In this document: positions 1 through 64,000 of the stretch, piece by piece | Numbering within the stretch: position 1 is the stretch's first letter | Layout: every line of letters starts with the position of its first letter | Assembly: GCA_020849275.1 (NCBI GenBank) | Contig: JADLGO010000052.1 | Span: 52,039-116,038, forward strand | From: Chthonomonadales bacterium | Lineage (GTDB): Bacteria > Armatimonadota > Chthonomonadetes > Chthonomonadales > CAJBBX01 | Reading direction: 5' to 3' | DNA length: 64,000 bases | Program-made: the position numbers and the translations under genes | The notes under the pieces: model-generated | What the model was told of the DNA's origin: nothing | The model's database searches: none | The model's input: the letters and a program-made list of their open reading frames with translations, nothing else

Positions 1-1865
1 GCAACCGCGTCGAACAGCCGACCGGCGCTCGACGTGACGGGCGCGTTCACGCCGCGGCAAAGGGCGGTGGCCAGCAGGGCGCGCTCCGCGGGGGCGAACG
101 CGGCCACGCAGGGCAGGTCCGTCCGTTCCATCCAGGCATCGCCCAGAATGGCATGCAGGGCGCCGATCGCGCTGCGGCGCGGCTCGCGCGCGCCTGCGTC
201 GCCGCCTGGAAGCCGGAAGGTGCGCAGGTGCGCCGCCCGGCGGTACCCGGCGGCGTCGACCGCGAGGAACTCCCCGCCCCACACCGTGCCGTCCGGGCCA
301 TAGCCGGTGCCGTCCCACGACACGGCGAGCGCGGGGGGCGCGACGGCGTTCTCGGCCATGCATGCGAGCGCGTGCGCGTAGTGGTGCTGCACGGAGACGC
401 GCGGCAGGCCGGTCGCCTCGGCGAAGGCCGTGGAGAGGTAGTCGGGGTGCAGGTCACAGGCCACCATTCGCTGCCCATCGCCGTAGAGCGACGCGAGGTC
501 CGCCACGACGCGGCGGAAGGCGCGATAGGCCTCCTCCGTCTCCAGATCGCCGATATGCTGGCTCACGAAGACCATGTCCTCGACGGTGGTCGCGACGGCG
601 CTCTTCAGGTGCGCCCCGACGGCCAGCACGCGCGGGGCCGGCTCTGGCAGGCGCACGGGCAGGGGAGCGTAGCCGCGCGCGCGACGCATCACCATCTCGC
701 GCCCGAGCACCACGCGCGCCACCGAGTCGTCCACATGACGGGCGATTGGGCGGTCGTGCACCAGGAAAAGGTCCGCGATGCCGTGCAGGCGCCGCAGCGC
801 CTCGCACTCGTCGGTGCATATCGGCTCGTCCGACAGGTTGCCGCTCGTGGCAACGAGGGGCACGCCCAGATCGCCCAGGAGCAGGTGGTGCAGCGGCGTG
901 TAGGGGAGCATCACGCCCAGGAACGGGTTGCGCGGCGCGACCCCCTCGGCGATTCTTCCCTGCGCGACCGCGGCCTCCGAGCGGCGCAGGAGCAGGATTG
1001 GCCGTTCCGGCGAGACGAGCGCGCGCGCCTCCATCGGCCCGATCTCGCAGTCGCGCCGCGCCAACGCTAGCGACGGGTACATCACCGCGAGCGGCTTCTC
1101 CTCGCGGTGTTTGCGCTCCCGCAGCGCCGCGACGGCGTTCACCCTAGCGGCGTCCACCATGAGGTGGAAGCCCCCGAGGCCCTTCACGGCGAGAACCCGT
1201 CCCTCCCGCAGCGCCGCCTCGGCCGCCCGGATCGCGTCGTCGTCGTCGGCCATGGAGGCGCCGTCCGCGTCCCAGAGGGCAACCCGCGGTCCGCAGGCCG
1301 GACAGGCGTTCGGCTGCGCGTGGAAGCGCCGGTCGAGCGGGTCGGCGTACTCACGGCTGCACTCCGGGCACATCGCGAACCCTCGCATGGTCGTCGAGGG
1401 GCGATCATAGGGCAGCGCCAGGATAATCGAGTAGCGCGGTCCGCAGTTGGTGCAGTTGGTGAACGGGTAGCGGTAGCGCCGGTCGGCGGGATCGCGCACC
1501 TCGCGCAGGCAGTCGTCGCAGGTGGCGATGTCGGGGAGTACGAGCGTGGTGGGCGAGGCGTCACCGGCGCTCTCGCGGATCTCGAAGCCCGGGTAGCCCG
1601 CGGGGTCAAGGAACGTCGGCTCCAGGCTGTGTACGATGGCGCGCGGCGGGCGCTCCGGCTCCAACCGGAGCAGAAAGCTCTCCACCGAGCCCGGCGGCCC
1701 TTCCACCTCGATGAACACGCCGTGGCCGGTGTTGCTCACCCACCCGCGAAGGCCCAGGCCGACGGCCAGGCGATAGACGAACGGACGGAATCCGACCCCC
1801 TGCACGGCGCCCTGCACCACGACCCTGAGCCGGACAGCCCCGTCGTCCGCGCCCGGCAACGCCAT
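1..1865 (-). CDS. hypF: [NiFe]-hydrogenase maturation carbamoyltransferase HypF (partial, C-terminus beyond window start)
   Basis: Absent from the ORF track because it has no stop in the window. My translation from the ATG at 1865 gives [34 protein letters not shown] (acylphosphatase domain). It continues with CDDCLREV..YPFTNCTNCGPRYS and CPECSREY..HAQPNACPACGP (paired CxxC zinc fingers) and then YrdC-like and Kae1-like regions. The ATG overlaps the maeB stop (ATGA). Confidence 0.9.
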   Translation of the reverse strand, partial: MALPGADDGAVRLRVVVQGAVQGVGFRPFVYRLAVGLGLRGWVSNTGHGVFIEVEGPPGSVESFLLRLEPERPPRAIVHSLEPTFLDPAGYPGFEIRESAGDASPTTLVLPDIATCDDCLREVRDPADRRYRYPFTNCTNCGPRYSIILALPYDRPSTTMRGFAMCPECSREYADPLDRRFHAQPNACPACGPRVALWDADGASMADDDDAIRAAEAALREGRVLAVKGLGGFHLMVDAARVNAVAALRERKHREEKPLAVMYPSLALARRDCEIGPMEARALVSPERPILLLRRSEAAVAQGRIAEGVAPRNPFLGVMLPYTPLHHLLLGDLGVPLVATSGNLSDEPICTDECEALRRLHGIADLFLVHDRPIARHVDDSVARVVLGREMVMRRARGYAPLPVRLPEPAPRVLAVGAHLKSAVATTVEDMVFVSQHIGDLETEEAYRAFRRVVADLASLYGDGQRMVACDLHPDYLSTAFAEATGLPRVSVQHHYAHALACMAENAVAPPALAVSWDGTGYGPDGTVWGGEFLAVDAAGYRRAAHLRTFRLPGGDAGAREPRRSAIGALHAILGDAWMERTDLPCVAAFAPAERALLATALCRGVNAPVTSSAGRLFDAV

Positions 1866-4141
1866 CAGGACCATACCTCCCGGCGAGCCTGAGCTTCGCG
1901 CTGCTGCGCCTGCACCACGGCGATCGCCGCCAGGTTCACGATATCGCTCACATCGGCGCTGCGCAGGACCACGTGCGCCGCCTTGCGCATGCCGACCAGG
2001 ATGGGCCCGATCACCTCGGCGCTCGCCAGGCGGTCCGCCAGCGCGTAGGCGATCGTGCCGGCCTCCAGGTTCGGGAAGACCAGGACGTTAGCCTCCTCTT
2101 TGAGGCGGTTGAACGGGTAGGTCCCGTTCAGGAGGCTCGAGGAGAGCGCCGCGCCGGCCTGCATCTCCCCCTCGACAACGATGGTCGGCTCCCGCTGCCG
2201 CACGATCTCCGCCGCCTGGCGGACGGCCTCCGCGCGCGGGTGGCGCACGCTGCCGAAGGTCGAGAAGCTGAGCATGGCCACGCGCGGCTCGACGTCGAAG
2301 TCGCGCGCGAGCCGGGCGGTCCGGATCGCGATGCTGGCCAACGTCTCCGGGTCCGGGTCGATGTTGACCGCTGCGTCGGCGAAGAAGAGCACGCGGTTGC
2401 GCAGCGCGACGAGGAACACGCCGGCCGCGATGCCGCAGTCGGGCAGCACGCCCACGATCTGAAGCAGTGGCCGTAGCGCCTCGACGTAGTGGAACCGGAG
2501 GCCGCAGATCACGCCGTCGGCGTCGCCCATCTCAACCATCGTCGCGCCGAAGTAGCTCGGGTTGCAGATCAGATCGGCGGCCTCAGCGTGCGTCACGCCC
2601 TTGCGGCAGCGCAACTCGTGGATGCGGGCGGCGTACCGCTCGCGGAGGTGCTCGTCACGCATGCCGACGATCCGCACGCCATCCAGGCCCACTTGCAGCT
2701 CTGCGGCGCGCGCGCAGATCGTCTCCGGATCGCCCAGCAGGATCGGCGCCGCCATCCGCTCCTCGGCAAGCGTGTGCGCGGCCCGGATCATCTTCTCGTG
2801 CTCGCCCTCGGCCAGCACGATGCGCCTCGGGGCCAGGCGCGCCTTGCTTATGACGATCCGCATCATCTCCCGCGAGCGGCCGAGCCGCGCCTCCAGCGCC
2901 TCCCGGTAGCGGCTCAGGTCGACGGCCTCGCGCGCCACTCCGGTGCGCATGGCCGCCTCAGCCACGGCGGGCGCCACGTGGAGGAGCACGCGCTGGTCGA
3001 GCGGCTTGGGGATCAGGTAGTCCCTGCCGAACCGCAGCGCCTCCAGACCGTAGGCCCGCATCACCGAGTCGGGCACCTCGTCGCGGGCGAGCTCGGCGAG
3101 CGAGCGAGCCGCTGCGACCTTCATCTCCTCGTTGATGCTCGTGGCGCGCACGTCCAGCGCGCCGCGGAAGATGAAGGGGAACCCCAGGACGTTGTTAACC
3201 TGGTTGGGGTAGTCCGAGCGGCCTGTCGCGACGATGGCGTCCGGCCGTGCCGTCTTCGCCTCGTCGTAGGCGATCTCCGGGTCCGGGTTGGCCATCGCGA
3301 ACACGATGGGATCGCGCGCCATGGAGCGCAGCATGTCGGCTGTGACCGCGCCAGCGCTGGAGAGACCGATGAGGACGTCGGCGCCGCGCAGCGCCTCGGC
3401 AAGCGACCGCGCCTCCGTCTCGACCGCGAACTCCTCCTTGGCATCGTTCATGTTGGCGGTGCGGCCCCGGTAGATGACGCCGGCGCGGTCGCACACCACC
3501 ATGTTCCCGTGGCGCGCTCCGAGTTGCCGGTAGAACCGCGCCGTTGCCAGCGCCGCCGCGCCGGCGCCGCTGAAGACGATGCGAGTATCGGCTATCTCTC
3601 GGCCGGTGAGCTCAAGCGCGTTCAGCAGTGCGGCGCCCGAGATGATCGCGGTTCCATGCTGGTCATCATGGAAGACCGGGATCCGCATCGCTTCGCGGAG
3701 GCGCTGTTCGATGTGGAAGCACTCCGGCGCGCGGATGTCCTCCAGGTTGATCCCGCCGAAAGACGGCTCGAGGAGCCTCACGGTGCGAATTAGCTCTTCC
3801 GGATCCTCGGTGTCGACCTCCAGGTCGATCGCGTCGATGTCGGCGAACCGCTTGAACAGGAGGGCCTTGCCCTCCATCACGGGCTTACCGGCGAGCGGGC
3901 CGATGTTGCCCAGGCCAAGCACGGCGGTGCCGTTCGTGATCACGGCCACCAGGTTGCCGCGCGCCGTGTAGCGGAAGGCGGCCTCCGGGTCGGCCTGGAT
4001 CTCGCGACAGGGGGCGGCGACGCCCGGCGTGTAAGCCAGCGACAGGTCGTGCTGGGTGAGGCACGGCTTGGTGGGGGAGATCTCGAGCTTGCCGGCAGGG
4101 GGCCGGCTGTGGTATTCGAGCGACTCGCTATCGAGCATCAT
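1865..4141 (-). CDS. maeB: NADP-dependent malic enzyme, MaeB type (malic enzyme domain + phosphate-acetyltransferase-like C-terminal domain)
   Basis: 758-aa ORF. N-terminus has [12 protein letters not shown] and [23 protein letters not shown], followed by a Rossmann motif VFSGAGAAA and a long PTA-like C-terminal half. The start overlaps the hypB 3' end and the stop overlaps the hypF ATG. Confidence 0.9.
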
Positions 4142-4805
4142 CTGGACCCCTCGCGCCGGAACCCGTGCGCAGGTAGTCGTACCAGGCCGACACTCCGGCC
4201 CCGGTGCGAGCGGAGAGCTCCATCACGGCCGCCTGTGGCGCCACGCCCTGGATGTTGGCGAGCGCGGCTGCGCGGTCATACCCGACCGCGCCGGCGATGT
4301 CGGTCTTCGTCACGATGACGACGTCGGCGCTCTTGAACATGGCCGGATACTTCAGCGGCTTGTCCTCTCCCTCGGTGACCGAGAGCAGGACCGCCCGGGC
4401 GCCCTCACCGAGGTCGTAGGATCCGGGGCAGACCAGGTTGCCCACGTTCTCGATGAAGAGCACTCGAAGCCCCTCGGTGCCCAGGCGATCGACGGCCTGG
4501 GCCACCATCGCCGCGTCGAGATGGCACACATCGCCGGTCGTGATCTGCACGGCGCGACCGCCGCCCGCGGTGAGCCGTCGCGCGTCGTTGTCGGTCGCGA
4601 GGTCGCCCACTACCACGCCGCAGGGCAGGTCGGCGGAGAGGTCGGCGAGGGTGCGCTCCAGCAACGCCGTCTTGCCCGAGCCCGGCGAGGAGAGCACGTT
4701 GACAACGAACAGCCCCGCCGCGCGGAACCGGCGACGATTGGCGTCGGCGAGGCTCTCGTTGCGCTCCAGCACCGGCCTGCTCACGTCGACCGTCCGGCGT
4801 ACCAT
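4128..4805 (-). CDS. hypB: hydrogenase nickel-insertion GTPase HypB
   Basis: P-loop SSPGSGKTALL, the FIENVGNLVCP motif and KTD, in hyp gene context. Confidence 0.9.
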   Translation of the reverse strand: MVRRTVDVSRPVLERNESLADANRRRFRAAGLFVVNVLSSPGSGKTALLERTLADLSADLPCGVVVGDLATDNDARRLTAGGGRAVQITTGDVCHLDAAMVAQAVDRLGTEGLRVLFIENVGNLVCPGSYDLGEGARAVLLSVTEGEDKPLKYPAMFKSADVVIVTKTDIAGAVGYDRAAALANIQGVAPQAAVMELSARTGAGVSAWYDYLRTGSGARGPDDAR

Positions 4806-4808
4806 GCC

Positions 4809-5150
4809 TCACTCGACCTCCATGGAAACGAGGACCAGCTCGCGTCCGGCCAGGATCGTGGCCGCGACCTGGCCGCATCGCGGGCAGGCATAGATTGGGG
4901 ACGCCGGCTCGAACTCCCCGCCGCAGCCGCCGCAGCGGCAGCGCGCCGCCACATGCTCGATCTCGATCACCGCCTCGCGCGCCATCGTCCGGTCACGGAG
5001 CGCCTGGAAGGCAAACTCGAAGGCTTCGGCGACCACGCCAGATAGCGCGCCAACGCGCACGCGGAGGCTGCAGATGCGCTCGGCGCCGGCCTCGCGCGCG
5101 CTTCGCTCGGCCGTCTCCAGCAGGCTGGCCATCAGGCTGATCTCGTGCAT
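4809..5150 (-). CDS. hypA: hydrogenase nickel-insertion protein HypA
   Basis: Canonical MHEISL N-terminus and a zinc site CRCGGCG...CPRCG. I trimmed 13 upstream codons from track ORF 4809..5189. Confidence 0.85.
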   Translation of the reverse strand: MHEISLMASLLETAERSAREAGAERICSLRVRVGALSGVVAEAFEFAFQALRDRTMAREAVIEIEHVAARCRCGGCGGEFEPASPIYACPRCGQVAATILAGRELVLVSMEVE

Positions 5151-5175
5151 CGGAAGTCGCCGCGCACCCTTGCTA

Positions 5176-5664
5176 TCATTGTAACACACGCTTCGGCGCG
5201 CCGCCGTGCGCCTTCAACAGCGCCAGGACCCGCCGGGCTGCCTCCTCCGCGCCGTGGGCGGCCCATACCGACAGGCCCTCGCCGAGCCCGGTGTCGAAGG
5301 CCGGCACGGTGACGAGCCAGGCCTCCGGAGCGGCGCCGAAGAGGTCGCGCGCGAGAGCTAGCAGGGCCCGCGGGTCGGCGAAGTGGCCCACGCCGGTGCG
5401 TGCCGGCTCGGGAGCGATGGACTCCACGAGGACGCCCTGATCTAGGTCATCCGCGCGCGCGTCCACGAACACGACAAGGCGGGCGCTCGCCAGCACGACA
5501 CTCGTCTCGGGTGTCAGCTGGTGCATGGCGAGCACCCGCACATCCGCCAGGCCAAGCGCCTCGACACGGCGAGCGACTTCCTGCCCTACGCCGTCGTCGC
5601 GCCGAAGGCTGCTCCCGTAGCCGATCACGACCTGGGGGCCGCGGGCGACGGCTCCCTCCCGCAT
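5176..5664 (-). CDS. hoxW: hydrogenase maturation endopeptidase (HoxW/HyaD family)
   Basis: VVIGYGSSLRRDDGVG N-terminal motif, ~160 aa, immediately downstream of the large subunit. Start trimmed to the internal ATG (MREGAV) just after the hoxH stop at 5670. Confidence 0.8.
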   Translation of the reverse strand: MREGAVARGPQVVIGYGSSLRRDDGVGQEVARRVEALGLADVRVLAMHQLTPETSVVLASARLVVFVDARADDLDQGVLVESIAPEPARTGVGHFADPRALLALARDLFGAAPEAWLVTVPAFDTGLGEGLSVWAAHGAEEAARRVLALLKAHGGAPKRVLQ

Positions 5665-5669
5665 CACGC

Positions 5670-7094
5670 TCAGTCGCGTCGCGCCACGTCCAGCACCTCG
5701 CCGCCGGACCCAACCAGGCTCACCTCCAGCGGCATCGTGCCGGCCGTGTGGGTGGAGCAACTCAGGCATGGGTCGTAGATGCGGATGCCGGCCTCGACCC
5801 GGTTGAGCATGCCCTCGGCGATCTTCGGACCCTTGACGTAGTGGCGCGCGATCTGCGCGACGGTCCGGTTCATCGCCAGGTTGTTCTGGCCGGTGGCGAT
5901 GATCAGGTTAACGCCCTCGATGATGCCGTTGGCGTCGACGCGATAATGATGGAACAGAGTGCCGCGCGGCGCCTCGCTTACGCCGACGCCCTCGAGCTGG
6001 TTGATGCCTGCCTCGGCGCGCAAGCGGGTGCCCATCACGTCCGGATCATCCACGTAGATCCCCATGCGCTCGATGCCGGCCAGGATCTCGATGAGACGAG
6101 CCCAGTGATAGAGGAAGGAGGCGTTGGCGGCCCGCCCGCCGAAGGCGCGGAACTCGGCCAGCTCGGCGTCGGCTGCTGGCGTGCCGATGCGGTCGCAGAT
6201 GTTCAGGCGGGCGAGCGGGCCGACGCGGTAGCAGCCATCCGGATAGCCCATCGGCTTGTAGTAGGGGAACTTCAGGTACGACCAGGACTCAACGGCTTCG
6301 CCGATGAACTCCTGGTAACGCGCCGGGTCGAGGTGGTCGGCGATCACGTTGCCGGCACCGTCGACGAAGCGGATCGTGCCGTCGTGATGCTCCCAGGAGC
6401 CGTCCGGGGCAATCAGGCCCATGAAGAGCGACGGGAAGTTCCCGAACAGCTGGACCTCCGCCTTAAAGGTCTCCAGCATCTGCTTGAACTTGCCGAGCGC
6501 GATCTCGGTGGTCTCGCGCACCTCTGGGAGCCACGCGCGAATGCGCTCGCGCTTCTCCTCGGTGAGCGGGGCGCGCACGCCGCCGGGCACCGCCCACGCC
6601 GGGTGGATCTTGCTGCCCCCCAGCATCTCGATCACTTCCTGCCCGAACTGCCGTAGGCGGATCCCGCGGCGCGCCAGGTCGGGATCGGCCTTGATGAGGC
6701 CGAACACGTTGCGCGTCGCCGGGTCGGCATCCCAGCCCAGCAGCAGGTCCGGGGAGCTGAGGTGGAAAAAGCTGAGGGCGTGCGACTGGATGATCTGCCC
6801 GAGGTTCATCATGCGGCGGAGCTTGTTGGCCGTCGGGCTGATCTGCACAGCCAGGATCTGATCTCCGGCTTTGGCGGAGGCCAGCAGATGGCTGATCGGG
6901 CAGATCCCGCAAATGCGCGCCGTGATGCCGGCCATCTCGTGCAGGGGCCGACCCTCGCACAGTTTCTCGAAACCGCGGAACTCGGTCACGTGGAACCGGG
7001 CATCGTTCACCTGGCCCTCGTCATCGAGGTAGATGGTGATCTTCGCGTGCCCCTCGATCCGGGTGACAGGGTCGATCACGATCCGCTGAGACAT
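5670..7094 (-). CDS. hoxH: [NiFe] hydrogenase large subunit, bidirectional group-3d type HoxH
   Basis: [15 protein letters not shown] (N-terminal CxxC Ni-Fe ligands) and C-terminal DPCLSCSTH followed by a cleavable extension. Confidence 0.92.
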
Positions 7095-7139
7095 AGCGAG
7101 CGCTCTCCTTGTTGTGGGCGCCCCGCGGGGGCGCGCGCC

Positions 7140-7682
7140 CTAGCCGAACTTGATGTCGCGCCCTTCGAGGGTGACGTGACCGGTGCTGAGCAGCTGCTCC
7201 AGCGCGGCCCGGATGCGCGGAGCGGGCGGCGGACAGCCCGGCAGGAAGACGTCGACCGGCACGACCTCGTGCACCGGCTTAACGCTTGGCAGGAGCCTCG
7301 GCACGATGCCTTCCTCGTCGGGGACGCGCCCCTGAATGGTCGCCGCCTCAACGTAGACCTGCTGCAGGATCGACGCGGGGTCGCCGAACGGGTTGCGCAT
7401 CGCCGTCACGTTGCCGGTGACGGCGCAGTCGCCGAAGGAGATCAGGATTCGGGTTCGCTCGCGCACGGCGCGGATCGCCTCCAGGTTGTCCTCGTTGGCG
7501 ACGGCGCCCTCCACGAGCGTCACGTCCACGTTCTCCGGAAACTCCTTGATGTCGACGATCGGGCTGTAGACGATGTCGACCATGCCGGCGAGGTCGATGA
7601 GAAACTCGTCCAGGTCCAGGAACGACATGTGGCAGCCGGAGCATCCGCCCAGCCAGACGGTCGCCACTCTCACCCGATCCAT
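7140..7682 (-). CDS. hoxY: [NiFe] hydrogenase small subunit HoxY
   Basis: [15 protein letters not shown] and LPGCPP Fe-S ligand motifs. Short (~180 aa) small subunit typical for group 3. Start trimmed to MDRVRVA, overlapping the hoxU end. Confidence 0.88.
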
Positions 7683-8386
7683 TGCTTCTTCTCCCGTGCC
7701 GTGACGATGAAATCGAGGCGCGTGCGGTCGCGGTCCATCTCGGCGACCGTCGAGCCGCGGCGGAAGATCGCACCCGTTGGGCAGGCCTGGACGCACTTAC
7801 CGCAGGAGGTGCAGCTCGTGGCCGAGCCCCACGGCACGTTCATATCGGTGATGACCGTCGCCCTGGAGCCGCGACCGGCCACATCCCAGGTGTGCGCGCC
7901 CTCGATCTCGTCGCACACGCGGACGCACCGCGTGCAGAGCACGCAGCGATTGTGGTCGACCCCGAAGCGCGGATGGCTGACATCGACCAGGTGCTTCGGG
8001 AACAGATAGTCGAAGCGCACGTGGTCCATCCCCTGCGCGATGGCCAGGTCCTGGAGCTCGCAGTGGCCATTGGCCACGCAGACCGAGCAGACGTGGTTGC
8101 GCTCGGCGAAGAGCAACTCCAGGATCATGCGCCGGTACTCGCGCAGCCGCTCCGAGGTGGTGACTACCTGCATGCCCTCGGCCACCCGGGTAACGCAGGC
8201 TGGCAGTAGCCGGTTGGTCCCGACAACCTCAACCAGGCAGAGCCGGCAGGCTCCGACGTCCGTGGCGCCGTCCAGATGGCACAGGGTCGGTATCTCGATC
8301 CCCGCGTCGCGCGCGGCATCGAGCACGGTCTGCTCCTCGAGCGCGGACACCGGTTTGCCGTCTATGGTGAGCGTTCTGACCGCCAT
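7670..8386 (-). CDS. hoxU: diaphorase Fe-S subunit HoxU (NuoG N-terminal-like)
   Basis: 2Fe-2S ferredoxin-like N-terminus ([15 protein letters not shown]) plus [11 protein letters not shown] and [12 protein letters not shown] 4Fe-4S motifs. Confidence 0.88.
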
Positions 8387-8449
8387 GAGAGTAATCCCCT
8401 TCGCGCACTCGTTGGGCCGCCGGGAGGCGTGGGCCGCCCGGCGCGGGCG

Positions 8450-10081
8450 TCACGCGGTCCGCGGCGCCGCTCCGTTGGCCGACGGCTCGCTGGGCGCTCC
8501 GATGAGAGCCCGGTAGTCTTCCGGGAAGTAGCGCAGCGTGCTGAGCACCGGGTTCGGCGCGGACTGGCCCAGGCCACAGAGGCTGGTCTGCTTGACCATC
8601 TCGCATAGTGTCCGCAGCGTCGCCAGGTCCTCGTCCGTGGCGCGGCGGTCGCGGATCTTCGTTAGCAGGCGGTGGATCTGGACGGTGCCCGCGCGGCACG
8701 GGACGCATTTGCCGCATGACTCGTCCATGCAGAACTCCATGAAGAAGCGCGCGACCTCCACCATGTTGTCCTGCTCGTCCATCACGATCATGCCGCCGGA
8801 GCCCATGATGGAGCCGACCTGCGCCAGCGACTCATAGTCGACGGGCGTGTCCAGAGCCGACTGCGGGATGCAGCCGCCCGAGGGGCCGCCGGTCTGCACG
8901 GCCTTCACGGTCCCCCCGTCGGGCACTCCGCCGCCCATCTCCTCGACGATGGTGCGCAGGGGAGTCCCCATCGGCACCTCGATGAGGCCCGTGTTCGTGA
9001 TCTTGCCGGCGAGCGCGAACACCTTGGTTCCCTTGCTCTTTTCGGTGCCGATGCTCGCGAACCATTCAGCGCCCTTGCGCAGGATCGGAGCGATGTTCGC
9101 GTAGGTCTCCACGTTGTTGATGAGCGTGGGGCATCCGAACAGTCCGCTTGCGGCGGGGTAGGGCGGGCGCGGGCGCGGAACGCCCCGGTGGCCCTCGATG
9201 GAGCGGATGAGGGCGGTCTCCTCACCGCAGACGAACGCCCCTGCGCCGATGCGGATGTCGACACGGAAGTTGAACGGCGACTCGAACACCTGTGTTCCGA
9301 GCAAGCCCATGCGGCGCGCCTGGCGGATGGCGGTCTGCAGCCGACTGATGGCGAGCGGGTACTCACCGCGTACGTAGACGTAGCCCTGGGAGGCTCCGAC
9401 CGCGTAGGCCGCGATCGCCATGCCCTCGAGGATGCGGTGCGGGTCGCTCTCGAGCACGCTGCGGTCCATGAACGCCCCGGGGTCGCCCTCGTCGGCGTTA
9501 ACCACCACGAACTTGCGGTCGGCCTCCGTCTTGGCGACGGTGGCCCACTTCAGGCCGGTGGGGTAGCCGGCCCCGCCGCGTCCGCGCAACCCGGCCGCGA
9601 TAATGGTCTCCACCACCTGCGCCGGCGTCATGTCGTGCAGCACGGTGTGTAGCGCGTGGTACCCGTCCGCCGCGATGTAGGACTCAATGCGCTCGGGGTC
9701 TATCCTGCCGCTGTTCTCGAGCACCACGGCGACCTGCCGCGTGAAGAAGGGGCGGGTCGTGTCGCCGACGTTGGCATCGGCGTCGCCGCCGTCGAGGGCC
9801 GCCACGATGGAGGCGCACTGCCGCGGCTCCACCCGCTCGTAGAGGGTGCCGGCGGGATCCACCTGGACCAGTGGTCCCTCGCTGCAGAGGCCCATGCAGC
9901 CGACCCCGATGACCTGGACACGATCCTCCAGCCCGTTGGCGGCCACCGCCTCATCCAGCGCGCTCTTGACCGCCTGACCCTGGGAGGAAAGGCATCCCGC
10001 CGCCGTGCAGCACCGCACCCGAATGGGCTTCTGCGACTCGCGCTCCTTGCGAGCGATGTCCTGGAGGTCTGAGAGCTCCAT
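8450..10081 (-). CDS. hoxF: diaphorase NAD(P)H/FMN-binding subunit HoxF (NuoF-like)
   Basis: [16 protein letters not shown], glycine-rich NADH site and C-terminal [10 protein letters not shown] 4Fe-4S motif. The ATG overlaps the hoxE stop. Confidence 0.9.
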
Positions 10082-10608
10082 TACTCAAGCCACCCTTTCA
10101 CCAGTTGCGTGACCGTGTCGGGCGTCTGGCGGCCGGTAACCGCGCCGTCGAGCACGACGGCCGGAGCGATGCCGCACGCGCCGAGACACCGCGCTGTGAG
10201 CAGTGACAGCTTGCCGTCGCCGGTCGTCTCGCCGGAGCGCACACCGGCCATGGTCTCGATCGCGGTCACGACGTTCGCCGCGCCCTTAACGTAGCAGGCG
10301 GTGCCCATGCAGACCACGCAGGTGTGGAGGCCCTTGGGCTTCAGCGAGAAGAAGTGGTAGAACGTGGCAACGCCAAACACCCGGCTCGGCGGGACCTTGA
10401 GGCTGTGCGCGACGTAGATCAGCAGGTCTTCTTCCAGGTAGCCGAAGAGCTCCTGCGCCGTGTGCAGGACCTCGATCAGCGCGTCAGCCTGGTACTGGTG
10501 CCGCTTCATCGTGGCTTCGAGCATCTTGAAGCGGTTGTCGCCGCTCGGATGCTGCTTCGCTCCCCCGGCGGCTCGAGGTTTCTCCCGGGCGACAACGGTG
10601 GATTCCAT
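10081..10608 (-). CDS. hoxE: diaphorase 2Fe-2S subunit HoxE (NuoE-like)
   Basis: [13 protein letters not shown]...CLGACGIAP thioredoxin-like 2Fe-2S motif. Start moved to the ATG at 10608, preceded by AAGGAGG 5 nt upstream. The track extension to 10869 begins at a TTG and is Arg/Pro-rich. Confidence 0.85.
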
Positions 10609-10926
10609 GCCTGCCTCCTTCAAGGCGCCGGCCCGAGGCCGGCGGCGTCGATGGATGGCGGGTCGCGCGTGGACGCGGACCCATCGCGACGGACAAGTGG
10701 CTGCGAGCCATCGTGGGCACGGTGTGGCCTGCGGGCTGCCCTCGGCGCTCGGATGAACGGCCGGGCCGGGGCGCGACGCGCCGGCGGGCTTGAGAGACGA
10801 AAGGAAGCGTCGACCTTCGTGGGCACTGCGTCCTGCGTCGACGGGCGCAACCGGACAAACGATCGGCAATAACTCCGGTTAGGATTGCGGCATTTTTCAC
10901 AAAGTGTACCGACCAGCGCCAATTCC

Positions 10927-10955
10927 ATTATACCACGGTCTAGCCCGGATCAAAT
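10927..10955 (-). promoter_or_regulatory. putative sigma70 promoter of the hox operon with extended -10 (TGgTATAAT)
   Basis: The minus strand reads cATTTGAtccgggctagaccgTGgTATAATgg. It is an AT-rich island in GC-rich DNA about 310 nt upstream of the hoxE ATG. Confidence 0.45.
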
Positions 10956-10957
10956 GG

Positions 10958-10969
10958 GTGAGCGCTCAC
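10958..10969. promoter_or_regulatory. perfect 12-bp palindrome GTGAGCGCTCAC abutting the hox -35 region (candidate operator or activator site)
   Basis: Perfect dyad seen directly. Its centre is roughly 43 nt upstream of the predicted TSS. The sequence equals the core of the symmetric lac operator (LacI/GalR-type half sites). Confidence 0.35.
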
Positions 10970-11239
10970 AGCCCTGCAACGACGAATCGGGTGGCGGGCA
11001 GCCTATCCGCGAGGACCCGATCGCAGGGCTGGCGAGCGCCCGCCGGGCGCGCCGGGCGATGGGGTGACTGCGTCGACCCGGAGAGAGCAGAGGGATCATG
11101 CGGTGAGGGCGTCCTGTCGGGCAACCCGTGCGCGACTGTGCTGGTGCGCGGTCGGCGCTCCCTCGCATCGAGCAACCGTGCGCGCAGGCGTGCGCCGGCA
11201 CGCGCCGACCGGCCGGACAGCACGTGAGCGGTTCGCGCC

Positions 11240-12136
11240 CTATCGGCCCAGAAGGTTGCCGCCGCCCGCCTCATCGCGGATGTCGAAGTCCTTGCGGATA
11301 CCGAACCTGTCGCACACGGCGGCCAGCGCTTCGTCCGCCGCGCGGCAAGCGTCCGCCACCTGCTGCGAGGCCGAGCCGAGGCCGGAGCCCTGCATCCCGC
11401 TCAGCGTCTGGAGAGCGCTCTGCGGGTCGCCGCCCAGGGCCTGGCTCAGGCTGCCGCCAACCTGGGCGATGGCGCCTGCCGTCTTGCCGAGCAGGTCAAG
11501 GTAGGCGTCGCGCAGTCCGGCACAGGAGCCCGGCGCCGGCTTCGCCAGGAAGGCGGCCGAGAGTTGCTGCCAGTCGCCGCTCCAGCGCCCCAGCGACTGC
11601 TGGAACTCGTCATAGACCTGCCGCTGGGCCCCCGATATCTGGCTTTCGTCTCCCTCCATCTGCGCGGTGAGGTTGCCTGCAGTGATCCTCGTGCTCATCG
11701 CCAGCACCTCGCCCAGTTGCCGCCGCACGAGCAGGACGCGCTGGCGTTCGATGTCCTTCAGGAACTGGAGGTAGTCGATGACGTCGATCGGCTTCGGAGG
11801 GGCAGGCGCCACGATGCCGCCGCGCTCGGCGAGCGGCCCCGCGTCCGCCACGCGACCGGAGCGCTCGGTGAGCGGGCCAGGGTTCGCCACCGCGCCACGC
11901 GCCTTCACCACGTCCGCGCGCGGCCATCGCGCCCACACGATCCAGCTGGCTACGGCGGCCAGGACGGCCAGAGCCGCCGCTATACGCGCGGCGCGGCCGC
12001 GGCCGCCGGAGGGCACCGGGAGCGGCGCCACGGGGAGGGGCCCGCCGGACGCCGGCCGGGCGGGCGCCGGCGCGCCGCAGCGCATGCAGAACTGCGCGTG
12101 GGCCGGTATCTCCGCCTGGCAGTGGCTGCAGTTCAT
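11240..12136 (-). CDS. zinc-ribbon membrane protein of unknown function
   Basis: MNCSHCQAEIPAHAQFCMRCGAP (CxxC-N10-CxxC), one TM helix (IAAALAVLAAVASWIVW), then a ~200-aa helical domain. GGAGG RBS precedes the ATG at 12136. The track N-terminal extension was rejected. Confidence 0.6.
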   Translation of the reverse strand: MNCSHCQAEIPAHAQFCMRCGAPAPARPASGGPLPVAPLPVPSGGRGRAARIAAALAVLAAVASWIVWARWPRADVVKARGAVANPGPLTERSGRVADAGPLAERGGIVAPAPPKPIDVIDYLQFLKDIERQRVLLVRRQLGEVLAMSTRITAGNLTAQMEGDESQISGAQRQVYDEFQQSLGRWSGDWQQLSAAFLAKPAPGSCAGLRDAYLDLLGKTAGAIAQVGGSLSQALGGDPQSALQTLSGMQGSGLGSASQQVADACRAADEALAAVCDRFGIRKDFDIRDEAGGGNLLGR

Positions 12137-12242
12137 ATCGTGACCTCCGTGGGAGCGGGGCGGGCGAGAGCCGCGACGGGGGAAGGTGCCCGGCTCAGTC
12201 GTCGCGGGCCGACCCGCTGGTTCGGACGGCCTCGCACGACTA

Positions 12243-12271
12243 TGTATACCACGGGGCAGGGGAGGTGTCAA
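12243..12271 (-). promoter_or_regulatory. putative sigma70 promoter for the zinc-ribbon gene (TTGACA-17-TATACA with TG extension)
   Basis: The minus strand reads gTTGACAcctcccctgccccgTGgTATACAt. The -35 overlaps the stop codon of the upstream REC-PilZ gene. Confidence 0.45.
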
Positions 12272-13275
12272 CCGGAGCGGGCAGCGTCGACATGGGCGCG
12301 GACGCGCAGGGCGGCGGCCGGGCTGAGCTTCTGGAAACGCACGGCGGCCCGACATACCGGCTCGTCGCCCGCGCCGTCGGCCGTCTCGCTGCGGACCACG
12401 GTGCCGCGCGCAGCCACCGTGATCGGCGGATCCTCGTTCGGGAAGGACCACGCCAGAGTGACCGGCGCGCCCTCGGGCACCGGGCGGAGCGCCACGAGCG
12501 CCATGCCACCCTCTCCCACATCGCGGGCCATCGCGCTGAACACGTCCGGCGCGGCCGCGACGTCGCCCTCCGTCTCGCGCTCGACCCGCACGCGGACCTC
12601 CGTCACCAGTGGCGCTCGCACGTAGCGCCGACGCTGGCGGCGATGGATCGTTGCGGGTTGCGCGAGCACCACGCTGCCGGACTCGTCGGCGGCGAGCACG
12701 CGCGTGCGGAAGTGGTAGAGCCCGTCCTCGCCGCCCACCTGCACCGTGGCGGTGTCGCCGATCCCGAGGCGCACCGAGCGCTCCGGGTCCACCGCGAACC
12801 GGTCGCCGTTTCGGTAGGTGACGCGAGCAGCTGTCTCGCGCCTCTCCCCTGTGCCCTCAAGCTGGAGAACGACCGCTTGCCCCATGTGGATGGTGCCGAA
12901 CCGGTGGCCCAGGGTCACGTAGCGCCGCACGGCCTGCACAAGGTGGTCGAGGTCGAACGGCTTGAAGAACACCTCTTCGGCGCCGGCGAGGAGGGCCCGT
13001 GCCCGTAGCGGCTCCTCCTCATAGGCGGTCATGAGGAGGAACGGCACGTTGCCGGCGGCCGCGCGCAGGCGCGGCAGGGCGTCGAGGGCGTCGGCATCGG
13101 GCAGGCGCAGATCGAGCAGGACCAGGTCGGAGGATTGTTGGAGCAGTGACCGGAGCGCGCCCGCGGCGTCTCGCACCGTCTCGACGGCGAAGCCTGCCCG
13201 CCGAAGCTTGGTGGAGATGATGTGCGAGAAGTTCGGCTCGTCGTCGATGACCAATACTGCTGGCATCCGGAGCAT
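12268..13275 (-). CDS. response-regulator receiver fused to a YcgR-like PilZN + PilZ c-di-GMP-binding module
   Basis: REC: VLVIDDEPNF...LVLLDLRLPDAD...FFKPF. PilZ: RRQRRRYVR (RxxxR) and DVGEGGMAL (D/NxSxxG-like). Start trimmed to MLRMPAV at 13275. Confidence 0.8.
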   Translation of the reverse strand: MLRMPAVLVIDDEPNFSHIISTKLRRAGFAVETVRDAAGALRSLLQQSSDLVLLDLRLPDADALDALPRLRAAAGNVPFLLMTAYEEEPLRARALLAGAEEVFFKPFDLDHLVQAVRRYVTLGHRFGTIHMGQAVVLQLEGTGERRETAARVTYRNGDRFAVDPERSVRLGIGDTATVQVGGEDGLYHFRTRVLAADESGSVVLAQPATIHRRQRRRYVRAPLVTEVRVRVERETEGDVAAAPDVFSAMARDVGEGGMALVALRPVPEGAPVTLAWSFPNEDPPITVAARGTVVRSETADGAGDEPVCRAAVRFQKLSPAAALRVRAHVDAARSG

Positions 13276-13315
13276 GGCGCTACCTCGCGGGCATGGACGG
13301 CCCCGTCTGGGTGTA

Positions 13316-13331
13316 TGCAAGTTCCGTGCCA
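13316..13331 (-). promoter_or_regulatory. sigma54 (-24/-12) promoter, perfect consensus TGGCACGGAACTTGCA
   Basis: The minus strand reads ctcTGGCACGgaacTTGCAtac. It lies in the 92-nt gap between the bEBP stop (13368) and the REC-PilZ start (13275). Confidence 0.7.
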
Positions 13332-13367
13332 GAGAGCAGCGCGGGAGGCAACGTGCCCGCAAGATTC

Positions 13368-14582
13368 CTAGGACGGCTCGGCCGCAAAGCGCTGGATGGT
13401 GGGCGGCAGCAGACTCGGATCTAGCTCGGTGGCATCCCGGTCGGCCATCACGACGGCCCGCTCGATGGCGTTCTCCAGCTCGCGCACATTGCCGGGGTAG
13501 CGGTAGCGCGTCAGCAGATCCGCGGCGGCCGGCGTCAGCGTCCGGATGTGGCGGCGGTTTTCGCGGCTGAACCTGGCGAGGAAGTGCTCGGCGAGCGGGA
13601 GGATGTCGTCGCGGCGGTCGCGCAGGGGGGGGACCGTGATCTGAATCACATGCAGACGGTAGTAGAGGTCGTCGCGGAAGGTGCCCTCGGCCACCGCGCG
13701 CTCCACGTCGCGGTTCGTGGCGGCGATCAGTCGGACGTCGACGCGCACCGTTTTCGTTCCGCCGATCCGCTCGAACTCCCGCTCCTGGATGGCGCGCAGG
13801 AGCTTAACCTGGAGCGCGGGCGGTATGTCGGCGACCTCGTCCATGAAGAGCGTGCCGTGGTTGGCGAGCTCGAACCGGCCAAGCTTCTGGGCGGCGGCGC
13901 CGGTGAAAGCGTTCTTCTCATGGCCGAAGAGCTCGCTCTCGAGGAGCGTTTCGGGCAGGGCCGCGCATGAGATGGCGATGAACGGTTGCTCCGCTCGGTC
14001 CGAATGGTGGTGGAGCGCACGGGCGATCAACTCCTTGCCCGTGCCGCTCTCGCCGCGCACCAGCACCGTAGCCCGGCTGTCGGCGGCGCGCTGAACCACC
14101 TGGAACAACTCCTGCATCTGCGGGCTGACCCCCACCATCTGCTCGACGCCGCCCACCGCTCGGCGAGGGCGTGAGGTCGGTCGTGGCGGGGCCTGATCAC
14201 GGTTCTCGAGCGCCTGGCGGACCAGCGCAAGGACCTCGTCAAGCTCGAACGGCTTCGTCAGGTAGTTGTCCGCGCCGAGTTTGATGGCCTCGACGGCTGT
14301 CTTGATCGTGCCATAGGCGGTGATCAGGATGGCGGCACAGTCGGGCGCGCTCCCCTTCACGCTTCGCAGGAGCTCGACTCCGTTCATGTCCGGCATGATC
14401 AGGTCGGTCAGCAGCAGGTCGACGTCTTGGGAGGCGGCCAGGGCAAGGGCCTTCTTGCCGTTCTCGGCGACGAGCACATTGTAACCGGACCGGGTCAGCA
14501 GGGCTTCCAGCACACGGCGGATATTGGGCTCATCGTCGGCGATCAGCACAGTCTGCGCGCTCGATGAGGCGTCTTTCTTCAT
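13368..14582 (-). CDS. sigma54-dependent response regulator (REC + AAA+), lacking a C-terminal HTH DNA-binding domain
   Basis: REC (VLIADDEPNIRR, DLLLTDLIMPDMNG). AAA+ domain has GESGTGKE Walker A, the NAFTGA (GAFTGA-type) loop and NVRELENAIERAVV. The protein stops 26 aa after that motif, so there is no Fis-type HTH. Start trimmed to MKKDAS. Confidence 0.9.
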   Translation of the reverse strand: MKKDASSSAQTVLIADDEPNIRRVLEALLTRSGYNVLVAENGKKALALAASQDVDLLLTDLIMPDMNGVELLRSVKGSAPDCAAILITAYGTIKTAVEAIKLGADNYLTKPFELDEVLALVRQALENRDQAPPRPTSRPRRAVGGVEQMVGVSPQMQELFQVVQRAADSRATVLVRGESGTGKELIARALHHHSDRAEQPFIAISCAALPETLLESELFGHEKNAFTGAAAQKLGRFELANHGTLFMDEVADIPPALQVKLLRAIQEREFERIGGTKTVRVDVRLIAATNRDVERAVAEGTFRDDLYYRLHVIQITVPPLRDRRDDILPLAEHFLARFSRENRRHIRTLTPAAADLLTRYRYPGNVRELENAIERAVVMADRDATELDPSLLPPTIQRFAAEPS

Positions 14583-14598
14583 GCTTCTCGCTCGCCTG

Positions 14599-17151
14599 TC
14601 AGTCGTCCGGAAGGCCGGACGACATGGGGTCGTTGTCCACGATGCGTACGGTCGTGGGCAGGTCGCGCATCTGCGGACGCCGCGGAAGGGTGATCTGGAA
14701 GCAGGTTCCCTCGCCGACCCGACTCGACACGGCGACCTGGCCGCCGTGGTTCTCGACGATCTTGTGGACGATGGCCAGACCAAGGCCGGTGCCCTTCGTC
14801 TTCGTGGTGAAGAAGGGCTGGAAGATCTCCTCCAGGCGCTCGGGCGCGATGCCGGTCCCCGTGTCGCTGAAGCGGATGGTGACGTTGCCGCCGCGGCCCT
14901 CCGCGCTCGTCGCGATGGTGAGCGTCCCCCCCGCGGCCATCGCCTGCGCGGCGTTGATCGCGATGTTCCGCATCACCTGCTCGATCTGCTTGGGGTCCGC
15001 CTGGATCCTGGGCAGCCGCGAGTCGGGGATGAAGCTCACCGCAACGCCACCGTCGCGAAACTCCGCGGCGAGGAGCGCCAGCGTACGCTCCACCAGCGCG
15101 TTCAGGTCGGTCGCGCGGAGGTCGAGTTGCATCGGGCGCGCGAAGTCGAGCAGGTCCGTCGTCGTGCGGCTCAGGCCGTTCACCTCGTCCACGATGATGT
15201 CGAGGAACTCCCGCAGCGGCACCAGTTCCTCGTACTCGTTGCGCATAAGCTGGGCGGCCCCTTTGATAGAGCTGAGGGGATTGCGGACCTCGTGCGCCAT
15301 CTTGGCGGCGAGCTGGCCGATGTCGGCCAGGCGCCGGATCCGCGCCATCTCCGCTTCCAGGCGGATGTTGCGGGTGACATCCTCCATGATCTGCACGGCG
15401 CCCTGAAGGTGGCCACGGCGGTCGATCAGCGGCGAGAGCAGCACGTTGAAGCTGGTCTCCTGGCCGCGCGGGTGCAGGACCAGGTTGTGAAGCAGGGCGG
15501 GCTTGCCGGTCGTCACGACCTGGCGCATCAAGGCTCGCACGCGCTGGGCCTCGTCGATCGGCAGGTCGAACCGGTCCACAAGGCGACTGTAGCCGTCGCC
15601 GGTCGCCTTCTCCTCGGCGACGCCCCACATCTCCTCCGATGCCTTGTTCCACCGGATGACGCGCCCGCCGGCGTCCACGACGACGACCGAGGCGGCGATC
15701 GACCGGAGGATATTGTCGGTCTGCGTGGCCAGGCGGTTCATCTCCTGGTAGCGCTGCTCCCGGTCCTCGTAGAGCTGCGCGGTCTCGATGGCCAGGGCCG
15801 CCTGGTTGGCGAAGGTCGTGAGCAGTTCAAGCAGATCGGGGTGGATCGGCCGCCCGCTCGTCTTGTTGTCCGCCACCACCGCGCCGATCGTGACGCCCTT
15901 CGCCATGATGGGTATGGCCAGGAAAGCGCTCGTGCCGAGCGAGCGCGCGAAGCCGCGGATCGGCTGACTGGCGTTGCGCGCGTCGGTCTCCACGATCGGG
16001 GCCTTCTCCCTGGCAACCCCGCCGACGACTCCTTCGCCCAGCCGTACGGGCTTGCGTCCGATCACCTCGGGTCGGTAGCCGCGCAGGATGCGCGGCACGA
16101 ACCGCTGGGTGTGACGGTCCTGGAGGTAGATGCAGCAGCGGTCGAGCTTCACCTCGCCCACGATGCTGTCGGCGACGCGCTCCAGGAGGCTGTTCAGGTC
16201 GCCGTGGCTCATGACGGCCCGGGTCAGCGATGCGAGCGTGGAGAGCTGCGATACGCGCCGGCGCAGGTTGTCGTATAGCTGCTTGTTCGTGAGGGCGAGC
16301 GCGGCCTGGAGCGCGACGACGGAGAAGAGGCGCAGGTCATCCTCGGTGAAGTCGGGCGCGGGACTGCGACGACGGATGCACATCACGCCGATGACGCGCG
16401 ACTCCTCGTCCTTCATCGGCACGACCATCGAGGACCCGATCTCCGGCCGCAGGGCGACCCCTGAGAGGCGCGGGTCCGAGTCGGGCTCGACGATCAGGAT
16501 GGGCTGGCCGGTCTGCGCCACGCGCCCGGCGATCCCCTCGCCGAGCGGCCGCTGAGTGACGAAGACGACGTCCTCCGAGAGCCCAAAGCTTGCGGCGATC
16601 GTGAGCGTGAGCGTGTCGGGGTTGAGGCGCATCAGCGAGCAGGCCTGCGCGTCCATCACCTTGGCGGCTCGCTCGGTGATGAGGTTCAGGAGCTCGGGGG
16701 TGCCGACGCTGTCGATCGCGCGCCCGATCTCGTAGAGGGTAGTGACCTCGCGGATGGGGCGGCCCGCCTGTCGGCGCGTCTCGCGGTCCTGCTCCACCAG
16801 GTGGGCGCGGTCGATGGCCGTCGCGAGTTGCGAGGCGACCGCCGACAGGAACCGCGGCGATCGCCTCGATGGCATGACGAGTGTGAGCGAGGCGGCCGGC
16901 GCGGCGCGCGTCGGCACCGAGATGCCGACAGCGGCCCGCGCGGATCCGTGGGGCGGCGCTTCCGCCGGCTCCTCGACGCCGGCCCCGCACCGAATGGGCG
17001 GCACGCACGCGATCTCGACCACGCCGCTCGTGGCGGCGCCGACCTCGACCAGGGCCGCAAGGCAGGCCTGCGCCACCTCGCGACATCCTTCCGCGCGTGC
17101 GGCAGCCTCGGCGACGGCGGCCAGGGCGGCAAGCTGGACAGCGATCTTCAT
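14599..17151 (-). CDS. soluble sensor histidine kinase (three GAF-like domains, PAS, HisKA, HATPase_c)
   Basis: H-box MAHEVRNPL, N-box MRNIAINAAQA, DTGTGI and GTGLGLAIV. I see no TM segments. Sits directly upstream of the bEBP gene with a 16-nt gap. Confidence 0.9.
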   Translation of the reverse strand: MKIAVQLAALAAVAEAAARAEGCREVAQACLAALVEVGAATSGVVEIACVPPIRCGAGVEEPAEAPPHGSARAAVGISVPTRAAPAASLTLVMPSRRSPRFLSAVASQLATAIDRAHLVEQDRETRRQAGRPIREVTTLYEIGRAIDSVGTPELLNLITERAAKVMDAQACSLMRLNPDTLTLTIAASFGLSEDVVFVTQRPLGEGIAGRVAQTGQPILIVEPDSDPRLSGVALRPEIGSSMVVPMKDEESRVIGVMCIRRRSPAPDFTEDDLRLFSVVALQAALALTNKQLYDNLRRRVSQLSTLASLTRAVMSHGDLNSLLERVADSIVGEVKLDRCCIYLQDRHTQRFVPRILRGYRPEVIGRKPVRLGEGVVGGVAREKAPIVETDARNASQPIRGFARSLGTSAFLAIPIMAKGVTIGAVVADNKTSGRPIHPDLLELLTTFANQAALAIETAQLYEDREQRYQEMNRLATQTDNILRSIAASVVVVDAGGRVIRWNKASEEMWGVAEEKATGDGYSRLVDRFDLPIDEAQRVRALMRQVVTTGKPALLHNLVLHPRGQETSFNVLLSPLIDRRGHLQGAVQIMEDVTRNIRLEAEMARIRRLADIGQLAAKMAHEVRNPLSSIKGAAQLMRNEYEELVPLREFLDIIVDEVNGLSRTTTDLLDFARPMQLDLRATDLNALVERTLALLAAEFRDGGVAVSFIPDSRLPRIQADPKQIEQVMRNIAINAAQAMAAGGTLTIATSAEGRGGNVTIRFSDTGTGIAPERLEEIFQPFFTTKTKGTGLGLAIVHKIVENHGGQVAVSSRVGEGTCFQITLPRRPQMRDLPTTVRIVDNDPMSSGLPDD

Positions 17152-17222
17152 AGTCGATAGCTCATGGCGTCGCTTCGGCCCAATGCGCGCGCGTGGCGCC
17201 GTGAGACGCGCGGATCCGCGCC

Positions 17223-17252
17223 ATTATAACACCGACGCCGCGCCGCGGACAA
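17223..17252 (-). promoter_or_regulatory. putative sigma70 promoter of the kinase-bEBP operon (TTGTCC-18-TATAAT)
   Basis: The minus strand reads cccTTGTCCgcggcgcggcgtcggtgtTATAATgg, about 70 nt upstream of the kinase ATG. Confidence 0.4.
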
Positions 17253-17274
17253 GGGTGCCGGCGGGAGACGCTCC

Positions 17275-17652
17275 ATGGCAAACGACATTCAGCGCAAGGC
17301 CATCCTCGCCCTGGGCGTCGTGGTGTTCGCTGCGATGCTCGGCGGCGGCGCGCTCCGCGGCGCCGCGCGCCGCGCGCAGCGGCGCGATCTTAACGGCGCT
17401 ACGACGCGGATCGGCACGGCGATCGTGGCCGCCCCCATCGTGCAGGGGCACGACCCGGTCGGCAAGGCCAGGGCGCCGTGGGCGCTCGTGCGCTTCGGCG
17501 GCCGGGTCTATACGGTGACTCGCGTGCGTGGTCCCGACGGCCTGCACGTCGGCCGCGCGGCGCGCATCGAGTACCGCGTCGGGCACAGCGGCCGCGTGTA
17601 TGTTGACCAGATCGAGCCGCTCCCGAAGCCCAAGCGCCCGGCGCATCCTTGA
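17275..17652 (+). CDS. small membrane-anchored hypothetical protein
   Basis: ATG with a GGGAG upstream, N-terminal TM helix (AILALGVVVFAAMLGGG), and G/C-rich third positions. No recognisable family. Confidence 0.5.
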   Translation: MANDIQRKAILALGVVVFAAMLGGGALRGAARRAQRRDLNGATTRIGTAIVAAPIVQGHDPVGKARAPWALVRFGGRVYTVTRVRGPDGLHVGRAARIEYRVGHSGRVYVDQIEPLPKPKRPAHP

Positions 17653-17678
17653 CTTCGCGTCCCGGCCTGTTACAGAAT
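17649..17678 (+). promoter_or_regulatory. weak sigma70-like promoter in front of the TPR gene (TTGACT ... TACAGAAT)
   Basis: cTTGACTtcgcgtcccggcctgtTACAGAATtg. The -10 register is ambiguous. Confidence 0.3.
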
Positions 17679-17713
17679 TGTCGGTGTTCGCAGCGCTTCG
17701 TGGAGACTGCCGT

Positions 17714-20299
17714 ATGCCCTGTCGACGCGCCACGGTCTGCGTCGTGCTCGCCGCCTTGCTCGCCTTCCCGCTTCCCATCATCGCGCAGCGCGCCCCGGCG
17801 GCTCCTCCGCAGGGCACGAATGCCGGCCATCCCTCGCCTGCCGCCGGGGCCGCACGGATGTTCGAGAGGGCTCTCGCCCACCAGCGCGCGGGTCGCGTGG
17901 CCGACGCCATCGCTTCCTACCGAAACCTGATCGCGGTCGCACCGAAGGCGTTCCCCGCCCACATGAACCTGGGCCTCCTTCTGCGCGCCCGCGGTGACTG
18001 GAAGGGGGCCGAGCAGAGCTTTCGGCGCGCCGCCGCGGCCGATCCGCGCAGCGCGCTGCCGCACGTCCAGCTCGCGGAGCTGAGCCTGCTCCGGCGCCGG
18101 CCCGCCGACGCTTGCAGGGAGGCGCGGCGGGCCGTTGCGCTCGATGCGAGCAGCGCTCAGGCGCACTTCTCCTACGGCGCCGCCCTTGCGGCCACGGGCG
18201 CAGCGTCGGAGGCCGAGAAGCAGCTTCGGGAAGCGGCTCGCCTCGCTCCCGGCCACGCTCCCACCTTCGTCAGTCTGGGCCTCGTGCTGGCGGCGCGCAA
18301 GCGCTATGCGGAGGCCGTGCAGGTCCTGCGGAAGGGAGCCGATCTGGAGCCGAGCTCGGCAGCCGCCCGGATGGCGCTCGGCGACGTTCAGCGACGGGCG
18401 GGCGACCTGGTTGGCGCCATCGCCGCGTTCGCGCGCGCTGCCGAGCTGGCGCCGGGGGATCCCGGCGCCTGGTTCAACCTGGGCGTGGCCAGGCAGACGC
18501 TGGGCGAGAAGCGCGGCGACAGCCGCCTCACGCAGGAGGCCGTGACGGCCTACCTGCGCGCGCTCGGGGCCGAGCCGCGTCACCTGCCATCGCGTGTCAA
18601 CGTCGGCCGCCTCTACTTCGAGTTGCACAACTACGGCCAGGCAACACACCATTTCCGCCTGGCCCTGGCACGGCAGCCCGCAAACCGCAGGCTGATGACG
18701 GACACCGCGGTGGCGGAGACCTGGGCGGCGCAGGCGGAGCGCGACCCGGCGAAGCGTGATGCCTACCGGCGCATGGCGGAGGCGCGCTTCCGCGCTGTGC
18801 TCAAGGCGGAGCCGCTCAGGCCGGCGTTCGTCGGTCTGGGTTACCTCTGCGAGCAGCAGGCGAGGCTCGACGCAGCCAAGGCGGTCTACGCGAGCTGGGC
18901 GAATGCCCTGCCGAAGGACCCGGCGGCCCGGGTGGCTCTTGGGCGCGTCCTGGAGGCGAACAAGAACGCCGACGAGGCGGTGGACGCCTACCGGGCCGCG
19001 ATCCGCCTGGCGCCGACGAGCGCGGACGCATACCTCGCTCTGGGCCGGATCCACGAGGCGCGATCCAGAATGGACACCGCGCGCGACACGTACCGCGCCC
19101 TCGTTGCCGCCAACCCGAAGAGCGCGCAAGGGTACCGTGCCCTCGGCCTGCTCTACCAACGCCAGGGCAGCTCTGTCGAGGCCGTTGCCGCCTTCGACGC
19201 CATGAAGCGACTGGATCCGAAGGACACGTTTCCCTACACTTCGATCGCCGCGCTCTATGAGCGGCGGAGCATGCCCGAGGAGGCGGCGCGCGAGTACCGG
19301 GCCGCCGTGGCCCTGCGGCCTGACGACCTCGCGCTGCGCGCTAGCCTGGCCCGGGCGCTCGAACAGCGGAAACAGTATGGCGAGGCGGCCGACCAGTACC
19401 GCGAGATCGTGAAGCGGCGGCCGTCGGAATCGGCATATGCCGTTCACATCCCGCGCCTGATGGACCTCGCCGGCGACACCGTGGGCGCCGTCGCCGAGTT
19501 CCGACGCATGGCGGCCGCGCAGCCCGCTGACCCGGCGTACCGCCTTGGTCTCGCCGCCTTGCTAGAGAGGCACGGCCGCTGGTCAGAAGCGGTCGTCGAG
19601 TATGAGGCCATCGTCGATGCCAGCCCATCCTCGGCCGCGTGGGCCTGGATGCGGGCCGCGTCTGCCTGGGAGCAACTCAAGAAGCCGGCCGACGCGCGAG
19701 TGGCCTATGCGCGCGCCATTGAGGCGGGCGCCGAGAGCGCCGATGCGTTCCAGCGGCTGGAGGCCCTCTTCGCCGCCGAGAACGCGAGCGATCGATGGTT
19801 CGAGTTTCTGAAGGCGATGGTGGCGAAGCGGCCGTCCTCGCCTAGCGTCCTCAACCGCCTGGAGGCCGCCGCCGCGAATCTCAAACGGACCGACGAGGCG
19901 CTGGCAGCGCTCAAGGCCCAGGCGGCGCGCGGCAGCGGTGACCGCGTCTTCGTGACCGCCTACGCGGGCATCATGATGCGCGCGGGGCACACGGCGGACG
20001 CGATCGAGGCCTACCGTGCCTACCTCAAGCTGGCGCCGGGAGATGTCACCGCCCGCGTGGCGCTCGCCGGGCTGTTCGATTCGGCCGGCCGGCTGCCCGA
20101 GGCGATCGCCGCCTACGAGGCGGTGGTGGCGGCGCCGCGCATCGCGGCTCCGCAACTCGCCGCCTACCGCGTGGCGCTGGGCGGGCTCTACGAGCGTAAC
20201 GGGGAGAAGGCAAGGGCCATCGCGCAGTACCGCGAGACGCTGAAGACGGACCCGGGCAACGCGGCGGCGGCGGCGGCCATCACGCGCCTGGGGGGCTGA
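17714..20299 (+). CDS. secreted multi-TPR repeat protein (~860 aa), PrsT-like
   Basis: Signal peptide MPCRRATVCVVLAALLAFPLPIIAQ, then TPR-like repeats (A..YR.A....P....A...LG) along the whole length. Start trimmed to the ATG at 17714 with GGAG upstream. Confidence 0.8.
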   Translation: MPCRRATVCVVLAALLAFPLPIIAQRAPAAPPQGTNAGHPSPAAGAARMFERALAHQRAGRVADAIASYRNLIAVAPKAFPAHMNLGLLLRARGDWKGAEQSFRRAAAADPRSALPHVQLAELSLLRRRPADACREARRAVALDASSAQAHFSYGAALAATGAASEAEKQLREAARLAPGHAPTFVSLGLVLAARKRYAEAVQVLRKGADLEPSSAAARMALGDVQRRAGDLVGAIAAFARAAELAPGDPGAWFNLGVARQTLGEKRGDSRLTQEAVTAYLRALGAEPRHLPSRVNVGRLYFELHNYGQATHHFRLALARQPANRRLMTDTAVAETWAAQAERDPAKRDAYRRMAEARFRAVLKAEPLRPAFVGLGYLCEQQARLDAAKAVYASWANALPKDPAARVALGRVLEANKNADEAVDAYRAAIRLAPTSADAYLALGRIHEARSRMDTARDTYRALVAANPKSAQGYRALGLLYQRQGSSVEAVAAFDAMKRLDPKDTFPYTSIAALYERRSMPEEAAREYRAAVALRPDDLALRASLARALEQRKQYGEAADQYREIVKRRPSESAYAVHIPRLMDLAGDTVGAVAEFRRMAAAQPADPAYRLGLAALLERHGRWSEAVVEYEAIVDASPSSAAWAWMRAASAWEQLKKPADARVAYARAIEAGAESADAFQRLEALFAAENASDRWFEFLKAMVAKRPSSPSVLNRLEAAAANLKRTDEALAALKAQAARGSGDRVFVTAYAGIMMRAGHTADAIEAYRAYLKLAPGDVTARVALAGLFDSAGRLPEAIAAYEAVVAAPRIAAPQLAAYRVALGGLYERNGEKARAIAQYRETLKTDPGNAAAAAAITRLGG

Positions 20300-20328
20300 G
20301 GGGCCGCCCGGCGAGACAGGGGGGGCGC

Positions 20329-20928
20329 ATGCTGCACTACGCCAGGCCGTTGGCCCGGCTCGTGGCCGAACTCGAGAAGCTGCCCGGCGTCGGCCCCAAG
20401 TCGGCTCAACGGATGGCCTTTCACCTGCTGCGCGCCTCCGCGAGCGACGCCGAGCAACTCGCGCACGCGATCCTGGAGGTGAAGGAGAAGATCGGGTTCT
20501 GCCGGGAATGCTTCAACTTCACCGACCATGAGGTGTGCGAGGTGTGCCGCGACACGCGGCGCGACCGCAGCCTCCTCTGCGTCGTGGCCGAGCCGCGCGA
20601 CGTGATCGCTGTCGAGAAGACCAATGAGTACCGCGGGCTGTACCACGTGCTTCAGGGCGTGATCTCGCCGCAGGAGGGAGTGATGCCGGACATGCTGCGC
20701 ATTCGCGAGCTCTTTCCGCGGCTGGCGCACAACGAGGTGCGGGAGGTGATCCTGGCCACGAACCCAACGGTGGAGGGGGAGGCTACAGCCTACTACCTGG
20801 CGCGACAACTAAAGCCGCTGGGCCTCCGCGTGACCCGGATCGCGCACGGCCTGCCCGCTGGCGGTGACCTCGACTACGCCGACCAGGCAACGCTCATCTC
20901 GGCGCTCTCGTGGCGTCGCGAGCTCTAG
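20329..20928 (+). CDS. recR: recombination protein RecR
   Basis: LPGVGPKSAQRMAFHLL helix-hairpin-helix, CRECFNFTDHEVCEVC zinc finger and Toprim region. Confidence 0.93.
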   Translation: MLHYARPLARLVAELEKLPGVGPKSAQRMAFHLLRASASDAEQLAHAILEVKEKIGFCRECFNFTDHEVCEVCRDTRRDRSLLCVVAEPRDVIAVEKTNEYRGLYHVLQGVISPQEGVMPDMLRIRELFPRLAHNEVREVILATNPTVEGEATAYYLARQLKPLGLRVTRIAHGLPAGGDLDYADQATLISALSWRREL

Positions 20929-20941
20929 CGCAGGACGCCGG

Positions 20942-21577
20942 TCAGGCGTTCGCGTCCACGCTCGCGGCCTCCAGGATCCAGTCGGCGGCCGCGCCCACGT
21001 CCCTCGCCACGAAGTCGGGCGCCGCCGGCAGAAGGCCCCCGTGGTTGGCCGGCGTCTTGCCGGTGAGCACGAGGACCGTGCGGCAGCCCACGGCGGCACC
21101 GGCCGCGATGTCGTGCGGCTGGTCGCCGACCAGGAAGCTGCGCTCCAGGTCGATGTCGTGCGCGCGCGCGGCTCGCAGGAGCAGGCCGGGCGCGGGCTTC
21201 CGGCAATCACAGCTGCTTCCGGGCACGTGGGGGCAATGGTAGATGCCGGAGAGCGTGGCGCCGCCCTCCCTCATCGCGCGTCGAAGCTCGCCGTGGATCT
21301 CCTCGAGCGCCTCCTCGGCCATCAGGCCGCGGCCAATGCCGGACTGGTTGGTCGCTACGATCACGATGTAGCCCGCCCGGTTCAGGCGCGCCACCGCGTC
21401 CACCGCCCCCGGCAGCACTTCGAGGTCGGCGACGCACCTCACGAACTGGGCACGGTCGCGGTTGAGCACGCCATCGCGATCCATGAACACGGCCGGCCGT
21501 CGCCGGTCGGCACTGGTGGGGCGTGGAGACGACGGAGCGACCTCTGCAGCGTTGCGCACGACGCGAAACCCACTCAA
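20942..21577 (-). CDS. gmhB: D-glycero-D-manno-heptose 1,7-bisphosphate phosphatase (HAD family)
   Basis: VFMDRDGVLN (DxDGxL), ATNQSGIGRG, CDCRKPAPGLL and GDQPHDIAAG. The start is uncertain: I propose a TTG at 21577 overlapping the gmhA stop. The track extension to 21958 overlaps gmhA and was rejected. Confidence 0.75.
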   Translation of the reverse strand: MSGFRVVRNAAEVAPSSPRPTSADRRRPAVFMDRDGVLNRDRAQFVRCVADLEVLPGAVDAVARLNRAGYIVIVATNQSGIGRGLMAEEALEEIHGELRRAMREGGATLSGIYHCPHVPGSSCDCRKPAPGLLLRAARAHDIDLERSFLVGDQPHDIAAGAAVGCRTVLVLTGKTPANHGGLLPAAPDFVARDVGAAADWILEAASVDANA

Positions 21578-22140
21578 CTGGCGGCCCGGAGGCGCTCGCG
21601 CAGCGCCGAGAACGCCAGGTGCAGGACGATCATGTGCAGGTCCTCGATCTGCTGCATGTTCTCCGAGCGGACCACGATGCAGTCGCGCGCCGTCTCCCCG
21701 AGCCGGCCGCCCTCGTGGCCGGCCAGGCCGAACGTGTGCGCGCCGAGGCGGTTGGCGGTCTCGATCGCGCGCACGATGTTGGCGGAGTTGCCGCTGCCGC
21801 TGATGCCGATCACCAGGTCGCCGGGCTCGGCCCAGCACTCGATCTGGGGGGCATAGACGTTGGCGTACTCGGTGTCGTTTGCCCATGCGAGGACGAGTGG
21901 TGAGCAGTCGGAGAGGCAGAGCGTCTTCAGGGGTCGACCCGCTTCGAGATGGATGCACTTTTGCAGGTCATTGACGATGTGGGACGCCGTGGCGGCGCTG
22001 CCCCCGTTGCCCATGAGCAGTACGCGGCGACCGTCCTGCCACGCGTCGGCCATCAGGTCCACGAGACGCTGCACGCCGCCGAGCGGCACATCGTCGACGA
22101 GGCGCTTCACGTCGGCCAGATAGCCTTCAAGGTAACCCAT
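21574..22140 (-). CDS. gmhA: phosphoheptose isomerase (SIS domain)
   Basis: [19 protein letters not shown] and [11 protein letters not shown] motifs. Start moved to the ATG at 22140, preceded by GGGAGGG. Confidence 0.85.
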
Positions 22141-22278
22141 CCGTGCGCTGCCCTCCCTGTCGTATGGCTTGCGCATTCATTATACTCCGCGCCGGGCGCG
22201 GCAGGATTCGCCGGGGGTCGGCGAGCATTGACAGCTAGCGATGGGCGGCCGCATGAGCGGCGGTCCAGAGGAGAGAAG

Positions 22279-23607
22279 ATGCCGAAGATCGTCTTCATCG
22301 GAGCGGGCAGCCTCGGGTTCACGCGCGGCCTGGTGCGCGACGTGCTCACCTTCCCCGCGCTCGCCGATTCCACCATCAGCCTCATGGACATCGACGCCGA
22401 GCGCCTTGCGTTCGCCGAGGCCGCCGTCGGGCGCATCATCAAGGCCGGCGGGTACCCCGCCAGGCTGGAGGCCACGACCGACCGGCGCAAGGCGCTCGAC
22501 GGCGCCGACGGCGTGTTGTGCACCATCCTGGCCGCGCCGGTGAGCGTATGGCGCCACGACATCGAGATCCCCAAGAAGTACGGGGTCGATACCAACGTCG
22601 GCGATACCCGCGGTCCATCGGGCGTGTTCCGGGCTCTGCGGACGATCCCGGTCATGCTCGGCATCTGCCGCGACATGGAGGAGCTCTGCCCGGAGGCCAT
22701 CCTCCTCAACTACACCAACCCGATGGCGATGCTGTGCCGGGCCATCCAGCGCCAGACGCGCATACGCAGCAGCGGCCTCTGCCACAGCGTCCAGGGCACG
22801 GCGGGCATGCTGGCTCACTGGATCGGCGCGCCGATGGACGAGGTCACCTATCTGTGCGCGGGCATCAACCACCAGTCGTTCTACATCGACTTCCGGTGGA
22901 AAGGCGAGGACGCCTATCCGCTGCTCCGGGAGGCCGTCGAGCGCCCCGAGATCTACCAGCAAGAGATCGTTCGGAACGAGATGTTCAAGCATCTGGGCTA
23001 CTACGTGACCGAGTCCAGCGGGCACAACTCCGAGTACAATGCCTGGTTCCGCAAGCGCCCGGACCTGATCGAGCGCTACTGCACGCACGGCACGGGCTGG
23101 AACCCGGGTGTCTACGGCTACATCCTTGACGAGTACTTGCGCCGCGAGGACAACTGGCGCGAGGACGTGAAGGCCTGGTTCGAGCGCGACGAGCCGATAG
23201 GCCTGGAGCGAGGCCACGAATACGCCGCCCATATCCTCAACGCGGTCATCGGCGATGGCGCGCTCTACGAGTTCAACGGCAACGTGGCCAACGACCATCT
23301 GATCGAGAACCTGCCGCCCCAGTGCTGCGTGGAGGTCCCGGTGCTGGCGAGCCGGCGCGGCTTGAGCCCGATGCACGTGGGCAAGCTGCCGCCGCAGTGC
23401 GCCGCGCTCGTCTCCATCAGCGCTCAGAACGAGGAGATGGCGGTGGAGTCGGCCATCACGGGCAATCCGCGCCCGGCGTTCTGGTCGATCGCCTACGATC
23501 CCCTGACCTCGGCGGTGCTATCGCTGGAGGAGATCCGGTCAATGGTGCGCGAGATGTTTGCGGCTAACGAGGGCTACCTCCCGCAGTACCAGAGCGTGAG
23601 CCTCTAG
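22279..23607 (+). CDS. glycoside hydrolase family 4 (NAD/Mn-dependent alpha-galactosidase/alpha-glucosidase type)
   Basis: [14 protein letters not shown] Rossmann start, [17 protein letters not shown] and AGINHQSF motifs. Start trimmed to the ATG at 22279 with GGAGAG upstream. Confidence 0.88.
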
Positions 23608-23695
23608 CCGAGCGAGCGTCTACAGGGCCGCGCCTCGTGTGCCGAGAATGCAGAGGGACGCTCGGCGGTGTGGCCCCAGCGCCGCCTTGTCTTGG

Positions 23696-23711
23696 TGGCA
23701 CAGTTTGTGCA
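23696..23711 (+). promoter_or_regulatory. sigma54-type promoter TGGCACAGTTTGTGCA upstream of the EPS operon
   Basis: GG and GC elements sit at exact -24/-12 spacing, with one deviation (GTGCA instead of TTGCA). Located in the 470-nt intergenic region about 365 nt upstream of the wzz-like ATG. Confidence 0.5.
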
Positions 23712-24075
23712 ATAGTAAGGACCGAGTTGGCGGGTGGATGCGGGACGCAAGATCCGTTGTGGACGATCTGGCGCATGGCATGGATGCCTTCGGGCGGAAG
23801 GGAAGCAGACCGGGCGCCGGCTCGGCGGCAACCTCGGATGCGCGGAGGGCAGGCACGCCTTTCGCGCATTCCCCCGTAATGGGTGTATGCGAGCGCTGTC
23901 CGCGGAGCGCATCGGCGCGCGCGGCGGCGCCACGCGACGCGCGAAGTGACCCCGTCGGGCAGAGCGCTCTTCCGCATCCTCAATTCCATCGGTCCGGCGT
24001 CTGCCGAGCGCCCTCGCCGTCCGGCCCCTCACATTCCCTGGGCGGCGGCCAGTTGTTCTGGAGGTTAAGCGGGCC

Positions 24076-25599
24076 ATGCGGATATACGGCTCCTCGCCGC
24101 TGCACAAGTACGCGGAACTCATCTTTCGATGCAAGCGCATGTTCATCGTCGCCGTTATCCTCGGCACGCTGGCGACGAGCCTCGGCGTCTACATGCGACA
24201 GGACAAGTATTCGGCGTTCGTGGTGATCGCGCTGACGGGCGACACCGCGACCGGCGAGGCGATGTCGTCGACCGACGGCGGGCGCGACAGCAACCCGATC
24301 TACGCCGCGGCGCAGCGCAAAGCCGCCCGCCTCATCCAGTACTGGTTGCCCGTGGATCGCGACTTTACGGCCGACTCCATGAAGAACCTGGGTCTGGAGG
24401 CCAAGTACGGCGACAAGTTCGACGCGAAGGTGAGGGCCGTGCGTGATGAGCTCGCCAGCAGCGCCGCGCTCGTCACGCCGCAGCACCTCAAGCTCCAGCT
24501 CACGTGGGACGACCCCAAAGAGGCCGAGGCCATCCTGAACGAGGTCTACGGCGCCTTCTCCCGCAAGACGGTCGCCGAAGAGACGGCCGTTCAGACGAAC
24601 AAGAGGCAGGTGCTCGAGGAGCAGTTCAAGCTCTACAACAAGCGCGCGAACGAGCAGGCCACGCGTCGTGTCAAGTACCTCAAGGACCACTACTGGGAGA
24701 ACCCGGCGCTCCTGGGCCAGTCGCTCGGCTCTCTCGAGACCACCCAGCAGTCCATCGCGCAGGCGGAGACCACCCTCGCGGACGCCCGATCGCGCCAGCA
24801 GCGCATCGACCAGGAGCTGACCCGCGTGCCCGAATGGGTGACCGGCGCCGAGACGACGCGCACCATCACCGAGGACCCCTCGCTCCAACTGACCACCCAG
24901 CGCACCGACCTTCAGCGCCAACTCCAGCAGGCCAAGCAGCGCTACAACGACCTGCACCCGGTCGTGCAGGATCTGCAGAAGCAGATCATTGCAATCGACA
25001 AGCAGATCGCCGACGTGAGGAAGCAGCCGCGCGTGGCGACCAACGAGCAGAGCGAGGTGCAGAGGACGCGCAACCCGGTCTGGATCACGCTGAAGCAGTA
25101 CCAGGCTCAGCTCGGGATGATGATCCAGGGCTATGACCGGCGCATCGGGGAGCTTCGTGCCCAGCTCGCCCGCCTGGAGGGCCGGGTTCGGGCGATGCCT
25201 GGCGAGGAAGTGGCCTTCCAGAAGGTGGAGAAGGACTACGAGCTCGCCAACAATCTGCGTAACCAGGTGCGCGCCCGACTGGCCGCCGCGCAGTATGACG
25301 AGGAGCAGAGCAAGCTCACCCAGGCTCGCCTGGTCAAGCTCGAGTACGGCCCGATCTCCGAGAAGGTCGTCGCTGGCGGCAAACGCGTGCTGCTGCTGGC
25401 GCTCGGGCCCCTGCTCGGAATCCTGATCGCCTTTAGCTTCTCGCTCCTGGCCGAGAGCCTCGACCACACGCTGCGCACGCCGGTCGAGGTGGAGCGGTTC
25501 CTCGGCAAGCCCGTGCTCGCCGTCATTCCGCGCATGCGTACTCCGCGTGAAGGGCGCAAGCAGCTCGCGGGCGCAACGAAGCGCAGCATCTCGTCGTGA
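24076..25599 (+). CDS. polysaccharide co-polymerase / chain-length determinant (Wzz/GumC/EpsF-like, PCP-2b)
   Basis: N-terminal TM (MFIVAVILGTLATSLGVY), a long coiled-coil periplasmic region and a C-terminal TM (VLLLALGPLLGILIAFSFSLL). Followed by a separate BY-kinase gene. Confidence 0.85.
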   Translation: MRIYGSSPLHKYAELIFRCKRMFIVAVILGTLATSLGVYMRQDKYSAFVVIALTGDTATGEAMSSTDGGRDSNPIYAAAQRKAARLIQYWLPVDRDFTADSMKNLGLEAKYGDKFDAKVRAVRDELASSAALVTPQHLKLQLTWDDPKEAEAILNEVYGAFSRKTVAEETAVQTNKRQVLEEQFKLYNKRANEQATRRVKYLKDHYWENPALLGQSLGSLETTQQSIAQAETTLADARSRQQRIDQELTRVPEWVTGAETTRTITEDPSLQLTTQRTDLQRQLQQAKQRYNDLHPVVQDLQKQIIAIDKQIADVRKQPRVATNEQSEVQRTRNPVWITLKQYQAQLGMMIQGYDRRIGELRAQLARLEGRVRAMPGEEVAFQKVEKDYELANNLRNQVRARLAAAQYDEEQSKLTQARLVKLEYGPISEKVVAGGKRVLLLALGPLLGILIAFSFSLLAESLDHTLRTPVEVERFLGKPVLAVIPRMRTPREGRKQLAGATKRSISS

Positions 25600-25652
25600 A
25601 GCCCGACGGCGGAGCTCGGGCCAGGTGCCCTCGGCGCGCCTGAAGGAGTGCC

Positions 25653-26384
25653 ATGCCAGAGTCCACACGGTTCGACGACGCGCCCGCCGGCGGGCTGGTG
25701 CCGCTGAGCTCCTTCGAGTTCCGGCACGAGCCCTCGGGGGCTGGCGCCAACGGCGCGTCGCTGGTTCCAGAGGAGTACGCACGGCTCCACGCGGACATCG
25801 AGAGGGCGGCCAGCCCCTCCCGGTGCTTTGTCGTCGGCGTCACCTCCGCCGTCTACGGCGAGGGCAAGACCACGGTCGCGCTGAACCTGGCGGGGACCAT
25901 CGCGCAGAACTCGGAGGCGCGCGTCGCGCTCGTGGACTTTAACCTGCGCAACTGGGACATGCAGACCCGGCTGAACATCGCCTCCGCGCCTGGCCTGGTC
26001 GACGTCCTCGAGGGCTCCGAGGACGACCTGACCGCCATCGTGCAGCGGACGGAGCTAGACAACCTCACCATCATCCCGGCCGGGCGCGCGGCCGCGAACC
26101 CGTCGAGGCTGGTACGCTCCTCGCGGCTGGCGGAGGTCGTCAGCACTCTGCGCATGTCCAACGACTTCATTGTGCTGGATATGGCGCCCGTGCTGCCCGT
26201 GGCGGACACCAAGAGCCTGGCGAAGCACCTGGACGGCATCGTCATGGTGGTGCGTGCCGGCGTCACGCCGCGCGAGATCGTGGGCCGGGCCATCGACGCC
26301 GTGGGCAGCGATAAGGTGCTGGGGGTCGTTCTCAACGGCGTCGAGTCGGCGCTGCCGTCATGGCTCCACCGGTACTTCTCATAG
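25653..26384 (+). CDS. BY-kinase-type P-loop ATPase (CpsD/CapB/EpsG-like)
   Basis: Walker A GVTSAVYGEGKTT, Walker A' VALVDFNLR and Walker B FIVLDMAPV. GAAGGAG RBS. Confidence 0.85.
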   Translation: MPESTRFDDAPAGGLVPLSSFEFRHEPSGAGANGASLVPEEYARLHADIERAASPSRCFVVGVTSAVYGEGKTTVALNLAGTIAQNSEARVALVDFNLRNWDMQTRLNIASAPGLVDVLEGSEDDLTAIVQRTELDNLTIIPAGRAAANPSRLVRSSRLAEVVSTLRMSNDFIVLDMAPVLPVADTKSLAKHLDGIVMVVRAGVTPREIVGRAIDAVGSDKVLGVVLNGVESALPSWLHRYFS

Positions 26385-27628
26385 GTCTGTGGAGCGCGGC
26401 GCGCGTGGTCCTGCTCGTCGCCGTCGGCCTCGTCTGGGCCTACTGGTGCCTATGCGCGCTCTACCTTCTGGTGCTGGCCGTGGGCGCCGCGGTGTGCCGC
26501 AGGCGCCCACGGCGCTTGGTGGGGTCTGAGCGACGGTTCGCGCTGCTGGTGCCGGCCCACGACGAAGCCCTGCTGATCGGCGAGGTGGTTGAGGGCTTGC
26601 GCCGCCTCGACTACCCGGGCGATCTGCGAGCGGTCATCGTCATCGCCGACAACTGCTCGGACGCCACGGCGACCGCCGCGAGGGAACACGGCGCCGAGGT
26701 GCTCGAGCGCACCGACCCCGCCCGACGGGGTAAGGGGTTCGCCCTGGAGTGGGCGATCGGGCGGGTGCTGGCCGATGCGCGCCGCTTCGACGCGGTGGTC
26801 GTGCTGGACGCGGATTCCGAGTTGTCCGCCGGTTTCCTGCGAACGATGGACGCGGCGCTCACGGAGGGGCACGGCGCGGTTCAGGCGCGCTACGATGTGC
26901 TTAACGTGCACGAGAGTTGGCGCACGCGGCTGATGGCCTGTGCCCTGGCGCTGGCCCACCATGTGAAGCCGCTCGGCCGGCAGCGGCTGGGCCTGGCCGA
27001 TGGCCTCAAGGGCAATGGGATGTGCTTCGCGCGCGAGGTGCTCGAGCGCGTCCCGTGGTCTGGCGAGAGCGTCACCGAGGACATCGAGTACACGCTGCGC
27101 CTTGCGGAGGCCGGCATCCGGGTGGAATACGCGCCCGACGCCGAGGTGCGGGCACAGATGCCCACGACGGCCCGACAAGCGTCCACGCAACGACAGCGCT
27201 GGGAAGGCGGCCGCTACGCGCTGATGGGCCGGGCGGCGCGGCTCCTGGTACGCGGCGTGCGCGGGCGCGATGCCCTCTTGGCCGACCGTGCGGCCGACCT
27301 GCTGGTCCCGCCGTTCGCCGAGTTCCTGGCGGTGCCCTGCGCGCTGATCGTTCTCGGAGCGGCGCTCGCGTTGAGCGGCATCGATGCCTCCGGCGGGCGC
27401 GTGCTTGCGGCGGCGTGGGGCGCCGTTCTGGCGGCCGCCGTAATGTATCTGGTGGTCGGCCTCTTCGTGGCGCGCGTTCCCGCGGCCGTCGCATGGGCGC
27501 TGGCGGCGGCGCCCGTCTATGCGGTCTGGAAGCTTGCCACCTGCGCCGCGCTGCTGGCGCGCGGGGGGACGGGGGGGTGGCGCCGCACGGAGCGCCGCGC
27601 GTTTCGCGAGGGAGGGCCGGGCCGGTAA
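26360..27628 (+). CDS. membrane-embedded family-2 glycosyltransferase (synthase-like, D,D,D,QxxRW type)
   Basis: N-terminal TMs, LLVPAHDE, VLDADS, TEDIEY and QRQRWEGG (QxxRW), plus C-terminal TM helices. Confidence 0.85.
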   Translation: MAPPVLLIGLWSAARVVLLVAVGLVWAYWCLCALYLLVLAVGAAVCRRRPRRLVGSERRFALLVPAHDEALLIGEVVEGLRRLDYPGDLRAVIVIADNCSDATATAAREHGAEVLERTDPARRGKGFALEWAIGRVLADARRFDAVVVLDADSELSAGFLRTMDAALTEGHGAVQARYDVLNVHESWRTRLMACALALAHHVKPLGRQRLGLADGLKGNGMCFAREVLERVPWSGESVTEDIEYTLRLAEAGIRVEYAPDAEVRAQMPTTARQASTQRQRWEGGRYALMGRAARLLVRGVRGRDALLADRAADLLVPPFAEFLAVPCALIVLGAALALSGIDASGGRVLAAAWGAVLAAAVMYLVVGLFVARVPAAVAWALAAAPVYAVWKLATCAALLARGGTGGWRRTERRAFREGGPGR

Positions 27629-27658
27629 CGGCCGGGCGCGGCGCGAAGCTGCGGCGAG

Positions 27659-29104
27659 ATGGGCTCAACCGGTATGCGCGACACCATCGCAGTTATGGGC
27701 GTGCCGATCGACAACGTGGACATGGCCCTCGCGCTGGAGCGCATCGACGCTTTCGTGGCGGCGGGCGGCTTCCACCAGGTGGCGACGGTCAACACGGACT
27801 TCGTCGTGAAGGCGCTCCACGACGCCGAGCTGCGCATCATTCTGCGCCAGGCCGACCTGGTGCTGCCCGACGGCATGCCGATCGTGATGGCCTCGCGTTG
27901 GCTGCGGGCGCCGCTGCGCGAGCGCGTGACGGGTGCCGACCTGGTGCCGCTGCTGGCGGCCCGGGCCGCTCGCCGCGGGTACCGGCTGTTCATGCTCGGC
28001 GCGCGACCGGACGTCGCCGCGGCGGCGCGTGAGCGCATGGAACGCGAGAACCCGGGACTGCGCGTCGTTGGATGCATGTCGCCGCCCGTCGGCAGCGTCG
28101 TCACGATGGATAACCAGAGCATTCTGTCCCGGATCGACGAGGCGCGGCCGGACATACTTCTCGTGGCGTTTGGCAATCCCAAGCAGGAGAAGTGGATCCA
28201 CATGCACCGGGATCGCTTGCGCGTCCCCGTGTGCGTGGGGGTGGGGGGAACGTTCGACTTCATCGCCGGTGCAACGGCGCGAGCGCCAGGATGGATGCAG
28301 CGTTCCGGGCTGGAGTGGTTGTACCGGCTGGCCCAGGAGCCCCGGCGCCTGTGGCGGCGGTACGGCAGCGACTTGCTGTGGTTCGGCCGTTTCCTGGCCG
28401 CCCAGGTGCGCCACACGCGTTCCCGCGCAGGGGCAGCGTCCTGCGATCTCCGCGTGGCGGAGTGCGGCGGGGCCGTCGTCGCCTCCGGCGCCGGCGCCCT
28501 GGGGCGCTCGACGGTGCCGGCGCTCCACGCCGCCGCGGAGCGCGCCCGCGCGGCGGGAGGCCTTCTCGTCGTCGACCTTGCCGGCGTCTCGGCGGTCGAC
28601 AGTGCGGCCCTGGGTGCGCTGCTCGTGATGGCCGTGCGGGGCGGCGACGGGGGGCCCTCCGTGCGTCTTGCCGGCGCGGCTCCCGCCCTGCGGCGCTCGA
28701 TGGACGCTGCGCATGTGCTGGACGCGGTGCCCGCGTTCGCCACGGTGGATGAGGCGCTGGCCGCGCCCACGCCGCGGCTCGAGCCGCTCCGCGCCACCGC
28801 AAGCGCTGGATGCGCGGCCATCCGCGTTCAGGGGCCCGCCGACTGGCGCGTGGCCGAAGAACTGCGGCGCCAGTGCGCGGCGATGGGCGACGGCGTGCGC
28901 CAGGTACGGTTTGACCTGTCGGGGGCGAGCTACGTGGGCGTCGCGATGCTCGCCGCGCTCCACTCGGAGCGGGAACGCCTCGCCGCGCGCGGCGTGTCGG
29001 TCGAGGTTATCGAAGGGCCCGTGGTGCGGGCGGCGCTGGCCCGCGAGCGGCTGCCGGGGCTCTTCGGCGGCGGCCGTGCGGCGACGGGCGCCCCGTGCGC
29101 ATGA
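27659..29104 (+). CDS. WecG/TagA/CpsF-family (GT26) glycosyltransferase fused to two C-terminal STAS domains
   Basis: GT26 part: VNTDFVVKA, LVLPDGMPIV, AFGNPKQEKW and WLYRL. STAS-1 has VVDLAGVSAVDSAALGALL. STAS-2 has VRFDLSGASYVGVAMLAAL. Confidence 0.8.
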   Translation: MGSTGMRDTIAVMGVPIDNVDMALALERIDAFVAAGGFHQVATVNTDFVVKALHDAELRIILRQADLVLPDGMPIVMASRWLRAPLRERVTGADLVPLLAARAARRGYRLFMLGARPDVAAAARERMERENPGLRVVGCMSPPVGSVVTMDNQSILSRIDEARPDILLVAFGNPKQEKWIHMHRDRLRVPVCVGVGGTFDFIAGATARAPGWMQRSGLEWLYRLAQEPRRLWRRYGSDLLWFGRFLAAQVRHTRSRAGAASCDLRVAECGGAVVASGAGALGRSTVPALHAAAERARAAGGLLVVDLAGVSAVDSAALGALLVMAVRGGDGGPSVRLAGAAPALRRSMDAAHVLDAVPAFATVDEALAAPTPRLEPLRATASAGCAAIRVQGPADWRVAEELRRQCAAMGDGVRQVRFDLSGASYVGVAMLAALHSERERLAARGVSVEVIEGPVVRAALARERLPGLFGGGRAATGAPCA

Positions 29105-29123
29105 CGCCAGGGGGGGCGGCAAG

Positions 29124-29258
29124 TTGCGGTTCGAGTTCCAGGTTCTGTTCATGCTGATCACCATCGGCCTACTCACGCGCAAGCTGTCGTGGCGTGGGTG
29201 GTTCTTCGTCGCGCTGTTTGTGCTGTCATGGATGATGTTCGACTGGATCAAGGGCTAG
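29124..29258 (+). CDS. unannotated 44-aa two-TM small membrane protein (candidate)
   Basis: TTG at 29124 lies 7 nt after a GGGGGGG run. The product is [44 protein letters not shown]. Third codon positions in this frame are almost all G/C, whereas the overlapping track frame (29189..) is T-rich at third positions until about 29260. Confidence 0.45.
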
Positions 29259-29293
29259 GCGCGGTGGGGGCTGAGCGCCACGCGGCGCGCGGC

Positions 29294-29914
29294 ATGGCTG
29301 CCGAGCGCGACGTGCTCGTGGTCGACGCGCTGGAGGCAGCGCCCGGGAACGCGCTGCTCGTGCGCGCGGCCTGGGCGCTGCGGCAGGACCTGATGGCGCT
29401 GCATCCGCGGCTTCGCCTCGCCAACGCGCTGCTGTTCTTCTGCCCGCACTATGCGCTGAACCGCGTGCGAACGGCCATCTACCGCGCCGTGGGGGCGCGC
29501 ATCGGAACCGGGAGCCTGATCCTGGGCAGCATTCACATGTGCGGGTTCGGGCGGTTCTGGGAGCGCCTGACGGTCGGTCAGTACTGCCTGGTGAACGCGC
29601 CGCTCTACCTGGACCTGAACGCTCCGATCACCGTGGAGGACTGGGTCGCCATCGGTGATCACGTGCGGCTGATCACCACCAGTCACGAGATGTCGTGCCC
29701 CGACAAGAGGTGCGGGGCGTTCCTGCCGGCGCCGATCGTGCTGGAGCGCGGCTGCTGGATCGGCTCCGGGGCAACGATCCTGCCGGGAGTGACCGTGGGG
29801 CGCGGGGCGGTGGTCGGAGCGGGCGCGGTCGTGACGCGCGATGTGCCGCCGCACACGCTGGTCGGCGGCGTGCCGGCGAAGGTCATCCGCGACCTTCCGG
29901 GGGCCTCGCCATGA
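29294..29914 (+). CDS. hexapeptide-repeat (left-handed beta-helix) O-acetyltransferase
   Basis: C-terminal [43 protein letters not shown]. The start is ambiguous (GTG 29264 or ATG 29294). The track start at 29189 is rejected on third-position composition. Confidence 0.78.
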
Positions 29915-31668
29915 GGCCGCCTCGCGGCTGGGATGCCGGTCGCCTGGCGGCGACGGCGCTGGGCATGGCGGCCGCCGCGCTCGTCCTGTGGAATGTTGGC
30001 GCCGGGCGCGCTCCCGCGCTCGCCGCCGGGCCGGACGACGAGGCTGCGCCCGCCAGCGGGATCGTGCGCATCGATGTTGACGTGAGCGCCGACCGGCGCC
30101 GGATCGACCCGGCCATCTACGGCATGGCCTTCGCGTCGGAGAGCCACCTTCGGGACCTGCGGCTCGGGTCCAACCGGTGGGGCGGTAACCCGAACACGCG
30201 CTACAACTGGGAGGGCAACTTCTGGAACAAGGCGCGCGACTGGAAGTTCTGGAACTACGCCGACGACGCGCCCGGCGACCGCACGCCGGCCATCGTGGCC
30301 GACCGTTTCGTCGCCGCCAACCGCGCGGCCGGCGTGCCCGTGGTGTTCACCATCCCCACGATCGGCTGGGTCGCGCGAAACGGTGACAACAGCACCTACT
30401 CTGTCGACGTGCCGCCCCGAGGCGGGCTCCCGGTGCGGCCGGGGAGCGAGGCGATTCGTGGCTATGACCCGGCCGCGAACCGCAAGCGCACCAGCGTACG
30501 CTCCTTCGCGCGCAAACGCGGCGCCTACGCCTTCCCACCCGACCTGGGCGATGGGGTGGTCTACCAGGACGAGTTCGTACACCACCTGGTGCGCAAGTTC
30601 GGCCACGCCTCGGAGGGCGGGGTCCGCTACTACGCGATGGACAACGAGCCGGACCTGTGGGCGGCAACGCACACCGACGTACATCCCGTAGCGCCGGGCT
30701 ACGACGAGCTCTTGTCGCGCTTCCTTGACTATGGGACGGCGGTCAAAGCCGTCGACCCGTCGGCGAGCATCACCGGACCGGTATCGTGGGGGTGGACGGG
30801 CTATGTGCACTCGCCGCGCGACGCGGTGGCCGGGAACTGGGGCGGCCGGCCGGATCGACGGGCGCACGGCGACATGGAGTTCGTTCCGTGGTTTCTGAGC
30901 CAGGTCAGACGCCACGATGCGCGCGCGGGACGGCGAACGCTCGACGTGCTGGACGTGCACTTCTATCCGCAGGCAGCGGGCGTGTTCCAGGGCGAGACGG
31001 ACGCGCTCACCAACGCATTGCGGCTTCGCAGCACGCGGGCGCTCTGGGACCCCGCCTACCGCGACGAGTCCTGGATCGGCGAGGCCGTCCGGCTCGTGCC
31101 GCGCCTTCGCGAATGGGCGCGCCGCCACTACCCGGGCACGAAGGTCGCGATCACGGAGTGGAACTGGGGCGCCGACGGCACTGTGAACGGCGGCCTGGCG
31201 GTAGCGGAGTGCCTGGGCATCTTCGGGCGCGAGGGGCTGGACCTGGCCAACTACTGGACCGTGCCCGCGGCGGGCTCGCCGGGCTACAATGCGTTCAAGC
31301 TCTACCGCAACCCGGACGGCCGGGGCCGTGGCTTCGGGGACGTGTCGGTGCGCGCTCGCAGTCAGGCGCCATCGGCGATCTCGTGCTTCGCGAGCATCGA
31401 CACGCGGACGGGCGACCTCGTCACGATGCTTCTGAACAAGCTGCCGGACCGGTCCCTGCGCGCGAGTATGGCTCTGCGTGCACTCTCCTGGAGGCCAGCG
31501 GAGACGACGGTGTGGCAGCTTGACGGCGCCGGCGCGCTGCGCGAGGGCTACGCGCCCATCGAGTCCGGAGGGCGCTACGAGATCGGGCTGGCGCCCAGCA
31601 CGGCGACGCTCGTTCGCTACGAGCGGCCGGCAGCCGGAAGCGCCCCTGAGCGAGGTGAGAAGCGATGA
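29911..31668 (+). CDS. secreted clan GH-A glycoside hydrolase, GH44-like endo-beta-1,4-glucanase
   Basis: Signal anchor ([16 protein letters not shown]), then [16 protein letters not shown], which I recall as a GH44 signature. Also AMDNEPDLW (acid/base NEP) and ITEWNWG (nucleophile). The ATG overlaps the upstream stop (ATGA). Confidence 0.72.
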
Positions 31669-33233
31669 CGGAGGCCTACGTTCCGAGCGTCGGCGATCTG
31701 CTCGCCGAGCAGCGGACCCGGTCGCGCGCGCTGATGACCTACCTGGTCGTCACGGTCGTGCTCGTTTTCGGGACGATGGGCGCGCTCACGTACCTGGCGC
31801 CGGTGACGCCGAACTACTCGGTCGGGCTCGTTGGCTTCAGCGTGTTCATATGCCTCGCGATCCCCGTCGCCGTGTGGAACAACCCCCGGATCGGTCTCTA
31901 CCTGATGGTGGTCGGCTCGCTGTTGCTCGGCGGCGGGTCATACATGGTGCGCGACACGATCCCGACGACGTACGTGCCCTTCTGGTGGAACATCAGCACC
32001 ATCTCGATGTTCTATGCCCGCAAGGACGCGCTCAAGGCGCTGGTGTTCAGTCCGGCCGAGGTGCTCATGGTGATCACCTTCCTGGCCTGGCTGATCCGTG
32101 GGATCGTGGCGCGCGAGTTGCGCTTCGAGAAGGGCGCGTTCCTGGGCTGGATCCTCGCCTACATTGGCATGGTCACGTTCGGCTTCATCTTCGGCATCAC
32201 CAAGGGCGGCGACACCACCATGGCGCTCTACGAGGTTCGTTCGCAGGCCCACTTCCTGCTGGGCTACATCATGGCGACGAACCTGATCCGCGAGCGCAAG
32301 CACGCCGTGCCGCTCGTCTGGCTCCTGGTGCTGTCGGCGGGACTGCTGGCCGTGTTCGGCACGCGCGCCTACTTTGTGCTTGGCAGCAAGATCACCGAGC
32401 AGGGCATCATGGGCCACGACGACAGCCTCGTGCTTAACCTGCTCCTCTTCGCGTTCTTCATCGCCGCCATCACGCGCGTGAACCGCCGGCTGACGATCTG
32501 GACCGCGGTCCTGCTCCCGTTTGCCGTGACGGCCGTGATGGCCAACCAGCGGCGCGCGGGCATCGCGGCCTTCATCGTGGCGTTCGTGCCGCTGCTGCCC
32601 ATCCTGTGGACGATGTTTCCCGATCGCCGCACCACCGTGATTCGATTCGCCGTCGTGTTCGCGCTCATCAACGCGGTCTATATGCCCGTCGCGTGGAACG
32701 CCAGCGGGCCATGGGCTCTTCCGGCGCGTTCCATCCGCTCCAATAGCGACCCCAACGCGCGCGATGCCAGCTCAAACTACTACCGGCTGGCCGAGAACAT
32801 CAACCTGAAGATGACGCGCGACACGAGCCCCTGGTACGGCATCGGATACGGGCGGCCGTTCGCCCAGTACTACGCCCTCGCAATGGTAACCACCGACTTC
32901 GTTCACTACATGCCCCACAACAGCATCCTGTGGGTCTGGATGCGCCTCGGGCACATCGGCTTCTTCTTCTTCCTGATGATGCTCGCGACGGTGCTCATAC
33001 GTGGTATGCACCGGCTGCGCGAGACGCGGGATCCGATGCTGCGCGTCGTCGGCATCCTGGCGGTCGTTGATATGCTGATGCTGTTCACCTTTGGCAAGTA
33101 CGATCTTCAGTTCTGCAACAGCAAGCAGATGTTCGTGGCGGCGGTGATGATCGGGGTGCTCGGCATCCTGCCGAAGCTGGACGCGCAAGCCGAAGATAAG
33201 GATCAGGCTCGGACCGCCGAGACTGCGGCGTGA
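31665..33233 (+). CDS. O-antigen ligase / Wzy-type polymerase family membrane protein
   Basis: About 12 TM helices and the Wzy_C-like motif MPHNSILWVWMRLGHIGFFFFL. ATGA overlap with the GH44-like gene. Confidence 0.75.
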   Translation: MTEAYVPSVGDLLAEQRTRSRALMTYLVVTVVLVFGTMGALTYLAPVTPNYSVGLVGFSVFICLAIPVAVWNNPRIGLYLMVVGSLLLGGGSYMVRDTIPTTYVPFWWNISTISMFYARKDALKALVFSPAEVLMVITFLAWLIRGIVARELRFEKGAFLGWILAYIGMVTFGFIFGITKGGDTTMALYEVRSQAHFLLGYIMATNLIRERKHAVPLVWLLVLSAGLLAVFGTRAYFVLGSKITEQGIMGHDDSLVLNLLLFAFFIAAITRVNRRLTIWTAVLLPFAVTAVMANQRRAGIAAFIVAFVPLLPILWTMFPDRRTTVIRFAVVFALINAVYMPVAWNASGPWALPARSIRSNSDPNARDASSNYYRLAENINLKMTRDTSPWYGIGYGRPFAQYYALAMVTTDFVHYMPHNSILWVWMRLGHIGFFFFLMMLATVLIRGMHRLRETRDPMLRVVGILAVVDMLMLFTFGKYDLQFCNSKQMFVAAVMIGVLGILPKLDAQAEDKDQARTAETAA

Positions 33234-33252
33234 CCCCGCCCACGGAGCGACT

Positions 33253-34260
33253 GTGAGCGAACGCACGAAGATATCGGTCGTGGTGTGCACGCGCGATCGG
33301 CACGACACGGTCGGACAGGCACTCGAGAGCATCCTCGACTGCGCCTACTCCCCATTCGACCTGCATGTGATGGACCAGAGCGTGGCCGACGACACGCGGG
33401 GCATCGTGGAGAGCATGGCCGCAAGCCCCGTGGCCTCCGGCCGGCTCTTCTACCATCACCTGGACAGAGCCGGCCTCTCGCGCGCCTACAACGCCGGCTT
33501 TGCCGCGACGGGCGGGGCCATCGTCGCGATGACCGACGACGACGTAGTGGTCCCGGCAGACTGGCTCTCGCGCATCGCGGAGGCGTTCGCGGGCGACGCG
33601 GGCGCCGGCCTGCTCTACGGGCAGGTGCTCATTCCCGAGAGCCTGAACGACGCGCATACCCGCGGCCTGATCGTGCCAGCGCTCCCGATACCGCGCCGCG
33701 AGCGGCTGTGTCGCGGGCAGGGGTTCAGGGTGTTCGGCATGGGGGCCAACATGGCCCTGCGTCGGGCCCTGCTCGACGACGTGTGGGGTTTCGACGAGGC
33801 GCTCGGCGGCGGGGGGCCGCTGCGATCATCGCAGGACTTTGATCTGGCCTATCGCGCCTACCGTGCCGGCTGGGCCATTCTGCTGGCGCCGGAGGTGCGC
33901 GTGGACCACTACGGCACGCGCACGCTGGAGCAGTGGCCGGGCACCATGCGCAACTACGGGATCGGCGACGGGGCCTTCTACTCCAAGCACGTACGCTGCG
34001 GCGACGGCTTCGCGCTCTGGCTGCTGCTGCGGCAACTCGCGCGCGCGGCCGGGCGCGAGGCGCGGAGCCTGCTGCGCCGCGGGCGGCTCGAGCCTGATCT
34101 GTACGGGCGCAGCGTGCTGGTGGGCATCGGCGAGGCCCGCCGCTTCGCCATTGATCGTCGGTATAGGCTGTACCGGGAGACGGCGAGCGGTCGCATGGAG
34201 GTGACCCAGGCCAATGCAGTGACCGGCGCGCGGCGCGGGACGTCGGGCGGGGGCGGGTAG
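33253..34260 (+). CDS. family-2 glycosyltransferase
   Basis: ISVVVCTRDR, MDQSVADDT and MTDDDVVV (DxD) motifs. GTG start with GGAG upstream. Confidence 0.85.
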   Translation: MSERTKISVVVCTRDRHDTVGQALESILDCAYSPFDLHVMDQSVADDTRGIVESMAASPVASGRLFYHHLDRAGLSRAYNAGFAATGGAIVAMTDDDVVVPADWLSRIAEAFAGDAGAGLLYGQVLIPESLNDAHTRGLIVPALPIPRRERLCRGQGFRVFGMGANMALRRALLDDVWGFDEALGGGGPLRSSQDFDLAYRAYRAGWAILLAPEVRVDHYGTRTLEQWPGTMRNYGIGDGAFYSKHVRCGDGFALWLLLRQLARAAGREARSLLRRGRLEPDLYGRSVLVGIGEARRFAIDRRYRLYRETASGRMEVTQANAVTGARRGTSGGGG

Positions 34261-34264
34261 CGCG

Positions 34265-35236
34265 ATGCCGCACATGAGCGTGGTGGTGCCGACCTACAAC
34301 CGGCAGGCGAGCCTGATCCGCACGCTGGAGGCCCTGGCCCGCCAGTCGCTTCCGACGCACCGCTTCGAGGTGGTGGTGGTGTCCGACGGCGCGACGGACG
34401 GCACGGCCGCGGCCGTGCGCTCGTTCGCGCCGCCCTACCGCCTGCGGCTCCTCGATCAGGCCAACGCCGGGCCCTCCGCCGCGCGCAACAATGGCGCTCG
34501 GGCGGCGTGCGGCGAGGTGCTCGTCTACCTCGACGATGATGTGGAGCCCGGCTCCGGGTGTCTGGCGGAGCACGAGCGGGCGCACGGCGAGGACCCGATG
34601 CTCGTCCTGATCGGGCCGCAGTCCATGCCGAGCCGCGAGCGGTTCGCGGTGTGGGTGGCATGGGAGCACCGGATGCTTGAGCAGCAGTACGCGCGCTTCG
34701 CCTCCGGCGAATGGCAGGCCGGCCCGAACAACCTCTACAGTGGTAACTTCTCCGTGCGGCGCGACCACTTGCTGGAGGCCGGCGGGTTCGACGAGCGCTT
34801 CAAGCGGCAAGAGGACGTGGAGCTCGGCTACCGCCTGGCCCGGCTCGGCGTGCGCTTCCGATTCGAGCCGCGCGCGGCCGCGCTCCATCGCCCGGCGCGC
34901 ACCTACGAGTCCTGGTATGCCACGCCCTATCTCTACGGCGTGCGCGATGTTCAGATGGCGCGTGACAAGCACCAGGAATCGGTGATGGAGCTCGTGCGCA
35001 AGCACTACCGCGAGCGCAGCGCACTCACGAGAGCTTTCGCTCGGGCCGTGGTCGGCCGCCGTTGGGCCGAGGCGGCGACGCTCGCCCTGTTGAAGCCGGC
35101 TCCCATTGCCCTCGACCGCGCGGGCCTGCGCGCCCCCGCGCTCCAGGCGCTGAGCGTCCTCTTCAACCTGCGCTACCTGCAGGGCATGGCCGCCGAGATC
35201 GGCGGCGGAGCGAAGCTCTGGCGGGCGCTGCGATGA
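34265..35236 (+). CDS. family-2 glycosyltransferase
   Basis: MSVVVPTYNR, VVVSDGATDGT and YLDDDVEP motifs. Confidence 0.85.
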   Translation: MPHMSVVVPTYNRQASLIRTLEALARQSLPTHRFEVVVVSDGATDGTAAAVRSFAPPYRLRLLDQANAGPSAARNNGARAACGEVLVYLDDDVEPGSGCLAEHERAHGEDPMLVLIGPQSMPSRERFAVWVAWEHRMLEQQYARFASGEWQAGPNNLYSGNFSVRRDHLLEAGGFDERFKRQEDVELGYRLARLGVRFRFEPRAAALHRPARTYESWYATPYLYGVRDVQMARDKHQESVMELVRKHYRERSALTRAFARAVVGRRWAEAATLALLKPAPIALDRAGLRAPALQALSVLFNLRYLQGMAAEIGGGAKLWRALR

Positions 35237-36339
35237 AGGCCGCCTGTCGCGCCGGCTTCGTGATGGAGCAGACCCTCGGCCACGTGACTCACGACCGCAA
35301 CCTGCGCCAGCACGCCGCGTTGGACCCGCTCCTCGCCCCCGAGTGGTTACCCGTGGAGTACGGCGCGCGGGACGCCTGGCAGCGCGCCCCGGTTGTCCGC
35401 TCCAACTGGACCTTGCGCGCCAGCCTGCGGGCGCGCGACGCCCTGCGCGGGCTGTTTCGCGCAGGCCAGCCCGACGTGCTCTTCATGCACACGCAGGTGA
35501 CCGCCCTCCTGGCTCCGCCGTTCATGCGGCGCGTGCCCACGGTCGTCTCCCTCGATGCCACGCCGCTCAACGTCGACACGCTTGGCGCGGCCTACGACCA
35601 CCGCCCGAGCCGCGTGGTGCCCGTCGAGCGCTGGAAGAACCGCCTCACGCGTCGCACGTTCGGCGCGGCCGCGCACCTCGTCTCGTGGAGCCACTGGGCG
35701 AAACGTTCCCTCGTGGCCGACTACGCCATCCCCGAGGATCGCGTCACGGTCATACCGCCAGGCGTGGACATGGATCGCTGGCGCTGCGTACGAGAGGAAG
35801 CGGCCGGCGGTCGCCCCGTTCGACTGCTCTTCGTCGGCGGGAACTTTCGGCGCAAGGGGGGAGCCGTTTTACTCGACGCCTTCCGCGCACGGCTCGCTGC
35901 GCACTGCACGCTCGACATCGTGACGCGCGAGCCGGTAGACGCGGCCGGTGTGCCCGGGGTCTGCGTGCATCGCGGCCTGAGCTCGAACGACCCGGCGCTG
36001 CTGGCGCTCTACCGGCACGCGGACGCGTTTGTCTTTCCCACGCTCGGCGACTGCCTGCCCATCGCCGTGATGGAGGCGATGGCGGCGAGCCTGCCCGTCG
36101 TCGCCACGACGGTGGGTGCGCTCGAGGAGGCCGTAGTGGACGGGGAGACCGGGTTTCTGCTGCCGCCGGGCGACGGCCAGGGGCTGGCCGAGGCCGTCGA
36201 GCGTCTGGTAGCCAGCCCGCGCCTCCGGCTGACGATGGGCCAGGCGGGCCGGCTGCGGGCCGAGGGGCGATTCGACGCCGCGCGCAACTACGGCGCGCTC
36301 ATAGCGCTCTGCAAGGATGTCGCGCATGGACGCGCCTAG
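35233..36339 (+). CDS. family-4 (GT-B) glycosyltransferase
   Basis: LLFVGGNFRRKGG and FVFPTLGDCLPIAVMEAMAASLPVVAT...ETGFLLPPGD (ExxxxxxE motif). Start trimmed to the ATG at 35233, overlapping the upstream stop. Confidence 0.85.
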   Translation: MKAACRAGFVMEQTLGHVTHDRNLRQHAALDPLLAPEWLPVEYGARDAWQRAPVVRSNWTLRASLRARDALRGLFRAGQPDVLFMHTQVTALLAPPFMRRVPTVVSLDATPLNVDTLGAAYDHRPSRVVPVERWKNRLTRRTFGAAAHLVSWSHWAKRSLVADYAIPEDRVTVIPPGVDMDRWRCVREEAAGGRPVRLLFVGGNFRRKGGAVLLDAFRARLAAHCTLDIVTREPVDAAGVPGVCVHRGLSSNDPALLALYRHADAFVFPTLGDCLPIAVMEAMAASLPVVATTVGALEEAVVDGETGFLLPPGDGQGLAEAVERLVASPRLRLTMGQAGRLRAEGRFDAARNYGALIALCKDVAHGRA

Positions 36340-37435
36340 CCCCGCGGCGACGGCGCCCACGGCCGACCAGGGCGGTCGCTGCCCGCGCGTGTTGCTGCTT
36401 GTGCCGAGCGTTGCCAAGACGGGGATCGAGCAAGACGTGGCCGGCGATCGACATCCAACGATGGATTACCATGCGTTGGCCGCGGCGCTTGGCGGTGACA
36501 TCGCCGACTATCGGGCCGTACTGGACGACAGGAGTCCCGTCGTCGCGGCGGCGCGCCGCGCCAGTCTGGACCTGGGACTTGCCGCGCTGGCGTTCCGGGC
36601 CCGACGCCGGTACGACGTGATATACTCCAACGGCGAGAACGTCAGCATTCCGCTGGCGGCGCTCTTCCGAATGGGGGGGCGCAGACCGGGCCACATCTTG
36701 ATCGGCCACCGCCTATCGGCGCGCAAAAAAAGGGCGCTCCTGCGGGTGCTGCGCAGCCAGATGGATGCCGTGCTCGTCTACTCGGGGACGCAGTACCAGT
36801 ACGCCCTGAACGTCCTGGGCTTGCCACGCGCCAAGCTCCATCAGATCCCGTTCCATGCCGACCACCGGTTCTTTCGGCCGATCCCGGCGCACGTCGAGAA
36901 CATGATCTGCAGCGCCGGGCTGGAGTGGCGTGACTACCCGACGCTCATTGGGGCCGTGGCGGGCCTGGATGTGCGCGTGTGCCTCGCGGCGGCGAGCCCC
37001 TGGTCCCGGCATCGTGATGAGACGGGCAGGGTGTCTCTGCCGACGAACGTGGAGGTTCGGCGCTACGGGTACGCAGAGTTGCGCGACCTCTACGCGCGGG
37101 CGCGGCTCGTCGTGGTGCCGCTCCTCGAGACCGACTTTCAGGCGGGCATCACGACCCTTCTGGAGTCGATGGCGATGGGCAAGGCCGTGATCGTGACACG
37201 GATCACGGGGCAGCGCGACGTGGTCGTCGATGGGCAGAACGGGCTCTACGTGCCGCCGGGCGACGTGCCCGCGTTGCGGGGGGCCATCGAGCGTCTCCTG
37301 GCCGATCGCGGCGAGGCCGCGCGCCTCGGCGCCGCCGCCCGGAGCGCCGTGGAGCAACGCATGACGCTGGAGCACTGGGTGGAGCGCATCGCGAGCGTGG
37401 CGCGCGCGCTGGGCGCCGCCACACCGCACCGATAG
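36317..37435 (+). CDS. GT-B fold glycosyltransferase (GT4-like)
   Basis: VVPLLETDFQAGITTLLESMAMGKAVIVTR...QNGLYVPPGD. Overlaps the previous gene by 23 nt. Confidence 0.75.
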   Translation: MSRMDAPSPAATAPTADQGGRCPRVLLLVPSVAKTGIEQDVAGDRHPTMDYHALAAALGGDIADYRAVLDDRSPVVAAARRASLDLGLAALAFRARRRYDVIYSNGENVSIPLAALFRMGGRRPGHILIGHRLSARKKRALLRVLRSQMDAVLVYSGTQYQYALNVLGLPRAKLHQIPFHADHRFFRPIPAHVENMICSAGLEWRDYPTLIGAVAGLDVRVCLAAASPWSRHRDETGRVSLPTNVEVRRYGYAELRDLYARARLVVVPLLETDFQAGITTLLESMAMGKAVIVTRITGQRDVVVDGQNGLYVPPGDVPALRGAIERLLADRGEAARLGAAARSAVEQRMTLEHWVERIASVARALGAATPHR

Positions 37436-37480
37436 GGGAGCGCGGCCCGCGCCGGCGCGGGTCGACACGCGGAAGGAGAC

Positions 37481-38407
37481 ATGACGATGCGATGGGCCCG
37501 GTTGGGTCTGTACGGCCTTCTGGTCATCTCGCTGGCAATGAACTTCATCCTATGGACCCGCACGTCCGGTCGGCGCCAGACCCTGCGCGTCAACGACCAG
37601 ACCATCACGAAACGCGACTGGGACTTCTTCCTTGAGACGCGCTATGGCGATGAGGCCCTGGCCGCGATGGCCCGGCAGGCCGTGGTGCGCCAGGCCGCTG
37701 ACGAGGCGGGCGTGAAGATCGACGAGAAGGAGATCGACGAGGCGCTCCAGGAGGTCCGCGACCGGCTGCCCGAGCAGGGCCTGATCCTGGAGCGCCTGCC
37801 CACAAAGCGCGAGGACATGCGCCGCGAGCTTGAGTACAAGCTGGCGATGGCCGGCCTGCGCGCCAGGGATGTCAAGGTCACCGACGACGAGGTGAAGGAC
37901 TACTTCGACGCCAACGCGGGACGCTGGGACAAGCCAGACCGGATCGAGGTCAAGGCGATCCGCGTGGCGAACGCGGCGCTCGTGCAGCGGGCCGTCGCCC
38001 TGCTCAAGAACGTAGACGACATGCAGGTGCTGCAGCAGCAACTCGACCCCAAGGGCACTCAGGCGCGCATCGTTGGGGCGCGCGGCATCTGGGTGGTCGT
38101 CCGCCCGTTCGGGCAACCGGCCGCCGATCCGGTCGTGAAGGCGTTCGCGGGGATGAAGGAGGGCGAGGTACAGGTGGTGCGGGCGGGGAAGGCCGTGCTC
38201 GTCGTCAAGCGCGGCAAGCTGACGCCTGGCAAGAAGGTGGAGCTGGCCGAGGTCAAGGACAAGGTGGAGCGCGACCTGAAGCTCTCGCGGGCGCTCCCCG
38301 AAACGGAGGTGCTCCGCAAGCTCTGGGACTCCGCGCAGATGACGGCCGAGGACCCTGCAAAGCTGCGCGTCCTCAAGTGGACCATATTCCGCGATCCCGG
38401 CGTCTAG
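37481..38407 (+). CDS. membrane-anchored SurA/PrsA-like peptidyl-prolyl isomerase or chaperone (EpsD-like)
   Basis: N-terminal TM (LGLYGLLVISLAMNFILW), a SurA-N-like helical region and a degenerate parvulin-like segment. GGAAGGAG RBS. Sits directly upstream of the exosortase gene, as EpsD does in PEP-CTERM loci. Confidence 0.65.
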   Translation: MTMRWARLGLYGLLVISLAMNFILWTRTSGRRQTLRVNDQTITKRDWDFFLETRYGDEALAAMARQAVVRQAADEAGVKIDEKEIDEALQEVRDRLPEQGLILERLPTKREDMRRELEYKLAMAGLRARDVKVTDDEVKDYFDANAGRWDKPDRIEVKAIRVANAALVQRAVALLKNVDDMQVLQQQLDPKGTQARIVGARGIWVVVRPFGQPAADPVVKAFAGMKEGEVQVVRAGKAVLVVKRGKLTPGKKVELAEVKDKVERDLKLSRALPETEVLRKLWDSAQMTAEDPAKLRVLKWTIFRDPGV

Positions 38408-38483
38408 CTGGACACGGTCGCTGCCCGGGCCGCTGTCGCGCGCCAGGGCAGGGCCGCTCGTGCACGGTCAAAGCAGGAGAACC

Positions 38484-40130
38484 ATGGATATCACGCAGGA
38501 TGGCTCGCGAGCTCAGGAGCGCTCCGGCGCCACCGCAACGTGGGTGCTGCTGGCGGTGGCGGCCGGTCTGACCATCTACCTGTACCTTCGCGCCATCAAC
38601 TGGTGGTACTTCGAGTGGACGGTGAACGGCAGCTACTATGCCCACGGCGTGTTCATCCCGTTCTTCGTCGCCGCGATGATCTGGCGCGATCGGGAGCGCC
38701 TGCGACGTCTCCCGGTACAGGTCTCATGGTGGGGCGCGGTGCCGCTCGCGCTGGCGGTGGCGCTCGTGATGTACGCCTACCGCGCCGACGTCACCGTGAC
38801 GCTGTCGGTCTCCTTTATGCTCTTCCTGATCGGCGCCACGCTGCTGCTCGCCGGCAAGCGCATCACGCGAGCCCTCCTGTTCCCGATCCTGTTCCTGCTG
38901 ACGATGATCCCGATCGTGCCGAACCAGGTTATCAGCCAGCTCGCCTTCCCGATCCAGCTTGTCTCGGCCAAGCTGGCGGCGTCGTTGCTGAACCTGATGA
39001 CCTTCCATGCCACGCGAATCGGCACCGAGATCCGGATGGACAACTACACGCTGAACGTGGAGGTCCCTTGCAGCGGGTTCAAGACACTGATCGGCCTCCT
39101 CTCGTTCGCCGGAGCGTTCGCCTACCTCACGGAGGCCGCCCCGTGGAAACGGTGGGTCCTCTTCCTGATGGCGGCGCCCCTCTCCATCCTGGTGAACGGC
39201 GTGCGCATCGCGCTGATCGGCCTGGCGGGGGAGCTCTACGGGGCGCCGGCCGCCCAGACGTTCCACGACTGGAGCGGCTTCATCGTGCTGATCATCGGCT
39301 TCATGGTCCTGTTCAGCACGGCGCGACTGCTCAAGTGCGACAACTTCTACGGCATCCCGCTTCAGGATCCGCCGCCGTCGTCGGATGGCGCTCGGCCCGA
39401 GCCCCCGCCGAAGCCGACCGCCGCCGAGCTCGACGCGCGCTATGGGCCGGCGCAGCCAAACGCGATGCGCCGGCTCGCCGTGGGCGCCTACCCGGTGGTG
39501 GCCGTTCTGGCCATCGCGGGCGTCGCGCGCGGCTACGTGCAGCCCCCGAAGGCCGACCCATCTCTCATCCTCAGACCGGCGGAGATACCGGTGCGGATGG
39601 GTGGCTGGCAGCGGCTCGGCGAGGACACGCCGATCACTGAGCAGGTGAAGTCGGTCCTGGAGCCCGACACCTATCTGGACCGAAACTACGTGTCCGACCG
39701 GCTCGGTGGGCGCGTCGTGAACCTGTTCATGACGGGCGGCAACAGCCGTCGCACGTTCCATGACCCGCACGATTGCTTCATGGGCAGCGGCTACGACCTT
39801 GCCGACCGCGGCCTCAAGCGCATCGACACGCCGGCCGGTCCGGTCTACCTCCAGGAGTCGGTGGCCACCAACCCCGTCGACCACGTCCAGCAGCTGATCA
39901 TGTTCGCCTACATCGTCGACGGGCGCATGATGCAGTCGATGGCGGCAGTGCACGGCGCGATACTGCGCCAGACGCTGCTCGGCTCGTCGTCGGGGCGTCC
40001 GTTCTACTTCGTGCGCTTCCGGCACCTGGGCAGCGGCGCCGGCGACGACCGCCGTAAGGAACTGGTCGATTTCGTCCGGAGCGCCTGGCCGACGCTGGCC
40101 CCGCGGGTTCTGGCTGTCCCTGTGAAGTAG
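38484..40130 (+). CDS. exosortase (EpsH/Xrt family) fused to a C-terminal EpsI-family domain
   Basis: Polytopic N-terminal half carries the exosortase catalytic-type motifs LNVEVPCSGFKTL (Cys), ILVNGVRIALIG (Arg) and FHDWSGF (His). After one more TM, a ~200-aa soluble EpsI-like domain follows. AGGAG RBS before the ATG at 38484. Confidence 0.85.
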   Translation: MDITQDGSRAQERSGATATWVLLAVAAGLTIYLYLRAINWWYFEWTVNGSYYAHGVFIPFFVAAMIWRDRERLRRLPVQVSWWGAVPLALAVALVMYAYRADVTVTLSVSFMLFLIGATLLLAGKRITRALLFPILFLLTMIPIVPNQVISQLAFPIQLVSAKLAASLLNLMTFHATRIGTEIRMDNYTLNVEVPCSGFKTLIGLLSFAGAFAYLTEAAPWKRWVLFLMAAPLSILVNGVRIALIGLAGELYGAPAAQTFHDWSGFIVLIIGFMVLFSTARLLKCDNFYGIPLQDPPPSSDGARPEPPPKPTAAELDARYGPAQPNAMRRLAVGAYPVVAVLAIAGVARGYVQPPKADPSLILRPAEIPVRMGGWQRLGEDTPITEQVKSVLEPDTYLDRNYVSDRLGGRVVNLFMTGGNSRRTFHDPHDCFMGSGYDLADRGLKRIDTPAGPVYLQESVATNPVDHVQQLIMFAYIVDGRMMQSMAAVHGAILRQTLLGSSSGRPFYFVRFRHLGSGAGDDRRKELVDFVRSAWPTLAPRVLAVPVK

Positions 40131-40159
40131 CCCGCGACCTCGGACTCGGCAGCTGGCAG

Positions 40160-40190
40160 GGCCCCGGCGATGCGCGACATCGTCGGGGCC
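40160..40190 (+). terminator. GC-rich hairpin after the exosortase gene (13-bp stem, 5-nt loop, no U-tract)
   Basis: GGCCCCGGCGATG-cgcga-CATCGTCGGGGCC with one G-U pair. Lies 30 nt after the stop codon. Confidence 0.35.
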
Positions 40191-40347
40191 CGCGTCGTTC
40201 GTCGGTCGGCCGGCGGCGCGGCCGGCGGGCTCTCGGGGCGCTGGGCAGAGGCACGGGCCAGGGTGGCGCTGGTCGGGGTCGGCGGCCTGGCCGAGTGGCA
40301 TCTGGCGGCTGTGGTTCGGACCGGCGCGGAGGGCACGCCACGCGACA

Positions 40348-40378
40348 GAGCCCCCGGCCACTCGGTGGCCGGGGGCTC
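40348..40378 (-). terminator. perfect 14-bp GC-rich hairpin after the wza-like gene (no U-tract)
   Basis: GAGCCCCCGGCCAC-tcg-GTGGCCGGGGGCTC, located 28 nt beyond the stop at 40406. Confidence 0.4.
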
Positions 40379-40405
40379 ACGACTGCGCCGGGCGACGTCT
40401 CCGCG

Positions 40406-41716
40406 TCAGTAGCGGCGGCCGCCCATCAGGAGGTCCAGCGTCAGCGCGATGCTCAGGAGGCTCTGCGTGAGCTGCAGCGGATCGAGCGCCGGGCGCGGAG
40501 CGTAGCCCTGCGGGATCTCGACCGTGTCGCCGGCCTCCAGCAGCATGTCGGGCTCTTTGTTCGTGCGGATCTTGCGGTAGTTGAACGCGATGATCTGCGT
40601 CTTCGTCGGGTCGGGGCCGGCCACGTGGCGGAAGACGCGGCCCTCCTGGTCTTTGGCCGAGAGCTGGATGCCGCCGGCGTCCGCGATGGCCTGTGTCAGC
40701 GTCATCGGGCCGGTGTAGGGCAGTCGGCCCGGTCGCACCACGGCGCCGTTCATCGTGACGTACTGCTCGGGACCGAGCTGTTGCACGAAGACGACGTCAT
40801 CCGGCAGCATGAGGATGTCGCTCGCCGCGTCGCCGGCCTGAGCACGGTCGTAGTCCACCACGATCGGCTTGTCAATTCCGCTTCGGCGGATGACGACCTC
40901 GCCGCGGTCCGCGGTCGGGTTGAGCCCGCCGCTCAGCGTCATCGCTTCGCGCAAGGTGAGCGGCACCCCGCTGCGGAGCGGGACGATGCCCGGCCGCTGC
41001 ACGTCGCCCATAACGCTCACGTTGCCGGTCGAGGGCACGGTCTTCAGCGGCACAAAGACGAAGTCACGGTCGCCGAGGGCCGGGTTCTGCGTCTCGTCGG
41101 GTTTGGCCCCTGGGGCGGGCTTGAGCCAGCGCAGGAAGTCATACTCGGTCATGGTCCGCTCGTTCTTCTCGCCGCGACGCACCACGCGGACCTTGCTCAG
41201 GTCGGCGTTGTCGGTGAATCCCATCACGGTGAGCAACTCGGCCAGCGTCGTGCCGTCGGCAACGGGCACGGCGCCGCTGCGCGCGACGCTGCCACTCAGA
41301 AAGACTACGGGACGCGGGACGGAGACGATGGCGACGGAGACCGTGGGGTCCTTGAGGTAAGGCTTCAGCAGAGCGGCGATCTTGTCAGCGGCCTGGCTCG
41401 GGGTGAGCTGGCGCACCTGAACAAGGCCGATCAGCTTCATCTGGATGTTCCCCGTCGGGTCAACGGGGAACACGCCGGTCAGCTCGGCCTCCTCGCCGGC
41501 GCCGGAACTGACGCGCACCGAGAGCTGGAAGCCCGGCTTGATCGGCTGGTTGGGGTCGAAGTCCGCCTCGCCTCCAACGAACAGACCCGCCAGATCCTGG
41601 GGTGTCCGCGCGGCGTCCTGGGCCGGCGAGCGCGGCGGCTCCTGGGCGCGAGCCAGAGCGGGCGCCAGGCCTAGAACGACTGCCGCGCCGGCGATGGTCA
41701 ACACCGACAGGCGCAT
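40406..41716 (-). CDS. polysaccharide export protein (Wza/EpsE-like, Poly_export + SLBB domains)
   Basis: Signal peptide MRLSVLTIAGAAVVLGLAPALARAQ, then IKPGFQLSVRV..., with repeated SLBB-like segments (G.V..PG......G.TL.EAI..AGG). Start moved from GTG 41725 to ATG 41716, 10 nt after GGAGGGAGGAG. Confidence 0.85.
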   Translation of the reverse strand: MRLSVLTIAGAAVVLGLAPALARAQEPPRSPAQDAARTPQDLAGLFVGGEADFDPNQPIKPGFQLSVRVSSGAGEEAELTGVFPVDPTGNIQMKLIGLVQVRQLTPSQAADKIAALLKPYLKDPTVSVAIVSVPRPVVFLSGSVARSGAVPVADGTTLAELLTVMGFTDNADLSKVRVVRRGEKNERTMTEYDFLRWLKPAPGAKPDETQNPALGDRDFVFVPLKTVPSTGNVSVMGDVQRPGIVPLRSGVPLTLREAMTLSGGLNPTADRGEVVIRRSGIDKPIVVDYDRAQAGDAASDILMLPDDVVFVQQLGPEQYVTMNGAVVRPGRLPYTGPMTLTQAIADAGGIQLSAKDQEGRVFRHVAGPDPTKTQIIAFNYRKIRTNKEPDMLLEAGDTVEIPQGYAPRPALDPLQLTQSLLSIALTLDLLMGGRRY

Positions 41717-41773
41717 GGAAATCACACTCCTCCCTCCGTGGTGCCAGACACAAGCGGGACGCCCGGGATCGCT

Positions 41774-41802
41774 TGACTCCGCGGGGAGCTGGCTATATAA
41801 TC
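41774..41802 (+). promoter_or_regulatory. near-consensus sigma70 promoter TTGACT-17-TATAAT
   Basis: cgcTTGACTccgcggggagctggctaTATAATcac, 34 nt upstream of the ATG at 41836. Confidence 0.6.
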
Positions 41803-41835
41803 ACGCCGACTACGAGCACCCGACAGGAGACCTCG

Positions 41836-42483
41836 ATGACCGCCAGCAACCCCTCCCCCGCGCAGATCTGGGAGCGCGCCGTCGACCTGGTCAAGGACCG
41901 TGTGAACCGCCGCTCGCTCTGGGTCGCGCTGGAGGAGGCGGTCGGTATCGCCGTCGCCGACGACACGTTCATTATCGGGCTGAACCCGCGCTTCCTTAGC
42001 GAAGCCGGCCACCTTCGCACGGCAGAGCACCAGATCGCTATCGAGCGGGCGGTCCGCGAGGTCGCGGGGCGGCCACTGAAGGTTCGACTCATCGAGGGCG
42101 ATTCCCTCGCCGACTGGCGCGCGGCTCAGGAGGCCGATCGGCGCATCGCCGCGATGCGGGAGGCCACCTACGAGCGCCGCGACCGCCAGGAGGCCGAGGC
42201 ACAGTCCTGGGACGCGCTCTACGAGTACGTCGGGCGGGCCTACTCGGCCGTGCCGCTGCGCACTCTTCCCCAGTCGCGCGCCCGCTACCTCACCAGCATG
42301 CTCTACGTGCTCGCCGACGCCCTCGACACGCTCTACGCCGAGACGCCCGACGAGGCTACGGAGCGCCAACTCGCCCGCGTTATCGAGCGCGTCGCGAGCA
42401 ACTGCGAGGCGTCGGCCACTATCGTGGCGCTTGAGTTGGAGCGCCTGCGCGCGTGGCGGGCACAGAACCCGGCCCAACCGTAG
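41836..42483 (+). CDS. hypothetical protein with DnaA-domain-I-like N-terminus
   Basis: AGGAGA RBS. The N-terminal ~80 aa (IWERAVDLVKDRVNRRSLWVALEEAVGIAVADDTFIIGLNPRFLSE...LKVRLIEG) follow the spacing pattern of the DnaA N-terminal domain (W..cl..l...l....f..Wi..l......tl.l..PN.F). The rest is helical with no recognised family. Confidence 0.55.
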   Translation: MTASNPSPAQIWERAVDLVKDRVNRRSLWVALEEAVGIAVADDTFIIGLNPRFLSEAGHLRTAEHQIAIERAVREVAGRPLKVRLIEGDSLADWRAAQEADRRIAAMREATYERRDRQEAEAQSWDALYEYVGRAYSAVPLRTLPQSRARYLTSMLYVLADALDTLYAETPDEATERQLARVIERVASNCEASATIVALELERLRAWRAQNPAQP

Positions 42484-42506
42484 GTTAGCAGAAACGCCGG
42501 TCCTTG

Positions 42507-43088
42507 TCAAACGGTTTGTCGCGCGCGAACGCGCGCTCGGGCCACCGCGCGCTTCGGCAGGGCGCGGTAGAGCCCGTAGTTTGCCCGGTAGAAGCGGGCC
42601 ATGGCAACCCACCCGATGACGGCGCTCTGCAGCAGGTGGTACCCCAACTCCGTCTGCTGGCGAAGCGGGAAGAACCATCCGACGCTCAGCAGCAGGTTGT
42701 CGATGGCGACCCATAGCACGAGCGGCTGCATGGCGGCCCAGAAGTATCCCAGGTGCACCAGGAGGCGCAGACGGTGCCGCGCGTCGTCCGCGAGCGAACC
42801 ATCGCCAAAGGCCATCGCCCGCCGGAACGCGGCCATGTCGGCGCCGGGCGCAGGGTAGCAATCGGCTCGGCGCGCCAGGTAGAAGGCGTAGGCCACCACG
42901 GCCAGCGCCCCGCCAAGTGCCTTGGCCGCCACCAGGCCAGCCCAGCCGAGCCCGAGCCAGCGCTCGAGGACATTCCACTCGGCCGCCAGGTCCGGCGAGA
43001 CGAGATAGGTCGAAGCGAGGTCGGCCGCGTTCACCAGAGCGACGAAGAGGGCGAACCACGCAAGGCGCTGCAGATCGGCTCGGTGCAT
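42507..43088 (-). CDS. hypothetical 4-5 TM membrane protein
   Basis: Start set to ATG 43088 (MHRADLQRLAWFALFVAL), 7 nt after GGGGG and downstream of the sigma54 promoter. The track start at 43136 would lie upstream of the predicted TSS. Confidence 0.6.
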   Translation of the reverse strand: MHRADLQRLAWFALFVALVNAADLASTYLVSPDLAAEWNVLERWLGLGWAGLVAAKALGGALAVVAYAFYLARRADCYPAPGADMAAFRRAMAFGDGSLADDARHRLRLLVHLGYFWAAMQPLVLWVAIDNLLLSVGWFFPLRQQTELGYHLLQSAVIGWVAMARFYRANYGLYRALPKRAVARARVRARQTV

Positions 43089-43119
43089 CGAGTACCCCCT
43101 GTACCATGCTGACAGGGGA

Positions 43120-43135
43120 TGCAAGATGCGTGCCA
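43120..43135 (-). promoter_or_regulatory. sigma54 (-24/-12) promoter, perfect consensus TGGCACGCATCTTGCA
   Basis: The minus strand reads acgTGGCACGcatcTTGCAtcc. Located between the folC stop (43265) and the membrane-protein ATG (43088). Confidence 0.65.
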
Positions 43136-43264
43136 CGTCTGGCCGGCAGGGCGGTCAGGCCGCGCCCACGGGCGTGCCCGGCGCCATGCGGCCCCGCGAC
43201 GGGCGCCGATGACCGCCGCGGGATCGACCGATCGAGGCTCGCGAGGGCGCGCGGCGCGCACGGG

Positions 43265-44593
43265 CTACCGGGGGGTAGCGGGCACGCGCCCGGCGAGGAG
43301 CAAGCGCGGGGGCACGTCGCCGACGGTGTAGAAGGAGCCGGTGACGACGACGAGGTCGTCCGGGGCCGCCCCATCGAGGGCCTCAAGGGCAGCGTCGAGA
43401 GGTGGCGTGACGATCCGCACGTCGGTGCAGTGGCGCAGCGCCGCCTCGGCGATTCGCTCCGCCGGTTGACCGCGCACCCATGTGGGTCGTGTGGCCAGGA
43501 CGCGCGTGGCCAGCGGCGCGAGCGCATCCACCACGCATTCCGGGCCGTGCCCGGCAACCATTCCTATGACGAGGTGCAGCCGCCGATGCGCTATGGCCAG
43601 GATCTCGGCGGCCAGGGCACGCGCGGCGAGCTCGTTGTGCGCGCCGTCCAGAAGCACGGTGGGCTTGCGGCGGATGATCTCGATGCGCCCGGGCAGGTAG
43701 GCGCGGGCGAGGCCGCGGCGCACCGCTTCCTCGGACACCGGGGTGCTCAGGGCGTCGAGCAGGGCCTCGCTGGCCGCGACAGCGCACGCGGCGTTCGGGA
43801 ACTGGCAGCGGCCCGCCAGCCTCGGGTGCAGCTCGCGATAGCCGCCGCGCGGGGTGTGGACGGCCAGCCCCTCGCCCGCGGCCTCCCAGTGCACCACGCC
43901 GGCGTCCCCCGCGCTGGCGGGGCCAGCCGCCACGCGTATCAGCGGCGCGCGACGCTCGGCCGCCGTCGACTCGATGACGGCCAGCGCGCTCGGCTCGTCC
44001 GCCGCCGTGATCGTCAGGACGCCCGGCTTCACGATGCCCGCCTTCTCAGCGGCGATCTTCGCGTGCGTGTCACCGAGGATGTGGATGTGATCGAGCCCGA
44101 TGTTCGTGATAACGCTGACGGAGGGCCGGACCACGTTGGTGGCGTCGAGGCGCCCGCCGATGCCAACCTCGATCGCCGCGGCGTCGACCGGACGCTCCGC
44201 GAAGTGCAGGAAGCCGACCGCCGTCTTCAGCTCGAACTCGGTCGTGCTGCCGCCGCCGGCGCTCGCCACGGCGGCGATGTGCGGGGCGATGCGCGTGACC
44301 AGGTCGGCGAAGTCCGACGGAGCGATCATCTCGCCGTCCACCTGGACGCGCTCACGGACATCGTAGACGTACGGAGAGAAGTAGCCGCCCACGCTGTGGC
44401 CGTGCTCGTGCACGATGGCGGCGATCATCGCGGTGGTCGAGCCCTTGCCCTTGGTGCCCGCCACATGGGCCACGGGGTAGCGAAGGTGTGGGCCGCCCAG
44501 GCGCTCCAGCAGTGCGGCGAAGCGCTCTATACCGAGCTTCACGCCGTGGCGGCGCAGCCCCTCCATATATGCGAGCGCTTCCTCGTATGTCAT
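43265..44593 (-). CDS. folC: bifunctional folylpolyglutamate synthase / dihydrofolate synthase
   Basis: MTYEEALAYM..., the HVAGTKGKGST P-loop and Mur-ligase family layout. Start trimmed to the ATG at 44593. Confidence 0.9.
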   Translation of the reverse strand: MTYEEALAYMEGLRRHGVKLGIERFAALLERLGGPHLRYPVAHVAGTKGKGSTTAMIAAIVHEHGHSVGGYFSPYVYDVRERVQVDGEMIAPSDFADLVTRIAPHIAAVASAGGGSTTEFELKTAVGFLHFAERPVDAAAIEVGIGGRLDATNVVRPSVSVITNIGLDHIHILGDTHAKIAAEKAGIVKPGVLTITAADEPSALAVIESTAAERRAPLIRVAAGPASAGDAGVVHWEAAGEGLAVHTPRGGYRELHPRLAGRCQFPNAACAVAASEALLDALSTPVSEEAVRRGLARAYLPGRIEIIRRKPTVLLDGAHNELAARALAAEILAIAHRRLHLVIGMVAGHGPECVVDALAPLATRVLATRPTWVRGQPAERIAEAALRHCTDVRIVTPPLDAALEALDGAAPDDLVVVTGSFYTVGDVPPRLLLAGRVPATPR

Positions 44594-44695
44594 CGCTGAG
44601 TGCTCCGGCGGTGAGGTCGACGTAGAGTACCAGAGCCCGCGCGCGCCTGTCAACGCGCCCAGGCGCGCCGCGCCGCGCGGGCGGGAGGGACGTAC

Positions 44696-45670
44696 ATGCC
44701 GGTCCGGTTCGGAATCCTGGGCGTGAGCTGGTGGACGAAGGTCGTGTGGCCGGGGTTCGCGGCGGCGGAGGAGGCCGAGGTTACCTGGGTGGCCTCGCGC
44801 ACGGAGGCGAACGCGCGGGAGTTCGCCGCCGAGCACGGAATCCCGCGCTGGACGGGCGACTACGACGCCGTGCTAGAGGCTCCAGACGTTGATGCCGTGT
44901 TCGTTGGCGTGCCGAACCACCTGCACCACGCGATCGCGATGCGCTCCCTCGATCGCGGCAAGCACGTTCTGCAGGAGAAGCCGATGGCGCTGACGGCCGA
45001 GGAGGCGGCCGCTCAGGCGCGGCGTGCGCGCGAGCTTGGCCTGGTGCTTGGGGTCGACCAGGAGACGCGGCTCGCCGAGGGCGTCCGCGACCTGCCGGGG
45101 CTGATCGCCGATCGGGTCGGTCCTCTGCGCAAGGTGCTCGTCGGGCTCACGCTCTCCGGCGGCGCGTGGGGCGGGTGGCGGGGTGACCCGGCGCTCTCGG
45201 GCGGCACCCCGCTCGAGATGGTGATCCACCAACTCGACCTGGCGCGCTGGCTCTTCGGGAGAGACCCCGTTCGCGTCTTCGCGCACGGAGGCGATGTCGC
45301 CGGCCAGGACCTGACGGTGTTGATCGACTTCGGCGAGGGCGACTCGGCCATCATCGACGTCTGCTGGCGATGCATTGGCTTCCGCCAGAGGATCGAGTGC
45401 TACGGCGAGCGCGGCTACGTGGTGCAGGACATCGGGATGCCGGACGGGTCCGGGTGGCAGACGGTTGCCACGGCCGGAGGCGCCGAGCGGCGCAAGGTCG
45501 CGTTCGCCGTGCAGGGGCCGGCCACGTTCGCGCGCCTGGTGCGCGGCTTCTGCGGCGCCGTGGCGCGGGGCGAGCCGCTGCCGGTAGCTGCCGAGGACGG
45601 CGTGTGGGCCGTGCGCATCGGCGTGGCTGCGCGCAACTCGCTGCGCCGTGGCGAGTGGGTTAGGCCGTGA
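44696..45670 (+). CDS. Gfo/Idh/MocA-family NAD(P)-dependent oxidoreductase
   Basis: VRFGILGVSWW Rossmann start and the HVLQEKPMALT (EKP) motif. Confidence 0.85.
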   Translation: MPVRFGILGVSWWTKVVWPGFAAAEEAEVTWVASRTEANAREFAAEHGIPRWTGDYDAVLEAPDVDAVFVGVPNHLHHAIAMRSLDRGKHVLQEKPMALTAEEAAAQARRARELGLVLGVDQETRLAEGVRDLPGLIADRVGPLRKVLVGLTLSGGAWGGWRGDPALSGGTPLEMVIHQLDLARWLFGRDPVRVFAHGGDVAGQDLTVLIDFGEGDSAIIDVCWRCIGFRQRIECYGERGYVVQDIGMPDGSGWQTVATAGGAERRKVAFAVQGPATFARLVRGFCGAVARGEPLPVAAEDGVWAVRIGVAARNSLRRGEWVRP

Positions 45671-46155
45671 GCGCCGGCCGCGCGCGGCGCGGGGTCGCGT
45701 GGCTCCGTGCGGGCTGGGCTGCCTGCGGCGCCGCGCTGCTCGTCGTGCTCGCGTGGAGCGCGGCGATCGGCCGATCGTCGCGCCCGACGCTGGACTGGCA
45801 GCCCGACCTCCCGGCCGCGCTGAGGCTGGCCGGCGCGGCCCGCCTGCCCGTGCTGGTCGTCTTCGGCGCGGACTGGTGCCCCGGCTGCGGCGAGCTCGAG
45901 CGCCGCGTGCTGCCAACCGCCCGGGTCCGGCGCGCCGCGCGCGGAGTGGCCTGCGCAAAGGTCGATGTCGACCGCGACGCGGAGGCCGCCCGCCGCCATC
46001 TAGTCGACCGCCTGCCAACGGTACTGGTGCTGGATGCCGGCGGTGAGGAGGTCTGGCGCCATGCCGGGGTCCCGCGCGCCGATGATCTGGCCAGCGCGCT
46101 CGAGCGGGCACGCACCGGGCACCGTGCGCCGCCCGACGCAGCGGCCGCGCGGTAA
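45667..46155 (+). CDS. membrane-anchored thioredoxin-family protein
   Basis: N-terminal TM, VFGADWCPGCGELE (WCxxC) active site. GTG start overlaps the upstream stop. Confidence 0.75.
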   Translation: MSAGRARRGVAWLRAGWAACGAALLVVLAWSAAIGRSSRPTLDWQPDLPAALRLAGAARLPVLVVFGADWCPGCGELERRVLPTARVRRAARGVACAKVDVDRDAEAARRHLVDRLPTVLVLDAGGEEVWRHAGVPRADDLASALERARTGHRAPPDAAAAR

Positions 46156-46166
46156 CGCGCGGCCGC
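46141..46166. terminator. perfect 11-bp GC hairpin with GTAA loop spanning the thioredoxin stop codon, between convergent genes
   Basis: GCGGCCGCGCG-gtaa-CGCGCGGCCGC. No U-tract. Confidence 0.3.
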
Positions 46167-46201
46167 CTGAGGTGCGTATTAGCGATGGATGGCTTGGAGG
46201 C

Positions 46202-46726
46202 TCAGTCGCGGAAGTCGGAGAAGGCAGGCAGATAGTCGCGCCACACCTCGTTCTTGCGCCCGACCAGGTACTTCGTCAGGCTGATGTACGGCACGTACCG
46301 GGGCCTCTTCGGGGGCCTGACGAGCTTCATGCTGATCTGGTGCAGGAGCTTGTCGCTTTTCCTCATGTTACACCGACGACAGGCCGTCACCAGGTTGTCC
46401 CACGCCGTGACACCGCCTAGCCGTCTGGGCACGACGTGATCGATGGTAAGGTCCTTGGCCATCTGCCCGCAATACTGGCACATGTAGCCGTCCCGCGCGA
46501 ACACCGTCCGGCGCGAGAGCCTCAGTTCGGGAAGAGGCCTTCTGACGTGGTGGCGAAGCCTAACCACCGACGGGAGCGGGAACTCGCACGCGAGCGCGGC
46601 GAGCGAGGACGCGTGCGCGTGGAGCACCTCCGCCTTTCCCATATAGACCATCACGAGCGCTCGTCGAACATGACACACGTTGAGAGGCTCAAAGTCGCTG
46701 TTGAGCACGAGCACTTCCTGGTTCAT
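46202..46726 (-). CDS. small PLMP-domain + HNH nuclease (IshB-like; commonly annotated just as HNH endonuclease)
   Basis: N-terminus VLVLNSDFEPLNVCHVRRALVMVYMGKAEVL resembles the IscB PLMP domain as I remember it (..[26 protein letters not shown]). HNH core is CQYCGQ...LTIDHVVPRRLGG...DNLVTACRRCNMRK. 174 aa, no RuvC segments. Confidence 0.85.
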   Translation of the reverse strand: MNQEVLVLNSDFEPLNVCHVRRALVMVYMGKAEVLHAHASSLAALACEFPLPSVVRLRHHVRRPLPELRLSRRTVFARDGYMCQYCGQMAKDLTIDHVVPRRLGGVTAWDNLVTACRRCNMRKSDKLLHQISMKLVRPPKRPRYVPYISLTKYLVGRKNEVWRDYLPAFSDFRD

Positions 46727-46774
46727 GTGCTTTCCCGATAGCTGAACGCACAGTCGCGCGGGTCACGGCGCCGG

Positions 46775-46816
46775 CAAAACAAAACCCGCCCCGGGCCGGC
46801 AGGCACAGAGCGGGTT
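46775..46816 (-). terminator. intrinsic-terminator-like hairpin + U-rich tail ending the upstream RNA
   Basis: The minus strand reads AACCCGC-(20 nt)-GCGGGUU UUGUUUUG. Lies 48 nt upstream of the HNH ATG. Confidence 0.45.
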
Positions 46817-47024
46817 CAGGCGCCACGCGCAGGGTGGAATAGGGCGTACTGGTGAAGGCATTGCCGAGCATCGATCGATCGCGACAGACGTTGCATGGCC
46901 TGGGGGCAGGGAGTTTGCTGCCGCCCGATCGCCGCACCCTCGCCCCCTGTGTCCGCCGGTATCCGGCGCATGAGACTGGTCACGCTAGACCCCCGTCGAT
47001 GCCTGGATCGATTGAGCGAATCCG
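46775..47024 (-). ncRNA. candidate ~250-nt structured non-coding RNA (or long cis-regulatory leader) upstream of the PLMP-HNH gene
   Basis: Bounded by a perfect sigma70 promoter and the terminator above. Contains GC-rich local hairpins: CGCCGG-aua-CCGGCG at 46954..46968 and GGGGGCGAGGG...CCCUGCCCCC at 46902..46947. The only track ORF on this strand here (46689..46937) is Arg/Gly/Pro-rich and overlaps the HNH start out of frame. The 5' end is inferred from the -10 position only. Confidence 0.5.
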
Positions 47025-47030
47025 GTAGTA

Positions 47031-47059
47031 ATTATAGCGAACAGGTGTGCTCGTGTCAA
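47031..47059 (-). promoter_or_regulatory. perfect consensus sigma70 promoter TTGACA-17-TATAAT driving the candidate RNA / HNH gene
   Basis: The minus strand reads cTTGACAcgagcacacctgttcgcTATAATtac. Confidence 0.7.
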
Positions 47060-47099
47060 GCCGCGTTACGGCCGACCTCGGCCCTTGCGGGGCTCTCGA

Positions 47100-47129
47100 T
47101 TGACAACGCCGATCCCCCCGCGATATACT
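47100..47129 (+). promoter_or_regulatory. near-consensus sigma70 promoter TTGACA-18-TATACT of the ABC-transporter operon (divergent from the RNA promoter)
   Basis: cgaTTGACAacgccgatccccccgcgaTATACTaca. Confidence 0.6.
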
Positions 47130-47139
47130 ACATGGCGTC

Positions 47140-47172
47140 AGCGGGGCCGGCCACCGGGCCGCCGCTTTTTTT
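47140..47172 (+). terminator. strong hairpin + U7 located immediately after the predicted TSS in the ABC-operon leader (attenuator or 5' stabiliser)
   Basis: AGCGGGGCCGG-cca-CCGGGCCGCCGCU followed by a run of seven T in total, ending 36 nt before the ATG at 47209. Confidence 0.5.
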
Positions 47173-47208
47173 GCGTGGCGCGTCCACTCACCCAAGGAGG
47201 TCTCCTCT

Positions 47209-48141
47209 ATGGCTGCTGCCGTCAGCATCCAGGGCCTTACAAAGAAATACCTCGACGTCTTCAGCAAGACCGAGATCACCGCGGTCGACCAGTTGAGCCT
47301 CGACGTTGAGGAGGGCGAGATCTTCGGTTTCCTCGGGCGGAACGGCGCCGGCAAGACCACCACCATCAAGATGCTCCTCGGCCTCATCTTCGCCACCGAA
47401 GGCACCGCCACCGTCCTTGGCAAGCCCATCGGAGACATCGACGTCAAGGCGCAGATCAGCTACCTCCCCGAGGAGGCCTACTTCTACGAGTCGATGAGCG
47501 GTTGGGACATCCTGGACTTCTACGGTCGCCTCTTCCGCATTTCCGAGCCGACGCGCTCCGAGCGGATCAAGAAGGCACTGGACGACGTCTACCTGGACCC
47601 CAAGGCCTGGCGGCGCCCACTGCGTGGTTACTCGAAAGGCATGCGCCAGCGCATCGGCATCGCGCAGGCCCTGATCAACGACCCCAAGCTGCTCCTCCTC
47701 GACGAGCCGACCTCCGGGCTGGACCCGATCGCCCACGCCGAGCTTCGCGACATCGTCGCCAACGTCGGGCGCCAGGGCAAGACGGTGTTCCTCAGCTCCC
47801 ATCAGCTTCCCGACGTCGAGCTCGTTTGCTCGCGCGTCTCGATCATCCACCACGGCAAGCTGCTGGCGGTCGGCAAGATCAGCGAGTTGACCGCTGGCGA
47901 TAAGGTGGAGATCCGGGCATCCGGCGTGACCAACGGCGTTGTCGAGCAGATTCGGGGCATCGCGGGGCCCGTCGAGCAGCGCGATGGCCAGATCCGCATC
48001 GCCTCGGCCGATCCAGAGCATGTGAGCGGCGTGATCGACCTGGTGCGCGGCGCCAAGGGCAGCGTGCTGGCCGTCGTACCGCACAAGCGGACCCTTGAGG
48101 AAGTCTTCGTCGACGTCGTCATGAAGGCAGGAGGTGAGTAG
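47209..48141 (+). CDS. ABC transporter ATP-binding protein
   Basis: Walker A GRNGAGKTT, signature YSKGMRQRIGIA, Walker B LLLLDEPTSGLD. AAGGAGG RBS. Confidence 0.9.
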   Translation: MAAAVSIQGLTKKYLDVFSKTEITAVDQLSLDVEEGEIFGFLGRNGAGKTTTIKMLLGLIFATEGTATVLGKPIGDIDVKAQISYLPEEAYFYESMSGWDILDFYGRLFRISEPTRSERIKKALDDVYLDPKAWRRPLRGYSKGMRQRIGIAQALINDPKLLLLDEPTSGLDPIAHAELRDIVANVGRQGKTVFLSSHQLPDVELVCSRVSIIHHGKLLAVGKISELTAGDKVEIRASGVTNGVVEQIRGIAGPVEQRDGQIRIASADPEHVSGVIDLVRGAKGSVLAVVPHKRTLEEVFVDVVMKAGGE

Positions 48142-48143
48142 GC

Positions 48144-48911
48144 GTGGTAACGCTGGCAATCGCCAAACAGACGCTTGAGGACATGCTGCGGCGCAAGATC
48201 CTCCTGGTGCTGCTGATCGTCGCCGTGGGCATGATCGCCCTCGGGCCGTCGGTGGGCTTCCTGAGCCCGCGCGAGAGCTCCGCCGTGCTCCGCAGCCTCG
48301 GGTTGGCCGTCATCCTGCTTGCTGGACTGCTCATCACCATCATCGCCGGTATCCAGGTGATCCCCACGGAGATCGAGCGACGGACCATCTACACGGTGCT
48401 GTCGAAGCCCGTGCAACGGTATGAGTTTGTGCTGGGCAAGTTTCTGGGCGGCCTCGCCACGGTGTTCGTGATGATCGTTGCCATGGGCGCGGTGTTTCTG
48501 GGCGTGCTGGCGTTCCAGGAGAAGTCGTTCTCCCCGGAGATGGCCAAGGGCGTCGTGATGACGTTCTTTCAGATGACACTGCTGGGGGCGCTCGCGATCT
48601 TCTTCAGCACATTCGCCACCCCCGTTGTGAACTTCTTCATGTCGTTCGGGCTGTTCATCGTTGGCAATCTGTCGACCGTCACGGAGTCGCTGCTGACGAA
48701 CAAGAACCCATTCACGCGGATCCTGGCAACCGGAATCCACTATGTGATCCCGAACTTCGGGAACTTCAATATGCAGAACAAGCTGATCCACCCTCAGGTC
48801 ACGATCACGAACGAGAACGTCTTCATCATGCAGAATGTCGTATACGCGGTGATCTACTCCTGCGTGCTCCTCGTCCTCGCGATTCTGATCTTTGACCGGC
48901 GCGAGGTCTAG
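48144..48911 (+). CDS. ABC-2-type transporter permease
   Basis: Six predicted TM helices. GTG start 3 nt after the ATPase stop. Confidence 0.8.
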   Translation: MVTLAIAKQTLEDMLRRKILLVLLIVAVGMIALGPSVGFLSPRESSAVLRSLGLAVILLAGLLITIIAGIQVIPTEIERRTIYTVLSKPVQRYEFVLGKFLGGLATVFVMIVAMGAVFLGVLAFQEKSFSPEMAKGVVMTFFQMTLLGALAIFFSTFATPVVNFFMSFGLFIVGNLSTVTESLLTNKNPFTRILATGIHYVIPNFGNFNMQNKLIHPQVTITNENVFIMQNVVYAVIYSCVLLVLAILIFDRREV

Positions 48912-48920
48912 GAGGGCCGC

Positions 48921-50399
48921 ATGAGCCATTCACTGCGACGCAGCCTGGCGGCCGCCATCATCCCCCTCATGGTGGTGGTAGCGCTGCTTCAGAGCCGCAT
49001 CGACCCCACGGTGCGCGAGCTCAACCGGGGGCAGAAGAGCGGGCTCGTCGGTCTGTCCAACGAGTTCGTGCTCGGGCCGCTGCTCGGTATGCAGCAGGCC
49101 GTCGCCGGCCTGCTCTGGGTCCGCGCCGACGAGTTCTTTCACTCGGGCGACTACGACGCGATTCTGCCCATCGTACGCATGGTGACGTGGCTCGACCCGC
49201 ACCAGCTCGACGTCTACATCACGGGGGCCTGGCATCTCGCCTACAACTTCACCGACTCCAACGAGCGCAGCGACCGCCGCTACATCCCGGCCGCCCAGAA
49301 GCTGCTGGAAGAGGGCGACGCCAACAATCCCCAGGTGTACGACATCGCCTTCGAACTCGGCTGGCAGAACACGGACAAGATCAAGAACTACGACCGGGCC
49401 GAGCACTGGTTCGAGGTCTGCACGCGCCGCAAGGCCGCCGACGACACCGGCCGCTTCAACAAGCCCGTCCCGATGTTCGTGTGGCATCAGCTCGCGCACG
49501 CGCTCGCCCGCCAGGGCCGGATCGACGATAGCGTGGAGGTCTGGAAGCGATCCCTGGCGATGACCGAGGACAAGCTCAAGGCCAACCCGAAGGACTTCTC
49601 GCTGCGCAACGTGCGCGACAGTGAGCGGCATAACCTGGAGCTCACGCTCAAGCGAGAGTTCAGCCGCTACACGCATCAGATCGACTGGGAGCTGGACAGG
49701 AAGAGCGGCGCGACAGTCGACTACGCCACCGGTGTCCCATCGCCGCGTGACATCTACATATTCCTGTCTTCGTCGGATGTCGCCAGGCGCGCGGCCGCCT
49801 TCCGCGCGGCAGGCGAGCCGGTGCCGCCGATGGCCGTAGGGCAGCCCCAGCCGCCGGCCATCGACCCGAAGTGGGACACGGCCTTCAACGTGCGGCCCGA
49901 GTTCATCGCGCCGAAGGTACTGATGCCGCACGGCCAGTTCAACGTGGGCGACGGCGCGCGCGTGACGATCCGGCTCCAGGACGAGGGCTGGCGCGAGAAG
50001 CAGCTCAAGGAGTTCTCCTTCAACGTCGATCAATCGCAGACCATCATGCAGGACCAGCACTCCGTGCGGGCCGCGACGTGGGGGCGCAAGATCGATATGA
50101 GCAAGGACCCCAAGATGTACAGCTTCAGCAGCCCGACCTACTTCCTGATCTTCGAGTTCAACCCGCGGGGCACGTCGCCGTTCATCCAGGACCGCTTCGG
50201 CTGGAGCGGCGAGGGGATGACCGACAAGCACTACCTCTGGGTGGACGAGTCGGTCAGCCCGCCGATGCGTGTGATCCGCAAGATCTACCGGATCACACGC
50301 AACCAGGTGCTCGGGACCGACCCGATCACGGAGGCGGACGTGGTGCCGAACGCGGAGTACGCGCGGATCCAGGGGCAAAAGGGGGAGTCCGGAAGCTGA
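48921..50399 (+). CDS. membrane-anchored hypothetical protein co-operonic with the ABC-2 transporter
   Basis: N-terminal TM (AAIIPLMVVVALL), then a helical-repeat-like region followed by a beta-rich C-terminal half. Clean ORF with normal amino-acid composition, visibly less GC-rich than its neighbours. No family recognised. Confidence 0.65.
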   Translation: MSHSLRRSLAAAIIPLMVVVALLQSRIDPTVRELNRGQKSGLVGLSNEFVLGPLLGMQQAVAGLLWVRADEFFHSGDYDAILPIVRMVTWLDPHQLDVYITGAWHLAYNFTDSNERSDRRYIPAAQKLLEEGDANNPQVYDIAFELGWQNTDKIKNYDRAEHWFEVCTRRKAADDTGRFNKPVPMFVWHQLAHALARQGRIDDSVEVWKRSLAMTEDKLKANPKDFSLRNVRDSERHNLELTLKREFSRYTHQIDWELDRKSGATVDYATGVPSPRDIYIFLSSSDVARRAAAFRAAGEPVPPMAVGQPQPPAIDPKWDTAFNVRPEFIAPKVLMPHGQFNVGDGARVTIRLQDEGWREKQLKEFSFNVDQSQTIMQDQHSVRAATWGRKIDMSKDPKMYSFSSPTYFLIFEFNPRGTSPFIQDRFGWSGEGMTDKHYLWVDESVSPPMRVIRKIYRITRNQVLGTDPITEADVVPNAEYARIQGQKGESGS

Positions 50400-50487
50400 G
50401 GCCGGCCGCGTAGCGGGCGCCGCGGGTAGACGCTCGCCCGCAGCCCTTCGTCGTGCCACGGCCGGCGCGCGCCGTGATCCGCGATCG

Positions 50488-50518
50488 TTGAGAGGATTCC
50501 CGGAGGGCTCCGTATAAA
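50488..50518 (+). promoter_or_regulatory. possible promoter of the SRP RNA gene (TTGAGA-19-TATAAA)
   Basis: cgTTGAGAggattcccggagggctccgTATAAAggaactg. The spacer is long (19 nt). The -10 sits about 8 nt before the proposed RNA 5' end. Confidence 0.35.
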
Positions 50519-50526
50519 GGAACTGT

Positions 50527-50798
50527 GATCGTGCTAGATGGGGAGCTAGCGGTGCCCTGTACCCGCAATCCGCTATAGCGGGGTCGAACTCCCTGCTCCC
50601 GGTGTGGTCTCATTCCGGTTCAACAACCCGAGGCGGTGTTGATGGGCGGGCTCCGCGCATCGGACGGCGTTCGAACCGTGTCAGGGCCGGAAGGCAGCAG
50701 CACTAAGGACGACCGTTCGAGTGCCGCGTGACCACCTGGCCGGAGCCGTTACGGACTGCTTCCGGGCGTGAGGCGCATCAAAAGCGGGGTGCACGATC
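50527..50798 (+). ncRNA. ffs: signal recognition particle RNA, long Bacillus-type with Alu domain
   Basis: Helix-8 core GUCAGGGCCGGAAGGCAGCAGC at 50679..50700. The 5' segment GUGCUAGAUGGGGAGCUAGCGGUGCCCUGUACCCGCAAUCCGCUAUAGCGGGGUCGAACUCCC matches my memory of the B. subtilis scRNA Alu domain (GCGGUGCCCUGUACCUGCAAUCCGCUCUAGCAGGGCCGAAUCCC). Terminal pairing GAUCGUGC (50527..) with GCACGAUC (..50798). Classic position upstream of dnaX. Confidence 0.85.
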
Positions 50799-50883
50799 CT
50801 CTTCTTTCGTGGAGATCGGGTGCAAGACGCCTCGCCGGCGCGCCCACGCTGACGCCGGCGTCTCGCCTTGCACCCTTTCCGCC

Positions 50884-52686
50884 ATGGCCTACCTAGCCCT
50901 CTATCGCAAGTACCGGTCGCAGTCCTTCGACGAGTTGATCGGCCAGCAGCACGTGACCACCGTGCTGCGCAACGCCCTGCGGCTCGGTCGGGTTGCCCAC
51001 GCCTACCTGTTCTGCGGACCGCGCGGCTGCGGCAAGACCTCGACCGCCCGCCTTCTGGCGCGCGCCCTCAACTGCCTGGCCGCGCCCGGCCCCACCGAAG
51101 CGCCCTGCGGAGCGTGCGAGATGTGCGCGCGCATTCGCGAGGGCAGCGCGATTGACGTGATCGAGATGGACGCCGCCTCCGAGACCGGCATCGACGACGT
51201 CCGCGAAAAGATCATTGAGAACGCGAAGTACTCGCCGGCCGAGGCGCGCTTTAAGGTCTACATCATCGACGAGGTGCACGACCTCTCGCAGAAGGCGTTC
51301 GACTCGCTGCTGAAGACCATCGAGGAGCCGCCGGCGCACGTGGTCTTTGTGCTGGCGACCACCGAGGCCCACAAGGTGCCCGTCACCGTCCGCTCACGCT
51401 GCCAGCGCATGGACTTCCGGCGTGGTACGCTTGCGGACCTGGTAGCCAACATCGCGCGCGTGCTCGACGCGGAGGGCCTGCCCTATGAGCCGGCGGCCCT
51501 CGGCGCGGTCGCGCGCGCGGCCGAGGGCAGCTTCCGCGACTCGCTGAGCCTGCTGGAGCAGGTCCTGGCCTACGCCGACGGCCGCCTCACGGCCGAGGCC
51601 GTGCATGCCGCGATTGGCTCCGTCGGCCCGGAGGTGCTGGACGATCTCACCTGCGCGCTGGCATCCGACGAGATGTCGGCGGCGCTGTCTCGCGCCGCCG
51701 ACATCGTCGAGTCCGGCAAGGATGTCCGGCAGGTGCTTGCAGGTCTCCAGTCCCACCTGCGCGACGTGCTGGTGGCCAGCTTCTGCGCTAGCCCGGCAGG
51801 CATGCCCGACGTGTCTGCCGAGCGTTTCGAGCAGCTTGCCCGGCAGGCGCGCCTGTTCAGCGCGGACCAGCTCCTCGGCATGCTGGACGTGCTGGCTTCC
51901 GCGGAGCGCGACCTGCGGCACACAAGCATGCAGCGCCTGCTGCTGGAGCGCGCGCTCTGGAGCGCGCTGCCCTCGCGCCTGGCCGCGCGCGCCGAGCGAG
52001 CGCCGAGCGAGCGAGCGCCTGCGTCGCCGCCGGCTTCGCGGCCGGCGAATGCCGGCGCCCCTCCCACGCCGTCCGCGTGGTCGACTGCTGGCGAACGTGC
52101 GCCGGGGATCGAGCCGCCGCCGCGCGCCACCCGCGCGGGCGCGGCGGCCAGGGCCGAGGGCGCCCCGGTCCCGCCCCCCGCCGGCCGCTTCGCGCCTCCA
52201 GTCGATCTGGAGGTGGTGCGCCGTGTCTGGCCGCGTGTACGCTCGCGCGTCACCCAGAGCTTCCGCGCTGCCGGCGCCATCTTCGGCGAGGAGCAGGTGG
52301 TCGCGATCGAGGGCAGCCAGGTCGTGGTCGCGTTCCCCAACGAGTTCGTGCGGAGCCGCGCGGACAAGCCTCGCGCGAAGGCCGTCCTGCAGGAGGTGCT
52401 CTGCGAGGAGCTCGGGGCTCCAGGCTATCGCGTGCGGTGTGAGCTTCTGCAGCCGGGATCCCAGGCCCCTCCCGCGCCCTCGGCCGCCCTCGGGCCGCTG
52501 GATCTGGGGTCCGAGCCCGAGCCGCTACCCGAGCCCGTCGTGCCGACGGCCCCCATGTCGGCGGCGCAGGGCGCGGCGCCGGCAGGCGCCGATGAGGCGG
52601 CGCGACGCACCGGGGGCGACCGCGCCGACGAGGAGTTCCTGACCCTCGTGATGGACGAGTTCAACGGCAGGATCGTCGACGACTAG
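50884..52686 (+). CDS. dnaX: DNA polymerase III subunit gamma/tau
   Basis: MAYLALYRKYRSQSFDELIGQQHV, GPRGCGKTS Walker A, zinc module CGACEMC, IIDEVH, SRCQRMDF, and a long Ala/Pro-rich C-terminal linker. The track start at 50728 overlaps the SRP RNA and was rejected. Confidence 0.9.
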   Translation: MAYLALYRKYRSQSFDELIGQQHVTTVLRNALRLGRVAHAYLFCGPRGCGKTSTARLLARALNCLAAPGPTEAPCGACEMCARIREGSAIDVIEMDAASETGIDDVREKIIENAKYSPAEARFKVYIIDEVHDLSQKAFDSLLKTIEEPPAHVVFVLATTEAHKVPVTVRSRCQRMDFRRGTLADLVANIARVLDAEGLPYEPAALGAVARAAEGSFRDSLSLLEQVLAYADGRLTAEAVHAAIGSVGPEVLDDLTCALASDEMSAALSRAADIVESGKDVRQVLAGLQSHLRDVLVASFCASPAGMPDVSAERFEQLARQARLFSADQLLGMLDVLASAERDLRHTSMQRLLLERALWSALPSRLAARAERAPSERAPASPPASRPANAGAPPTPSAWSTAGERAPGIEPPPRATRAGAAARAEGAPVPPPAGRFAPPVDLEVVRRVWPRVRSRVTQSFRAAGAIFGEEQVVAIEGSQVVVAFPNEFVRSRADKPRAKAVLQEVLCEELGAPGYRVRCELLQPGSQAPPAPSAALGPLDLGSEPEPLPEPVVPTAPMSAAQGAAPAGADEAARRTGGDRADEEFLTLVMDEFNGRIVDD

Positions 52687-52744
52687 CGATGGCATCGGGG
52701 CCCGCCGGGCAGCCGGCGCGCCGGCAGGATGGGAGGCAATCGGC

Positions 52745-53098
52745 ATGGGCAAGGGATTCGGCGGCCGCGGCGGCTTCGGCGGCATGGGCGACATCGCCAA
52801 GCTGATGAAGCAGGCCCAAAAGGTGCAGGAGGACATGCTCGAGGCCCAGGAGGCGCTCCAGGAGGAGCGCGTCGAGGCGACCTCCGGCGGCGGCGCGGTC
52901 AAGGCGATCGTAAATGGGAAGGGGCGGCTCGTCTCCGTCGAGATCAAGCCGGAGGCCGTCGATCCCGAGGACGTCGAGATGCTTCAGGACCTGCTCGTCA
53001 CGGCGATACGGGAAGCCGAGGAGAAGGCGGAGGAGGTCGAGCTGGAGCGCATGAAGGGGCTGACCGGGGGCATGGGCCTGCCGCCGGGCCTCTTCTGA
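52745..53098 (+). CDS. ybaB: nucleoid-associated protein YbaB/EbfC
   Basis: MGDIAKLMKQAQKVQEDM...GGGAVKAIVNGKGRLVSVEI. 117 aa, immediately after dnaX. Confidence 0.9.
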   Translation: MGKGFGGRGGFGGMGDIAKLMKQAQKVQEDMLEAQEALQEERVEATSGGGAVKAIVNGKGRLVSVEIKPEAVDPEDVEMLQDLLVTAIREAEEKAEEVELERMKGLTGGMGLPPGLF

Positions 53099-53118
53099 GC
53101 CCGCCGTCACCTGCACAT

Positions 53119-53160
53119 GCCTGCTCGCCCGGCCCCGGCGCCGGGGCCGGGCGAGCAGGC
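53119..53160. terminator. 42-nt perfect GC-rich palindrome between convergent genes (bidirectional terminator-like, no U-tract)
   Basis: GCCTGCTCGCCCGGCCCCGG|CGCCGGGGCCGGGCGAGCAGGC. Lies between the ybaB stop (53098) and the minus-strand gene stop (53162). Confidence 0.45.
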
Positions 53161-53161
53161 G

Positions 53162-55210
53162 TCACTTCTCGGCGATCAGTGCGTGGTAGCGCCCAAGCCA
53201 GTAGGGGAGCAGCCAGGCCGCGCCGTCCTCTTCGCTCGTGCCATTGCCGCCGCCGTCCGGCTGCCAGGGGTTGGTTGCCCAGCGCATCAGGCGGCGCTCA
53301 CTGGCCGGCAGCACGCGGTCGGTCTCCGTGTGGGCCACCCCGAGCCCCGAGCGGAGCGTGATGTCGGTGCGCTGTGTGTTGCGGATCTCCCAGTTGACGA
53401 GCTCCCAGGGCCAGTCGCGCAGCGTCTCGACGGCGGCCTGTGCGCGGCATGGCCGGCCGGTGGTTGCGCCGAAGATGAAGCTGTAGAACGGGCCGTTCTC
53501 CTCCTGCAGGCCCGCCGTGATGGGACCCCCATCCCACGTCCCCGCGATGCTCGCCTCGAGCACGGCCCGGCGCCGGGGGTCGCGCTCCAGCATGAGCAGC
53601 GGGTAGTACACGCAGTAGGCGAGCTCGTCGTCGGAGTGGTTGATGGCGTACCACGGCGCGTTGCGGCGGTAAGCAAGCGTGTTGATCAGGTAGTGGTGGT
53701 TGGTGATCAGGTCGTTGTACGCGTCCAGGTACCGCCGATCGCCGCAGATGTGGTGCGCCACCCGCAGGTAGCAAAGCATCTCGATGGAGTTGAGGCCCCG
53801 CTCGTCAACCCACGTGGGGTCCTCGTTGAGGTACTGGGGCCCGAAGACGCCCCACCGGGTCTTTCGCCCCGTGTGGCCGATGAGCGTGTAGCCGTGACTC
53901 AGCAGGTTGTCCGTCACGGCCGCCACCACGGCCCGCAGCTCCTTGCGCTCCGCCTCATCCGCCACGAGCTCGTCAAACACGTACCAGGCGAAGTAGTGCC
54001 CGTCAAGCTCGTCCGAGGAGGTATCGCCTTTCGCCAGCACGTCGGGGTGGGTCGGCGAGGTGTACCATATCTTGTCTGTCTCGCCCGGCGCGCGCACCGT
54101 CTCGTTCGGGTCATACCCGGTCACGGTCTCGCCCTTGCGGATGATCGCGCGGGCGGGGAACCCGGGGTAGCCGCTCAGGCGGACAAGGTCGAGCAGGGCG
54201 TTCATGCCGCGGACGGCGCGGGCGCGCGCCTCTGGCTCGCGCGTGGCGGCGTAGCGGAACGACTCGGCGGCGACGTAGATGGCCGTCCAAAGGCCGTCGT
54301 TGTCGCTCGCCTCGGGGATGTGGCCCATCTCGGGCTTGCCGGCCACCTTGAGCCCCGCGCCAGTGATCCAACCCCCGCGGTCGTGGCGCTTCTGCGTGAG
54401 CTCCTCGTAGTGGCGCGCCTTATCGGCCAGGGTGATGGAGCGCTCGCCGATCTCGGCAACGCCTCCGTCGGTCGCCAGCCACGCCGTCCCATCGGGCCCC
54501 ACGGCGATGTCGCGCACCTCGTTCCCGGGCAGCCAGCGCCGGCCCCAGAAATAGCGCCAGGAGCCGTTGCGGAGGCGCCATGCCCCTTGCGTCGTGCCGC
54601 CCCAGACATCGCCGTTCGGCGCGATCGCGATGCAGAGCATGTCCTCGTAGGGCATGCCGGCCGCGCGGTTCAGCGGCTGCCACCAGTCAGCGCCGTCGGT
54701 CAGGTAGGCTCCAGCGGACGTGGCCAGCCACACGATGCCGTCGCTGCCCTCGGCAACCTGGCGGATCACGGTGTCTACATTGGGCATCGGCTGGTAGGCG
54801 CGGTAGCTGCGGGGAAGGTCGAGCGGCCCCCACTTCCCACCGGCGTGGCGAAAGGCGCCCTGCTCCGTCGTGGCCCACCAGTCGCCTCTGCGGGCGCGTG
54901 CCGCGCTCGTCACGGCGGTCGGTAGGCCGTCCGGCAGGTCGGTGGCGCGCGGCGGCAGGTCGGTGGCGGCGGCGGGCTGCCAGCGGCCGCCAGCGAGCGC
55001 TGCGGCTCCGTTGGGCCCTGCGGCAAGCACGCGCCCATCGCGCACCACCACGCGCGTCAGGCCGCCCTCGGGCAGGCCCTCCCGCGCCGTGTACCGCGTC
55101 GCGACGATCTGGGGATAGCGGCCGACGCGCAGCGTCTCGCTGGCGCGGGCGGGGTCCGGCGCGGCGGCCGTGATAAGCGCCGAGGTCAGCAGCGGCATGG
55201 CTGGCAGCAT
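53162..55210 (-). CDS. secreted protein: N-terminal beta-propeller repeats (two-component-regulator-propeller-like) + C-terminal alpha-helical (possibly alpha/alpha-barrel glycosidase-like) domain
   Basis: Signal peptide MLPAMPLLTSALITAAAP. Repeated W..T..G...... motifs (WWATTEQGAF, VWLATSAGAY, VWGGTTQGAW, AWLATDGGVA). The C-terminal half is rich in aromatic/helical segments. GGAGG RBS before the ATG at 55210. Confidence 0.65.
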   Translation of the reverse strand: MLPAMPLLTSALITAAAPDPARASETLRVGRYPQIVATRYTAREGLPEGGLTRVVVRDGRVLAAGPNGAAALAGGRWQPAAATDLPPRATDLPDGLPTAVTSAARARRGDWWATTEQGAFRHAGGKWGPLDLPRSYRAYQPMPNVDTVIRQVAEGSDGIVWLATSAGAYLTDGADWWQPLNRAAGMPYEDMLCIAIAPNGDVWGGTTQGAWRLRNGSWRYFWGRRWLPGNEVRDIAVGPDGTAWLATDGGVAEIGERSITLADKARHYEELTQKRHDRGGWITGAGLKVAGKPEMGHIPEASDNDGLWTAIYVAAESFRYAATREPEARARAVRGMNALLDLVRLSGYPGFPARAIIRKGETVTGYDPNETVRAPGETDKIWYTSPTHPDVLAKGDTSSDELDGHYFAWYVFDELVADEAERKELRAVVAAVTDNLLSHGYTLIGHTGRKTRWGVFGPQYLNEDPTWVDERGLNSIEMLCYLRVAHHICGDRRYLDAYNDLITNHHYLINTLAYRRNAPWYAINHSDDELAYCVYYPLLMLERDPRRRAVLEASIAGTWDGGPITAGLQEENGPFYSFIFGATTGRPCRAQAAVETLRDWPWELVNWEIRNTQRTDITLRSGLGVAHTETDRVLPASERRLMRWATNPWQPDGGGNGTSEEDGAAWLLPYWLGRYHALIAEK

Positions 55211-55330
55211 GAAGGTTGCCTCCGTGGGATGGCGCGCGCCGCGCGAGGGCGGCCCGCACGGCGGCGCAGGGCCGGCGTCGGCCTGGCCCACGGTCATTAT
55301 ACCGGCTCCATCGGGAGGTGAGGCAGGGGG

Positions 55331-57379
55331 TCAGGCCGCTGCGCGGAGTTGGCCGTCGGCGCCGGAGCGCAACCCCTCCCACTCGGCAAGCGGCACGCGG
55401 ACGAAAGCCTCCACCACGTTGGGGTCGAACTGGCTGCCGGCCTGCCGGACGATTTCCTCCTGCGCCAGCGCGAGCGTGCGGGCAGGGCGGCCGGGCCGCG
55501 ACACGGTCATCGAGTCGACGGCGTCGCATACGGCGAAGACGCGGGCCGCCCAGGGGATCTGGTCGCCTGCGAGGCCGTCGGGGTAGCCGCGGCCGTCCCA
55601 ACGCTCGTGGTGGGAGCGGACGACGCGCGTGGCCGGCGCCAGCAGCGGCAGGTGCGAGATCAGCTCCGCTCCGGTGATCGGGTGCATGCGCACGACCTCC
55701 CACTCGTCGCTGCTCAGGCTCCCCGGCTTGCGCAGGATGGCGTCGGGCACATGGATCTTGCCGATGTCATGCAGCAGCGAGCCGAGCGCCAGCTCCCGCA
55801 TGTCGCCCGGCGTGATGGGTGCCGATGGCCTCCACGGCGCGCCGGCCCCTTCGAGCTCCCGCGCCAGGCGCAGGGCGAAGCGGGCGACGCGCACCGAGTG
55901 CCCGGCGGCTTCGCAGTCACGCCAGTCCAGGGCGGCGAGCAGGGCGTTGAGGACCGCTCCCGCCGGTTCCTGAACGAGCCCCTCGATTCCGCCGTAGGGG
56001 TCCGGCATCGGCGCGGACGTGTGCGGCGAGCGGGTCGGGCGCTCCCGCATGCGGCGAAGCCAGATCCGCGCGTGATGGGGGAGCTTGCGGCGGGCGCCCT
56101 GGCCCGTGTCGATGTGGGCGGCCACGCACACGTTGTTGCGGCCGGTCCGCTTCGCCGTGTACAGGGCGCCGTCGGCTGCGCGCACGAGGTCCTCGGCATC
56201 GCGGGCATGGACGTGCAGCGCGGCGACGCCGACGCTCGCCGTGAGGCGGGCGCCGTCGAACTCGTACGCTTCGATGGCCGCACGGATGCGTTCGGCGGCC
56301 TGCTCGGCGGCTACCTGGTCGGTATGGGGCAGGACGACCGCGAACTCCTCGCCACCATAGCGGGCGGCAAGGTCGCCTGTGCGGGTGCACTGCGTCAGGA
56401 TGGCGCCGACCGCGCGCAGGGCATCGTCCCCGGCGGGATGGCCGTAGTGATCGTTGTAGAGCTTGAAGAAGTCCAGGTCGAGCAGCAATAACGAGAGGGG
56501 CTGCTGGTGTCGGAGGGCCTGAGCGGCGTAGGCGCGCAGGTGCTCCTGAAACGCACGGTGGTTGGCCAGCGCGGTCACGGCGTCGGTGGTGGCCTGCTCC
56601 TGCAGGAGGTGGTTGGCTTCCGCGAGCTTGTGGTAGCTGGCCTCCACCGTCATTTGCATGGACACGAGTTCGGTGTTCAGCGCCCCGAGGCGCTCAGCCT
56701 GGCGGTGGGCCTCCTCGGTCTTTCGCTCGAGTGCGGCGTGCGAGCCCTGAAGCGCGGCGTAGAGGCGCTCGACCTCGGCCGTGCGCTCGGCCTCGCGTGC
56801 CAGGGCGCGCTCAAGCTCGCGCGCGCCCAGGCACGCGAGCGCCGTCGCGCCAGCCACGGCCAGCACGGAGGAGGCGCTCCCCAACGCGCCGCCGAATGTC
56901 TGCGACGGGGCCACCCAAACCCAGTGCACCGAGGCGGTCGCGAGGGCGCCGGCGGCGACAGCGAGAGTGTGGCGGCGGCTGAGGAGGAGCGACGCCAGGA
57001 CCACGGGCAACGCGAAGAGCACATAGAGCATGTGGGGTGCGAGCGGCGGGAGCCACGTTCCCAGCGCCAGCAGCAGCGTCGGCACCGCCATCAGGGAGCC
57101 GATATAGAGAGCGCTGGCCAGCTTGACGTGGTCGGCGCGCGACACGAGGGCACTCGCCGTCACGAGCGCCAGGCAGAGCGTCCCCGCCGCGGCAAGCGGC
57201 CATCCCATCGCGACACCGAGGGCACCGATGCCGACGGCGAGCGGGGCGGTGACGTCGAGTAGGAGACCGAGCAGCGCGGCGCGGCGCGCGCGCTCGCGCG
57301 CTGCGAGAGCGGACCGGCCAGTGGCCGGCGCCTCGCCAAGATCCTGACTCGTCGTCGCCTGGTGGATGGCACTGCGCAT
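55331..57379 (-). CDS. membrane-bound GGDEF diguanylate cyclase fused to an HD-GYP phosphodiesterase domain
   Basis: About 6 N-terminal TM helices and a coiled coil. GGDEF domain has an intact RYGGEEF. HD-GYP has HSVRVA, LHDIGK and HHERWDGRGYPDG. Confidence 0.85.
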   Translation of the reverse strand: MRSAIHQATTSQDLGEAPATGRSALAARERARRAALLGLLLDVTAPLAVGIGALGVAMGWPLAAAGTLCLALVTASALVSRADHVKLASALYIGSLMAVPTLLLALGTWLPPLAPHMLYVLFALPVVLASLLLSRRHTLAVAAGALATASVHWVWVAPSQTFGGALGSASSVLAVAGATALACLGARELERALAREAERTAEVERLYAALQGSHAALERKTEEAHRQAERLGALNTELVSMQMTVEASYHKLAEANHLLQEQATTDAVTALANHRAFQEHLRAYAAQALRHQQPLSLLLLDLDFFKLYNDHYGHPAGDDALRAVGAILTQCTRTGDLAARYGGEEFAVVLPHTDQVAAEQAAERIRAAIEAYEFDGARLTASVGVAALHVHARDAEDLVRAADGALYTAKRTGRNNVCVAAHIDTGQGARRKLPHHARIWLRRMRERPTRSPHTSAPMPDPYGGIEGLVQEPAGAVLNALLAALDWRDCEAAGHSVRVARFALRLARELEGAGAPWRPSAPITPGDMRELALGSLLHDIGKIHVPDAILRKPGSLSSDEWEVVRMHPITGAELISHLPLLAPATRVVRSHHERWDGRGYPDGLAGDQIPWAARVFAVCDAVDSMTVSRPGRPARTLALAQEEIVRQAGSQFDPNVVEAFVRVPLAEWEGLRSGADGQLRAAA

Positions 57380-57586
57380 CGCGCCTCTCCCGGAGGCCGG
57401 GACTGTGCTTGGTTACCCGCTACGCGCTTGTTCCACAGGCGCGCGCGAGCCAGCGATCTATGTGGGCCTCCCGCGCGGGATCGGCGTCCGGCATCGCTAT
57501 CGGCGGCCCGAGCGGCGAGGTGCGCGGACACGGAGCGGCGAAATGACCGCCATGCCACCAACGACGACCGCGCGCCGCATCTTGCG

Positions 57587-59599
57587 ATGAGCGCGCCCGA
57601 CGAGCGCACGACGCCGATCGCCGCCCGGCCGGACGAAGGCGCGGGCGCCCGGCGCTCCGCGCTCACCCCGGCCGCGCTCCTCGTCGGCCTCGCGTGCGTC
57701 GCGCTCACCTGCGTCGTGGTGTGCTTCGCCGAGTTGGTCGTCGCCAAGATCCAGATCGGCTTCCTTCAGCTACCGCCCGTCGTGGTGGGGATTCTGGTCC
57801 TGCTGCTTGCCGGCCAGGTGGGGCTTAAGCGCCTGTCGCCGCGCCTGCGCCTTCAGCCGCACGAGCTGGCCACCGTCTACATGATGATGCTTCTGGCGGC
57901 GATGGTCTCGTCCCGCGGGCTTCTGCAGAAGCTGATCCCGCTGCTCGTGGTCCCCGACTACGATGCGACGCCGGCGAACGGGTGGCAGCGACTCTTCTTC
58001 CCGTACATTAAGCGGTTCGCCGTGCCATTCGACCCGTCCGGCGGCCCCAAGCAGCCCGTGGCCGCGCGCTTCTTCGATGGGCTTCGGCCAGGCGAGCAGC
58101 TTCCCTGGGCCGCCTGGGCCGGCCCGCTCGCCGCCTGGGGCGCCCTCGTCGCGATGATCTTCGCCGCCTACTTGTGCCTCGCCGTGCTGCTCCGGCGCCA
58201 GTGGGTCGACAACGAGAAGCTCGCGTTCCCGCTCGTGCAGCTTCCACTGGAGATGGTGCGCTCGGCGGCCCCGGGCGAGAGCTTCATGCGCAACCGCGCG
58301 ACATGGCTTGGTTTCGCCATCCCTGCGATGGTGTTCGGGTTCAACGGGCTGCACCAATGGTATCCCAGCGTTCCAGAGTTCACGACGGACGTCGACCTCA
58401 ACCGCTATCTGGTTGCCCCGCCGTGGAACGCGCTCCTGTTCTTACACATCTACGTCTCGTTCGCGGCGATCGGGTTTTTCTATCTGCTGCCCACCGACCT
58501 GCTCTTCTCGCTCTGGCTCTTCTTCCTGCTGACGCGCGCGGCGGACGTGCTCTCAGCCATCTACGGCTACCAGCCCGAGGTCATGCCGATGTACGGGTGT
58601 CGGATGTTCATCGGCTACCAGATCATCGGCTGCTATCTCGTGCTCGTCGGGTACATGCTCTGGTCGGCGCGGCCGCACCTTGCGCGGGTGTGGCGCGCGG
58701 CCGTGGGACGGGGGGACGGCTCGGATTCACGGGAGCTGCTTTCCTATCGTACCGCCCTCTGGGGGCTGGTGCTCTGCCTGTTGGGCTCATCGCTGTGGCT
58801 CGTGATGATCGGAATGGCCTTCTGGCTCGCCCTCTTCGAGCTCTCCGTGCTCCTGTTCGTCGTCGCGCTCGTGATGGCTCGAAGCACCAGCGAATCGGGA
58901 ATGCTGATGACGGAGACCTCCTTCCGACCGATCGACATCTACCGGATGATCGGTGACGTACGGTTGCTGGGCGGCGCCAACGTGACGGCGCTGGCGTTCC
59001 TTGACGCTCTATGGATGCGCGACCAGCGCGGACTGGTGCTCACCGGGTTCCTGGACTCGATGCGGCTAGCGGACGGCGTGCGAGTACGGCGGCGGTCGCT
59101 GATCGGCGTCTTCGCGCTCGCGCTGGTGGCCGCGGTGGGGATCGGTGGCTACCTCCACGTGTTGCTGCCCTACCGGCTTGGGGCGGTGCAGATGTACAGC
59201 TACGTCTATCGCGGGAATCCCGTCTGGTCGTTCACGGACGCGGCAACGGTGCTCACCGGCGCGCGGCCGCCACTTCCCTGGATCGCCACGCTTAACTTCC
59301 TGATCGGCATCGGTGTCACCATCGCCATCGCCGCGCTCCGCGCCCGGCTGCTCTGGTTCCCGCTGCATCCGCTCGGGTACGCGCTCTGCGGCTCATGGAC
59401 GATGATGGTGTTCTGGTTCCCCTGCCTTGTCGCCTGGCTGCTCAAGATCGTGATGCTGCGCTACGGCGGCATGCGCCTCTATGCCCGCGCCCGCCCGCTC
59501 TTCCTTGGCATGGTGCTCGGCGAGTTCACGATGGCCGTCCTCTGGACGGTGCCCTCTCTCTTCTGGCGCACCCCGACGCCGGCCTTCCCCTGGCCGTGA
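57587..59599 (+). CDS. large polytopic membrane protein of unknown function (~670 aa, >=14 TM)
   Basis: Continuous hydrophobic helices, G/C-rich third positions. Start trimmed to the ATG at 57587. No motif I can assign. Confidence 0.6.
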   Translation: MSAPDERTTPIAARPDEGAGARRSALTPAALLVGLACVALTCVVVCFAELVVAKIQIGFLQLPPVVVGILVLLLAGQVGLKRLSPRLRLQPHELATVYMMMLLAAMVSSRGLLQKLIPLLVVPDYDATPANGWQRLFFPYIKRFAVPFDPSGGPKQPVAARFFDGLRPGEQLPWAAWAGPLAAWGALVAMIFAAYLCLAVLLRRQWVDNEKLAFPLVQLPLEMVRSAAPGESFMRNRATWLGFAIPAMVFGFNGLHQWYPSVPEFTTDVDLNRYLVAPPWNALLFLHIYVSFAAIGFFYLLPTDLLFSLWLFFLLTRAADVLSAIYGYQPEVMPMYGCRMFIGYQIIGCYLVLVGYMLWSARPHLARVWRAAVGRGDGSDSRELLSYRTALWGLVLCLLGSSLWLVMIGMAFWLALFELSVLLFVVALVMARSTSESGMLMTETSFRPIDIYRMIGDVRLLGGANVTALAFLDALWMRDQRGLVLTGFLDSMRLADGVRVRRRSLIGVFALALVAAVGIGGYLHVLLPYRLGAVQMYSYVYRGNPVWSFTDAATVLTGARPPLPWIATLNFLIGIGVTIAIAALRARLLWFPLHPLGYALCGSWTMMVFWFPCLVAWLLKIVMLRYGGMRLYARARPLFLGMVLGEFTMAVLWTVPSLFWRTPTPAFPWP

Positions 59600-59611
59600 G
59601 CCATGAACGCT

Positions 59612-60871
59612 CTACGCCGCCGCCGCGGACGGCGGGGCCAGGAGCAGCTCCGCCAGGCGTCGCGGGTCAGCAACCTCGATGTCCTCCGGCACCTTCTGCC
59701 CCGTGGTGAGGTAGCTGATCAGCAGCGCGCTCTCGACGGCGAGCGTGTAGATGGTTCCGTAGCTGCTGGCCTCGTCCAGCTTCGTCCACAGAAGGCGGCT
59801 CACGCCGACCTCGCGGAACCGCGCGATCTGCTCGCGCAGGTCGCGGGGGCGCGTGGATGCCGCGAGCGCAAGGTGCGTCTCGCAGCCGAGCGCCTCGACA
59901 AGCGCCTTGAGCTCCACCACCTGCGTCGAGTTGCGCTGGCTCCGGCCGGCCGTGTCGACGAGCACCAGGTCGTGGTCCGCCAGGTCGGCGACGGCCCTCC
60001 GAGCCTCCTCGAGGGAGTGCGCCACGCGGACGGGCACGCCCATGATCTGGCCGTAGGTCCGGAGTTGCTCGACGGCGGCGATGCGGTAGGTATCGACGGT
60101 GAGCAATGCGACCTTGCGCCGCTCGACCAGGGCGTAGCGCGCGGCCACCTTGGCGAGGGTGGTGGTCTTGCCCACGCCCGTGGGCCCGACGAGGGCGACG
60201 ACCCTGGAGACGCCGGGCGTCACCTCGATGGGCCCGCTCACGGCGACCCGCGCCGAGAGGAGGTCGCGCAGGGCGGCCTCGGCCATCGCAGCGCGCGCCG
60301 GAGGGTTCCAGGCGCTCAGGTCCGGGAGGGAGCCGACGATCTCACGCGCCGCGGGCTCGTCTACGTCGGCCTCCACGAGGCGGGCTACCAGCTCCGGCCA
60401 GGCCGGCGCGTCTGGCGCGCCGATGGCGGCCGACTGGATGCGGGCGATGCCCGCCTTCAGCTCGGCCACCTCGCGATGGAGCAGGGCGAGGCGGTCGCCA
60501 TCGCGCGCCGCCGGTTCCGGCCGGAGGGCATCGGTGCGGACCGGCGGCTCGGCGGGCCGCTGGCCGGCCGCACGGCTCGCGATCGCCTCGGCGGCGGCCT
60601 GCAGCACGAGTGCGCGCGCGCTCGGGTCGTCGGGCACGGCCGCCGCCCGGGGCGCGGCCATCGGTCGGGGAGGGCTGCTCGCGCGCGGCGGCTCGTCGAC
60701 GGTGACGCCGGTGGCGGCCACGATGCGCACCACGTCACGGGAGCCCACCCCCAGCACCCCGCCCGCGCGCAGCGACTTCGTCTCAAGGATCACGGCGTCG
60801 AGGCCCATCTCGTCGCGCACCTGCCGGAGGCACTCCCTGAGCGTCAGCGCCTGGAACTCCTTGATCCTCAT
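59612..60871 (-). CDS. flhF: flagellar biosynthesis SRP-type GTPase FlhF
   Basis: N-terminal B-domain MRIKEF...LRQVRDEMG. G domain has LVGPTGVGKTTT, LLTVDTYRIAAVEQL, LVDTAGRS and TKLDE. The ATG overlaps the flhA stop. Confidence 0.88.
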   Translation of the reverse strand: MRIKEFQALTLRECLRQVRDEMGLDAVILETKSLRAGGVLGVGSRDVVRIVAATGVTVDEPPRASSPPRPMAAPRAAAVPDDPSARALVLQAAAEAIASRAAGQRPAEPPVRTDALRPEPAARDGDRLALLHREVAELKAGIARIQSAAIGAPDAPAWPELVARLVEADVDEPAAREIVGSLPDLSAWNPPARAAMAEAALRDLLSARVAVSGPIEVTPGVSRVVALVGPTGVGKTTTLAKVAARYALVERRKVALLTVDTYRIAAVEQLRTYGQIMGVPVRVAHSLEEARRAVADLADHDLVLVDTAGRSQRNSTQVVELKALVEALGCETHLALAASTRPRDLREQIARFREVGVSRLLWTKLDEASSYGTIYTLAVESALLISYLTTGQKVPEDIEVADPRRLAELLLAPPSAAAA

Positions 60872-62970
60872 GCAGCTACCTCCGCCCGGTCGGCCGTCCC
60901 GATCTCCACGGTACCGATGCCGCGGATGTCGGTGTTGGCCACGATCTCGCTGTAGGCCAGCACGGCAAGCGATGGCACGCTCCGCTCCGTGAGCCGGCGC
61001 ATCGCCAGGCGCACCTGCGAGGAGCAGAGCAGCACCGGCCCGTACCCCTGCTCGGAAGCGCGTTCAGCCTGGGCGCTGGCGCCGGAGACGACCGCGCTGG
61101 CGAGGCGCGGCTCGAGCGCCAGCGACAGGCCGCCCGCGGTCATCTGCACGCCCTCGCGGATCGTCTGCTCCAGCGAGGGCGCGAGCGTGAAGACGTGCAG
61201 CACGCCCTCATCGTCGCAGTGCTGCTTGCATATCTGGCGTGCCAGGCCGGCGCGCGCGTACTCGGTGAGTTGGTCGGCGTCCTTCGTCCGCGGCGCCCAA
61301 TCGGCCAGCGTCTCCAGGATGGTGCCCAGGTCTCGGATCGATACTCGTTCGCGCAGCAGGTTCTGCAGCACCTTCTGCACCTCTCCCAGGCTCATCAAGT
61401 TGGGCAGGAGCTCGTCCACGACCGCGCGGTTGTGCTCCTTGAGGTTGTCGATGAGCGCCTGCGCCTCCTGGCGGGTAAGAAGCTCGTGGGCGTGCTGCTT
61501 GATGATCTCCGTGAGGTGCGTGATGATCACCGAGCTCGGATCCGTCACGATGTAGCCGGCCATCGCGGCCTCGTCGCGATGCGCCCGGGTGATCCAGACG
61601 GCGGGCCCGCCGAAGGCCGGCTCGGTCGTGCGGATGCCCTCGATGACGCGCAGTGCGCCGCCCGGGTCGATGGCGAGCGACAGATTGGCCATCGCCTCGG
61701 ACTGCGCGACGACCTGGTCGCGAATCTTGATCACGTAGCGGTTGGCGGGGAGCTGAAGGTCGTCGCGGATCCGCACCATGGGCAGCACGATCCCCAGCTC
61801 GAGCGCGATCTTTCGGCGCGCCTGCCCCACGCGCGCGGCGAGGTCGCCTCCCTCGCCGGCCAGCGCCAGGGGCACCAGGTTGCTCCCGAGCTCCAGCAGG
61901 AGCGTGTCGACGCTCAGCAGTTGCATCGGCTCTTCGGAAGCACGCTCCGCGGCCGAGGCCGTCGCCCGCTGTTTGGCATCCTCCGCGCGCTCCTCGCGCT
62001 TCTGATCGCGCAGGAGCAGCCAGGCCGCCATGGCGACGGTGCCCCCGACCACCAACAGGGGAACCTTCGGGAAACCGGGTACGAGCAGCAGGCCGAGCAG
62101 CAGCGCGCTCGCCAGCAGGAGTGGACGCGGCTGTCGGAGGATCTGCGCGGCGAAGTCCTGGCCCATGTTGGAGTCGGTGGCCGCGCGGGTGACCATCAGG
62201 CCGGTGGCGGTCGAGATGAGCAACGCGGGGATCTGGCTCACGAGACCCTCGCCGACCGTGAGCAGGGTGTAGGTCTGCAGGATCGTCAGGGCGTCGCTCT
62301 CACCCTTGATCATCCCCATCACGAACCCGCCCACGATGTTGATGATGATGATCAGCACCGCGGCGATCGCGTCGCCCCGCACGAACTTGCTGGCTCCGTC
62401 CATCGCGCCGTAGAAGTCGGCCTCGGCTTCGATCTGTTTGCGCCGTGCGCGCGCCTCTTGCTCCGTGAGCAGGCCGGCGTTCAGGTCGGCGTCGATCGAC
62501 ATCTGCTTACCGGGCATGGCGTCCAGGGTGAACCGCGCCGCCACCTCGGCCACGCGGCCAGCGCCGTTGGTGATCACGACGAACTGGATGACGACCAGGA
62601 TCAGGAACGAGATGACCCCGACGACGAAGTTGCCCCCGAGCACCACCTGCCCGAACGCCTTGATCACCTGTCCGGGCTCGCCGGTCGCGAGGATCAGCTT
62701 CGTGGCGGCGATATTGAGCGCGAGGCGGTAGAGCGTGGTGATGAGGAGCAGGGCGGGAAAGATGCTGAACTGCAGCGGCTCCGTGTTGTATAGCGTGACA
62801 AGGACGATCACCACGGCCGCCGTGAGGTTGGCGGCGATGCAGAAGTCGAGCAGCCAGTCCGGAAGAGGGACAATCAGCATGCCGACGATCACGATGACGG
62901 CAAGCGCCATCGCGATATCGCTGTAGCGCGCGATCCGTCCCAGAGGGGTGGCCGGAGCGGGGACGGCCAT
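60868..62970 (-). CDS. flhA: flagellar type III export apparatus protein FlhA
   Basis: FSIFPALLLITTLYRLALNIAATKLIL, FVVITNGAGRVAEVAARFTLDAMPGKQMSIDADLNAG and GAMDGASKFVRGDAIA, plus the C-terminal cytoplasmic domain. Start moved to ATG 62970 after GAGGAGAG. Confidence 0.92.
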   Translation of the reverse strand: MAVPAPATPLGRIARYSDIAMALAVIVIVGMLIVPLPDWLLDFCIAANLTAAVVIVLVTLYNTEPLQFSIFPALLLITTLYRLALNIAATKLILATGEPGQVIKAFGQVVLGGNFVVGVISFLILVVIQFVVITNGAGRVAEVAARFTLDAMPGKQMSIDADLNAGLLTEQEARARRKQIEAEADFYGAMDGASKFVRGDAIAAVLIIIINIVGGFVMGMIKGESDALTILQTYTLLTVGEGLVSQIPALLISTATGLMVTRAATDSNMGQDFAAQILRQPRPLLLASALLLGLLLVPGFPKVPLLVVGGTVAMAAWLLLRDQKREERAEDAKQRATASAAERASEEPMQLLSVDTLLLELGSNLVPLALAGEGGDLAARVGQARRKIALELGIVLPMVRIRDDLQLPANRYVIKIRDQVVAQSEAMANLSLAIDPGGALRVIEGIRTTEPAFGGPAVWITRAHRDEAAMAGYIVTDPSSVIITHLTEIIKQHAHELLTRQEAQALIDNLKEHNRAVVDELLPNLMSLGEVQKVLQNLLRERVSIRDLGTILETLADWAPRTKDADQLTEYARAGLARQICKQHCDDEGVLHVFTLAPSLEQTIREGVQMTAGGLSLALEPRLASAVVSGASAQAERASEQGYGPVLLCSSQVRLAMRRLTERSVPSLAVLAYSEIVANTDIRGIGTVEIGTADRAEVAA

Positions 62971-63107
62971 GTGGTTGCTCTCCTCGAGTGAACCAATCGA
63001 TGCGCCCGACCGCACACCGAACTCACGCATCGGCGGAGTCGGTTGCGCGCGCGGGCATCGCCGCGTGTCGCCGGGTGGCTCCCGGTCTTCGGCGCCTTGT
63101 GCTCGTT

Positions 63108-63136
63108 ATATCGGCCGGCCATCCCGGTAGCTTTAG
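63108..63136 (-). promoter_or_regulatory. sigma28 (FliA)-like promoter CTAAAG-N15-GCCGATAT upstream of flhA
   Basis: The minus strand reads cccCTAAAGctaccgggatggccgGCCGATATaac. The -10 matches GCCGATAA at 7 of 8 positions. The TAAA-to-GCCGATAT spacing is 16 nt against the canonical 15. Lies about 140 nt upstream of the flhA ATG. Confidence 0.35.
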
Positions 63137-63186
63137 GGGGAGCCCGACGATCGTCGACCCATCGGACGAAAAGATCGCACGGCCTC

Positions 63187-63215
63187 TTGACAACATATGA
63201 ATATACCTATATAAT
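63187..63215 (+). promoter_or_regulatory. perfect consensus sigma70 promoter TTGACA-17-TATAAT of the arsR-family gene
   Basis: ctcTTGACAacatatgaatatacctaTATAATgag. Confidence 0.6.
63203..63213. promoter_or_regulatory. AT-rich box ATACCTATATA overlapping the arsR -10 (candidate ArsR operator, copy 1)
   Basis: An exact reverse-complement copy occurs at 63623..63633. It is embedded in the imperfect dyad ATATGAATATACCTATAT. Confidence 0.35.
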
Positions 63216-63239
63216 GAGACACGCTCAGCGAGGTGGGGA

Positions 63240-63563
63240 ATGCCAACCGGAACGACAGATGAACTGATCGACATGCGGACGCTCGAGGAAGTGGCGCCGG
63301 TCATCCGCAACGCCGCCCATCCGCTCCGCCTTCGGATTCTGGACTTCCTGCGCCTGGAGGGCGGCCCGCGAACGGTGACCGAGATCACCGAGGCCGGAGG
63401 GGCCAGTCAGGCGGTGATCAGCCAGCAACTCCGGATCCTGAAGGATCAGGGGATCGTGACGGCCAGACGGGAGGGGAACCACGTGCTCTACGACGTGGCC
63501 AACCGCAACGTGCTGCTGCTATTGGAGTGCATTCGGCGCCACAAGGAGGGCGGCTGCGTCTGA
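63240..63563 (+). CDS. ArsR/SmtB-family metalloregulatory transcriptional repressor
   Basis: HPLRLRILDFL..GPRTVTEITEAGGASQAVISQQLRILKDQGIV winged-HTH core. The C-terminal ECIRRHKEGGC supplies candidate metal ligands. Confidence 0.85.
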   Translation: MPTGTTDELIDMRTLEEVAPVIRNAAHPLRLRILDFLRLEGGPRTVTEITEAGGASQAVISQQLRILKDQGIVTARREGNHVLYDVANRNVLLLLECIRRHKEGGCV

Positions 63564-63622
63564 TGGCGCCGCGCGCGGGCGTGGACCGCACCCCGTCCAC
63601 GCGATCGATATATGGTTATCTA

Positions 63623-63633
63623 TATATAGGTAT
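63623..63633. promoter_or_regulatory. AT-rich box TATATAGGTAT (inverted copy 2) in the promoter region of the downstream efflux gene
   Basis: Lies in the only AT-rich stretch (63605..63640) between arsR and the adaptor gene. Confidence 0.35.
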
Positions 63634-63691
63634 GCTAAGGAATGCTGGGTGGCGCTCGGCCGCGTGCGGGGCGCTCCAACGGAGGACGGCG

Positions 63692-64000
63692 ATGAGGGGA
63701 CGCTGGTGGGCGGGGGCAGGCGCGGGGTTGGCGCTCGTGGCGGGCGGGTACTGGCTGGCCGGCGGCCCCGCCGCGCCTCCCACGGCATCGGCCGGGGCCC
63801 AGGCTCGCTCGGAGCCCACGGCGGTGCGCGCCTCGAGCGTGGCGGAGGTCGTGGCGCCCGCGTGGCTGGAGGTGAGCGGCACCGTGCGCCCCCAACTGGA
63901 AGCGGCGCTGTCGAGCAAGGTGATGGGCCGCGTCGTGAGCGTTGCCGCGCGCGAGGGCGAGCGCGTGCGTCGTGGGCAGGTTCTGGTTCGCCTGGAGACG
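63692..64000 (+). CDS. efflux RND transporter periplasmic adaptor (membrane fusion protein), N-terminal fragment running off the window
   Basis: Not in the track because it has no stop in the window. My translation is MRGRWWAGAGAGLALVAGGYWLAG...VAPAWLEVSGTVRPQLEAALSSKVMGRVVSVAAREGERVRRGQVLVRLE, the typical MFP lipoyl-hairpin start. GGAGGA lies upstream of the ATG. Confidence 0.7.
   Translation, partial: MRGRWWAGAGAGLALVAGGYWLAGGPAAPPTASAGAQARSEPTAVRASSVAEVVAPAWLEVSGTVRPQLEAALSSKVMGRVVSVAAREGERVRRGQVLVRLET

Follow-up and report, generated by a model that had tools for sequence, protein, structure and literature searches.

The DNA analysed here is a 64,000-nt stretch (the window) from a Chthonomonadales bacterium, a soil-type member of the phylum Armatimonadota. 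At positions 13368-14582 (-) it carries a gene for a 404-aa sigma-54 activator (bEBP), identified with Pfam and NCBIfam profiles. The product starts with MKKDASS and consists of a receiver (REC) domain (Response_reg, residues 12-121; PF00072, 107 bits), an AAA+ domain (Sigma54_activat, 150-315; PF00158, 241 bits) and a lid (AAA_lid_14, 321-398), so both the REC and the sigma-54 interaction domains are present. Only 6 aa separate the lid from the stop codon, which falls 26 aa beyond ELENAIERAVV, and a Pfam scan of the full protein gave no HTH_8 match at E<=0.1. The loop reads EKNAFTGA, in which N replaces the first glycine of GAFTGA; the Walker A and B motifs are preserved, as is the F-T within the loop. 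These results confirm the architecture given in the initial annotation, a REC and AAA+ activator with a NAFTGA loop that ends shortly after ELENAIERAVV. The same annotation held that a frameshift could not conceal an HTH, and we agree: because just 92 nt lie between the TAG stop (13368-13370) and the next ATG (13275), and the gene that follows, encoding a REC-PilZ protein, begins directly with its receiver domain, a hidden HTH is impossible. Having a sigma-54 AAA+ domain with a functional loop of the GAFTGA type but lacking a DNA-binding domain, the protein belongs with the type Ic activators, which include FlgR and CtcC (Francke 2011, PMC3162934).

The missing HTH is a natural, conserved feature and no artefact, in line with the earlier claim of an activator without a DNA-binding domain; its absence among homologues is not accidental. 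The best 120 database homologues are all 391-438 aa long, none of them has HTH_8 (0/120), and NAFTGA occurs in 96. At all 33 related loci the activator stops 21-42 aa past the position equivalent to ERAVV; a Fis-type tail is found in 124 of 124 other relatives, all at 53% identity or less. The 33 loci form one clade in a neighbour-joining tree, with no HTH-bearing sequence inside it, and are mostly from Armatimonadota among the records that name a taxon. The HTH would have been lost once, in the ancestor of this clade. The replaced glycine could suggest a truncated pseudogene, an artefact of assembly or a loss of communication with sigma-54, but such a reading is scarcely credible and is contradicted by the conservation data. 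Length and NAFTGA are kept in more than 100 independent clusters, the codon statistics are typical of this genome's genes, the Walker motifs and the loop F-T are intact, and a conserved sigma-54 promoter adjoins the gene. A change of the first glycine to N is also known from experimentally validated activators (Francke 2011, PMC3162934).

Upstream of the activator on the same strand, positions 14599-17151 (-) encode an 850-aa sensor histidine kinase in which Pfam recognizes two GAF stretches, PAS_4 (residues 483-594), HisKA and HATPase_c, preceded by a degenerate N-terminal region (residues 1-140). A hydropathy scan gave no convincing transmembrane (TM) segment, the two weak windows being an Ala-rich stretch and a stretch within a GAF domain, and the kinase looks soluble. 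The initial description of a soluble kinase with three GAF domains and a PAS domain is thus upheld for solubility, the PAS domain and two GAF domains, and the third GAF is unconfirmed: residues 1-140 have no Pfam match and a low-confidence model (pLDDT 52), and in BLASTP they align only weakly with the C-terminal half of GAF2 (E 0.003 for this one comparison). GAF2 itself resembles the GAF domain of NifA/PtsP. AtoS is the top NCBIfam match of the kinase, although no family reaches its cut-off. Among the 33 related loci, nearly all of those with enough upstream sequence have a gene for a GAF-containing kinase 5' of the activator gene, and the pair is predicted to be a two-component system spread across Armatimonadota among the loci examined. 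A candidate sigma-70-like promoter precedes the kinase-activator operon (TTGTCC-18-TATAAT with TG, 17223-17252 (-)); it is a consensus match only, with 10/12 positions in a consensus scan.

A sigma-54 promoter, TGGCACGGAACTTGCA (13316-13331 (-)), is located in the 92-nt gap between the activator and REC-PilZ genes, beginning 37 nt past the activator stop codon and finishing 40 nt ahead of the REC-PilZ ATG. The motif is kept in this gap in eight relatives (L004, L018, L081, L082, L083, L085, L088, L099), and REC-PilZ follows 10 of the 20 hits to the motif across 456 kb around relatives. Loci of the Capsulimonadaceae type (L002, L003, L005, L007-L009 and others) have neither REC-PilZ nor the motif 3' of the activator, so conservation of the cis-linked target is limited to part of the clade. 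The REC-PilZ response regulator (12268-13275 (-), 335 aa; Pfam Response_reg and PilZ) scores 37.9 against a cut-off of 22.5 for PF07238 and contains RRQRRRYVR and DVGEGG, corresponding to RxxxR and D/NxSxxG. Its phospho-acceptor Asp, RxxxR and DxSxxG-like motif are conserved in nine orthologues, with the third position varying between S and G, and REC-PilZ is a probable c-di-GMP receptor. The last cassette gene (11240-12136 (-)) encodes a 298-aa zinc-ribbon protein (Pfam Zn_Ribbon_1) with one TM segment (48-71); in L081 and L082 it comes after REC-PilZ, and L001 has a homologue downstream. Pfam detected no DNA-binding domain in either cassette protein. Comparison of these loci defines a conserved unit of the kinase, the activator, the promoter at 13316-13331, REC-PilZ and the zinc-ribbon membrane protein.

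Exact matches to TGGCAC-N5-TTGC were counted in the 64-kb window and in 100 shuffles: two were found against 0.09 expected, and at least two occurred in 0/100 shuffles. A third site departs from the pattern at one position. Each of the three is found again 5' of the orthologous genes in relatives, bearing out the earlier report of three promoter-like sites. The second exact site, TGGCACGCATCTTGCA (43120-43135 (-)), precedes a gene for a 193-aa multi-TM protein (42507-43088 (-)), which a homologue search places in a rare family of 10 clusters and which has no Pfam or NCBIfam match. A convergent plus-strand gene separates it from a Wza-like gene, and it is apparently a monocistronic sigma-54 target. 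The motif is found 5' of this gene in 5/5 loci, including L163-L166, one of which has CGG for TGG.

The third site, TGGCACAGTTTGTGCA (23696-23711 (+)), has GTGC as its -12 element and stands ~365 nt 5' of an EPS gene cluster, an unusually large distance to the start codon. The motif is present at 3/4 EPS loci, plus one weaker; the equivalents in L167 (-367) and L168 (-207) have long leaders too, and the site in L169 is weaker. Annotated with NCBIfam and Pfam, the cluster spans ~16 kb on one strand (24076-40130 (+)) and encodes a chain-length determinant, a tyrosine kinase, GT2, WecG-STAS, GH44, Wzy, glycosyltransferases, a PPIase-like protein and, at its end, an exosortase; gene order is conserved in L167-L169. 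The exosortase (38460-40130 (+), 556 aa) is fused to an EpsI-like domain (Pfam Exosortase_EpsH and DUF3485) and passes the cut-offs of TIGR02602 (130.2 vs 105.55) and TIGR04178 (62.5 vs 23), with 185 bits for Exosortase_EpsH (PF09721); the pair and an exosortase/EPS operon share one window. None of the subtype models XrtA, XrtD and XrtW reaches its cut-off, and the 64-kb window revealed no PEP-CTERM tail. In relatives, the EPS and 193-aa-protein loci are not linked to the kinase-activator pair. The pair (L081) and the 193-aa-protein gene (L164) occur on different contigs of the same assembly, and the regulon is therefore dispersed.

The initial annotation had placed the pair, together with a large TPR protein, in a PrsK/PrsR/PrsT-like trio, which is not supported. 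The TPR protein (17714-20299 (+), 861 aa, TPR families), followed directly by recR, has a hydrophobic, signal-peptide-like N-terminus, MPCRRATVCVVLAALLAFPLPIIAQRAP, in agreement with the proposed secretion; read by eye without a dedicated predictor, this N-terminus shows no lipobox Cys after the hydrophobic core. The gene is not directly divergent from the kinase as had been stated, since an ORF for a 125-aa membrane protein intervenes (17275-17652 (+); coding-type GC3, one TM segment). This ORF has no Pfam match and is absent near the pair in relatives; it is this ORF that truly diverges from the kinase gene, and it lies outside the conserved unit. None of the 33 related loci has a TPR homologue in the 7-10 kb around the pair; the TPR gene lies outside the conserved unit, and its product is taken to be a bystander.

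Orthology to the PEP-CTERM regulatory system, with loss of the TM sensor and the HTH, is very improbable. It would fit the exosortase/EPS operon and its sigma-54-like promoter in the window, PrsT as the top NCBIfam match of the TPR protein at a similar length, and the presence of PrsR among the full-length matches of the activator; non-proteobacterial regulators were still to be found according to Haft 2006 (PMC1569441). Family membership was nevertheless rejected, with all three scores below the curated cut-offs and the TPR gene unlinked at the 33 loci. The activator reaches 380.6 against 502.6 for TIGR02915 (profile positions 1-375 of 445), the sensor half of the kinase 12.2 bits against 300 for TIGR02916, a family absent from the best 25 NCBIfam families for the whole kinase, and the TPR protein 202.4 against 312.2 for TIGR02917 in four stretches. 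AtoC, NtrC, ZraR and NifA all rank above PrsR (fifth) on the activator, whose sister clade consists of regulators from Polyangiaceae/Myxococcales that were not recognized as PrsR in this analysis. The likeness to the proteobacterial system (PMC1569441) lies in an activator and kinase near an exosortase/EPS locus with a -24/-12 promoter and in a large TPR protein nearby. PrsR, however, binds the enhancer 'motif 1' through a C-terminal Fis-type HTH (Haft 2006, PMC1569441), whereas the activator here has no such HTH and no 'motif 1' was detected; PrsK has a TM region and a PrsK-specific sensor domain, both missing from the kinase; PrsT is a lipoprotein, unlike the TPR protein here; and the proteobacterial systems have PEP-CTERM substrates, of which none was seen in the window. 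Since the exosortase/EPS operon shares the window, it is reasonable to see a functional parallel to Prs, with an exosortase locus under sigma-54 control.

We consider the kinase-activator pair to be a new lineage of the already known HTH-less sigma-54 activators. Our main reading, to which we assign a probability of roughly 0.6, is an Armatimonadota two-component system that activates without enhancers, has REC-PilZ, EPS and membrane-protein targets, and leaves the TPR protein as a bystander. The soluble GAF-GAF-PAS kinase, with one GAF of the NifA/PtsP type, would sense a cytoplasmic signal and phosphorylate the receiver domain of the activator. The nearest solved structures are those of Aquifex aeolicus NtrC1/NtrC4 (4L4U, 1NY5, 3DZD), aligned over REC and AAA+ at E 1e-107 to 5e-92, and phosphorylation may release assembly of the AAA+ ring as in NtrC1, a likely template for receiver control of this step; the activator here differs from both in stopping at the lid. 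The ring would then contact the sigma-54 holoenzyme directly from solution with no enhancer bound, a mode demonstrated for H. pylori FlgR and suggested for Chlamydia CtcC. Its conserved target would be the promoter just 3' of its own gene, driving REC-PilZ and the zinc-ribbon membrane protein. The same activator likely serves the other sigma-54 promoters of the lineage, those of the 193-aa membrane protein and the exosortase-linked EPS operon, which would tie the signal to production of cell-surface polysaccharide. Counting against this reading, the window contains no rpoN, the cis-linked target is missing from part of the clade, and the EPS promoter stands far from its start codon with GTGC at -12. 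The pair probably switches on the neighbouring c-di-GMP receptor gene and the exosortase operon (slime synthesis).

Another possibility, which we regard as unlikely, is a dedicated local activator: the HTH-less protein would serve the REC-PilZ promoter only, and HTH-bearing activators elsewhere would drive the EPS and 193-aa-protein promoters. REC-PilZ is indeed the sole target conserved in cis, and in relatives the other two loci lie apart from the pair. Yet no means is known by which a protein lacking a DNA-binding domain could confine itself to one promoter, and neither the 64-kb window nor the 456 kb around relatives (~520 kb together) contained a second sigma-54-type AAA+ gene. In a low-power test, the sequences upstream of 14 such promoters had no k-mer in common in excess of shuffled controls, a result that is in keeping with enhancer-free activation and speaks against the local activator and also against DNA binding in trans, through mixed rings with a DNA-binding partner or recruitment by one. 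The model for binding in trans is R. sphaeroides FleT, which works with FleQ. HTH-less activators of this kind are known, and FleT is listed as type Ic (PMC3162934), but the conserved cassette has no partner gene and its REC-PilZ and zinc-ribbon products show no DNA-binding domain, and we find binding in trans distinctly improbable. Returning to enhancer-free activation, a tentative and rather doubtful extension is that a single HTH-less activator could govern the entire Armatimonadota sigma-54 regulon as its master switch, linking a cytoplasmic GAF/PAS metabolite sensor to exosortase-linked polysaccharide synthesis and to expression of a c-di-GMP receptor. If so, enhancer-free sigma-54 control would be the rule throughout a free-living phylum, whose complete relatives here have ~4-Mb genomes, rather than an oddity of a handful of host-associated or flagellar systems (FlgR, CtcC, FleT).

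Among known systems, FlgS/FlgR and CtcB/CtcC are the most likely models for how the activator works, independently of enhancers. H. pylori FlgS is soluble. As here, FlgR consists of REC and AAA+ without a DNA-binding domain and its partner is a cytoplasmic histidine kinase; activation by FlgR from solution is documented (Brahmachary 2004, cited in PMC3162934). The two systems differ in clade and phylum, in the NAFTGA loop of our activator, in the GAF and PAS sensor domains of our kinase and in their targets, flagellar there and predicted to be REC-PilZ and EPS/exosortase here. H. pylori is host-restricted, whereas the organism here is free-living, with chromosomes of 3.8-4.4 Mb in complete relatives. 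Chlamydia CtcC, too, is a response regulator of the NtrC type that lacks an HTH. It is not close, with no CtcC-specific family among the top matches of the activator, and CtcB/CtcC differ from the pair described here in lineage, in sensor domains and in the conserved cis-linked target promoter. The sigma-54 regulon of CtcC is enriched in membrane and surface functions (PMC7482065).

The response regulator encoded at 13368-14582(-) is a sigma-54 activator of 404 aa in which Pfam recognizes Response_reg, Sigma54_activat and AAA_lid_14 domains and no HTH_8. The lid domain stops at residue 398 of 404, the C-terminal end lies 26 residues past ELENAIERAVV, and the stop codon and the ATG of the following gene are 92 nt apart; that following gene opens directly with a receiver domain. 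By its codon statistics the activator gene is a normal gene of the host genome. The best 120 database relatives are all 391-438 aa long, with tails of 21-39 residues beyond an ENAIERA-type motif, and HTH_8 is found in 0/120. The initial annotation had described an activator lacking an HTH and had argued that no frameshift could conceal one, and both statements hold: a frameshifted or hidden HTH is ruled out by the 92-nt gap, the receiver-domain start downstream and the common end point in relatives.

For a broader comparison of the activator, 162 loci were fetched from genome and metagenome collections (numbered with the prefix L below). The activator stops 21-42 residues past the ERAVV-equivalent position in 33 of them, which comprise every fetched relative with an identity of at least 55%, while all 124 remoter relatives (identity of at most 53%) have a Fis-type HTH tail. 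In a neighbor-joining tree built on the REC-AAA+ core, all 33 short forms fall into a single clade that contains no HTH-bearing sequence, and their sister group comprises a few regulators from Polyangiaceae/Myxococcales. Where the genome records of these 33 loci give a taxon, it is mostly Armatimonadota, and the nearest genome loci come from Chthonomonadales, Capsulimonadaceae and other Armatimonadota. A protein encoded in the window shares 100% identity with IT208_13870 from the MAG of a Chthonomonadales bacterium. As read from these sequences, the HTH was lost one time and the short form has been retained since. The GAFTGA-type loop of the activator is NAFTGA, which is also the prevailing form among the best 120 relatives (NAFTGA in 96, GAFTGA in 13, SAFTGA in nine). 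This loop is compatible with activity, since the same G1-to-N change is listed in the sole activator of Paracoccus and of Ruegeria (Francke 2011, PMC3162934).

The activator gene follows its kinase gene (14599-17151) on the minus strand at a distance of 16 nt, and this pair belongs to a conserved cassette. The recurring order is kinase, regulator, intergenic gap, a REC-PilZ gene (12268-13275(-) in the window) and a gene for a zinc-ribbon protein of ~295 aa with one membrane segment (11240-12136(-)). In L081 and L082 the pair is followed by both of these genes; seven further relatives have REC-PilZ without a detected zinc-ribbon gene (L004, L012, L018, L083, L085, L088, L099), and in L001 a gene with a receiver domain and a homologue of the zinc-ribbon gene lie downstream. 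The 92-nt gap between activator and REC-PilZ gene holds a pattern match to a textbook-like -24/-12 sigma-54 promoter, TGGCACGGAACTTGCA, at 13331-13316(-). Motifs of the class TGG[CT]A[CT]-N5-NTGC[AT] occupy the equivalent gap in eight REC-PilZ-bearing relatives. Across the window and the 33 relatives (456 kb, both strands) this class occurs 20 times, and ten of these sites lie just upstream of a REC-PilZ gene. Conservation and the adjoining sigma-54 promoter together contradict two other readings of the activator, that it is a pseudogene and that it is no longer sigma-54-dependent. Capsulimonadaceae-type loci possess the pair and lack both the REC-PilZ gene and a sigma-54 motif downstream of the activator, so targets of their activator must be elsewhere.

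The REC-PilZ proteins retain the phospho-acceptor aspartate, the RxxxR motif and a DxSxxG-like motif, and are probably phosphorylatable c-di-GMP receptors. Two stretches of the window, 55331-57412(-) and 59612-63105(-), contain a gene for a GGDEF + HD-GYP protein of c-di-GMP turnover adjoining a beta-propeller protein gene, as well as the flagellar export genes flhF (SRP54-type GTPase) and flhA (FHIPEP). These genes make it probable that the organism is motile and that it uses c-di-GMP, in keeping with a PilZ target.

The exact sequence TGGCAC-N5-TTGC occurs twice in the window compared to 0.09 expected occurrences. The second exact site (43135-43120(-)) lies ~30 nt upstream of a gene for a 193-aa multi-span membrane protein (42507-43088(-)) without Pfam or NCBIfam matches. 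This protein family is rare, with 10 clusters in 5.8 billion proteins, and a sigma-54-like motif precedes its gene in all four relatives (L163-L166), hence in 5/5 loci counting the window. L164 and the cassette locus L081 lie on different contigs of the same assembly, which indicates that sigma-54 promoters of one genome are dispersed. A convergent gene of ~212 aa, at about 41800-42483(+), lies between the 193-aa protein gene and a Wza-like export gene; because it intervenes the two are not co-transcribed, and a single operon is ruled out. The same order (Mur/FolC-type ligase, 193-aa protein, opposite-strand ~212-aa protein, Wza-like exporter) was observed in the window, L164 and L165.

A third sigma-54-like site, TGGCACAGTTTGTGCA, is found at 23696(+), ~365 nt upstream of an exopolysaccharide (EPS) cluster at 24076-40130(+). 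This cluster extends over 16 kb of one strand with tight gene spacing and encodes a chain-length determinant, a tyrosine autokinase, glycosyltransferases, a WecG-STAS fusion, a GH44 hydrolase and a Wzy polymerase. In the product of its last gene an exosortase, above the cut-offs of TIGR02602 and TIGR04178, is joined to an EpsI-like domain. Three relatives (L167-L169) keep the front part of this operon, each with a long upstream region; a strict sigma-54 motif is present in two of these regions (at -367 and -207) and a weaker one in the third. The three sigma-54 promoters seen initially in the window (two exact sites and this one) are thus real candidates, as pattern matches that recur upstream of the same genes in relatives.

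The EPS leader itself (23712-24075(+), ~365 nt, about 170-370 nt in relatives) is GGA-rich. Rfam gave only a sub-threshold match to the Csr/Rsm-type sRNA RsmW (24.6 vs 52 bits, E 0.039); a role of the leader in post-transcriptional control is possible, as is a chance match. The WecG/TagA-type glycosyltransferase at 27629-29104(+) is fused to STAS (anti-sigma-antagonist-like) domains, also in the EPS operons of L167-L169, and this unusual pairing suggests partner-switching control of a glycosyltransferase.

The kinase has 850 aa with two GAF domains, PAS, HisKA and HATPase_c according to Pfam, and no convincing membrane segment. The soluble kinase with a PAS domain described initially is therefore borne out together with two of its three GAF domains; the proposed third, at residues 1-140, has no Pfam match, a weak BLASTP likeness to the C-terminal half of a GAF and a poor single-sequence AlphaFold model (pLDDT 52). 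GAF2 is nearest to the GAF domains of NifA and PtsP. In seven loci of Capsulimonadaceae and related bacteria (L002, L003, L005, L007-L010), tblastn with the window kinase gave two separate matches upstream of the HTH-less activator, which points to extra GAF domains or to a further GAF protein.

Building on the domain architecture and the promoters, and on the conservation of both documented here, we propose that the kinase senses a cytoplasmic signal via its GAF/PAS modules and phosphorylates the regulator, which would permit assembly of the AAA+ ring. The closest solved structures to the activator are NtrC1 and NtrC4. The ring would contact sigma-54 holoenzyme from solution, a mode of action documented for FlgR (PMC3162934) and proposed for CtcC (PMC3162934 and PMC7482065). 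The output would be induction of the REC-PilZ/zinc-ribbon pair and probably also of the 193-aa membrane protein and the EPS/exosortase operon, which would tie the signal to c-di-GMP-dependent control and surface polysaccharide. If HTH-bearing paralogues exist in the genome, the activator may serve only its adjoining promoter; no second sigma-54-type AAA+ gene was found in the window or the related loci. A DNA-binding partner acting in trans with the activator seems improbable to us; upstream DNA of 14 sigma-54 promoters shares no k-mer beyond shuffled controls, in a comparison of low power.

The initial annotation had grouped kinase, activator and a TPR protein as a PrsK/PrsR/PrsT-like trio. 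As defined by Haft 2006 (PMC1569441), Prs consists of an enhancer-binding regulator of the Fis type, a kinase that spans the membrane and has a novel sensor domain, and a TPR lipoprotein; these features were tested and not found here, and membership is ruled out by HMM cut-offs and synteny. With the PrsR model (TIGR02915; cut-off 502.6) the activator reaches 380.6 bits, and it is matched better by the AtoC, NtrC, ZraR and NifA models, none of which reaches its own cut-off. The best family match of the kinase is AtoS, with PrsK outside the best 25 families, and for its sensor half the PrsK model gives 12.2 bits (cut-off 300). PrsT is the top match of the TPR protein (202 bits vs 312), spread over several separate stretches and no more than any long TPR protein would give. 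No cysteine-containing lipobox was found in its signal sequence, and no TPR homologue, recR or 125-aa ORF adjoins the kinase-regulator pair in any of the 33 related loci.

The TPR protein (17714-20299(+), 861 aa) is large, as first described, and has a hydrophobic N-terminus; its gene is not directly divergent from the kinase gene, since a 125-aa membrane-protein ORF (17275-17652(+)) intervenes. Judged by domain, gap and neighbour data, the initial description was accurate except for this small gene and the third GAF. Directly after the TPR gene is recR (20329-20928(+)), a gene that usually follows ybaB, here ~30 kb from SRP RNA, dnaX and ybaB, which are grouped at 50529-53098(+) as in many bacteria. 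Exosortase context, a likeness to Prs, is present about 9 kb from the pair. A [VIAL]PEP search of C-terminal tails for PEP-CTERM substrates in the window returned only two implausible ORFs. We drop the Prs label and keep as a hypothesis the functional parallel, sigma-54 control of a non-proteobacterial exosortase locus.

To our knowledge, few sigma-54 activators are known to work without DNA binding (FlgR, CtcC and FleT). The present kind is already known as type Ic of Francke 2011 (PMC3162934), which likewise combines a response-regulator sigma-54 activator lacking a DNA-binding domain with a soluble kinase. The novelty lies in a large clade of this kind, in which most of the members with a named taxon are Armatimonadota and a sigma-54 target is conserved in cis; the clade's link to an exosortase/EPS operon, also new, is plausible. 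Such a well-conserved clade in barely studied environmental bacteria would make enhancer independence a stable design and not a relic. The small candidate regulon (REC-PilZ gene, rare membrane protein, exosortase/EPS operon) joins sigma-54, c-di-GMP signalling and surface polysaccharide, in agreement with a proposed role of sigma-54 in controlling the bacterial exterior (PMC3162934). Haft 2006 (PMC1569441) left open the regulators of exosortase loci outside Proteobacteria, for which this activator is a candidate. Nothing relevant on sigma-54 in Armatimonadota was found within the literature searched.

Directly downstream of the REC-PilZ/zinc-ribbon genes in this window of ~70% G+C is a cluster for an NAD-linked bidirectional [NiFe] hydrogenase (3-10600(-)), with hoxE/F/U/Y/H-like genes at 5670-10600, maturation genes hypA, hypB and hypF, and a malic enzyme-PTA fusion between hypB and hypF. 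The zinc-ribbon/hoxE gap (about 10600-11240, ~640 nt) has a GC3 profile without a clear coding frame, only sub-threshold Rfam matches (mcrA, 19.5 vs 57.6 bits) and no terminator-like site on the minus strand. For a 186-aa ORF at 46202-46762(-), similarity to the RNA-guided nuclease IscB is confined to the HNH region (65.8 bits vs a cut-off of 175), and the ORF probably represents a remnant or an HNH endonuclease standing alone.

Follow-up and report, generated by a model that had tools for sequence, protein, structure and literature searches.

The gene at 27659..29104 (+) of the 64-kb stretch of Chthonomonadales (Armatimonadota) DNA analysed here (the window) encodes a glycosyltransferase of family GT26 fused to two C-terminal STAS domains, and it represents a real, widespread, and unstudied family of GT26-STAS proteins in Armatimonadota and Chloroflexota. 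Judged from its sequence, the GT26 part has intact catalytic residues and is predicted to transfer to a polyprenyl-diphosphate-linked acceptor. The gene sits in an exosortase-linked exopolysaccharide (EPS) cluster. The working model that we consider most likely is a phospho-switch built into the GT26 enzyme and acting through Ser315 of the first STAS domain, and we give this model an even chance of being correct.

Architecture and gene context of the fusion protein

The fusion ORF begins with ATG, specifies 481 amino acids in the order GT26, STAS1, and STAS2, and has a GC3 of 0.88, the norm for coding frames in this window of 70% GC. Alternative starts are present at 27674 (M6, the first residue of the homologs) and at 27695 (M13, from one gene caller), and the true start may be 27674 because the homologs begin at M6-R7 of the query. 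The GT26 (WecG/TagA/CpsF, GT-E fold) catalytic domain occupies aa 6–258 (27674..28432, +) according to Pfam, NCBIfam, Foldseek, and the alignment with TagA. Pfam Glyco_tran_WecG (PF03808) matches aa 65–235 (E = 5.9e-66; 221.8 bits vs. a cut-off of 27.4), and the NCBIfam GT26 models span aa 9–258 (TIGR00696, 162.5 bits vs. 69). The C-terminal appendage of this domain (helices of aa 211–254; 28289..28420, +) carries R223 and R230 and continues without a break into STAS1, a SpoIIAA/RsbV-like domain of aa 263–368 (28445..28762, +) that was recognized by Pfam, phmmer against the PDB, AlphaFold2, and Foldseek. A degenerate STAS2 follows at aa 377–462 (28787..29044, +). When scanned alone, STAS1 scored 42.9 bits with STAS_2 (PF13466) and 38.1 bits with STAS (PF01740), both above the Pfam gathering scores, and STAS2 scored 32.5 (cut-off, 29.2) and 27.4 bits (cut-off, 22.6), respectively. 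PF02397 (Bac_transf) was not detected in the query by the Pfam scan.

The AlphaFold2 model (mean pLDDT, 93.8; pTM, 0.92) forms one body that includes two beta-alpha STAS folds at aa 263–368 and 377–462. In Foldseek searches, the GT26 part matched TagA/TarA (7mpk and 5wb4) with a TM-score normalized to target length (TMt) of 0.95, an rmsd of 1.4, and 38% identity, and the STAS part matched TM1442, SpoIIAA, and RsbV at a TMt of ~0.8; SLC26 STAS domains were also returned. The reading given in the earlier note, i.e. a complete GT26 domain of ~250 aa followed by two STAS modules in the same ORF, is thus upheld by Pfam (including both C-terminal modules), NCBIfam, AlphaFold2, and Foldseek.

Residues T37, N39, D65, R83, and Q167 of TagA correspond to T43, N45, D71, R89, and Q176 of the query, all of which are invariant in the GT26-STAS family, and R214 and R221 of TagA correspond to R223 and R230. 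The counterparts of these seven residues are invariant or nearly so among 76 homologs, with D71, T43, R223, and R230 each conserved in 90% or more of them. In TagA, for which residue roles have been described, the C-terminal appendage is needed for both catalysis and membrane binding, and control is exerted via the appendage by conversion from an inactive dimer to a membrane-bound monomer (PMC6493773). The query scores below the cut-offs of all three equivalog models concerned (TarA, WecG, and EpsA), and far below in the case of TarA (136.6 bits vs. 350).

The genes located upstream on the same strand encode a PCP-like chain-length determinant of 507 aa (24076..25599; best model pepcterm_ChnLen, under its cut-off), a BY-kinase-type P-loop protein (AAA_31; 25653..26384), which passes TIGR01007 eps_fam (110 vs. 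108.05), and, directly upstream, an EpsU-like membrane GT2 (Glyco_tranf_2_3/Glyco_trans_2_3; 26360..27628). Directly downstream of the fusion gene, a conserved small hydrophobic ORF (29151..29258, +; 35 aa from ATG, possibly ~44 aa) is followed by genes for a hexapeptide acetyltransferase (WcaF/EpsC-like; 29264..29914, +), a GH44 glycoside hydrolase (EpsB-like; 29911..31668, +), and a Wzy_C polymerase/ligase-like membrane protein (31665..33233, +). The PCP-like, AAA_31, GT2, acetyltransferase, GH44, and Wzy_C genes belong to a core cassette that is conserved in distant Armatimonadota relatives, where the first three stay beside the fusion gene. Further downstream are four more glycosyltransferase genes (GT2, GT2, GT4, and GT4-like; 33253..37435, +), a Rotamase_2 gene (37487–38407) preceding the exosortase gene, the gene for an EpsH exosortase carrying a fused EpsI domain (38484..40130, +; 8TM_EpsH, 130.3 bits vs. 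a cut-off of 105.55), and that for a Poly_export/SLBB (Wza-type) outer-membrane export protein (40406..41800, −). The window also contains a putative regulator set of the PEP-CTERM kind (13368..20299), consisting of a sigma-54 response regulator (13368–14783, −), a GAF-PAS histidine kinase (14599–17151, −), and a PrsT-like TPR protein (17528–20299, +). The XrtA-system equivalogs pepcterm_ChnLen, pepcterm_TyrKin, PrsT, PEP_resp_reg, and XrtA all score under their cut-offs in the window. Neither a priming PHPT gene (no PF02397) nor a WecA-type gene was detected in the 64 kb by Pfam scans, and thus the GT26 step would be the first cluster-encoded lipid-linked step. The cluster in the window shows no Wzx gene.

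Distribution of the family and conservation of Ser315

Both PF03808 and STAS were found in all of the 120 best database matches of the query, which come from many sources, and the identical protein was found on 20 independent contigs from several runs. In genome loci of two phyla, the homologous genes are uninterrupted ORFs of 477–532 aa, and the AlphaFold2 model is confident over the domain junctions. A frameshift, which the earlier note had considered, or an assembly artefact that merged separate GT26 and STAS genes is therefore ruled out for practical purposes. The GT26 domain shows a mean identity of 61% to the query across the family. The STAS domains are only 25–28% identical to those of the query, yet STAS is always retained; STAS2 is poorly conserved and is missing from ~20% of the family members. 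One relative (P0067) combines GT26, STAS, STAS, and Bac_transf domains in a single protein.

When only the STAS region was searched against 1.84 billion representatives, 231 weak matches were obtained, mostly standalone STAS proteins of 100–140 aa, and STAS1 was nearest to standalone proteins of the anti-sigma-antagonist type (33–47% identity). The few tandem matches that were checked by Pfam are either partial sequences of GT26-STAS proteins or short proteins with tandem STAS domains, and no new architecture partner emerged from this search except for one RR-SpoIIE-STAS fusion. Our literature search found no paper on a GT26-STAS fusion, and the earlier note knew of no characterized one. A STAS-fused polysaccharide enzyme, All4160, has now been characterized, but it belongs to the PHPT class rather than to GT26.

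The phmmer search against the PDB aligned the segment VVDLAGVSAVDSAALG of the query with VLDLSSVSYMDSAGLG in TM1442, an anti-sigma antagonist, so that D314-S315 (28598..28603, +; S315 at 28601–28603) falls on a D-S pair, which we take to be the position of D57-S58 in SpoIIAA. In the AlphaFold2 model, S315, the candidate phospho-acceptor, is the first residue of the helix at 315–328 (alpha2), which follows the strand at 302–313, and it caps this helix as in STAS domains of the SpoIIAA type. STAS2 has G427-V428 (28937–28942) at the equivalent place. These data agree with the former proposal that STAS1 keeps the serine phosphorylated in SpoIIAA/RsbV and that STAS2 lacks it.

When the clades were separated using the GT26 domain sequence alone, a serine occupied the STAS1 site in all 33 members of the query's clade vs. 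none of the 65 members of the sister clade, in which Gly (32 members) and Ala (23 members) are found. The sister (DG/DA) clade was placed in Armatimonadota by two loci (L010 and L014) and by FlhA encoded on the same 4.86-Mb contig. Ser315 is among just five invariant STAS1 positions in the query's clade, where the mean STAS1 identity is 44%. This clean split appears only by GT26-based clade; the pooled alignment contains Gly, Ser, and Ala in 43, 42, and 26 sequences, respectively, and a phosphorylatable serine as a family-wide feature was rejected on this ground. D-[S/T] is missing from both STAS domains in 42 of 121 members. Compensation between the STAS1 and STAS2 sites was not supported, as neither site is present in 27 members vs. 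~30 by chance.

Because Gly and Ala are tolerated in the sister clade, the fold does not require a serine at the STAS1 site. The alpha2 motif LGTLLNLPKRA is kept whether or not the serine is present and therefore points to a binding surface that is independent of phosphorylation; the query deviates from this motif (LGALLVMAVRGG). The STAS of the query does not reach the cut-off of the NCBIfam model ant_ant_sig (TIGR00377; 41.9 bits vs. 53.45), and a profile built from the partner-switching STAS proteins of Chloroflexota did not pick up its STAS region.

Partner genes and possible modes of STAS action

In all seven Chloroflexota loci that reach downstream, a HATPase_c_2 (RsbW-type) kinase and a standalone STAS protein are encoded just downstream of the fusion gene on the same strand. 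A GAF-SpoIIE phosphatase is also encoded in five of them (L016, L018, L019, L021, and L030; the other two are L022 and L031), and a receiver domain protein in most. The fused STAS domains in these loci resemble the adjoining standalone STAS proteins at E values of 1e-22 to 1e-35. The AAA_31/PCP pair was not seen beside the Chloroflexota fusion genes and is therefore not a universal partner. Consistent with the earlier statement that the window encodes no Ser kinase/phosphatase pair, a HATPase_c_2 kinase, a SpoIIE/PP2C phosphatase, and a standalone STAS were all looked for in the 64 kb, and none was found. This search employed Pfam scans of every GC3-supported ORF and of the doubtful ORFs lying in unannotated gaps, HMMs built from the Pfam-confirmed Chloroflexota proteins, and, for leads only, phmmer with RsbW and SpoIIAB sequences. 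No relevant gene was present in the ~3.5 kb past the right end of the window, and the Armatimonadota loci examined contained no kinase, phosphatase, or standalone STAS within ±10 kb of the gene.

In the model that we prefer, the fusion gene would encode an EpsA-like GT26, i.e. a peripheral-membrane transferase that acts at an early stage of repeat-unit assembly by adding a sugar to an acceptor carried on undecaprenyl diphosphate, with the degenerate STAS2 probably serving as an accessory domain after STAS1. An RsbW-type Ser kinase encoded elsewhere in the genome would phosphorylate Ser315 at the start of alpha2 of STAS1, and a SpoIIE/PP2C phosphatase, likewise encoded elsewhere, would remove the phosphate. 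Phosphorylation may change either the grip of STAS on the appendage or the target to which STAS binds, and the outcome would be gating of the first cluster-specific lipid-linked step. The parts of this model that we infer are the phosphorylation of Ser315 in the query organism, its action via the appendage, and whether it turns the enzyme on or off. By analogy with TagA, which needs its appendage, the attachment of the STAS tandem to this element could provide a concrete route by which phosphorylation or binding gates a GT-E enzyme. The gating of repeat-unit synthesis proposed in the earlier note finds support in the partner genes of Chloroflexota, in the presence of Ser315 throughout the query's clade, and in the precedent of All4160; it is weakened by the lack of partner genes in the window and in the Armatimonadota loci, by the Gly/Ala residues of the sister clade, and by the great divergence of the query STAS. 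Candidates for the kinase, the phosphatase, and a competing standalone STAS are provided by the Chloroflexota operons, which opens the hypothesis to direct testing in vitro.

STAS domains are known to act as phosphorylation-free modules that bind ATPases or anchor transporters, as in MlaB and SLC26/SulP, and a serious possibility, although one that we hold tentatively, is that the STAS tandem works without phosphorylation as a fixed docking or allosteric element and that Ser315 is a clade-specific structural residue. The tandem could tether the peripheral, otherwise soluble GT26 to the membrane GT2, to the PCP/BY-kinase pair, or to Wzy, or it could set the oligomeric state. Although nothing at the canonical position can be phosphorylated in the sister clade and in approximately one-third of the family, both the fusion and the alpha2 motif persist there, and the single rigid body in the model suggests that STAS may be permanently packed on the enzyme. 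The linkage to PCP-like, AAA_31, and GT2 genes in distant Armatimonadota, with no kinase or phosphatase nearby, points in the same direction, and a weak match to mlaB_1 and the SLC26 STAS fold matches are consistent with it. However, a purely structural role does not readily fit with the complete conservation of Ser315 in the query's clade, given that STAS1 is otherwise largely variable there and that Gly or Ala is tolerated elsewhere in the family. In addition, the fusion genes of Chloroflexota lie among partner-switching genes, with no AAA_31/PCP pair seen beside them.

Some STAS domains are reported to bind nucleotides or sit on anion transporters, and the earlier note had accordingly offered nucleotide or anion sensing as an alternative. 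Such sensing of a small ligand (nucleotide, nucleotide-sugar, or anion) to tune the transferase would be compatible with the SLC26 STAS domains among the fold-search matches, but we consider it improbable: no ligand-binding motif was identified, STAS1 is nearest to anti-sigma-antagonist-type proteins, the best structural matches are TM1442, SpoIIAA, and RsbV, and the low identity among the STAS domains fits poorly with a conserved ligand pocket. The idea thus gained no support.

Returning to the phospho-switch, a broader interpretation, which is attractive but doubtful, is that GT26-STAS represents a second, independent case of partner-switching control built into a polysaccharide enzyme, exerted via the catalytic and membrane-binding appendage of a GT26 instead of on a PHPT, and that the switch has been rewired repeatedly within the family. 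The complete kinase/phosphatase set in the Chloroflexota operons, the invariant STAS1 serine with unlinked partners in the query's Armatimonadota clade, and the sister clade's loss of this serine or its relocation to STAS2 would then represent different states. If this is true, the family would offer a natural series with a phospho-switch at one end and a STAS clamp independent of phosphorylation at the other.

Comparison with known systems

Bacterial EPS output has been studied mostly as a matter of transcription, c-di-GMP, and tyrosine kinases. It was not until 2026 that a partner-switching module was shown to switch a biosynthetic enzyme directly; the enzyme was a single priming transferase of cyanobacteria, and this mode of control was called lineage-specific (PMC13555669). 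The GT26-STAS family suggests the same logic on a different enzyme class in two other phyla, and the GT26 reaction, as the step after priming, is a natural commitment point.

TagA/TarA, the GT26 ManNAc transferase of the wall teichoic acid linkage unit, resembles the window protein in fold, catalytic residues, and the essential C-terminal appendage (PDB 5wb4, 5wfg, 7mpk, and 7n41). In contrast, TagA stops after the appendage and has no STAS, and it works in Gram-positive teichoic acid synthesis.

On sequence comparison, the core of the cluster resembles epsU/epsA/epsC/epsB of Myxococcus xanthus, whose EPS genes include epsA (GT26), epsB (GH44), epsC (acetyltransferase), and epsU (GT2) (PMC7484181). 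The best NCBIfam models of the cassette genes are EpsA, EpsB, EpsC, EpsU, and Wzy_EPS, and both clusters have the GT26, acetyltransferase, and GH44 genes side by side. Every score falls far short of its equivalog cut-off (EpsA, 182.6/500; EpsB, 389/1250; EpsC, 52.6/150; EpsU, 325/700; and Wzy_EPS, 62/670), and the EpsA equivalog (NF041872) is only the best-scoring named model for the fusion protein. This model (265 positions) matches aa 9–258 only and therefore leaves out the STAS domains. The cluster in the window also differs from that of M. xanthus in being exosortase-linked and in showing no PHPT or Wzx gene.

Classical partner-switching relies on a standalone STAS protein and has a sigma factor as its output, whereas in the window protein the STAS domains are built into the enzyme, which would itself be the output. 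The window protein shares the STAS fold and the D-S site with the SpoIIAA/SpoIIAB/SpoIIE and RsbV/RsbW/RsbU modules, and its Chloroflexota relatives adjoin STAS, SpoIIE, and HATPase_c_2 genes, whereas the window itself contains no kinase, phosphatase, or sigma factor partner. In Vibrio fischeri, the STAS protein SypA of the SypA/SypE system is reported to control a polysaccharide locus via an unknown target (PMC4517449).

Another close parallel is All4160 (STAS plus Bac_transf) of Anabaena sp. PCC 7120, in which phosphorylation of Ser74 of STAS inactivates the protein and a SpoIIE-like phosphatase reactivates it, as established in vitro and genetically in 2026 (PMC13555669). The partners are the kinase Alr3423 and the phosphatase HenR, whose genes were not reported to adjoin all4160; XssP and All2285 are related proteins, and the combination of STAS with a sugar transferase was called mostly cyanobacterial (PMC13555669). 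Both All4160 and the window protein carry a SpoIIAA-type STAS on an early lipid-linked EPS enzyme, with a serine after a conserved Asp, and All4160 indicates that the kinase and phosphatase need not adjoin; P0067 unites GT26, STAS, and Bac_transf. All4160 is a priming phosphoglycosyl transferase (PF02397) with a single N-terminal STAS, whereas the window protein is a GT26 with two C-terminal STAS domains, from a family that is distributed in Armatimonadota and Chloroflexota rather than mostly in cyanobacteria.

Domain organization and distribution of the GT26-STAS protein

The ORF at 27659–29104 (+) encodes 481 aa from an ATG start, and its third-position GC (0.88) matches that of the other genes in this window of 70% GC. 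Pfam identified Glyco_tran_WecG at aa 65–235 (E = 5.9e-66) and matched STAS and STAS_2 in two stretches each, and NCBIfam models of GT26 enzymes span aa 9–258. When scanned alone, the first (STAS1; 42.9 and 38.1 bits) and second (STAS2; 32.5 and 27.4 bits) STAS domains scored above the Pfam gathering scores. The AlphaFold2 model (76 homologs; mean pLDDT 93.8, pTM 0.92) consists of the GT26 domain, a long helix (228–254), and strand-helix STAS folds at 263–368 and 377–462. In Foldseek searches, it matched TagA/TarA with a TM-score normalized to target length (TMt) of 0.95 and 38% identity, and also TM1442, SpoIIAA, and RsbV (TMt of about 0.8). The description in the earlier note of a GT26 domain followed by two STAS domains was correct in all its statements, but the true start may be at 27674 because family homologs begin at M6–R7.

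A sequencing frameshift joining two genes had been named as an alternative origin of the fusion. Twenty contigs, drawn from more than one sequencing run, encode the identical protein, and PF03808 and STAS occur together in 120 of the 120 best matches among 5.8 billion proteins, by which an assembly or frameshift artefact is ruled out for all practical purposes.

The family comprises proteins with two STAS domains (about 460–525 aa), proteins with a single STAS domain (about 360–407 aa), and rare longer forms. One of these, P0067 (706 aa; 10001–12121 of locus L029), contains GT26 (aa 60–231), STAS (two stretches, starting at aa 261), and a full-length Bac_transf domain (aa 513–700), and can be regarded as a Rosetta-stone fusion linking this family to the STAS-priming transferase architecture of Anabaena. 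Mean identity to the query is 61% in the GT26 domain, compared with 28% in STAS1 and 25% in STAS2; the STAS modules have thus been kept while drifting fast. The fusion occurs in species-representative genomes of Armatimonadota (Armatimonas and Chthonomonadales) and Chloroflexota (Anaerolineales, Roseiflexaceae, and Chloroflexales). Databases list proteins of the family as WecB/TagA/CpsF family glycosyltransferase or ManNAc transferase. A close homolog in Armatimonas sp. (P0020, locus L026; 47% identity, D-S retained) lies outside any EPS cassette, standing alone with four sulfatase genes and one BNR/sialidase-like gene around it.

The enzyme part belongs to GT26, every testable feature of which is present, and scores below the cut-offs of the TarA, WecG, and EpsA equivalog models. 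Residues T37, N39, D65 (the likely catalytic base; PMC6493773), R83, and Q167 of Thermoanaerobacter italicus TagA (7mpk) align with T43, N45, D71, R89, and Q176 of the query, and R214 and R221 with R223 and R230; each of these equivalents is either invariant across the family or conserved at 90% or more. TagA needs its C-terminal appendage for catalysis and membrane binding, and it switches between a soluble dimer, which is inactive, and a membrane-bound monomer, which is active (PMC6493773). In the query model, the C-terminal appendage forms helices 211–254 and runs straight into STAS1, and the high pTM suggests that the three domains are packed as one body. In such an arrangement, any control exerted by the STAS domains would most obviously work through the appendage.

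Genetic context in the window

The EPS cluster (13368–41800) encodes polymerase-like Wzy_C, PCP, and BY-kinase-type proteins, an exporter, and seven glycosyltransferases. Within it, the GT26-STAS-STAS gene belongs to a run of genes on one strand. Ahead of it are, in order, genes for a PCP-like protein, an AAA_31 BY-kinase-type protein, and a membrane GT2; after it come a small hydrophobic ORF and then genes for a hexapeptide acetyltransferase, a GH44 hydrolase, Wzy_C, four further glycosyltransferases, a Rotamase_2 protein, and an exosortase-EpsI fusion. A Wza-type exporter gene lies past the end of this run, and genes for a sigma-54 response regulator, a GAF-PAS histidine kinase, and a TPR protein lie 5' of it. 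The block from the PCP-like to the Wzy_C gene is kept in relatives down to 44% identity. The best named NCBIfam models for the cassette genes are those of the Myxococcus xanthus EPS pathway (EpsU, EpsA, EpsC, EpsB, and Wzy_EPS; genes described in PMC7484181), with all scores far under the equivalog cut-offs. Neither a Bac_transf (PF02397) priming transferase nor a Wzx-type flippase was found in the 64-kb window, and Pfam scans detected no WecA-type enzyme there. Given this lack of a priming transferase, we infer that GT26 would carry out the earliest lipid-linked reaction for which the cluster holds a gene. Either the priming enzyme and flippase are encoded elsewhere, or the membrane GT2/GH44 pair hints at a partly synthase-like route.

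Directly 3' of the query gene is a mini-ORF of about 35–44 aa (29151–29258, +, possibly from near 29124), whose conserved part reaches 5' of the ATG. It has no Pfam match and shows the pattern hydrophobic helix, [RK][RK]xxW[RK]xGW, second hydrophobic helix, NWK. Counterparts occur in relatives at 11521–11655 (locus L025) and near 11567 (L027), 11160 (L028), 9678 (L007), 4333 (L010), and 3354 (L011); that of L029 (17162–17296) is 3' of a GT2 gene rather than a GT26-STAS gene. The product probably belongs to the EPS machinery as a two-helix membrane peptide.

An ORF missed by the GC3 filter (12271 to about 13290, −), which directly follows the sigma-54 regulator gene, encodes a receiver fused to PilZ, of the c-di-GMP receptor type, and the gene at 55334–57412 (−) combines a GGDEF (diguanylate cyclase) domain with HD/HD_5 (HD-GYP-like); the two proteins suggest c-di-GMP input near the EPS cluster. 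The region 46000–50400 has a GC content of 0.64–0.65 (about 0.70 elsewhere), contains an HNH endonuclease gene (46205–46762, −), after which come genes for an ABC transporter pair and a protein with weak TPR similarity, and may be an acquired segment. Genes for HypF, HypB-like, and HypA proteins, a NiFe hydrogenase large subunit, and NuoF/NuoE/NuoG-like diaphorase subunits, with a malic enzyme-PTA fusion among them, occupy 3–10878 (−) and suggest a bidirectional NAD-linked [NiFe] hydrogenase.

STAS sites and partner-switching genes

In a phmmer search of PDB sequences, query VVDLAGVSAVDSAALG aligned with VLDLSSVSYMDSAGLG of TM1442, which places D314-S315 at the canonical D-S position; in the AlphaFold2 model, S315 opens the helix that follows. 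STAS2 carries G427-V428 at this site, in agreement with the earlier observation that the Ser is kept in STAS1 and absent from STAS2. When 121 sequences were clustered on the GT26 domain alone, D-S occupied the STAS1 site in 33 of 33 members of the query's clade, whereas the sister clade (n = 65) had D-G (32), D-A (23), or D-T (3) and never D-S. Within the query's clade, STAS1 averages 44% identity, with only G279, D314, S315, G319, and R327 invariant. Since other family members tolerate Gly or Ala here, the fold does not need Ser, and the strict retention of Ser315 points to a function. Complementation between the STAS1 and STAS2 sites did not exceed chance among family members. The query falls below the ant_ant_sig cut-off (NCBIfam) and yields no match to a profile of Chloroflexota partner-switching STAS domains. 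STAS2, degenerate in the query, at 29% pairwise identity in its clade and missing from some members, looks accessory. At the column of V428 (nt 28940–28942), 33 of the 99 two-STAS members have Ser, 25 have Cys (D-C or E-C), and 20 have Thr; D-C is the commonest state in the query's clade.

Chloroflexota members have the canonical F-[IL]-D-S-[AS]-G motif in both STAS domains, and their loci have the order priming transferase (a separate Bac_transf gene directly upstream of the fusion gene), GT26-STAS-STAS, NTP-transferase/Bac_transf, standalone STAS, GAF-SpoIIE phosphatase, HATPase_c_2 (RsbW-type) kinase, and receiver (precomputed Pfam calls for L030 and L031; Pfam scans for L016, L019, L021, and L022; local HMM for L018). 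The kinase and standalone STAS genes are present in all seven loci that reach far enough downstream, the phosphatase gene in five of these, and the fused and standalone STAS domains match each other at E = 1e-22 to 1e-35. In the Armatimonadota loci examined, no gene for HATPase_c_2, SpoIIE/PP2C, or standalone STAS was found within 10 kb on either side, and there was none in the 64-kb window or just past its right end, which confirms the earlier statement that the window encodes no Ser kinase/phosphatase pair. Among the weak matches to STAS1 was P0238 (604 aa), a receiver-SpoIIE-STAS chain in which a phosphatase is fused to its presumptive substrate domain.

Possible mode of regulation and comparison with known systems

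The input read by the STAS tandem is much less certain than its role as a regulatory or assembly module in an EpsA-like GT26 enzyme that is otherwise intact. The gating by phosphorylation proposed earlier retains the support of Ser315, of the kinase linkage in Chloroflexota, and of the Anabaena precedent, but lacks nearby partner genes in the Armatimonadota loci examined and a Ser conserved family-wide. A Ser315 phospho-switch that would be run by unlinked partners and act on the GT26 appendage is, in our judgement, about evenly balanced between right and wrong. A somewhat less probable reading takes the STAS module as a docking or allosteric element independent of phosphorylation: the alpha2 motif LGTLLNLPKRA, which the two Armatimonadota clades share whether or not the Ser is present (the query, with LGALLVMAVRGG, being the outlier of its clade), suggests a binding surface of this kind, and 42 of the 121 family members bear D-[S/T] at neither STAS site, but the invariance of Ser315 in the query's clade argues against it. 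Sensing of a ligand by the STAS domains is improbable.

The literature searched contained no paper describing a fusion of GT26 with STAS, in line with the earlier note, which was aware of no characterised example, and the architecture is not startling. In the 2026 precedent, Anabaena All4160, an N-terminal STAS domain is joined to Bac_transf and Ser74 is phosphorylated by Alr3423 (PMC13555669); phosphorylated All4160 is inactive and requires the SpoIIE-like phosphatase HenR, and S74A bypasses henR (PMC13555669). By analogy, the query would work most like All4160, but it stands outside that group because its catalytic domain, domain order, and domain number all differ. STAS1 shares the fold and site of anti-sigma antagonists but remains below their curated score, and no neighbouring partner genes were found in its lineage. 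The Chloroflexota operons offer a ready-made test system for GT26-STAS switching, and the family would carry the recently described principle of STAS regulation over to a further class of enzymes and to additional phyla.

Follow-up and report, generated by a model that had tools for sequence, protein, structure and literature searches.

A small leader ORF and an intrinsic terminator precede a chromosomal IshB-like HNH nuclease gene in Armatimonadota: a possible attenuator

Results

The window, by which we mean the whole 64-kb stretch of Chthonomonadales DNA that was analysed, carries on its minus strand a gene for a 174-aa protein (46202..46726) in which both the N-terminal and the HNH segments quoted in a first-pass annotation are present. 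The HNH core (residues about 72-131; 46334..46513 (-)) is matched by Pfam HNH_5 (5.7e-15) and HNH (6.2e-14) and is by sequence nearest to the HNH domains of IscB and Cas9d (NCBIfam guided_IscB, 66 bits; TbaIscB 9k30, E 5e-10), with the zinc cysteines C83/C86/C116/C119 as well as D96, H97, N111 and N120 invariant in 37 homologues. Because the HNH domain dominated the whole-protein fold search, the N-domain (residues 1-62; 46541..46726 (-)) was modelled separately. The confident AF2 model (pLDDT 86.7) has as its best PDB matches the PLMP domains of IscB and IsrB (7xht_A, TMq 0.63, rmsd 2.1 A over 60 columns; 8dmb_P, TMq 0.64), with 9k2z, 9k30 and 9nvu_P, likewise IscB/IsrB, among the further top matches. 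By sequence, residues 5-37 align in register with the first 33 positions (1-33) of both NCBIfam guided_IscB (E 0.1) and Pfam RRXRR (E 0.11). A RuvC domain was not matched in the protein, and 174 aa leave no room for one. The IshB-like architecture of PLMP plus HNH proposed earlier is supported, for the N-domain by the structure matches of the model and the weak in-register sequence match (E ~0.1), and on this model-based ground we regard the nuclease as IshB-like, with a PLMP-type N-domain followed by HNH and without RuvC.

IshB is the branch of approximately 180-aa PLMP plus HNH proteins among the IscB/IsrB/Cas9 OMEGA nucleases, and IshB-type proteins are, to our knowledge, the smallest named relatives on the Cas9/IscB lineage; a literature search up to 2026 found no demonstrated function for IshB. 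The protein encoded in the window resembles this branch in its length, in its domain order, in an HNH sequence closest to IscB/Cas9d and in an N-domain structure closest to the PLMP domains of IscB/IsrB. It differs in that its PLMP tetrad reads PLNV, in that no omega RNA was found with it, in a conserved C-terminal tail (residues 132-174) without an identified counterpart, and in that its gene lies outside an insertion sequence, once per locus and in conserved contexts, with 70-78% protein identity across Chthonomonadales and relatives in several phyla.

Housekeeping-type genes flank the nuclease gene, the neighbours in the window being an ABC transporter, a thioredoxin-like gene, a GFO/IDH/MocA oxidoreductase and a FolC-type ligase, and the reported absence of a nearby transposase is borne out. 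The features of an IS200/IS605-type mobile setting, that is transposase, element ends and multiple copies, were not found, and the same neighbours recur in related genomes. With a chromosomal gene that is single in all loci examined and whose contexts are conserved, the earlier description as a chromosomal copy is supported. Between the convergent nuclease and thioredoxin-like genes lies a GC-rich palindrome, GCGGCCGCGCGGTAACGCGCGGCCGC (46140..46166), which is probably a 3' end hairpin shared by the two genes and whose sole Rfam match, to the hairpin part of BjrC68, is at chance level.

On the same strand upstream of the nuclease gene, a sigma-70-type promoter (47031..47059 (-)) matches the consensus at 12 of 12 positions as previously noted, with TTGACA at 47059..47054, a 17-nt spacer and TATAAT at 47036..47031, where the shuffled 2.1-kb region leads one to expect 0.1 promoter-like sites at the 9-of-12 scan threshold. 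Transcription would start near 47024. Downstream follows a small leader ORF of 55 codons (46816..46983 (-)), with a GTG start at 46983 and GGGGG (46994..46990) 6 nt upstream; starting alternatively at the ATG at 46971 it would have 51 codons. Its product is MTSLMRRIPADTGGEGAAIGRQQTPCPQAMQRLSRSIDARQCLHQYALFHPARGA, and its stop codon TGA (46818..46816) stands directly against the stem of an intrinsic terminator (46776..46815 (-)), built of ACCCGC (46815..46810) and GCGGGT (46789..46784) with further inner pairs and continued by TTTTGTTTT. The tail reaches 46776 and the nuclease ATG lies at 46726, in agreement with a terminator placed 48 nt before the gene in the first-pass annotation. This terminator motif occurs as a single copy within the window. 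The remaining spacer, the putative 5' UTR of the nuclease gene (46727..46775 (-)), contains a purine-rich GGGAAAG (46736..46730) 3 nt before the ATG and, in a scan that covered the sigma-70 consensus and does not detect other promoter types, no promoter-like site.

The unit from promoter to terminator is conserved together with the nuclease gene, as the earlier proposal of such a unit implied. Among 89 non-redundant Armatimonadota loci with the nuclease, 70 have the terminator and 68 of these also a near-consensus promoter (at least 10/12) at the equivalent position. The unit is kept although the next gene upstream varies, being an ABC transporter in some loci, an NFACT gene in 38 and others elsewhere. 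In the relatives the median spacer from the terminator to the nuclease gene is 68 nt long, and the scan found no further promoter-like site (>=9/12) there. That the small ORF and its terminator are an independent gene which by chance is a stable neighbour, the nuclease gene having an unrecognised promoter of its own, would agree with the escape of non-sigma-70 promoters from a consensus scan and with spacers of 120-160 nt in some loci, enough for a promoter. We consider it improbable, as about 70 loci from several orders retain the two side by side, on one strand and closely spaced, while the genes beyond them vary, and as other spacers, down to 27-50 nt, leave little promoter room before the nuclease gene.

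The first-pass annotation had read the upstream region as a structured RNA of approximately 250 nt, a candidate omega-RNA/HEARO-like partner of the nuclease. If so, the transcript or its conserved 3' hairpin would be the RNA partner of the PLMP-HNH protein, with the PLMP-type domain binding the terminal hairpin and the variable 5' part serving as guide or specificity element, and the RNA might have a dual function, as coding and as non-coding RNA. Similar to omega RNA (HEARO, RF02033), the unit adjoins the nuclease ORF on its 5' side and in the same orientation, spans about 250 nt and ends in a hairpin near the ORF; it is independently promoted and terminated and conserved with the nuclease. 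Furthermore, the N-domain is structurally PLMP-like, the IscB PLMP domain recognises terminal hairpins of omega RNA (PMC9640706), and related loci hardly differ in the lower terminator stem, CCCGC..GCGGG, whatever reading frame crosses it.

The RNA searches and folding do not bear this reading out. In 46000..47400, Rfam at E<=10 gave chance-level matches only, without HEARO RF02033, which settles the Rfam check suggested earlier in the negative; at gathering thresholds nothing matched upstream of the nuclease gene in 16 related loci, nor did the search of the whole window match anything at the nuclease locus, while the SRP RNA of the window was found as a positive control at 163 bits. The 299-nt leader has a minimum free energy of -129 kcal/mol against -130.2 +/- 5.8 for shuffles (z = +0.21), the intergenic region folded singly gave z = +0.21 and -0.06 for the two strands, and the claimed structure is therefore no more stable than chance. 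When homologues were compared upstream of the nuclease gene, as had also been suggested, the unit proved conserved but showed no covariation outside the terminator: RNAalifold on 37 related units predicted the terminator as the sole helix, paired in 98.5% across relatives with compensatory changes, and no other conserved or covarying helix, multi-helix scaffold or pseudoknot. In contrast to omega RNA, the unit has no covariance-model match, appears to encode a conserved peptide and ends in a true U-tract terminator followed by a spacer before the ORF. In IscB most of the omega RNA is held by the RuvC, bridge-helix and WED/TI parts, none of which the protein in the window has, and at a non-mobile locus the transposon-homing rationale for a guide is missing. 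Upstream of the hairpin, the sequence bears the marks of a coding region and a start codon that is conserved at the point where transcription begins. We judge an omega-RNA-like partner unlikely, and the RNA-partner reading as spelled out above very improbable. A 6S, tmRNA or other abundant RNA gene, considered on account of the consensus promoter and the strong terminator, was ruled out by the Rfam results and the absence of conserved structure. On the whole, the first-pass annotation was right in the sequence features and not in their description as a structured RNA with no credible ORF. A GC-rich, ORF-unannotated stretch running from promoter to terminator in a genome of 70% GC may, as a caution, be a small gene and not an RNA.

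Contrary to the claim that no credible ORF precedes the nuclease gene, the 55-codon ORF has homologues among the small ORFs that occupy the equivalent position in dozens of related loci, and this comparison places it as a diverged member in a family of small ORFs that lacks annotation. A small ORF of 44-81 codons is found in nearly all promoter-to-terminator units. The peptides have a common core, D-S/A-F/L-x-H-x-H-..-L/V-F/Y-H, which is kept from Chthonomonadales to Capsulimonadaceae, where replacements are conservative and synonymous changes occur; for the window ORF the core in common reads ..D-x-x-x-x-L-H-x-Y/F-A/S-L/V-F-H. That the ORF is coding is argued, on comparative evidence, by indels that preserve the frame, by a third-position bias, by the best synonymous fraction of six frames and by a conserved start at the transcription start. 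Between close relatives indels of 3, 3, 3, 3, 3 and 18 nt, along with 12- and 18-nt events, leave the frame intact throughout; variable columns per codon position number 41/51/71 (p = 0.014); the changed codons between two relatives, L001 and L003, are 12 synonymous and 9 non-synonymous; and the proposed frame has a synonymous fraction of 0.177, the other frames 0.078-0.140. In the Armatimonadales-type loci an in-frame ATG stands 7-17 nt past the -10 box, so that the leader mRNA would be leaderless or nearly so. Counted from the first C of the stem, the leader stop codon falls between -5 and +32 in 48 of the 52 loci that were scored, and at -3 in the window.

Discussion

Comparison of the related loci shows, at the level of sequence, the promoter, the terminator, a small ORF of coding character and the linkage of all three with the nuclease gene. 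How these parts work together is open to several readings, of which we favour, at about an even chance, a two-gene operon with a built-in attenuator (leader ORF, terminator, nuclease) over an RNA gene. Transcription from a very strong promoter would begin with the leader ORF, short and translated, which has 55 codons in the window and codes for a His-rich peptide in most relatives. This ORF ends at or inside a strong intrinsic terminator where most transcripts would stop, leading to a short mRNA of about 250 nt. No promoter is visible for the nuclease gene alone, whose expression would then depend on those transcripts that pass the terminator, so that the nuclease is probably made upon read-through only. 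The stop codon of the leader is in contact with the 5' arm of the stem, and ribosomes that complete the leader would mask this arm and impede the hairpin, whereby read-through and nuclease dosage are probably coupled to leader translation, by analogy with pyrBI-type or leader-peptide-type logic; the direction and the signal of such coupling are purely hypothetical. Of the fallback interpretation in the first-pass annotation, a riboswitch or attenuator leader, the attenuator comes close to this reading, while the riboswitch gives way to a leader that appears to code for a peptide.

Leader-ORF transcription attenuators are represented by the pyrBI and the his/trp leaders of enterobacteria. With those the nuclease locus shares a short, putatively translated ORF at the 5' end of the operon (with little or no untranslated leader in the Armatimonadales-type loci), an intrinsic terminator before the structural gene, with pyrBI in particular a leader frame that enters the terminator, and in most peptides of the family the enrichment of one amino acid, histidine. 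It differs in that the gene regulated would be a nuclease and not a biosynthetic operon, that a conserved peptide motif extends beyond candidate regulatory codons, that the histidines are interspersed, not consecutive, and nearly absent in the window copy, and that no antiterminator is supported by covariation. A classical histidine-starvation attenuator does not fit the window copy with its 2 histidines and was ruled out for it, the histidines being non-consecutive also in most relatives. As to the antiterminator, a truncated-transcript fold together with a duplex search paired an upstream GCGGG(TCA) with the terminator 5' arm, and as a candidate an upstream GCGGGTCA could pair with TGACCCGC of this arm, with 73.5% of consensus cells paired versus 35-43% when slid. 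This pairing is absent at the homologous place in the window and shows no covariation, 240 of 500 shuffles of the 17-sequence alignment being equally good; the claim, for which three loci (L005, L010 and L014) had looked compensatory by eye, was dropped upon this formal count. A precedent comes from mycobacteria, where leaderless polycysteine short ORFs attenuate downstream genes (bioRxiv 10.1101/834739).

Leaders that act by ribosome occupancy need no amino-acid motif, yet the motif here is conserved across orders, which points to a functional peptide. A serious, if rather unlikely, rival to the attenuator is thus a micro-protein that works with the nuclease, the terminator setting a high peptide-to-nuclease ratio and sensing nothing; for the peptide one may think of a metal-binding helper, rich in His and Cys, that serves the zinc/metal-dependent HNH site, or of an inhibitor or a partner akin to immunity proteins. 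Besides the conserved core, this is supported by the richness of the relatives' peptides in His and Cys, with ..RHRHALYHAHAHRH.. and WHHHH as His-rich examples, by in-frame expansions of an 18-nt repeat coding for HAHRHA, and by a 98%-identical relative of the window in which the last 33 leader codons are identical and all five differences fall in the N-terminal half. The gene order also resembles the dosage logic of antitoxin-toxin operons. On the other hand, the peptides are about 20-35% identical where the nucleases of the same loci are 65-78% identical, they vary in length between 42 and 81 aa with C-terminal parts in differing frames relative to the conserved terminator, a sister clade of the same architecture has a different conserved element coding for WTDTIIR, and the His-richness is lost in the window copy. 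Eight leader peptides had no match among Pfam and NCBIfam families, and a profile search of 5.8 billion predicted proteins returned 4 matches only, one of which, when looked up, sits ahead of the same nuclease.

Nuclease-inhibitor pairs are exemplified by the HNH DNases colicin E7/E9 with their Im proteins and by type II toxin-antitoxin operons. As in such pairs, a gene for a small protein and an HNH nuclease gene appear to be combined in one transcription unit, in an order which, along with the terminator, would favour production of the small partner in excess. In contrast to mobile pairs of the toxin or immunity kind, the nuclease gene occurs once per locus in conserved contexts, the peptide is poorly conserved relative to the nuclease, and the peptides of the family match neither immunity proteins nor antitoxins, by sequence or by family.

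The IshB-like protein is the product of a highly conserved chromosomal gene, found in conserved contexts across a whole phylum and accompanied by a strongly promoted, unannotated small ORF entering a terminator rather than by an omega-like structured RNA. Such an architecture suggests that the dose of a potentially dangerous nuclease is tightly controlled and that its role is cellular and not tied to transposons.

Two further readings, to which together we give a slim chance, assign the leader transcript more than one task or the nuclease a more specific one. The leader transcript could be both message and ligand, its sequence-constant 3' hairpin being bound by the PLMP-type domain, by analogy with omega RNA, which could result in autoregulation or in a minimal RNA-protein nuclease. 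Alternatively, the nuclease could act on stalled translation complexes, with the His-rich leader ORF as stall sensor. This second reading starts from the divergent NFACT/RqcH-like neighbour conserved in 38 loci; in the literature searched, RqcH and an HNH endonuclease were not found together in any paper. If true, either would be the first function outside transposons for the IshB branch.

A conserved leader unit upstream of the nuclease gene

Instead of the structured RNA partner that the first-pass annotation had proposed for the nuclease, the sequence holds a small, conserved leader gene together with a terminator, most likely an operon leader of the attenuator type; a known regulatory layout would here be attached to an uncharacterised nuclease family. 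On the minus strand of the window (G+C 69.7%), a sigma-70 promoter TTGACA-17-TATAAT with a 12/12 match (TTGACA 47059..47054, TATAAT 47036..47031) is followed by a leader of ~250 nt, an intrinsic terminator in which ACCCGC (46815..46810) pairs with GCGGGT (46789..46784) before TTTTGTTTT to 46776, a spacer of 48 nt and the 174-codon nuclease ORF (46726..46202). The neighbours are a divergent ABC transporter operon, a thioredoxin-like gene, a GFO/IDH/MocA oxidoreductase and a FolC-type ligase, with no transposase among those in the window. Promoter, terminator, ORF and absence of a transposase were all recovered where the annotation had placed them, and its IshB-like call likewise stands. A sigma-70 consensus scan gave no promoter-like site between terminator and nuclease ATG, either in the window or in relatives.

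The first clue to conservation was the terminator hairpin, picked out in many of 80 genomic loci (BLASTN and nhmmer, intergenic query). Among 89 non-redundant Armatimonadota loci, each reaching at least 350 nt upstream of the nuclease and all related sequences being metagenome-assembled, the CCCGC..GCGGG-U-tract terminator is found in 70, and a promoter with at least a 10/12 match lies 116-371 nt 5' of it in 68 of these 70, while the median distance from terminator end to nuclease ATG in the surveyed loci is 68 nt. The terminator is 98.5% paired with compensatory changes, a score reached by only 1/500 shuffles; from consensus and conservation we infer promoter and terminator function. The gene beyond the unit is an ABC transporter in the nearest relatives of the window, NFACT/RqcH-like in 38 loci and others elsewhere; since this far-side gene varies while the unit stays, the leader unit, as judged by these comparisons, travels with the nuclease gene.

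The NFACT_N/NFACT-R_1 gene (RqcH-like, ribosome quality control) lies next to the small-ORF unit and diverges from it in 38 Armatimonadales/Capsulimonadaceae-type loci (L015, L017-L019, L025-L032, L036-L041, L094-L097, L102-L108, L116-L127, L137, L138, L165, L166), on the opposite strand ~330-540 nt 5' of the nuclease ATG, an arrangement kept even where the NFACT gene is only 52-60% identical. The 64-kb window holds no NFACT homologue, and no paper pairing the terms 'RqcH' and 'HNH endonuclease' was found in the library searched. The longer terminator-to-ATG spacers of four loci (L002, L007, L009, L061) are filled by short tandem repeats (GATTTTG/GATTTTA, TGTAAAA, GGATTGT, GGTGGTT).

Architecture of the nuclease

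The nuclease matches HNH_5 and HNH in Pfam, and its best NCBIfam model is guided_IscB, with 66 bits over two stretches, far below the cut-off of 175; among solved chains, those of IscB, Cas9d and small HNH nickases come closest in sequence. Compared with guided_IscB and Pfam RRXRR, the N-terminal 70 residues are in register at positions 1-33, with an E-value of only ~0.1, a match common to the window protein and its relatives. The AF2 model of residues 1-62 (46541..46726, minus strand; pLDDT 86.7) folds as beta-beta-alpha-beta-beta, and in the PDB it is best matched by PLMP domains from IscB and IsrB, namely OgeuIscB (7xht_A; TMq 0.63, rmsd 2.1 Å over 60 columns) and DtIsrB (8dmb_P; TMq 0.64), with HfmIscB, TbaIscB and OrufIscB also among them. 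As the HNH domain in addition keeps its zinc cysteines and D-H..N..N residues unchanged across 37 homologues, family matches, model and invariant residues together confirm the predicted IshB-like architecture, a PLMP-type domain plus HNH without RuvC in ~175 aa. The literature searched up to 2026 reports no function for IshB.

Across Chthonomonadales the nuclease is 70-78% identical, with one copy per recovered locus and conserved contexts, and by these traits the window nuclease is distinct from a transposon protein; full-length relatives are spread over many 50%-identity clusters and several phyla.

The next-best structural matches of the N-domain are N-terminal domains of the translation initiation factor IF3 (TMq 0.40-0.47, probability 0.6-0.77). 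The C-terminal tail, residues 132-174 (46202..46330, minus strand; ..PRYVPYISLTKYLxGRKNEVWRDYLP..), is strongly conserved, modelled with low confidence and without a family match. A purine-rich GGAAAGG(A) 5' of the nuclease ATG (46730..46736 in the window) is conserved at the equivalent place in most loci, at a very variable distance from the ATG (17-22 nt in many loci, but 3-5 nt in some others as well as in the window); by eye, no in-frame alternative start lies between the two in the related loci L001, L015 and L028.

The proposed structured RNA in the leader

Searched against Rfam at E<=10, the region 46000..47400 yields no HEARO and only chance-level matches, and 16 related loci have no Rfam family 5' of the nuclease at gathering thresholds. 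The search works on the window, because the same library recovered its SRP RNA at 163 bits; this RNA is of the large bacterial type (50529..50796, plus strand; 163.5 bits). Folding of the window leader equals that of shuffles (MFE z = +0.21), and for an alignment of 37 related units RNAalifold gives no conserved helix other than the terminator, so that the proposed structured RNA partner is not borne out. That the leader transcript is an omega-RNA-like partner, possibly a dual-function RNA, is therefore unlikely; what still speaks for it is the position of the unit relative to the nuclease ORF, the constant sequence of the lower terminator stem and the contact that PLMP domains make in IscB with the terminal hairpins of the omega RNA (PMC9640706).

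A small leader gene

Almost every leader unit contains an ORF of 42-81 codons that begins close to the promoter and extends to the terminator; in the window it spans 46983..46816 (minus strand) with a GTG start and GGGGG 6 nt 5' of it, an ATG at 46971 being the alternative start. The peptide core reads GFxMRGSxRLRMLADSFHHLHHYSVFH in Chthonomonadales, ERxEAGGDALRHRHALYHAHxH in Armatimonadales/Capsulimonadaceae and IDARQCLHQYALFHPARGA in the window, where a 13-residue (39-nt) insertion lies upstream. Indels between close relatives are all multiples of three (3, 3, 3, 3, 3 and 18 nt), with further 12- and 18-nt events in the alignments; variable columns by codon position 1/2/3 number 41/51/71 (p = 0.014), and the synonymous fraction of the proposed frame, 0.177, is the highest of six (others 0.078-0.140), with 12 synonymous and 9 non-synonymous codon differences between L001 and L003. 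These patterns argue that the leader unit codes for a small protein. In Armatimonadales-type loci the in-frame ATG lies 7-17 nt 3' of the -10 hexamer, and the mRNA is therefore leaderless or nearly so. Outside the core the peptide is under weak selection. The window ORF differs at five positions from that of a metagenomic relative of 98% identity, all of them non-synonymous and in the N-terminal half, with no change in the final 33 codons or in the terminator. The family is essentially unannotated, as none of eight leader peptides matches a Pfam or NCBIfam family and a profile run against 5.8 billion predicted proteins gave only four members, one of which, looked up, lies 95 nt 5' of the same nuclease.

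The main rival reading is that the ORF encodes a functional micro-protein with its own job, for instance in binding metal or inhibiting the nuclease, as would be suggested by the conservation of the amino-acid core and by peptides rich in His/Cys. Against a tight protein partner speak the low overall conservation, a C-terminus variable in length and frame, the window copy, which is no longer His-rich, and a sister clade where a conserved element, a terminator and the nuclease still stand together but the element is a different one, TGGACNGACACGATAATACGYG (reading WTDTIIR).

This clade (L042-L054, L131, L132; nuclease 54-58% identical) is without the His-rich ORF; its conserved element lies 100-195 nt 5' of the nuclease ATG, gives WTDTIIR in one frame and in several loci also forms a hairpin with an ATAATA loop, and a different terminator, of GGGTCYGC type, stands 3' of it. 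The leader ORF also shows in-frame tandem expansion of the 18-nt unit CATGCGCACCGCCATGCC (coding HAHRHA), which occurs once in L125, twice in L138 and at least five times in L124.

Attenuation as the simplest reading

Read most simply, the sequence is an operon whose very strong promoter would yield mostly a short leader mRNA, and the nuclease would be made from transcripts reading through the terminator, with read-through probably influenced by leader translation. In 48 of the 52 loci scored, the leader stop codon falls at -5 to +32 nt relative to the first C of the stem. The TGA of the window (46818..46816) stands immediately next to the stem base A46815, so a terminating ribosome would cover the 5' arm. 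A precedent for such leader-ORF attenuation is found in mycobacteria, where leaderless short ORFs act as attenuators (bioRxiv 10.1101/834739).

A classical antiterminator hairpin is not claimed: searches by truncated fold and by duplex point to an upstream GCGGGTCA, reverse-complementary to TGACCCGC at the terminator foot, but in a 17-sequence alignment the two pair no better than shuffled partners (73.5% vs 73.2%; 240/500 shuffles as good), and such pairing is absent from the window.

Just 3' of the terminator, GTGACCCGCGCG (46755..46766, minus strand) nearly repeats the context of the terminator 5' arm, CTGAACCCGCTC; the 98% relative has GTAACCCGCGCG there. On the plus strand, a divergent promoter TTGACA-18-TATACT (47100..47129) is directly followed by a GC hairpin and T7 run (~47141..47172), a terminator-like element within the very short 5' leader of the ABC transporter, 3' of which stand an AAGGAGG ribosome site and the transporter ATG at 47209; an A7/hairpin occupies the equivalent place in the related loci L004 and L161.
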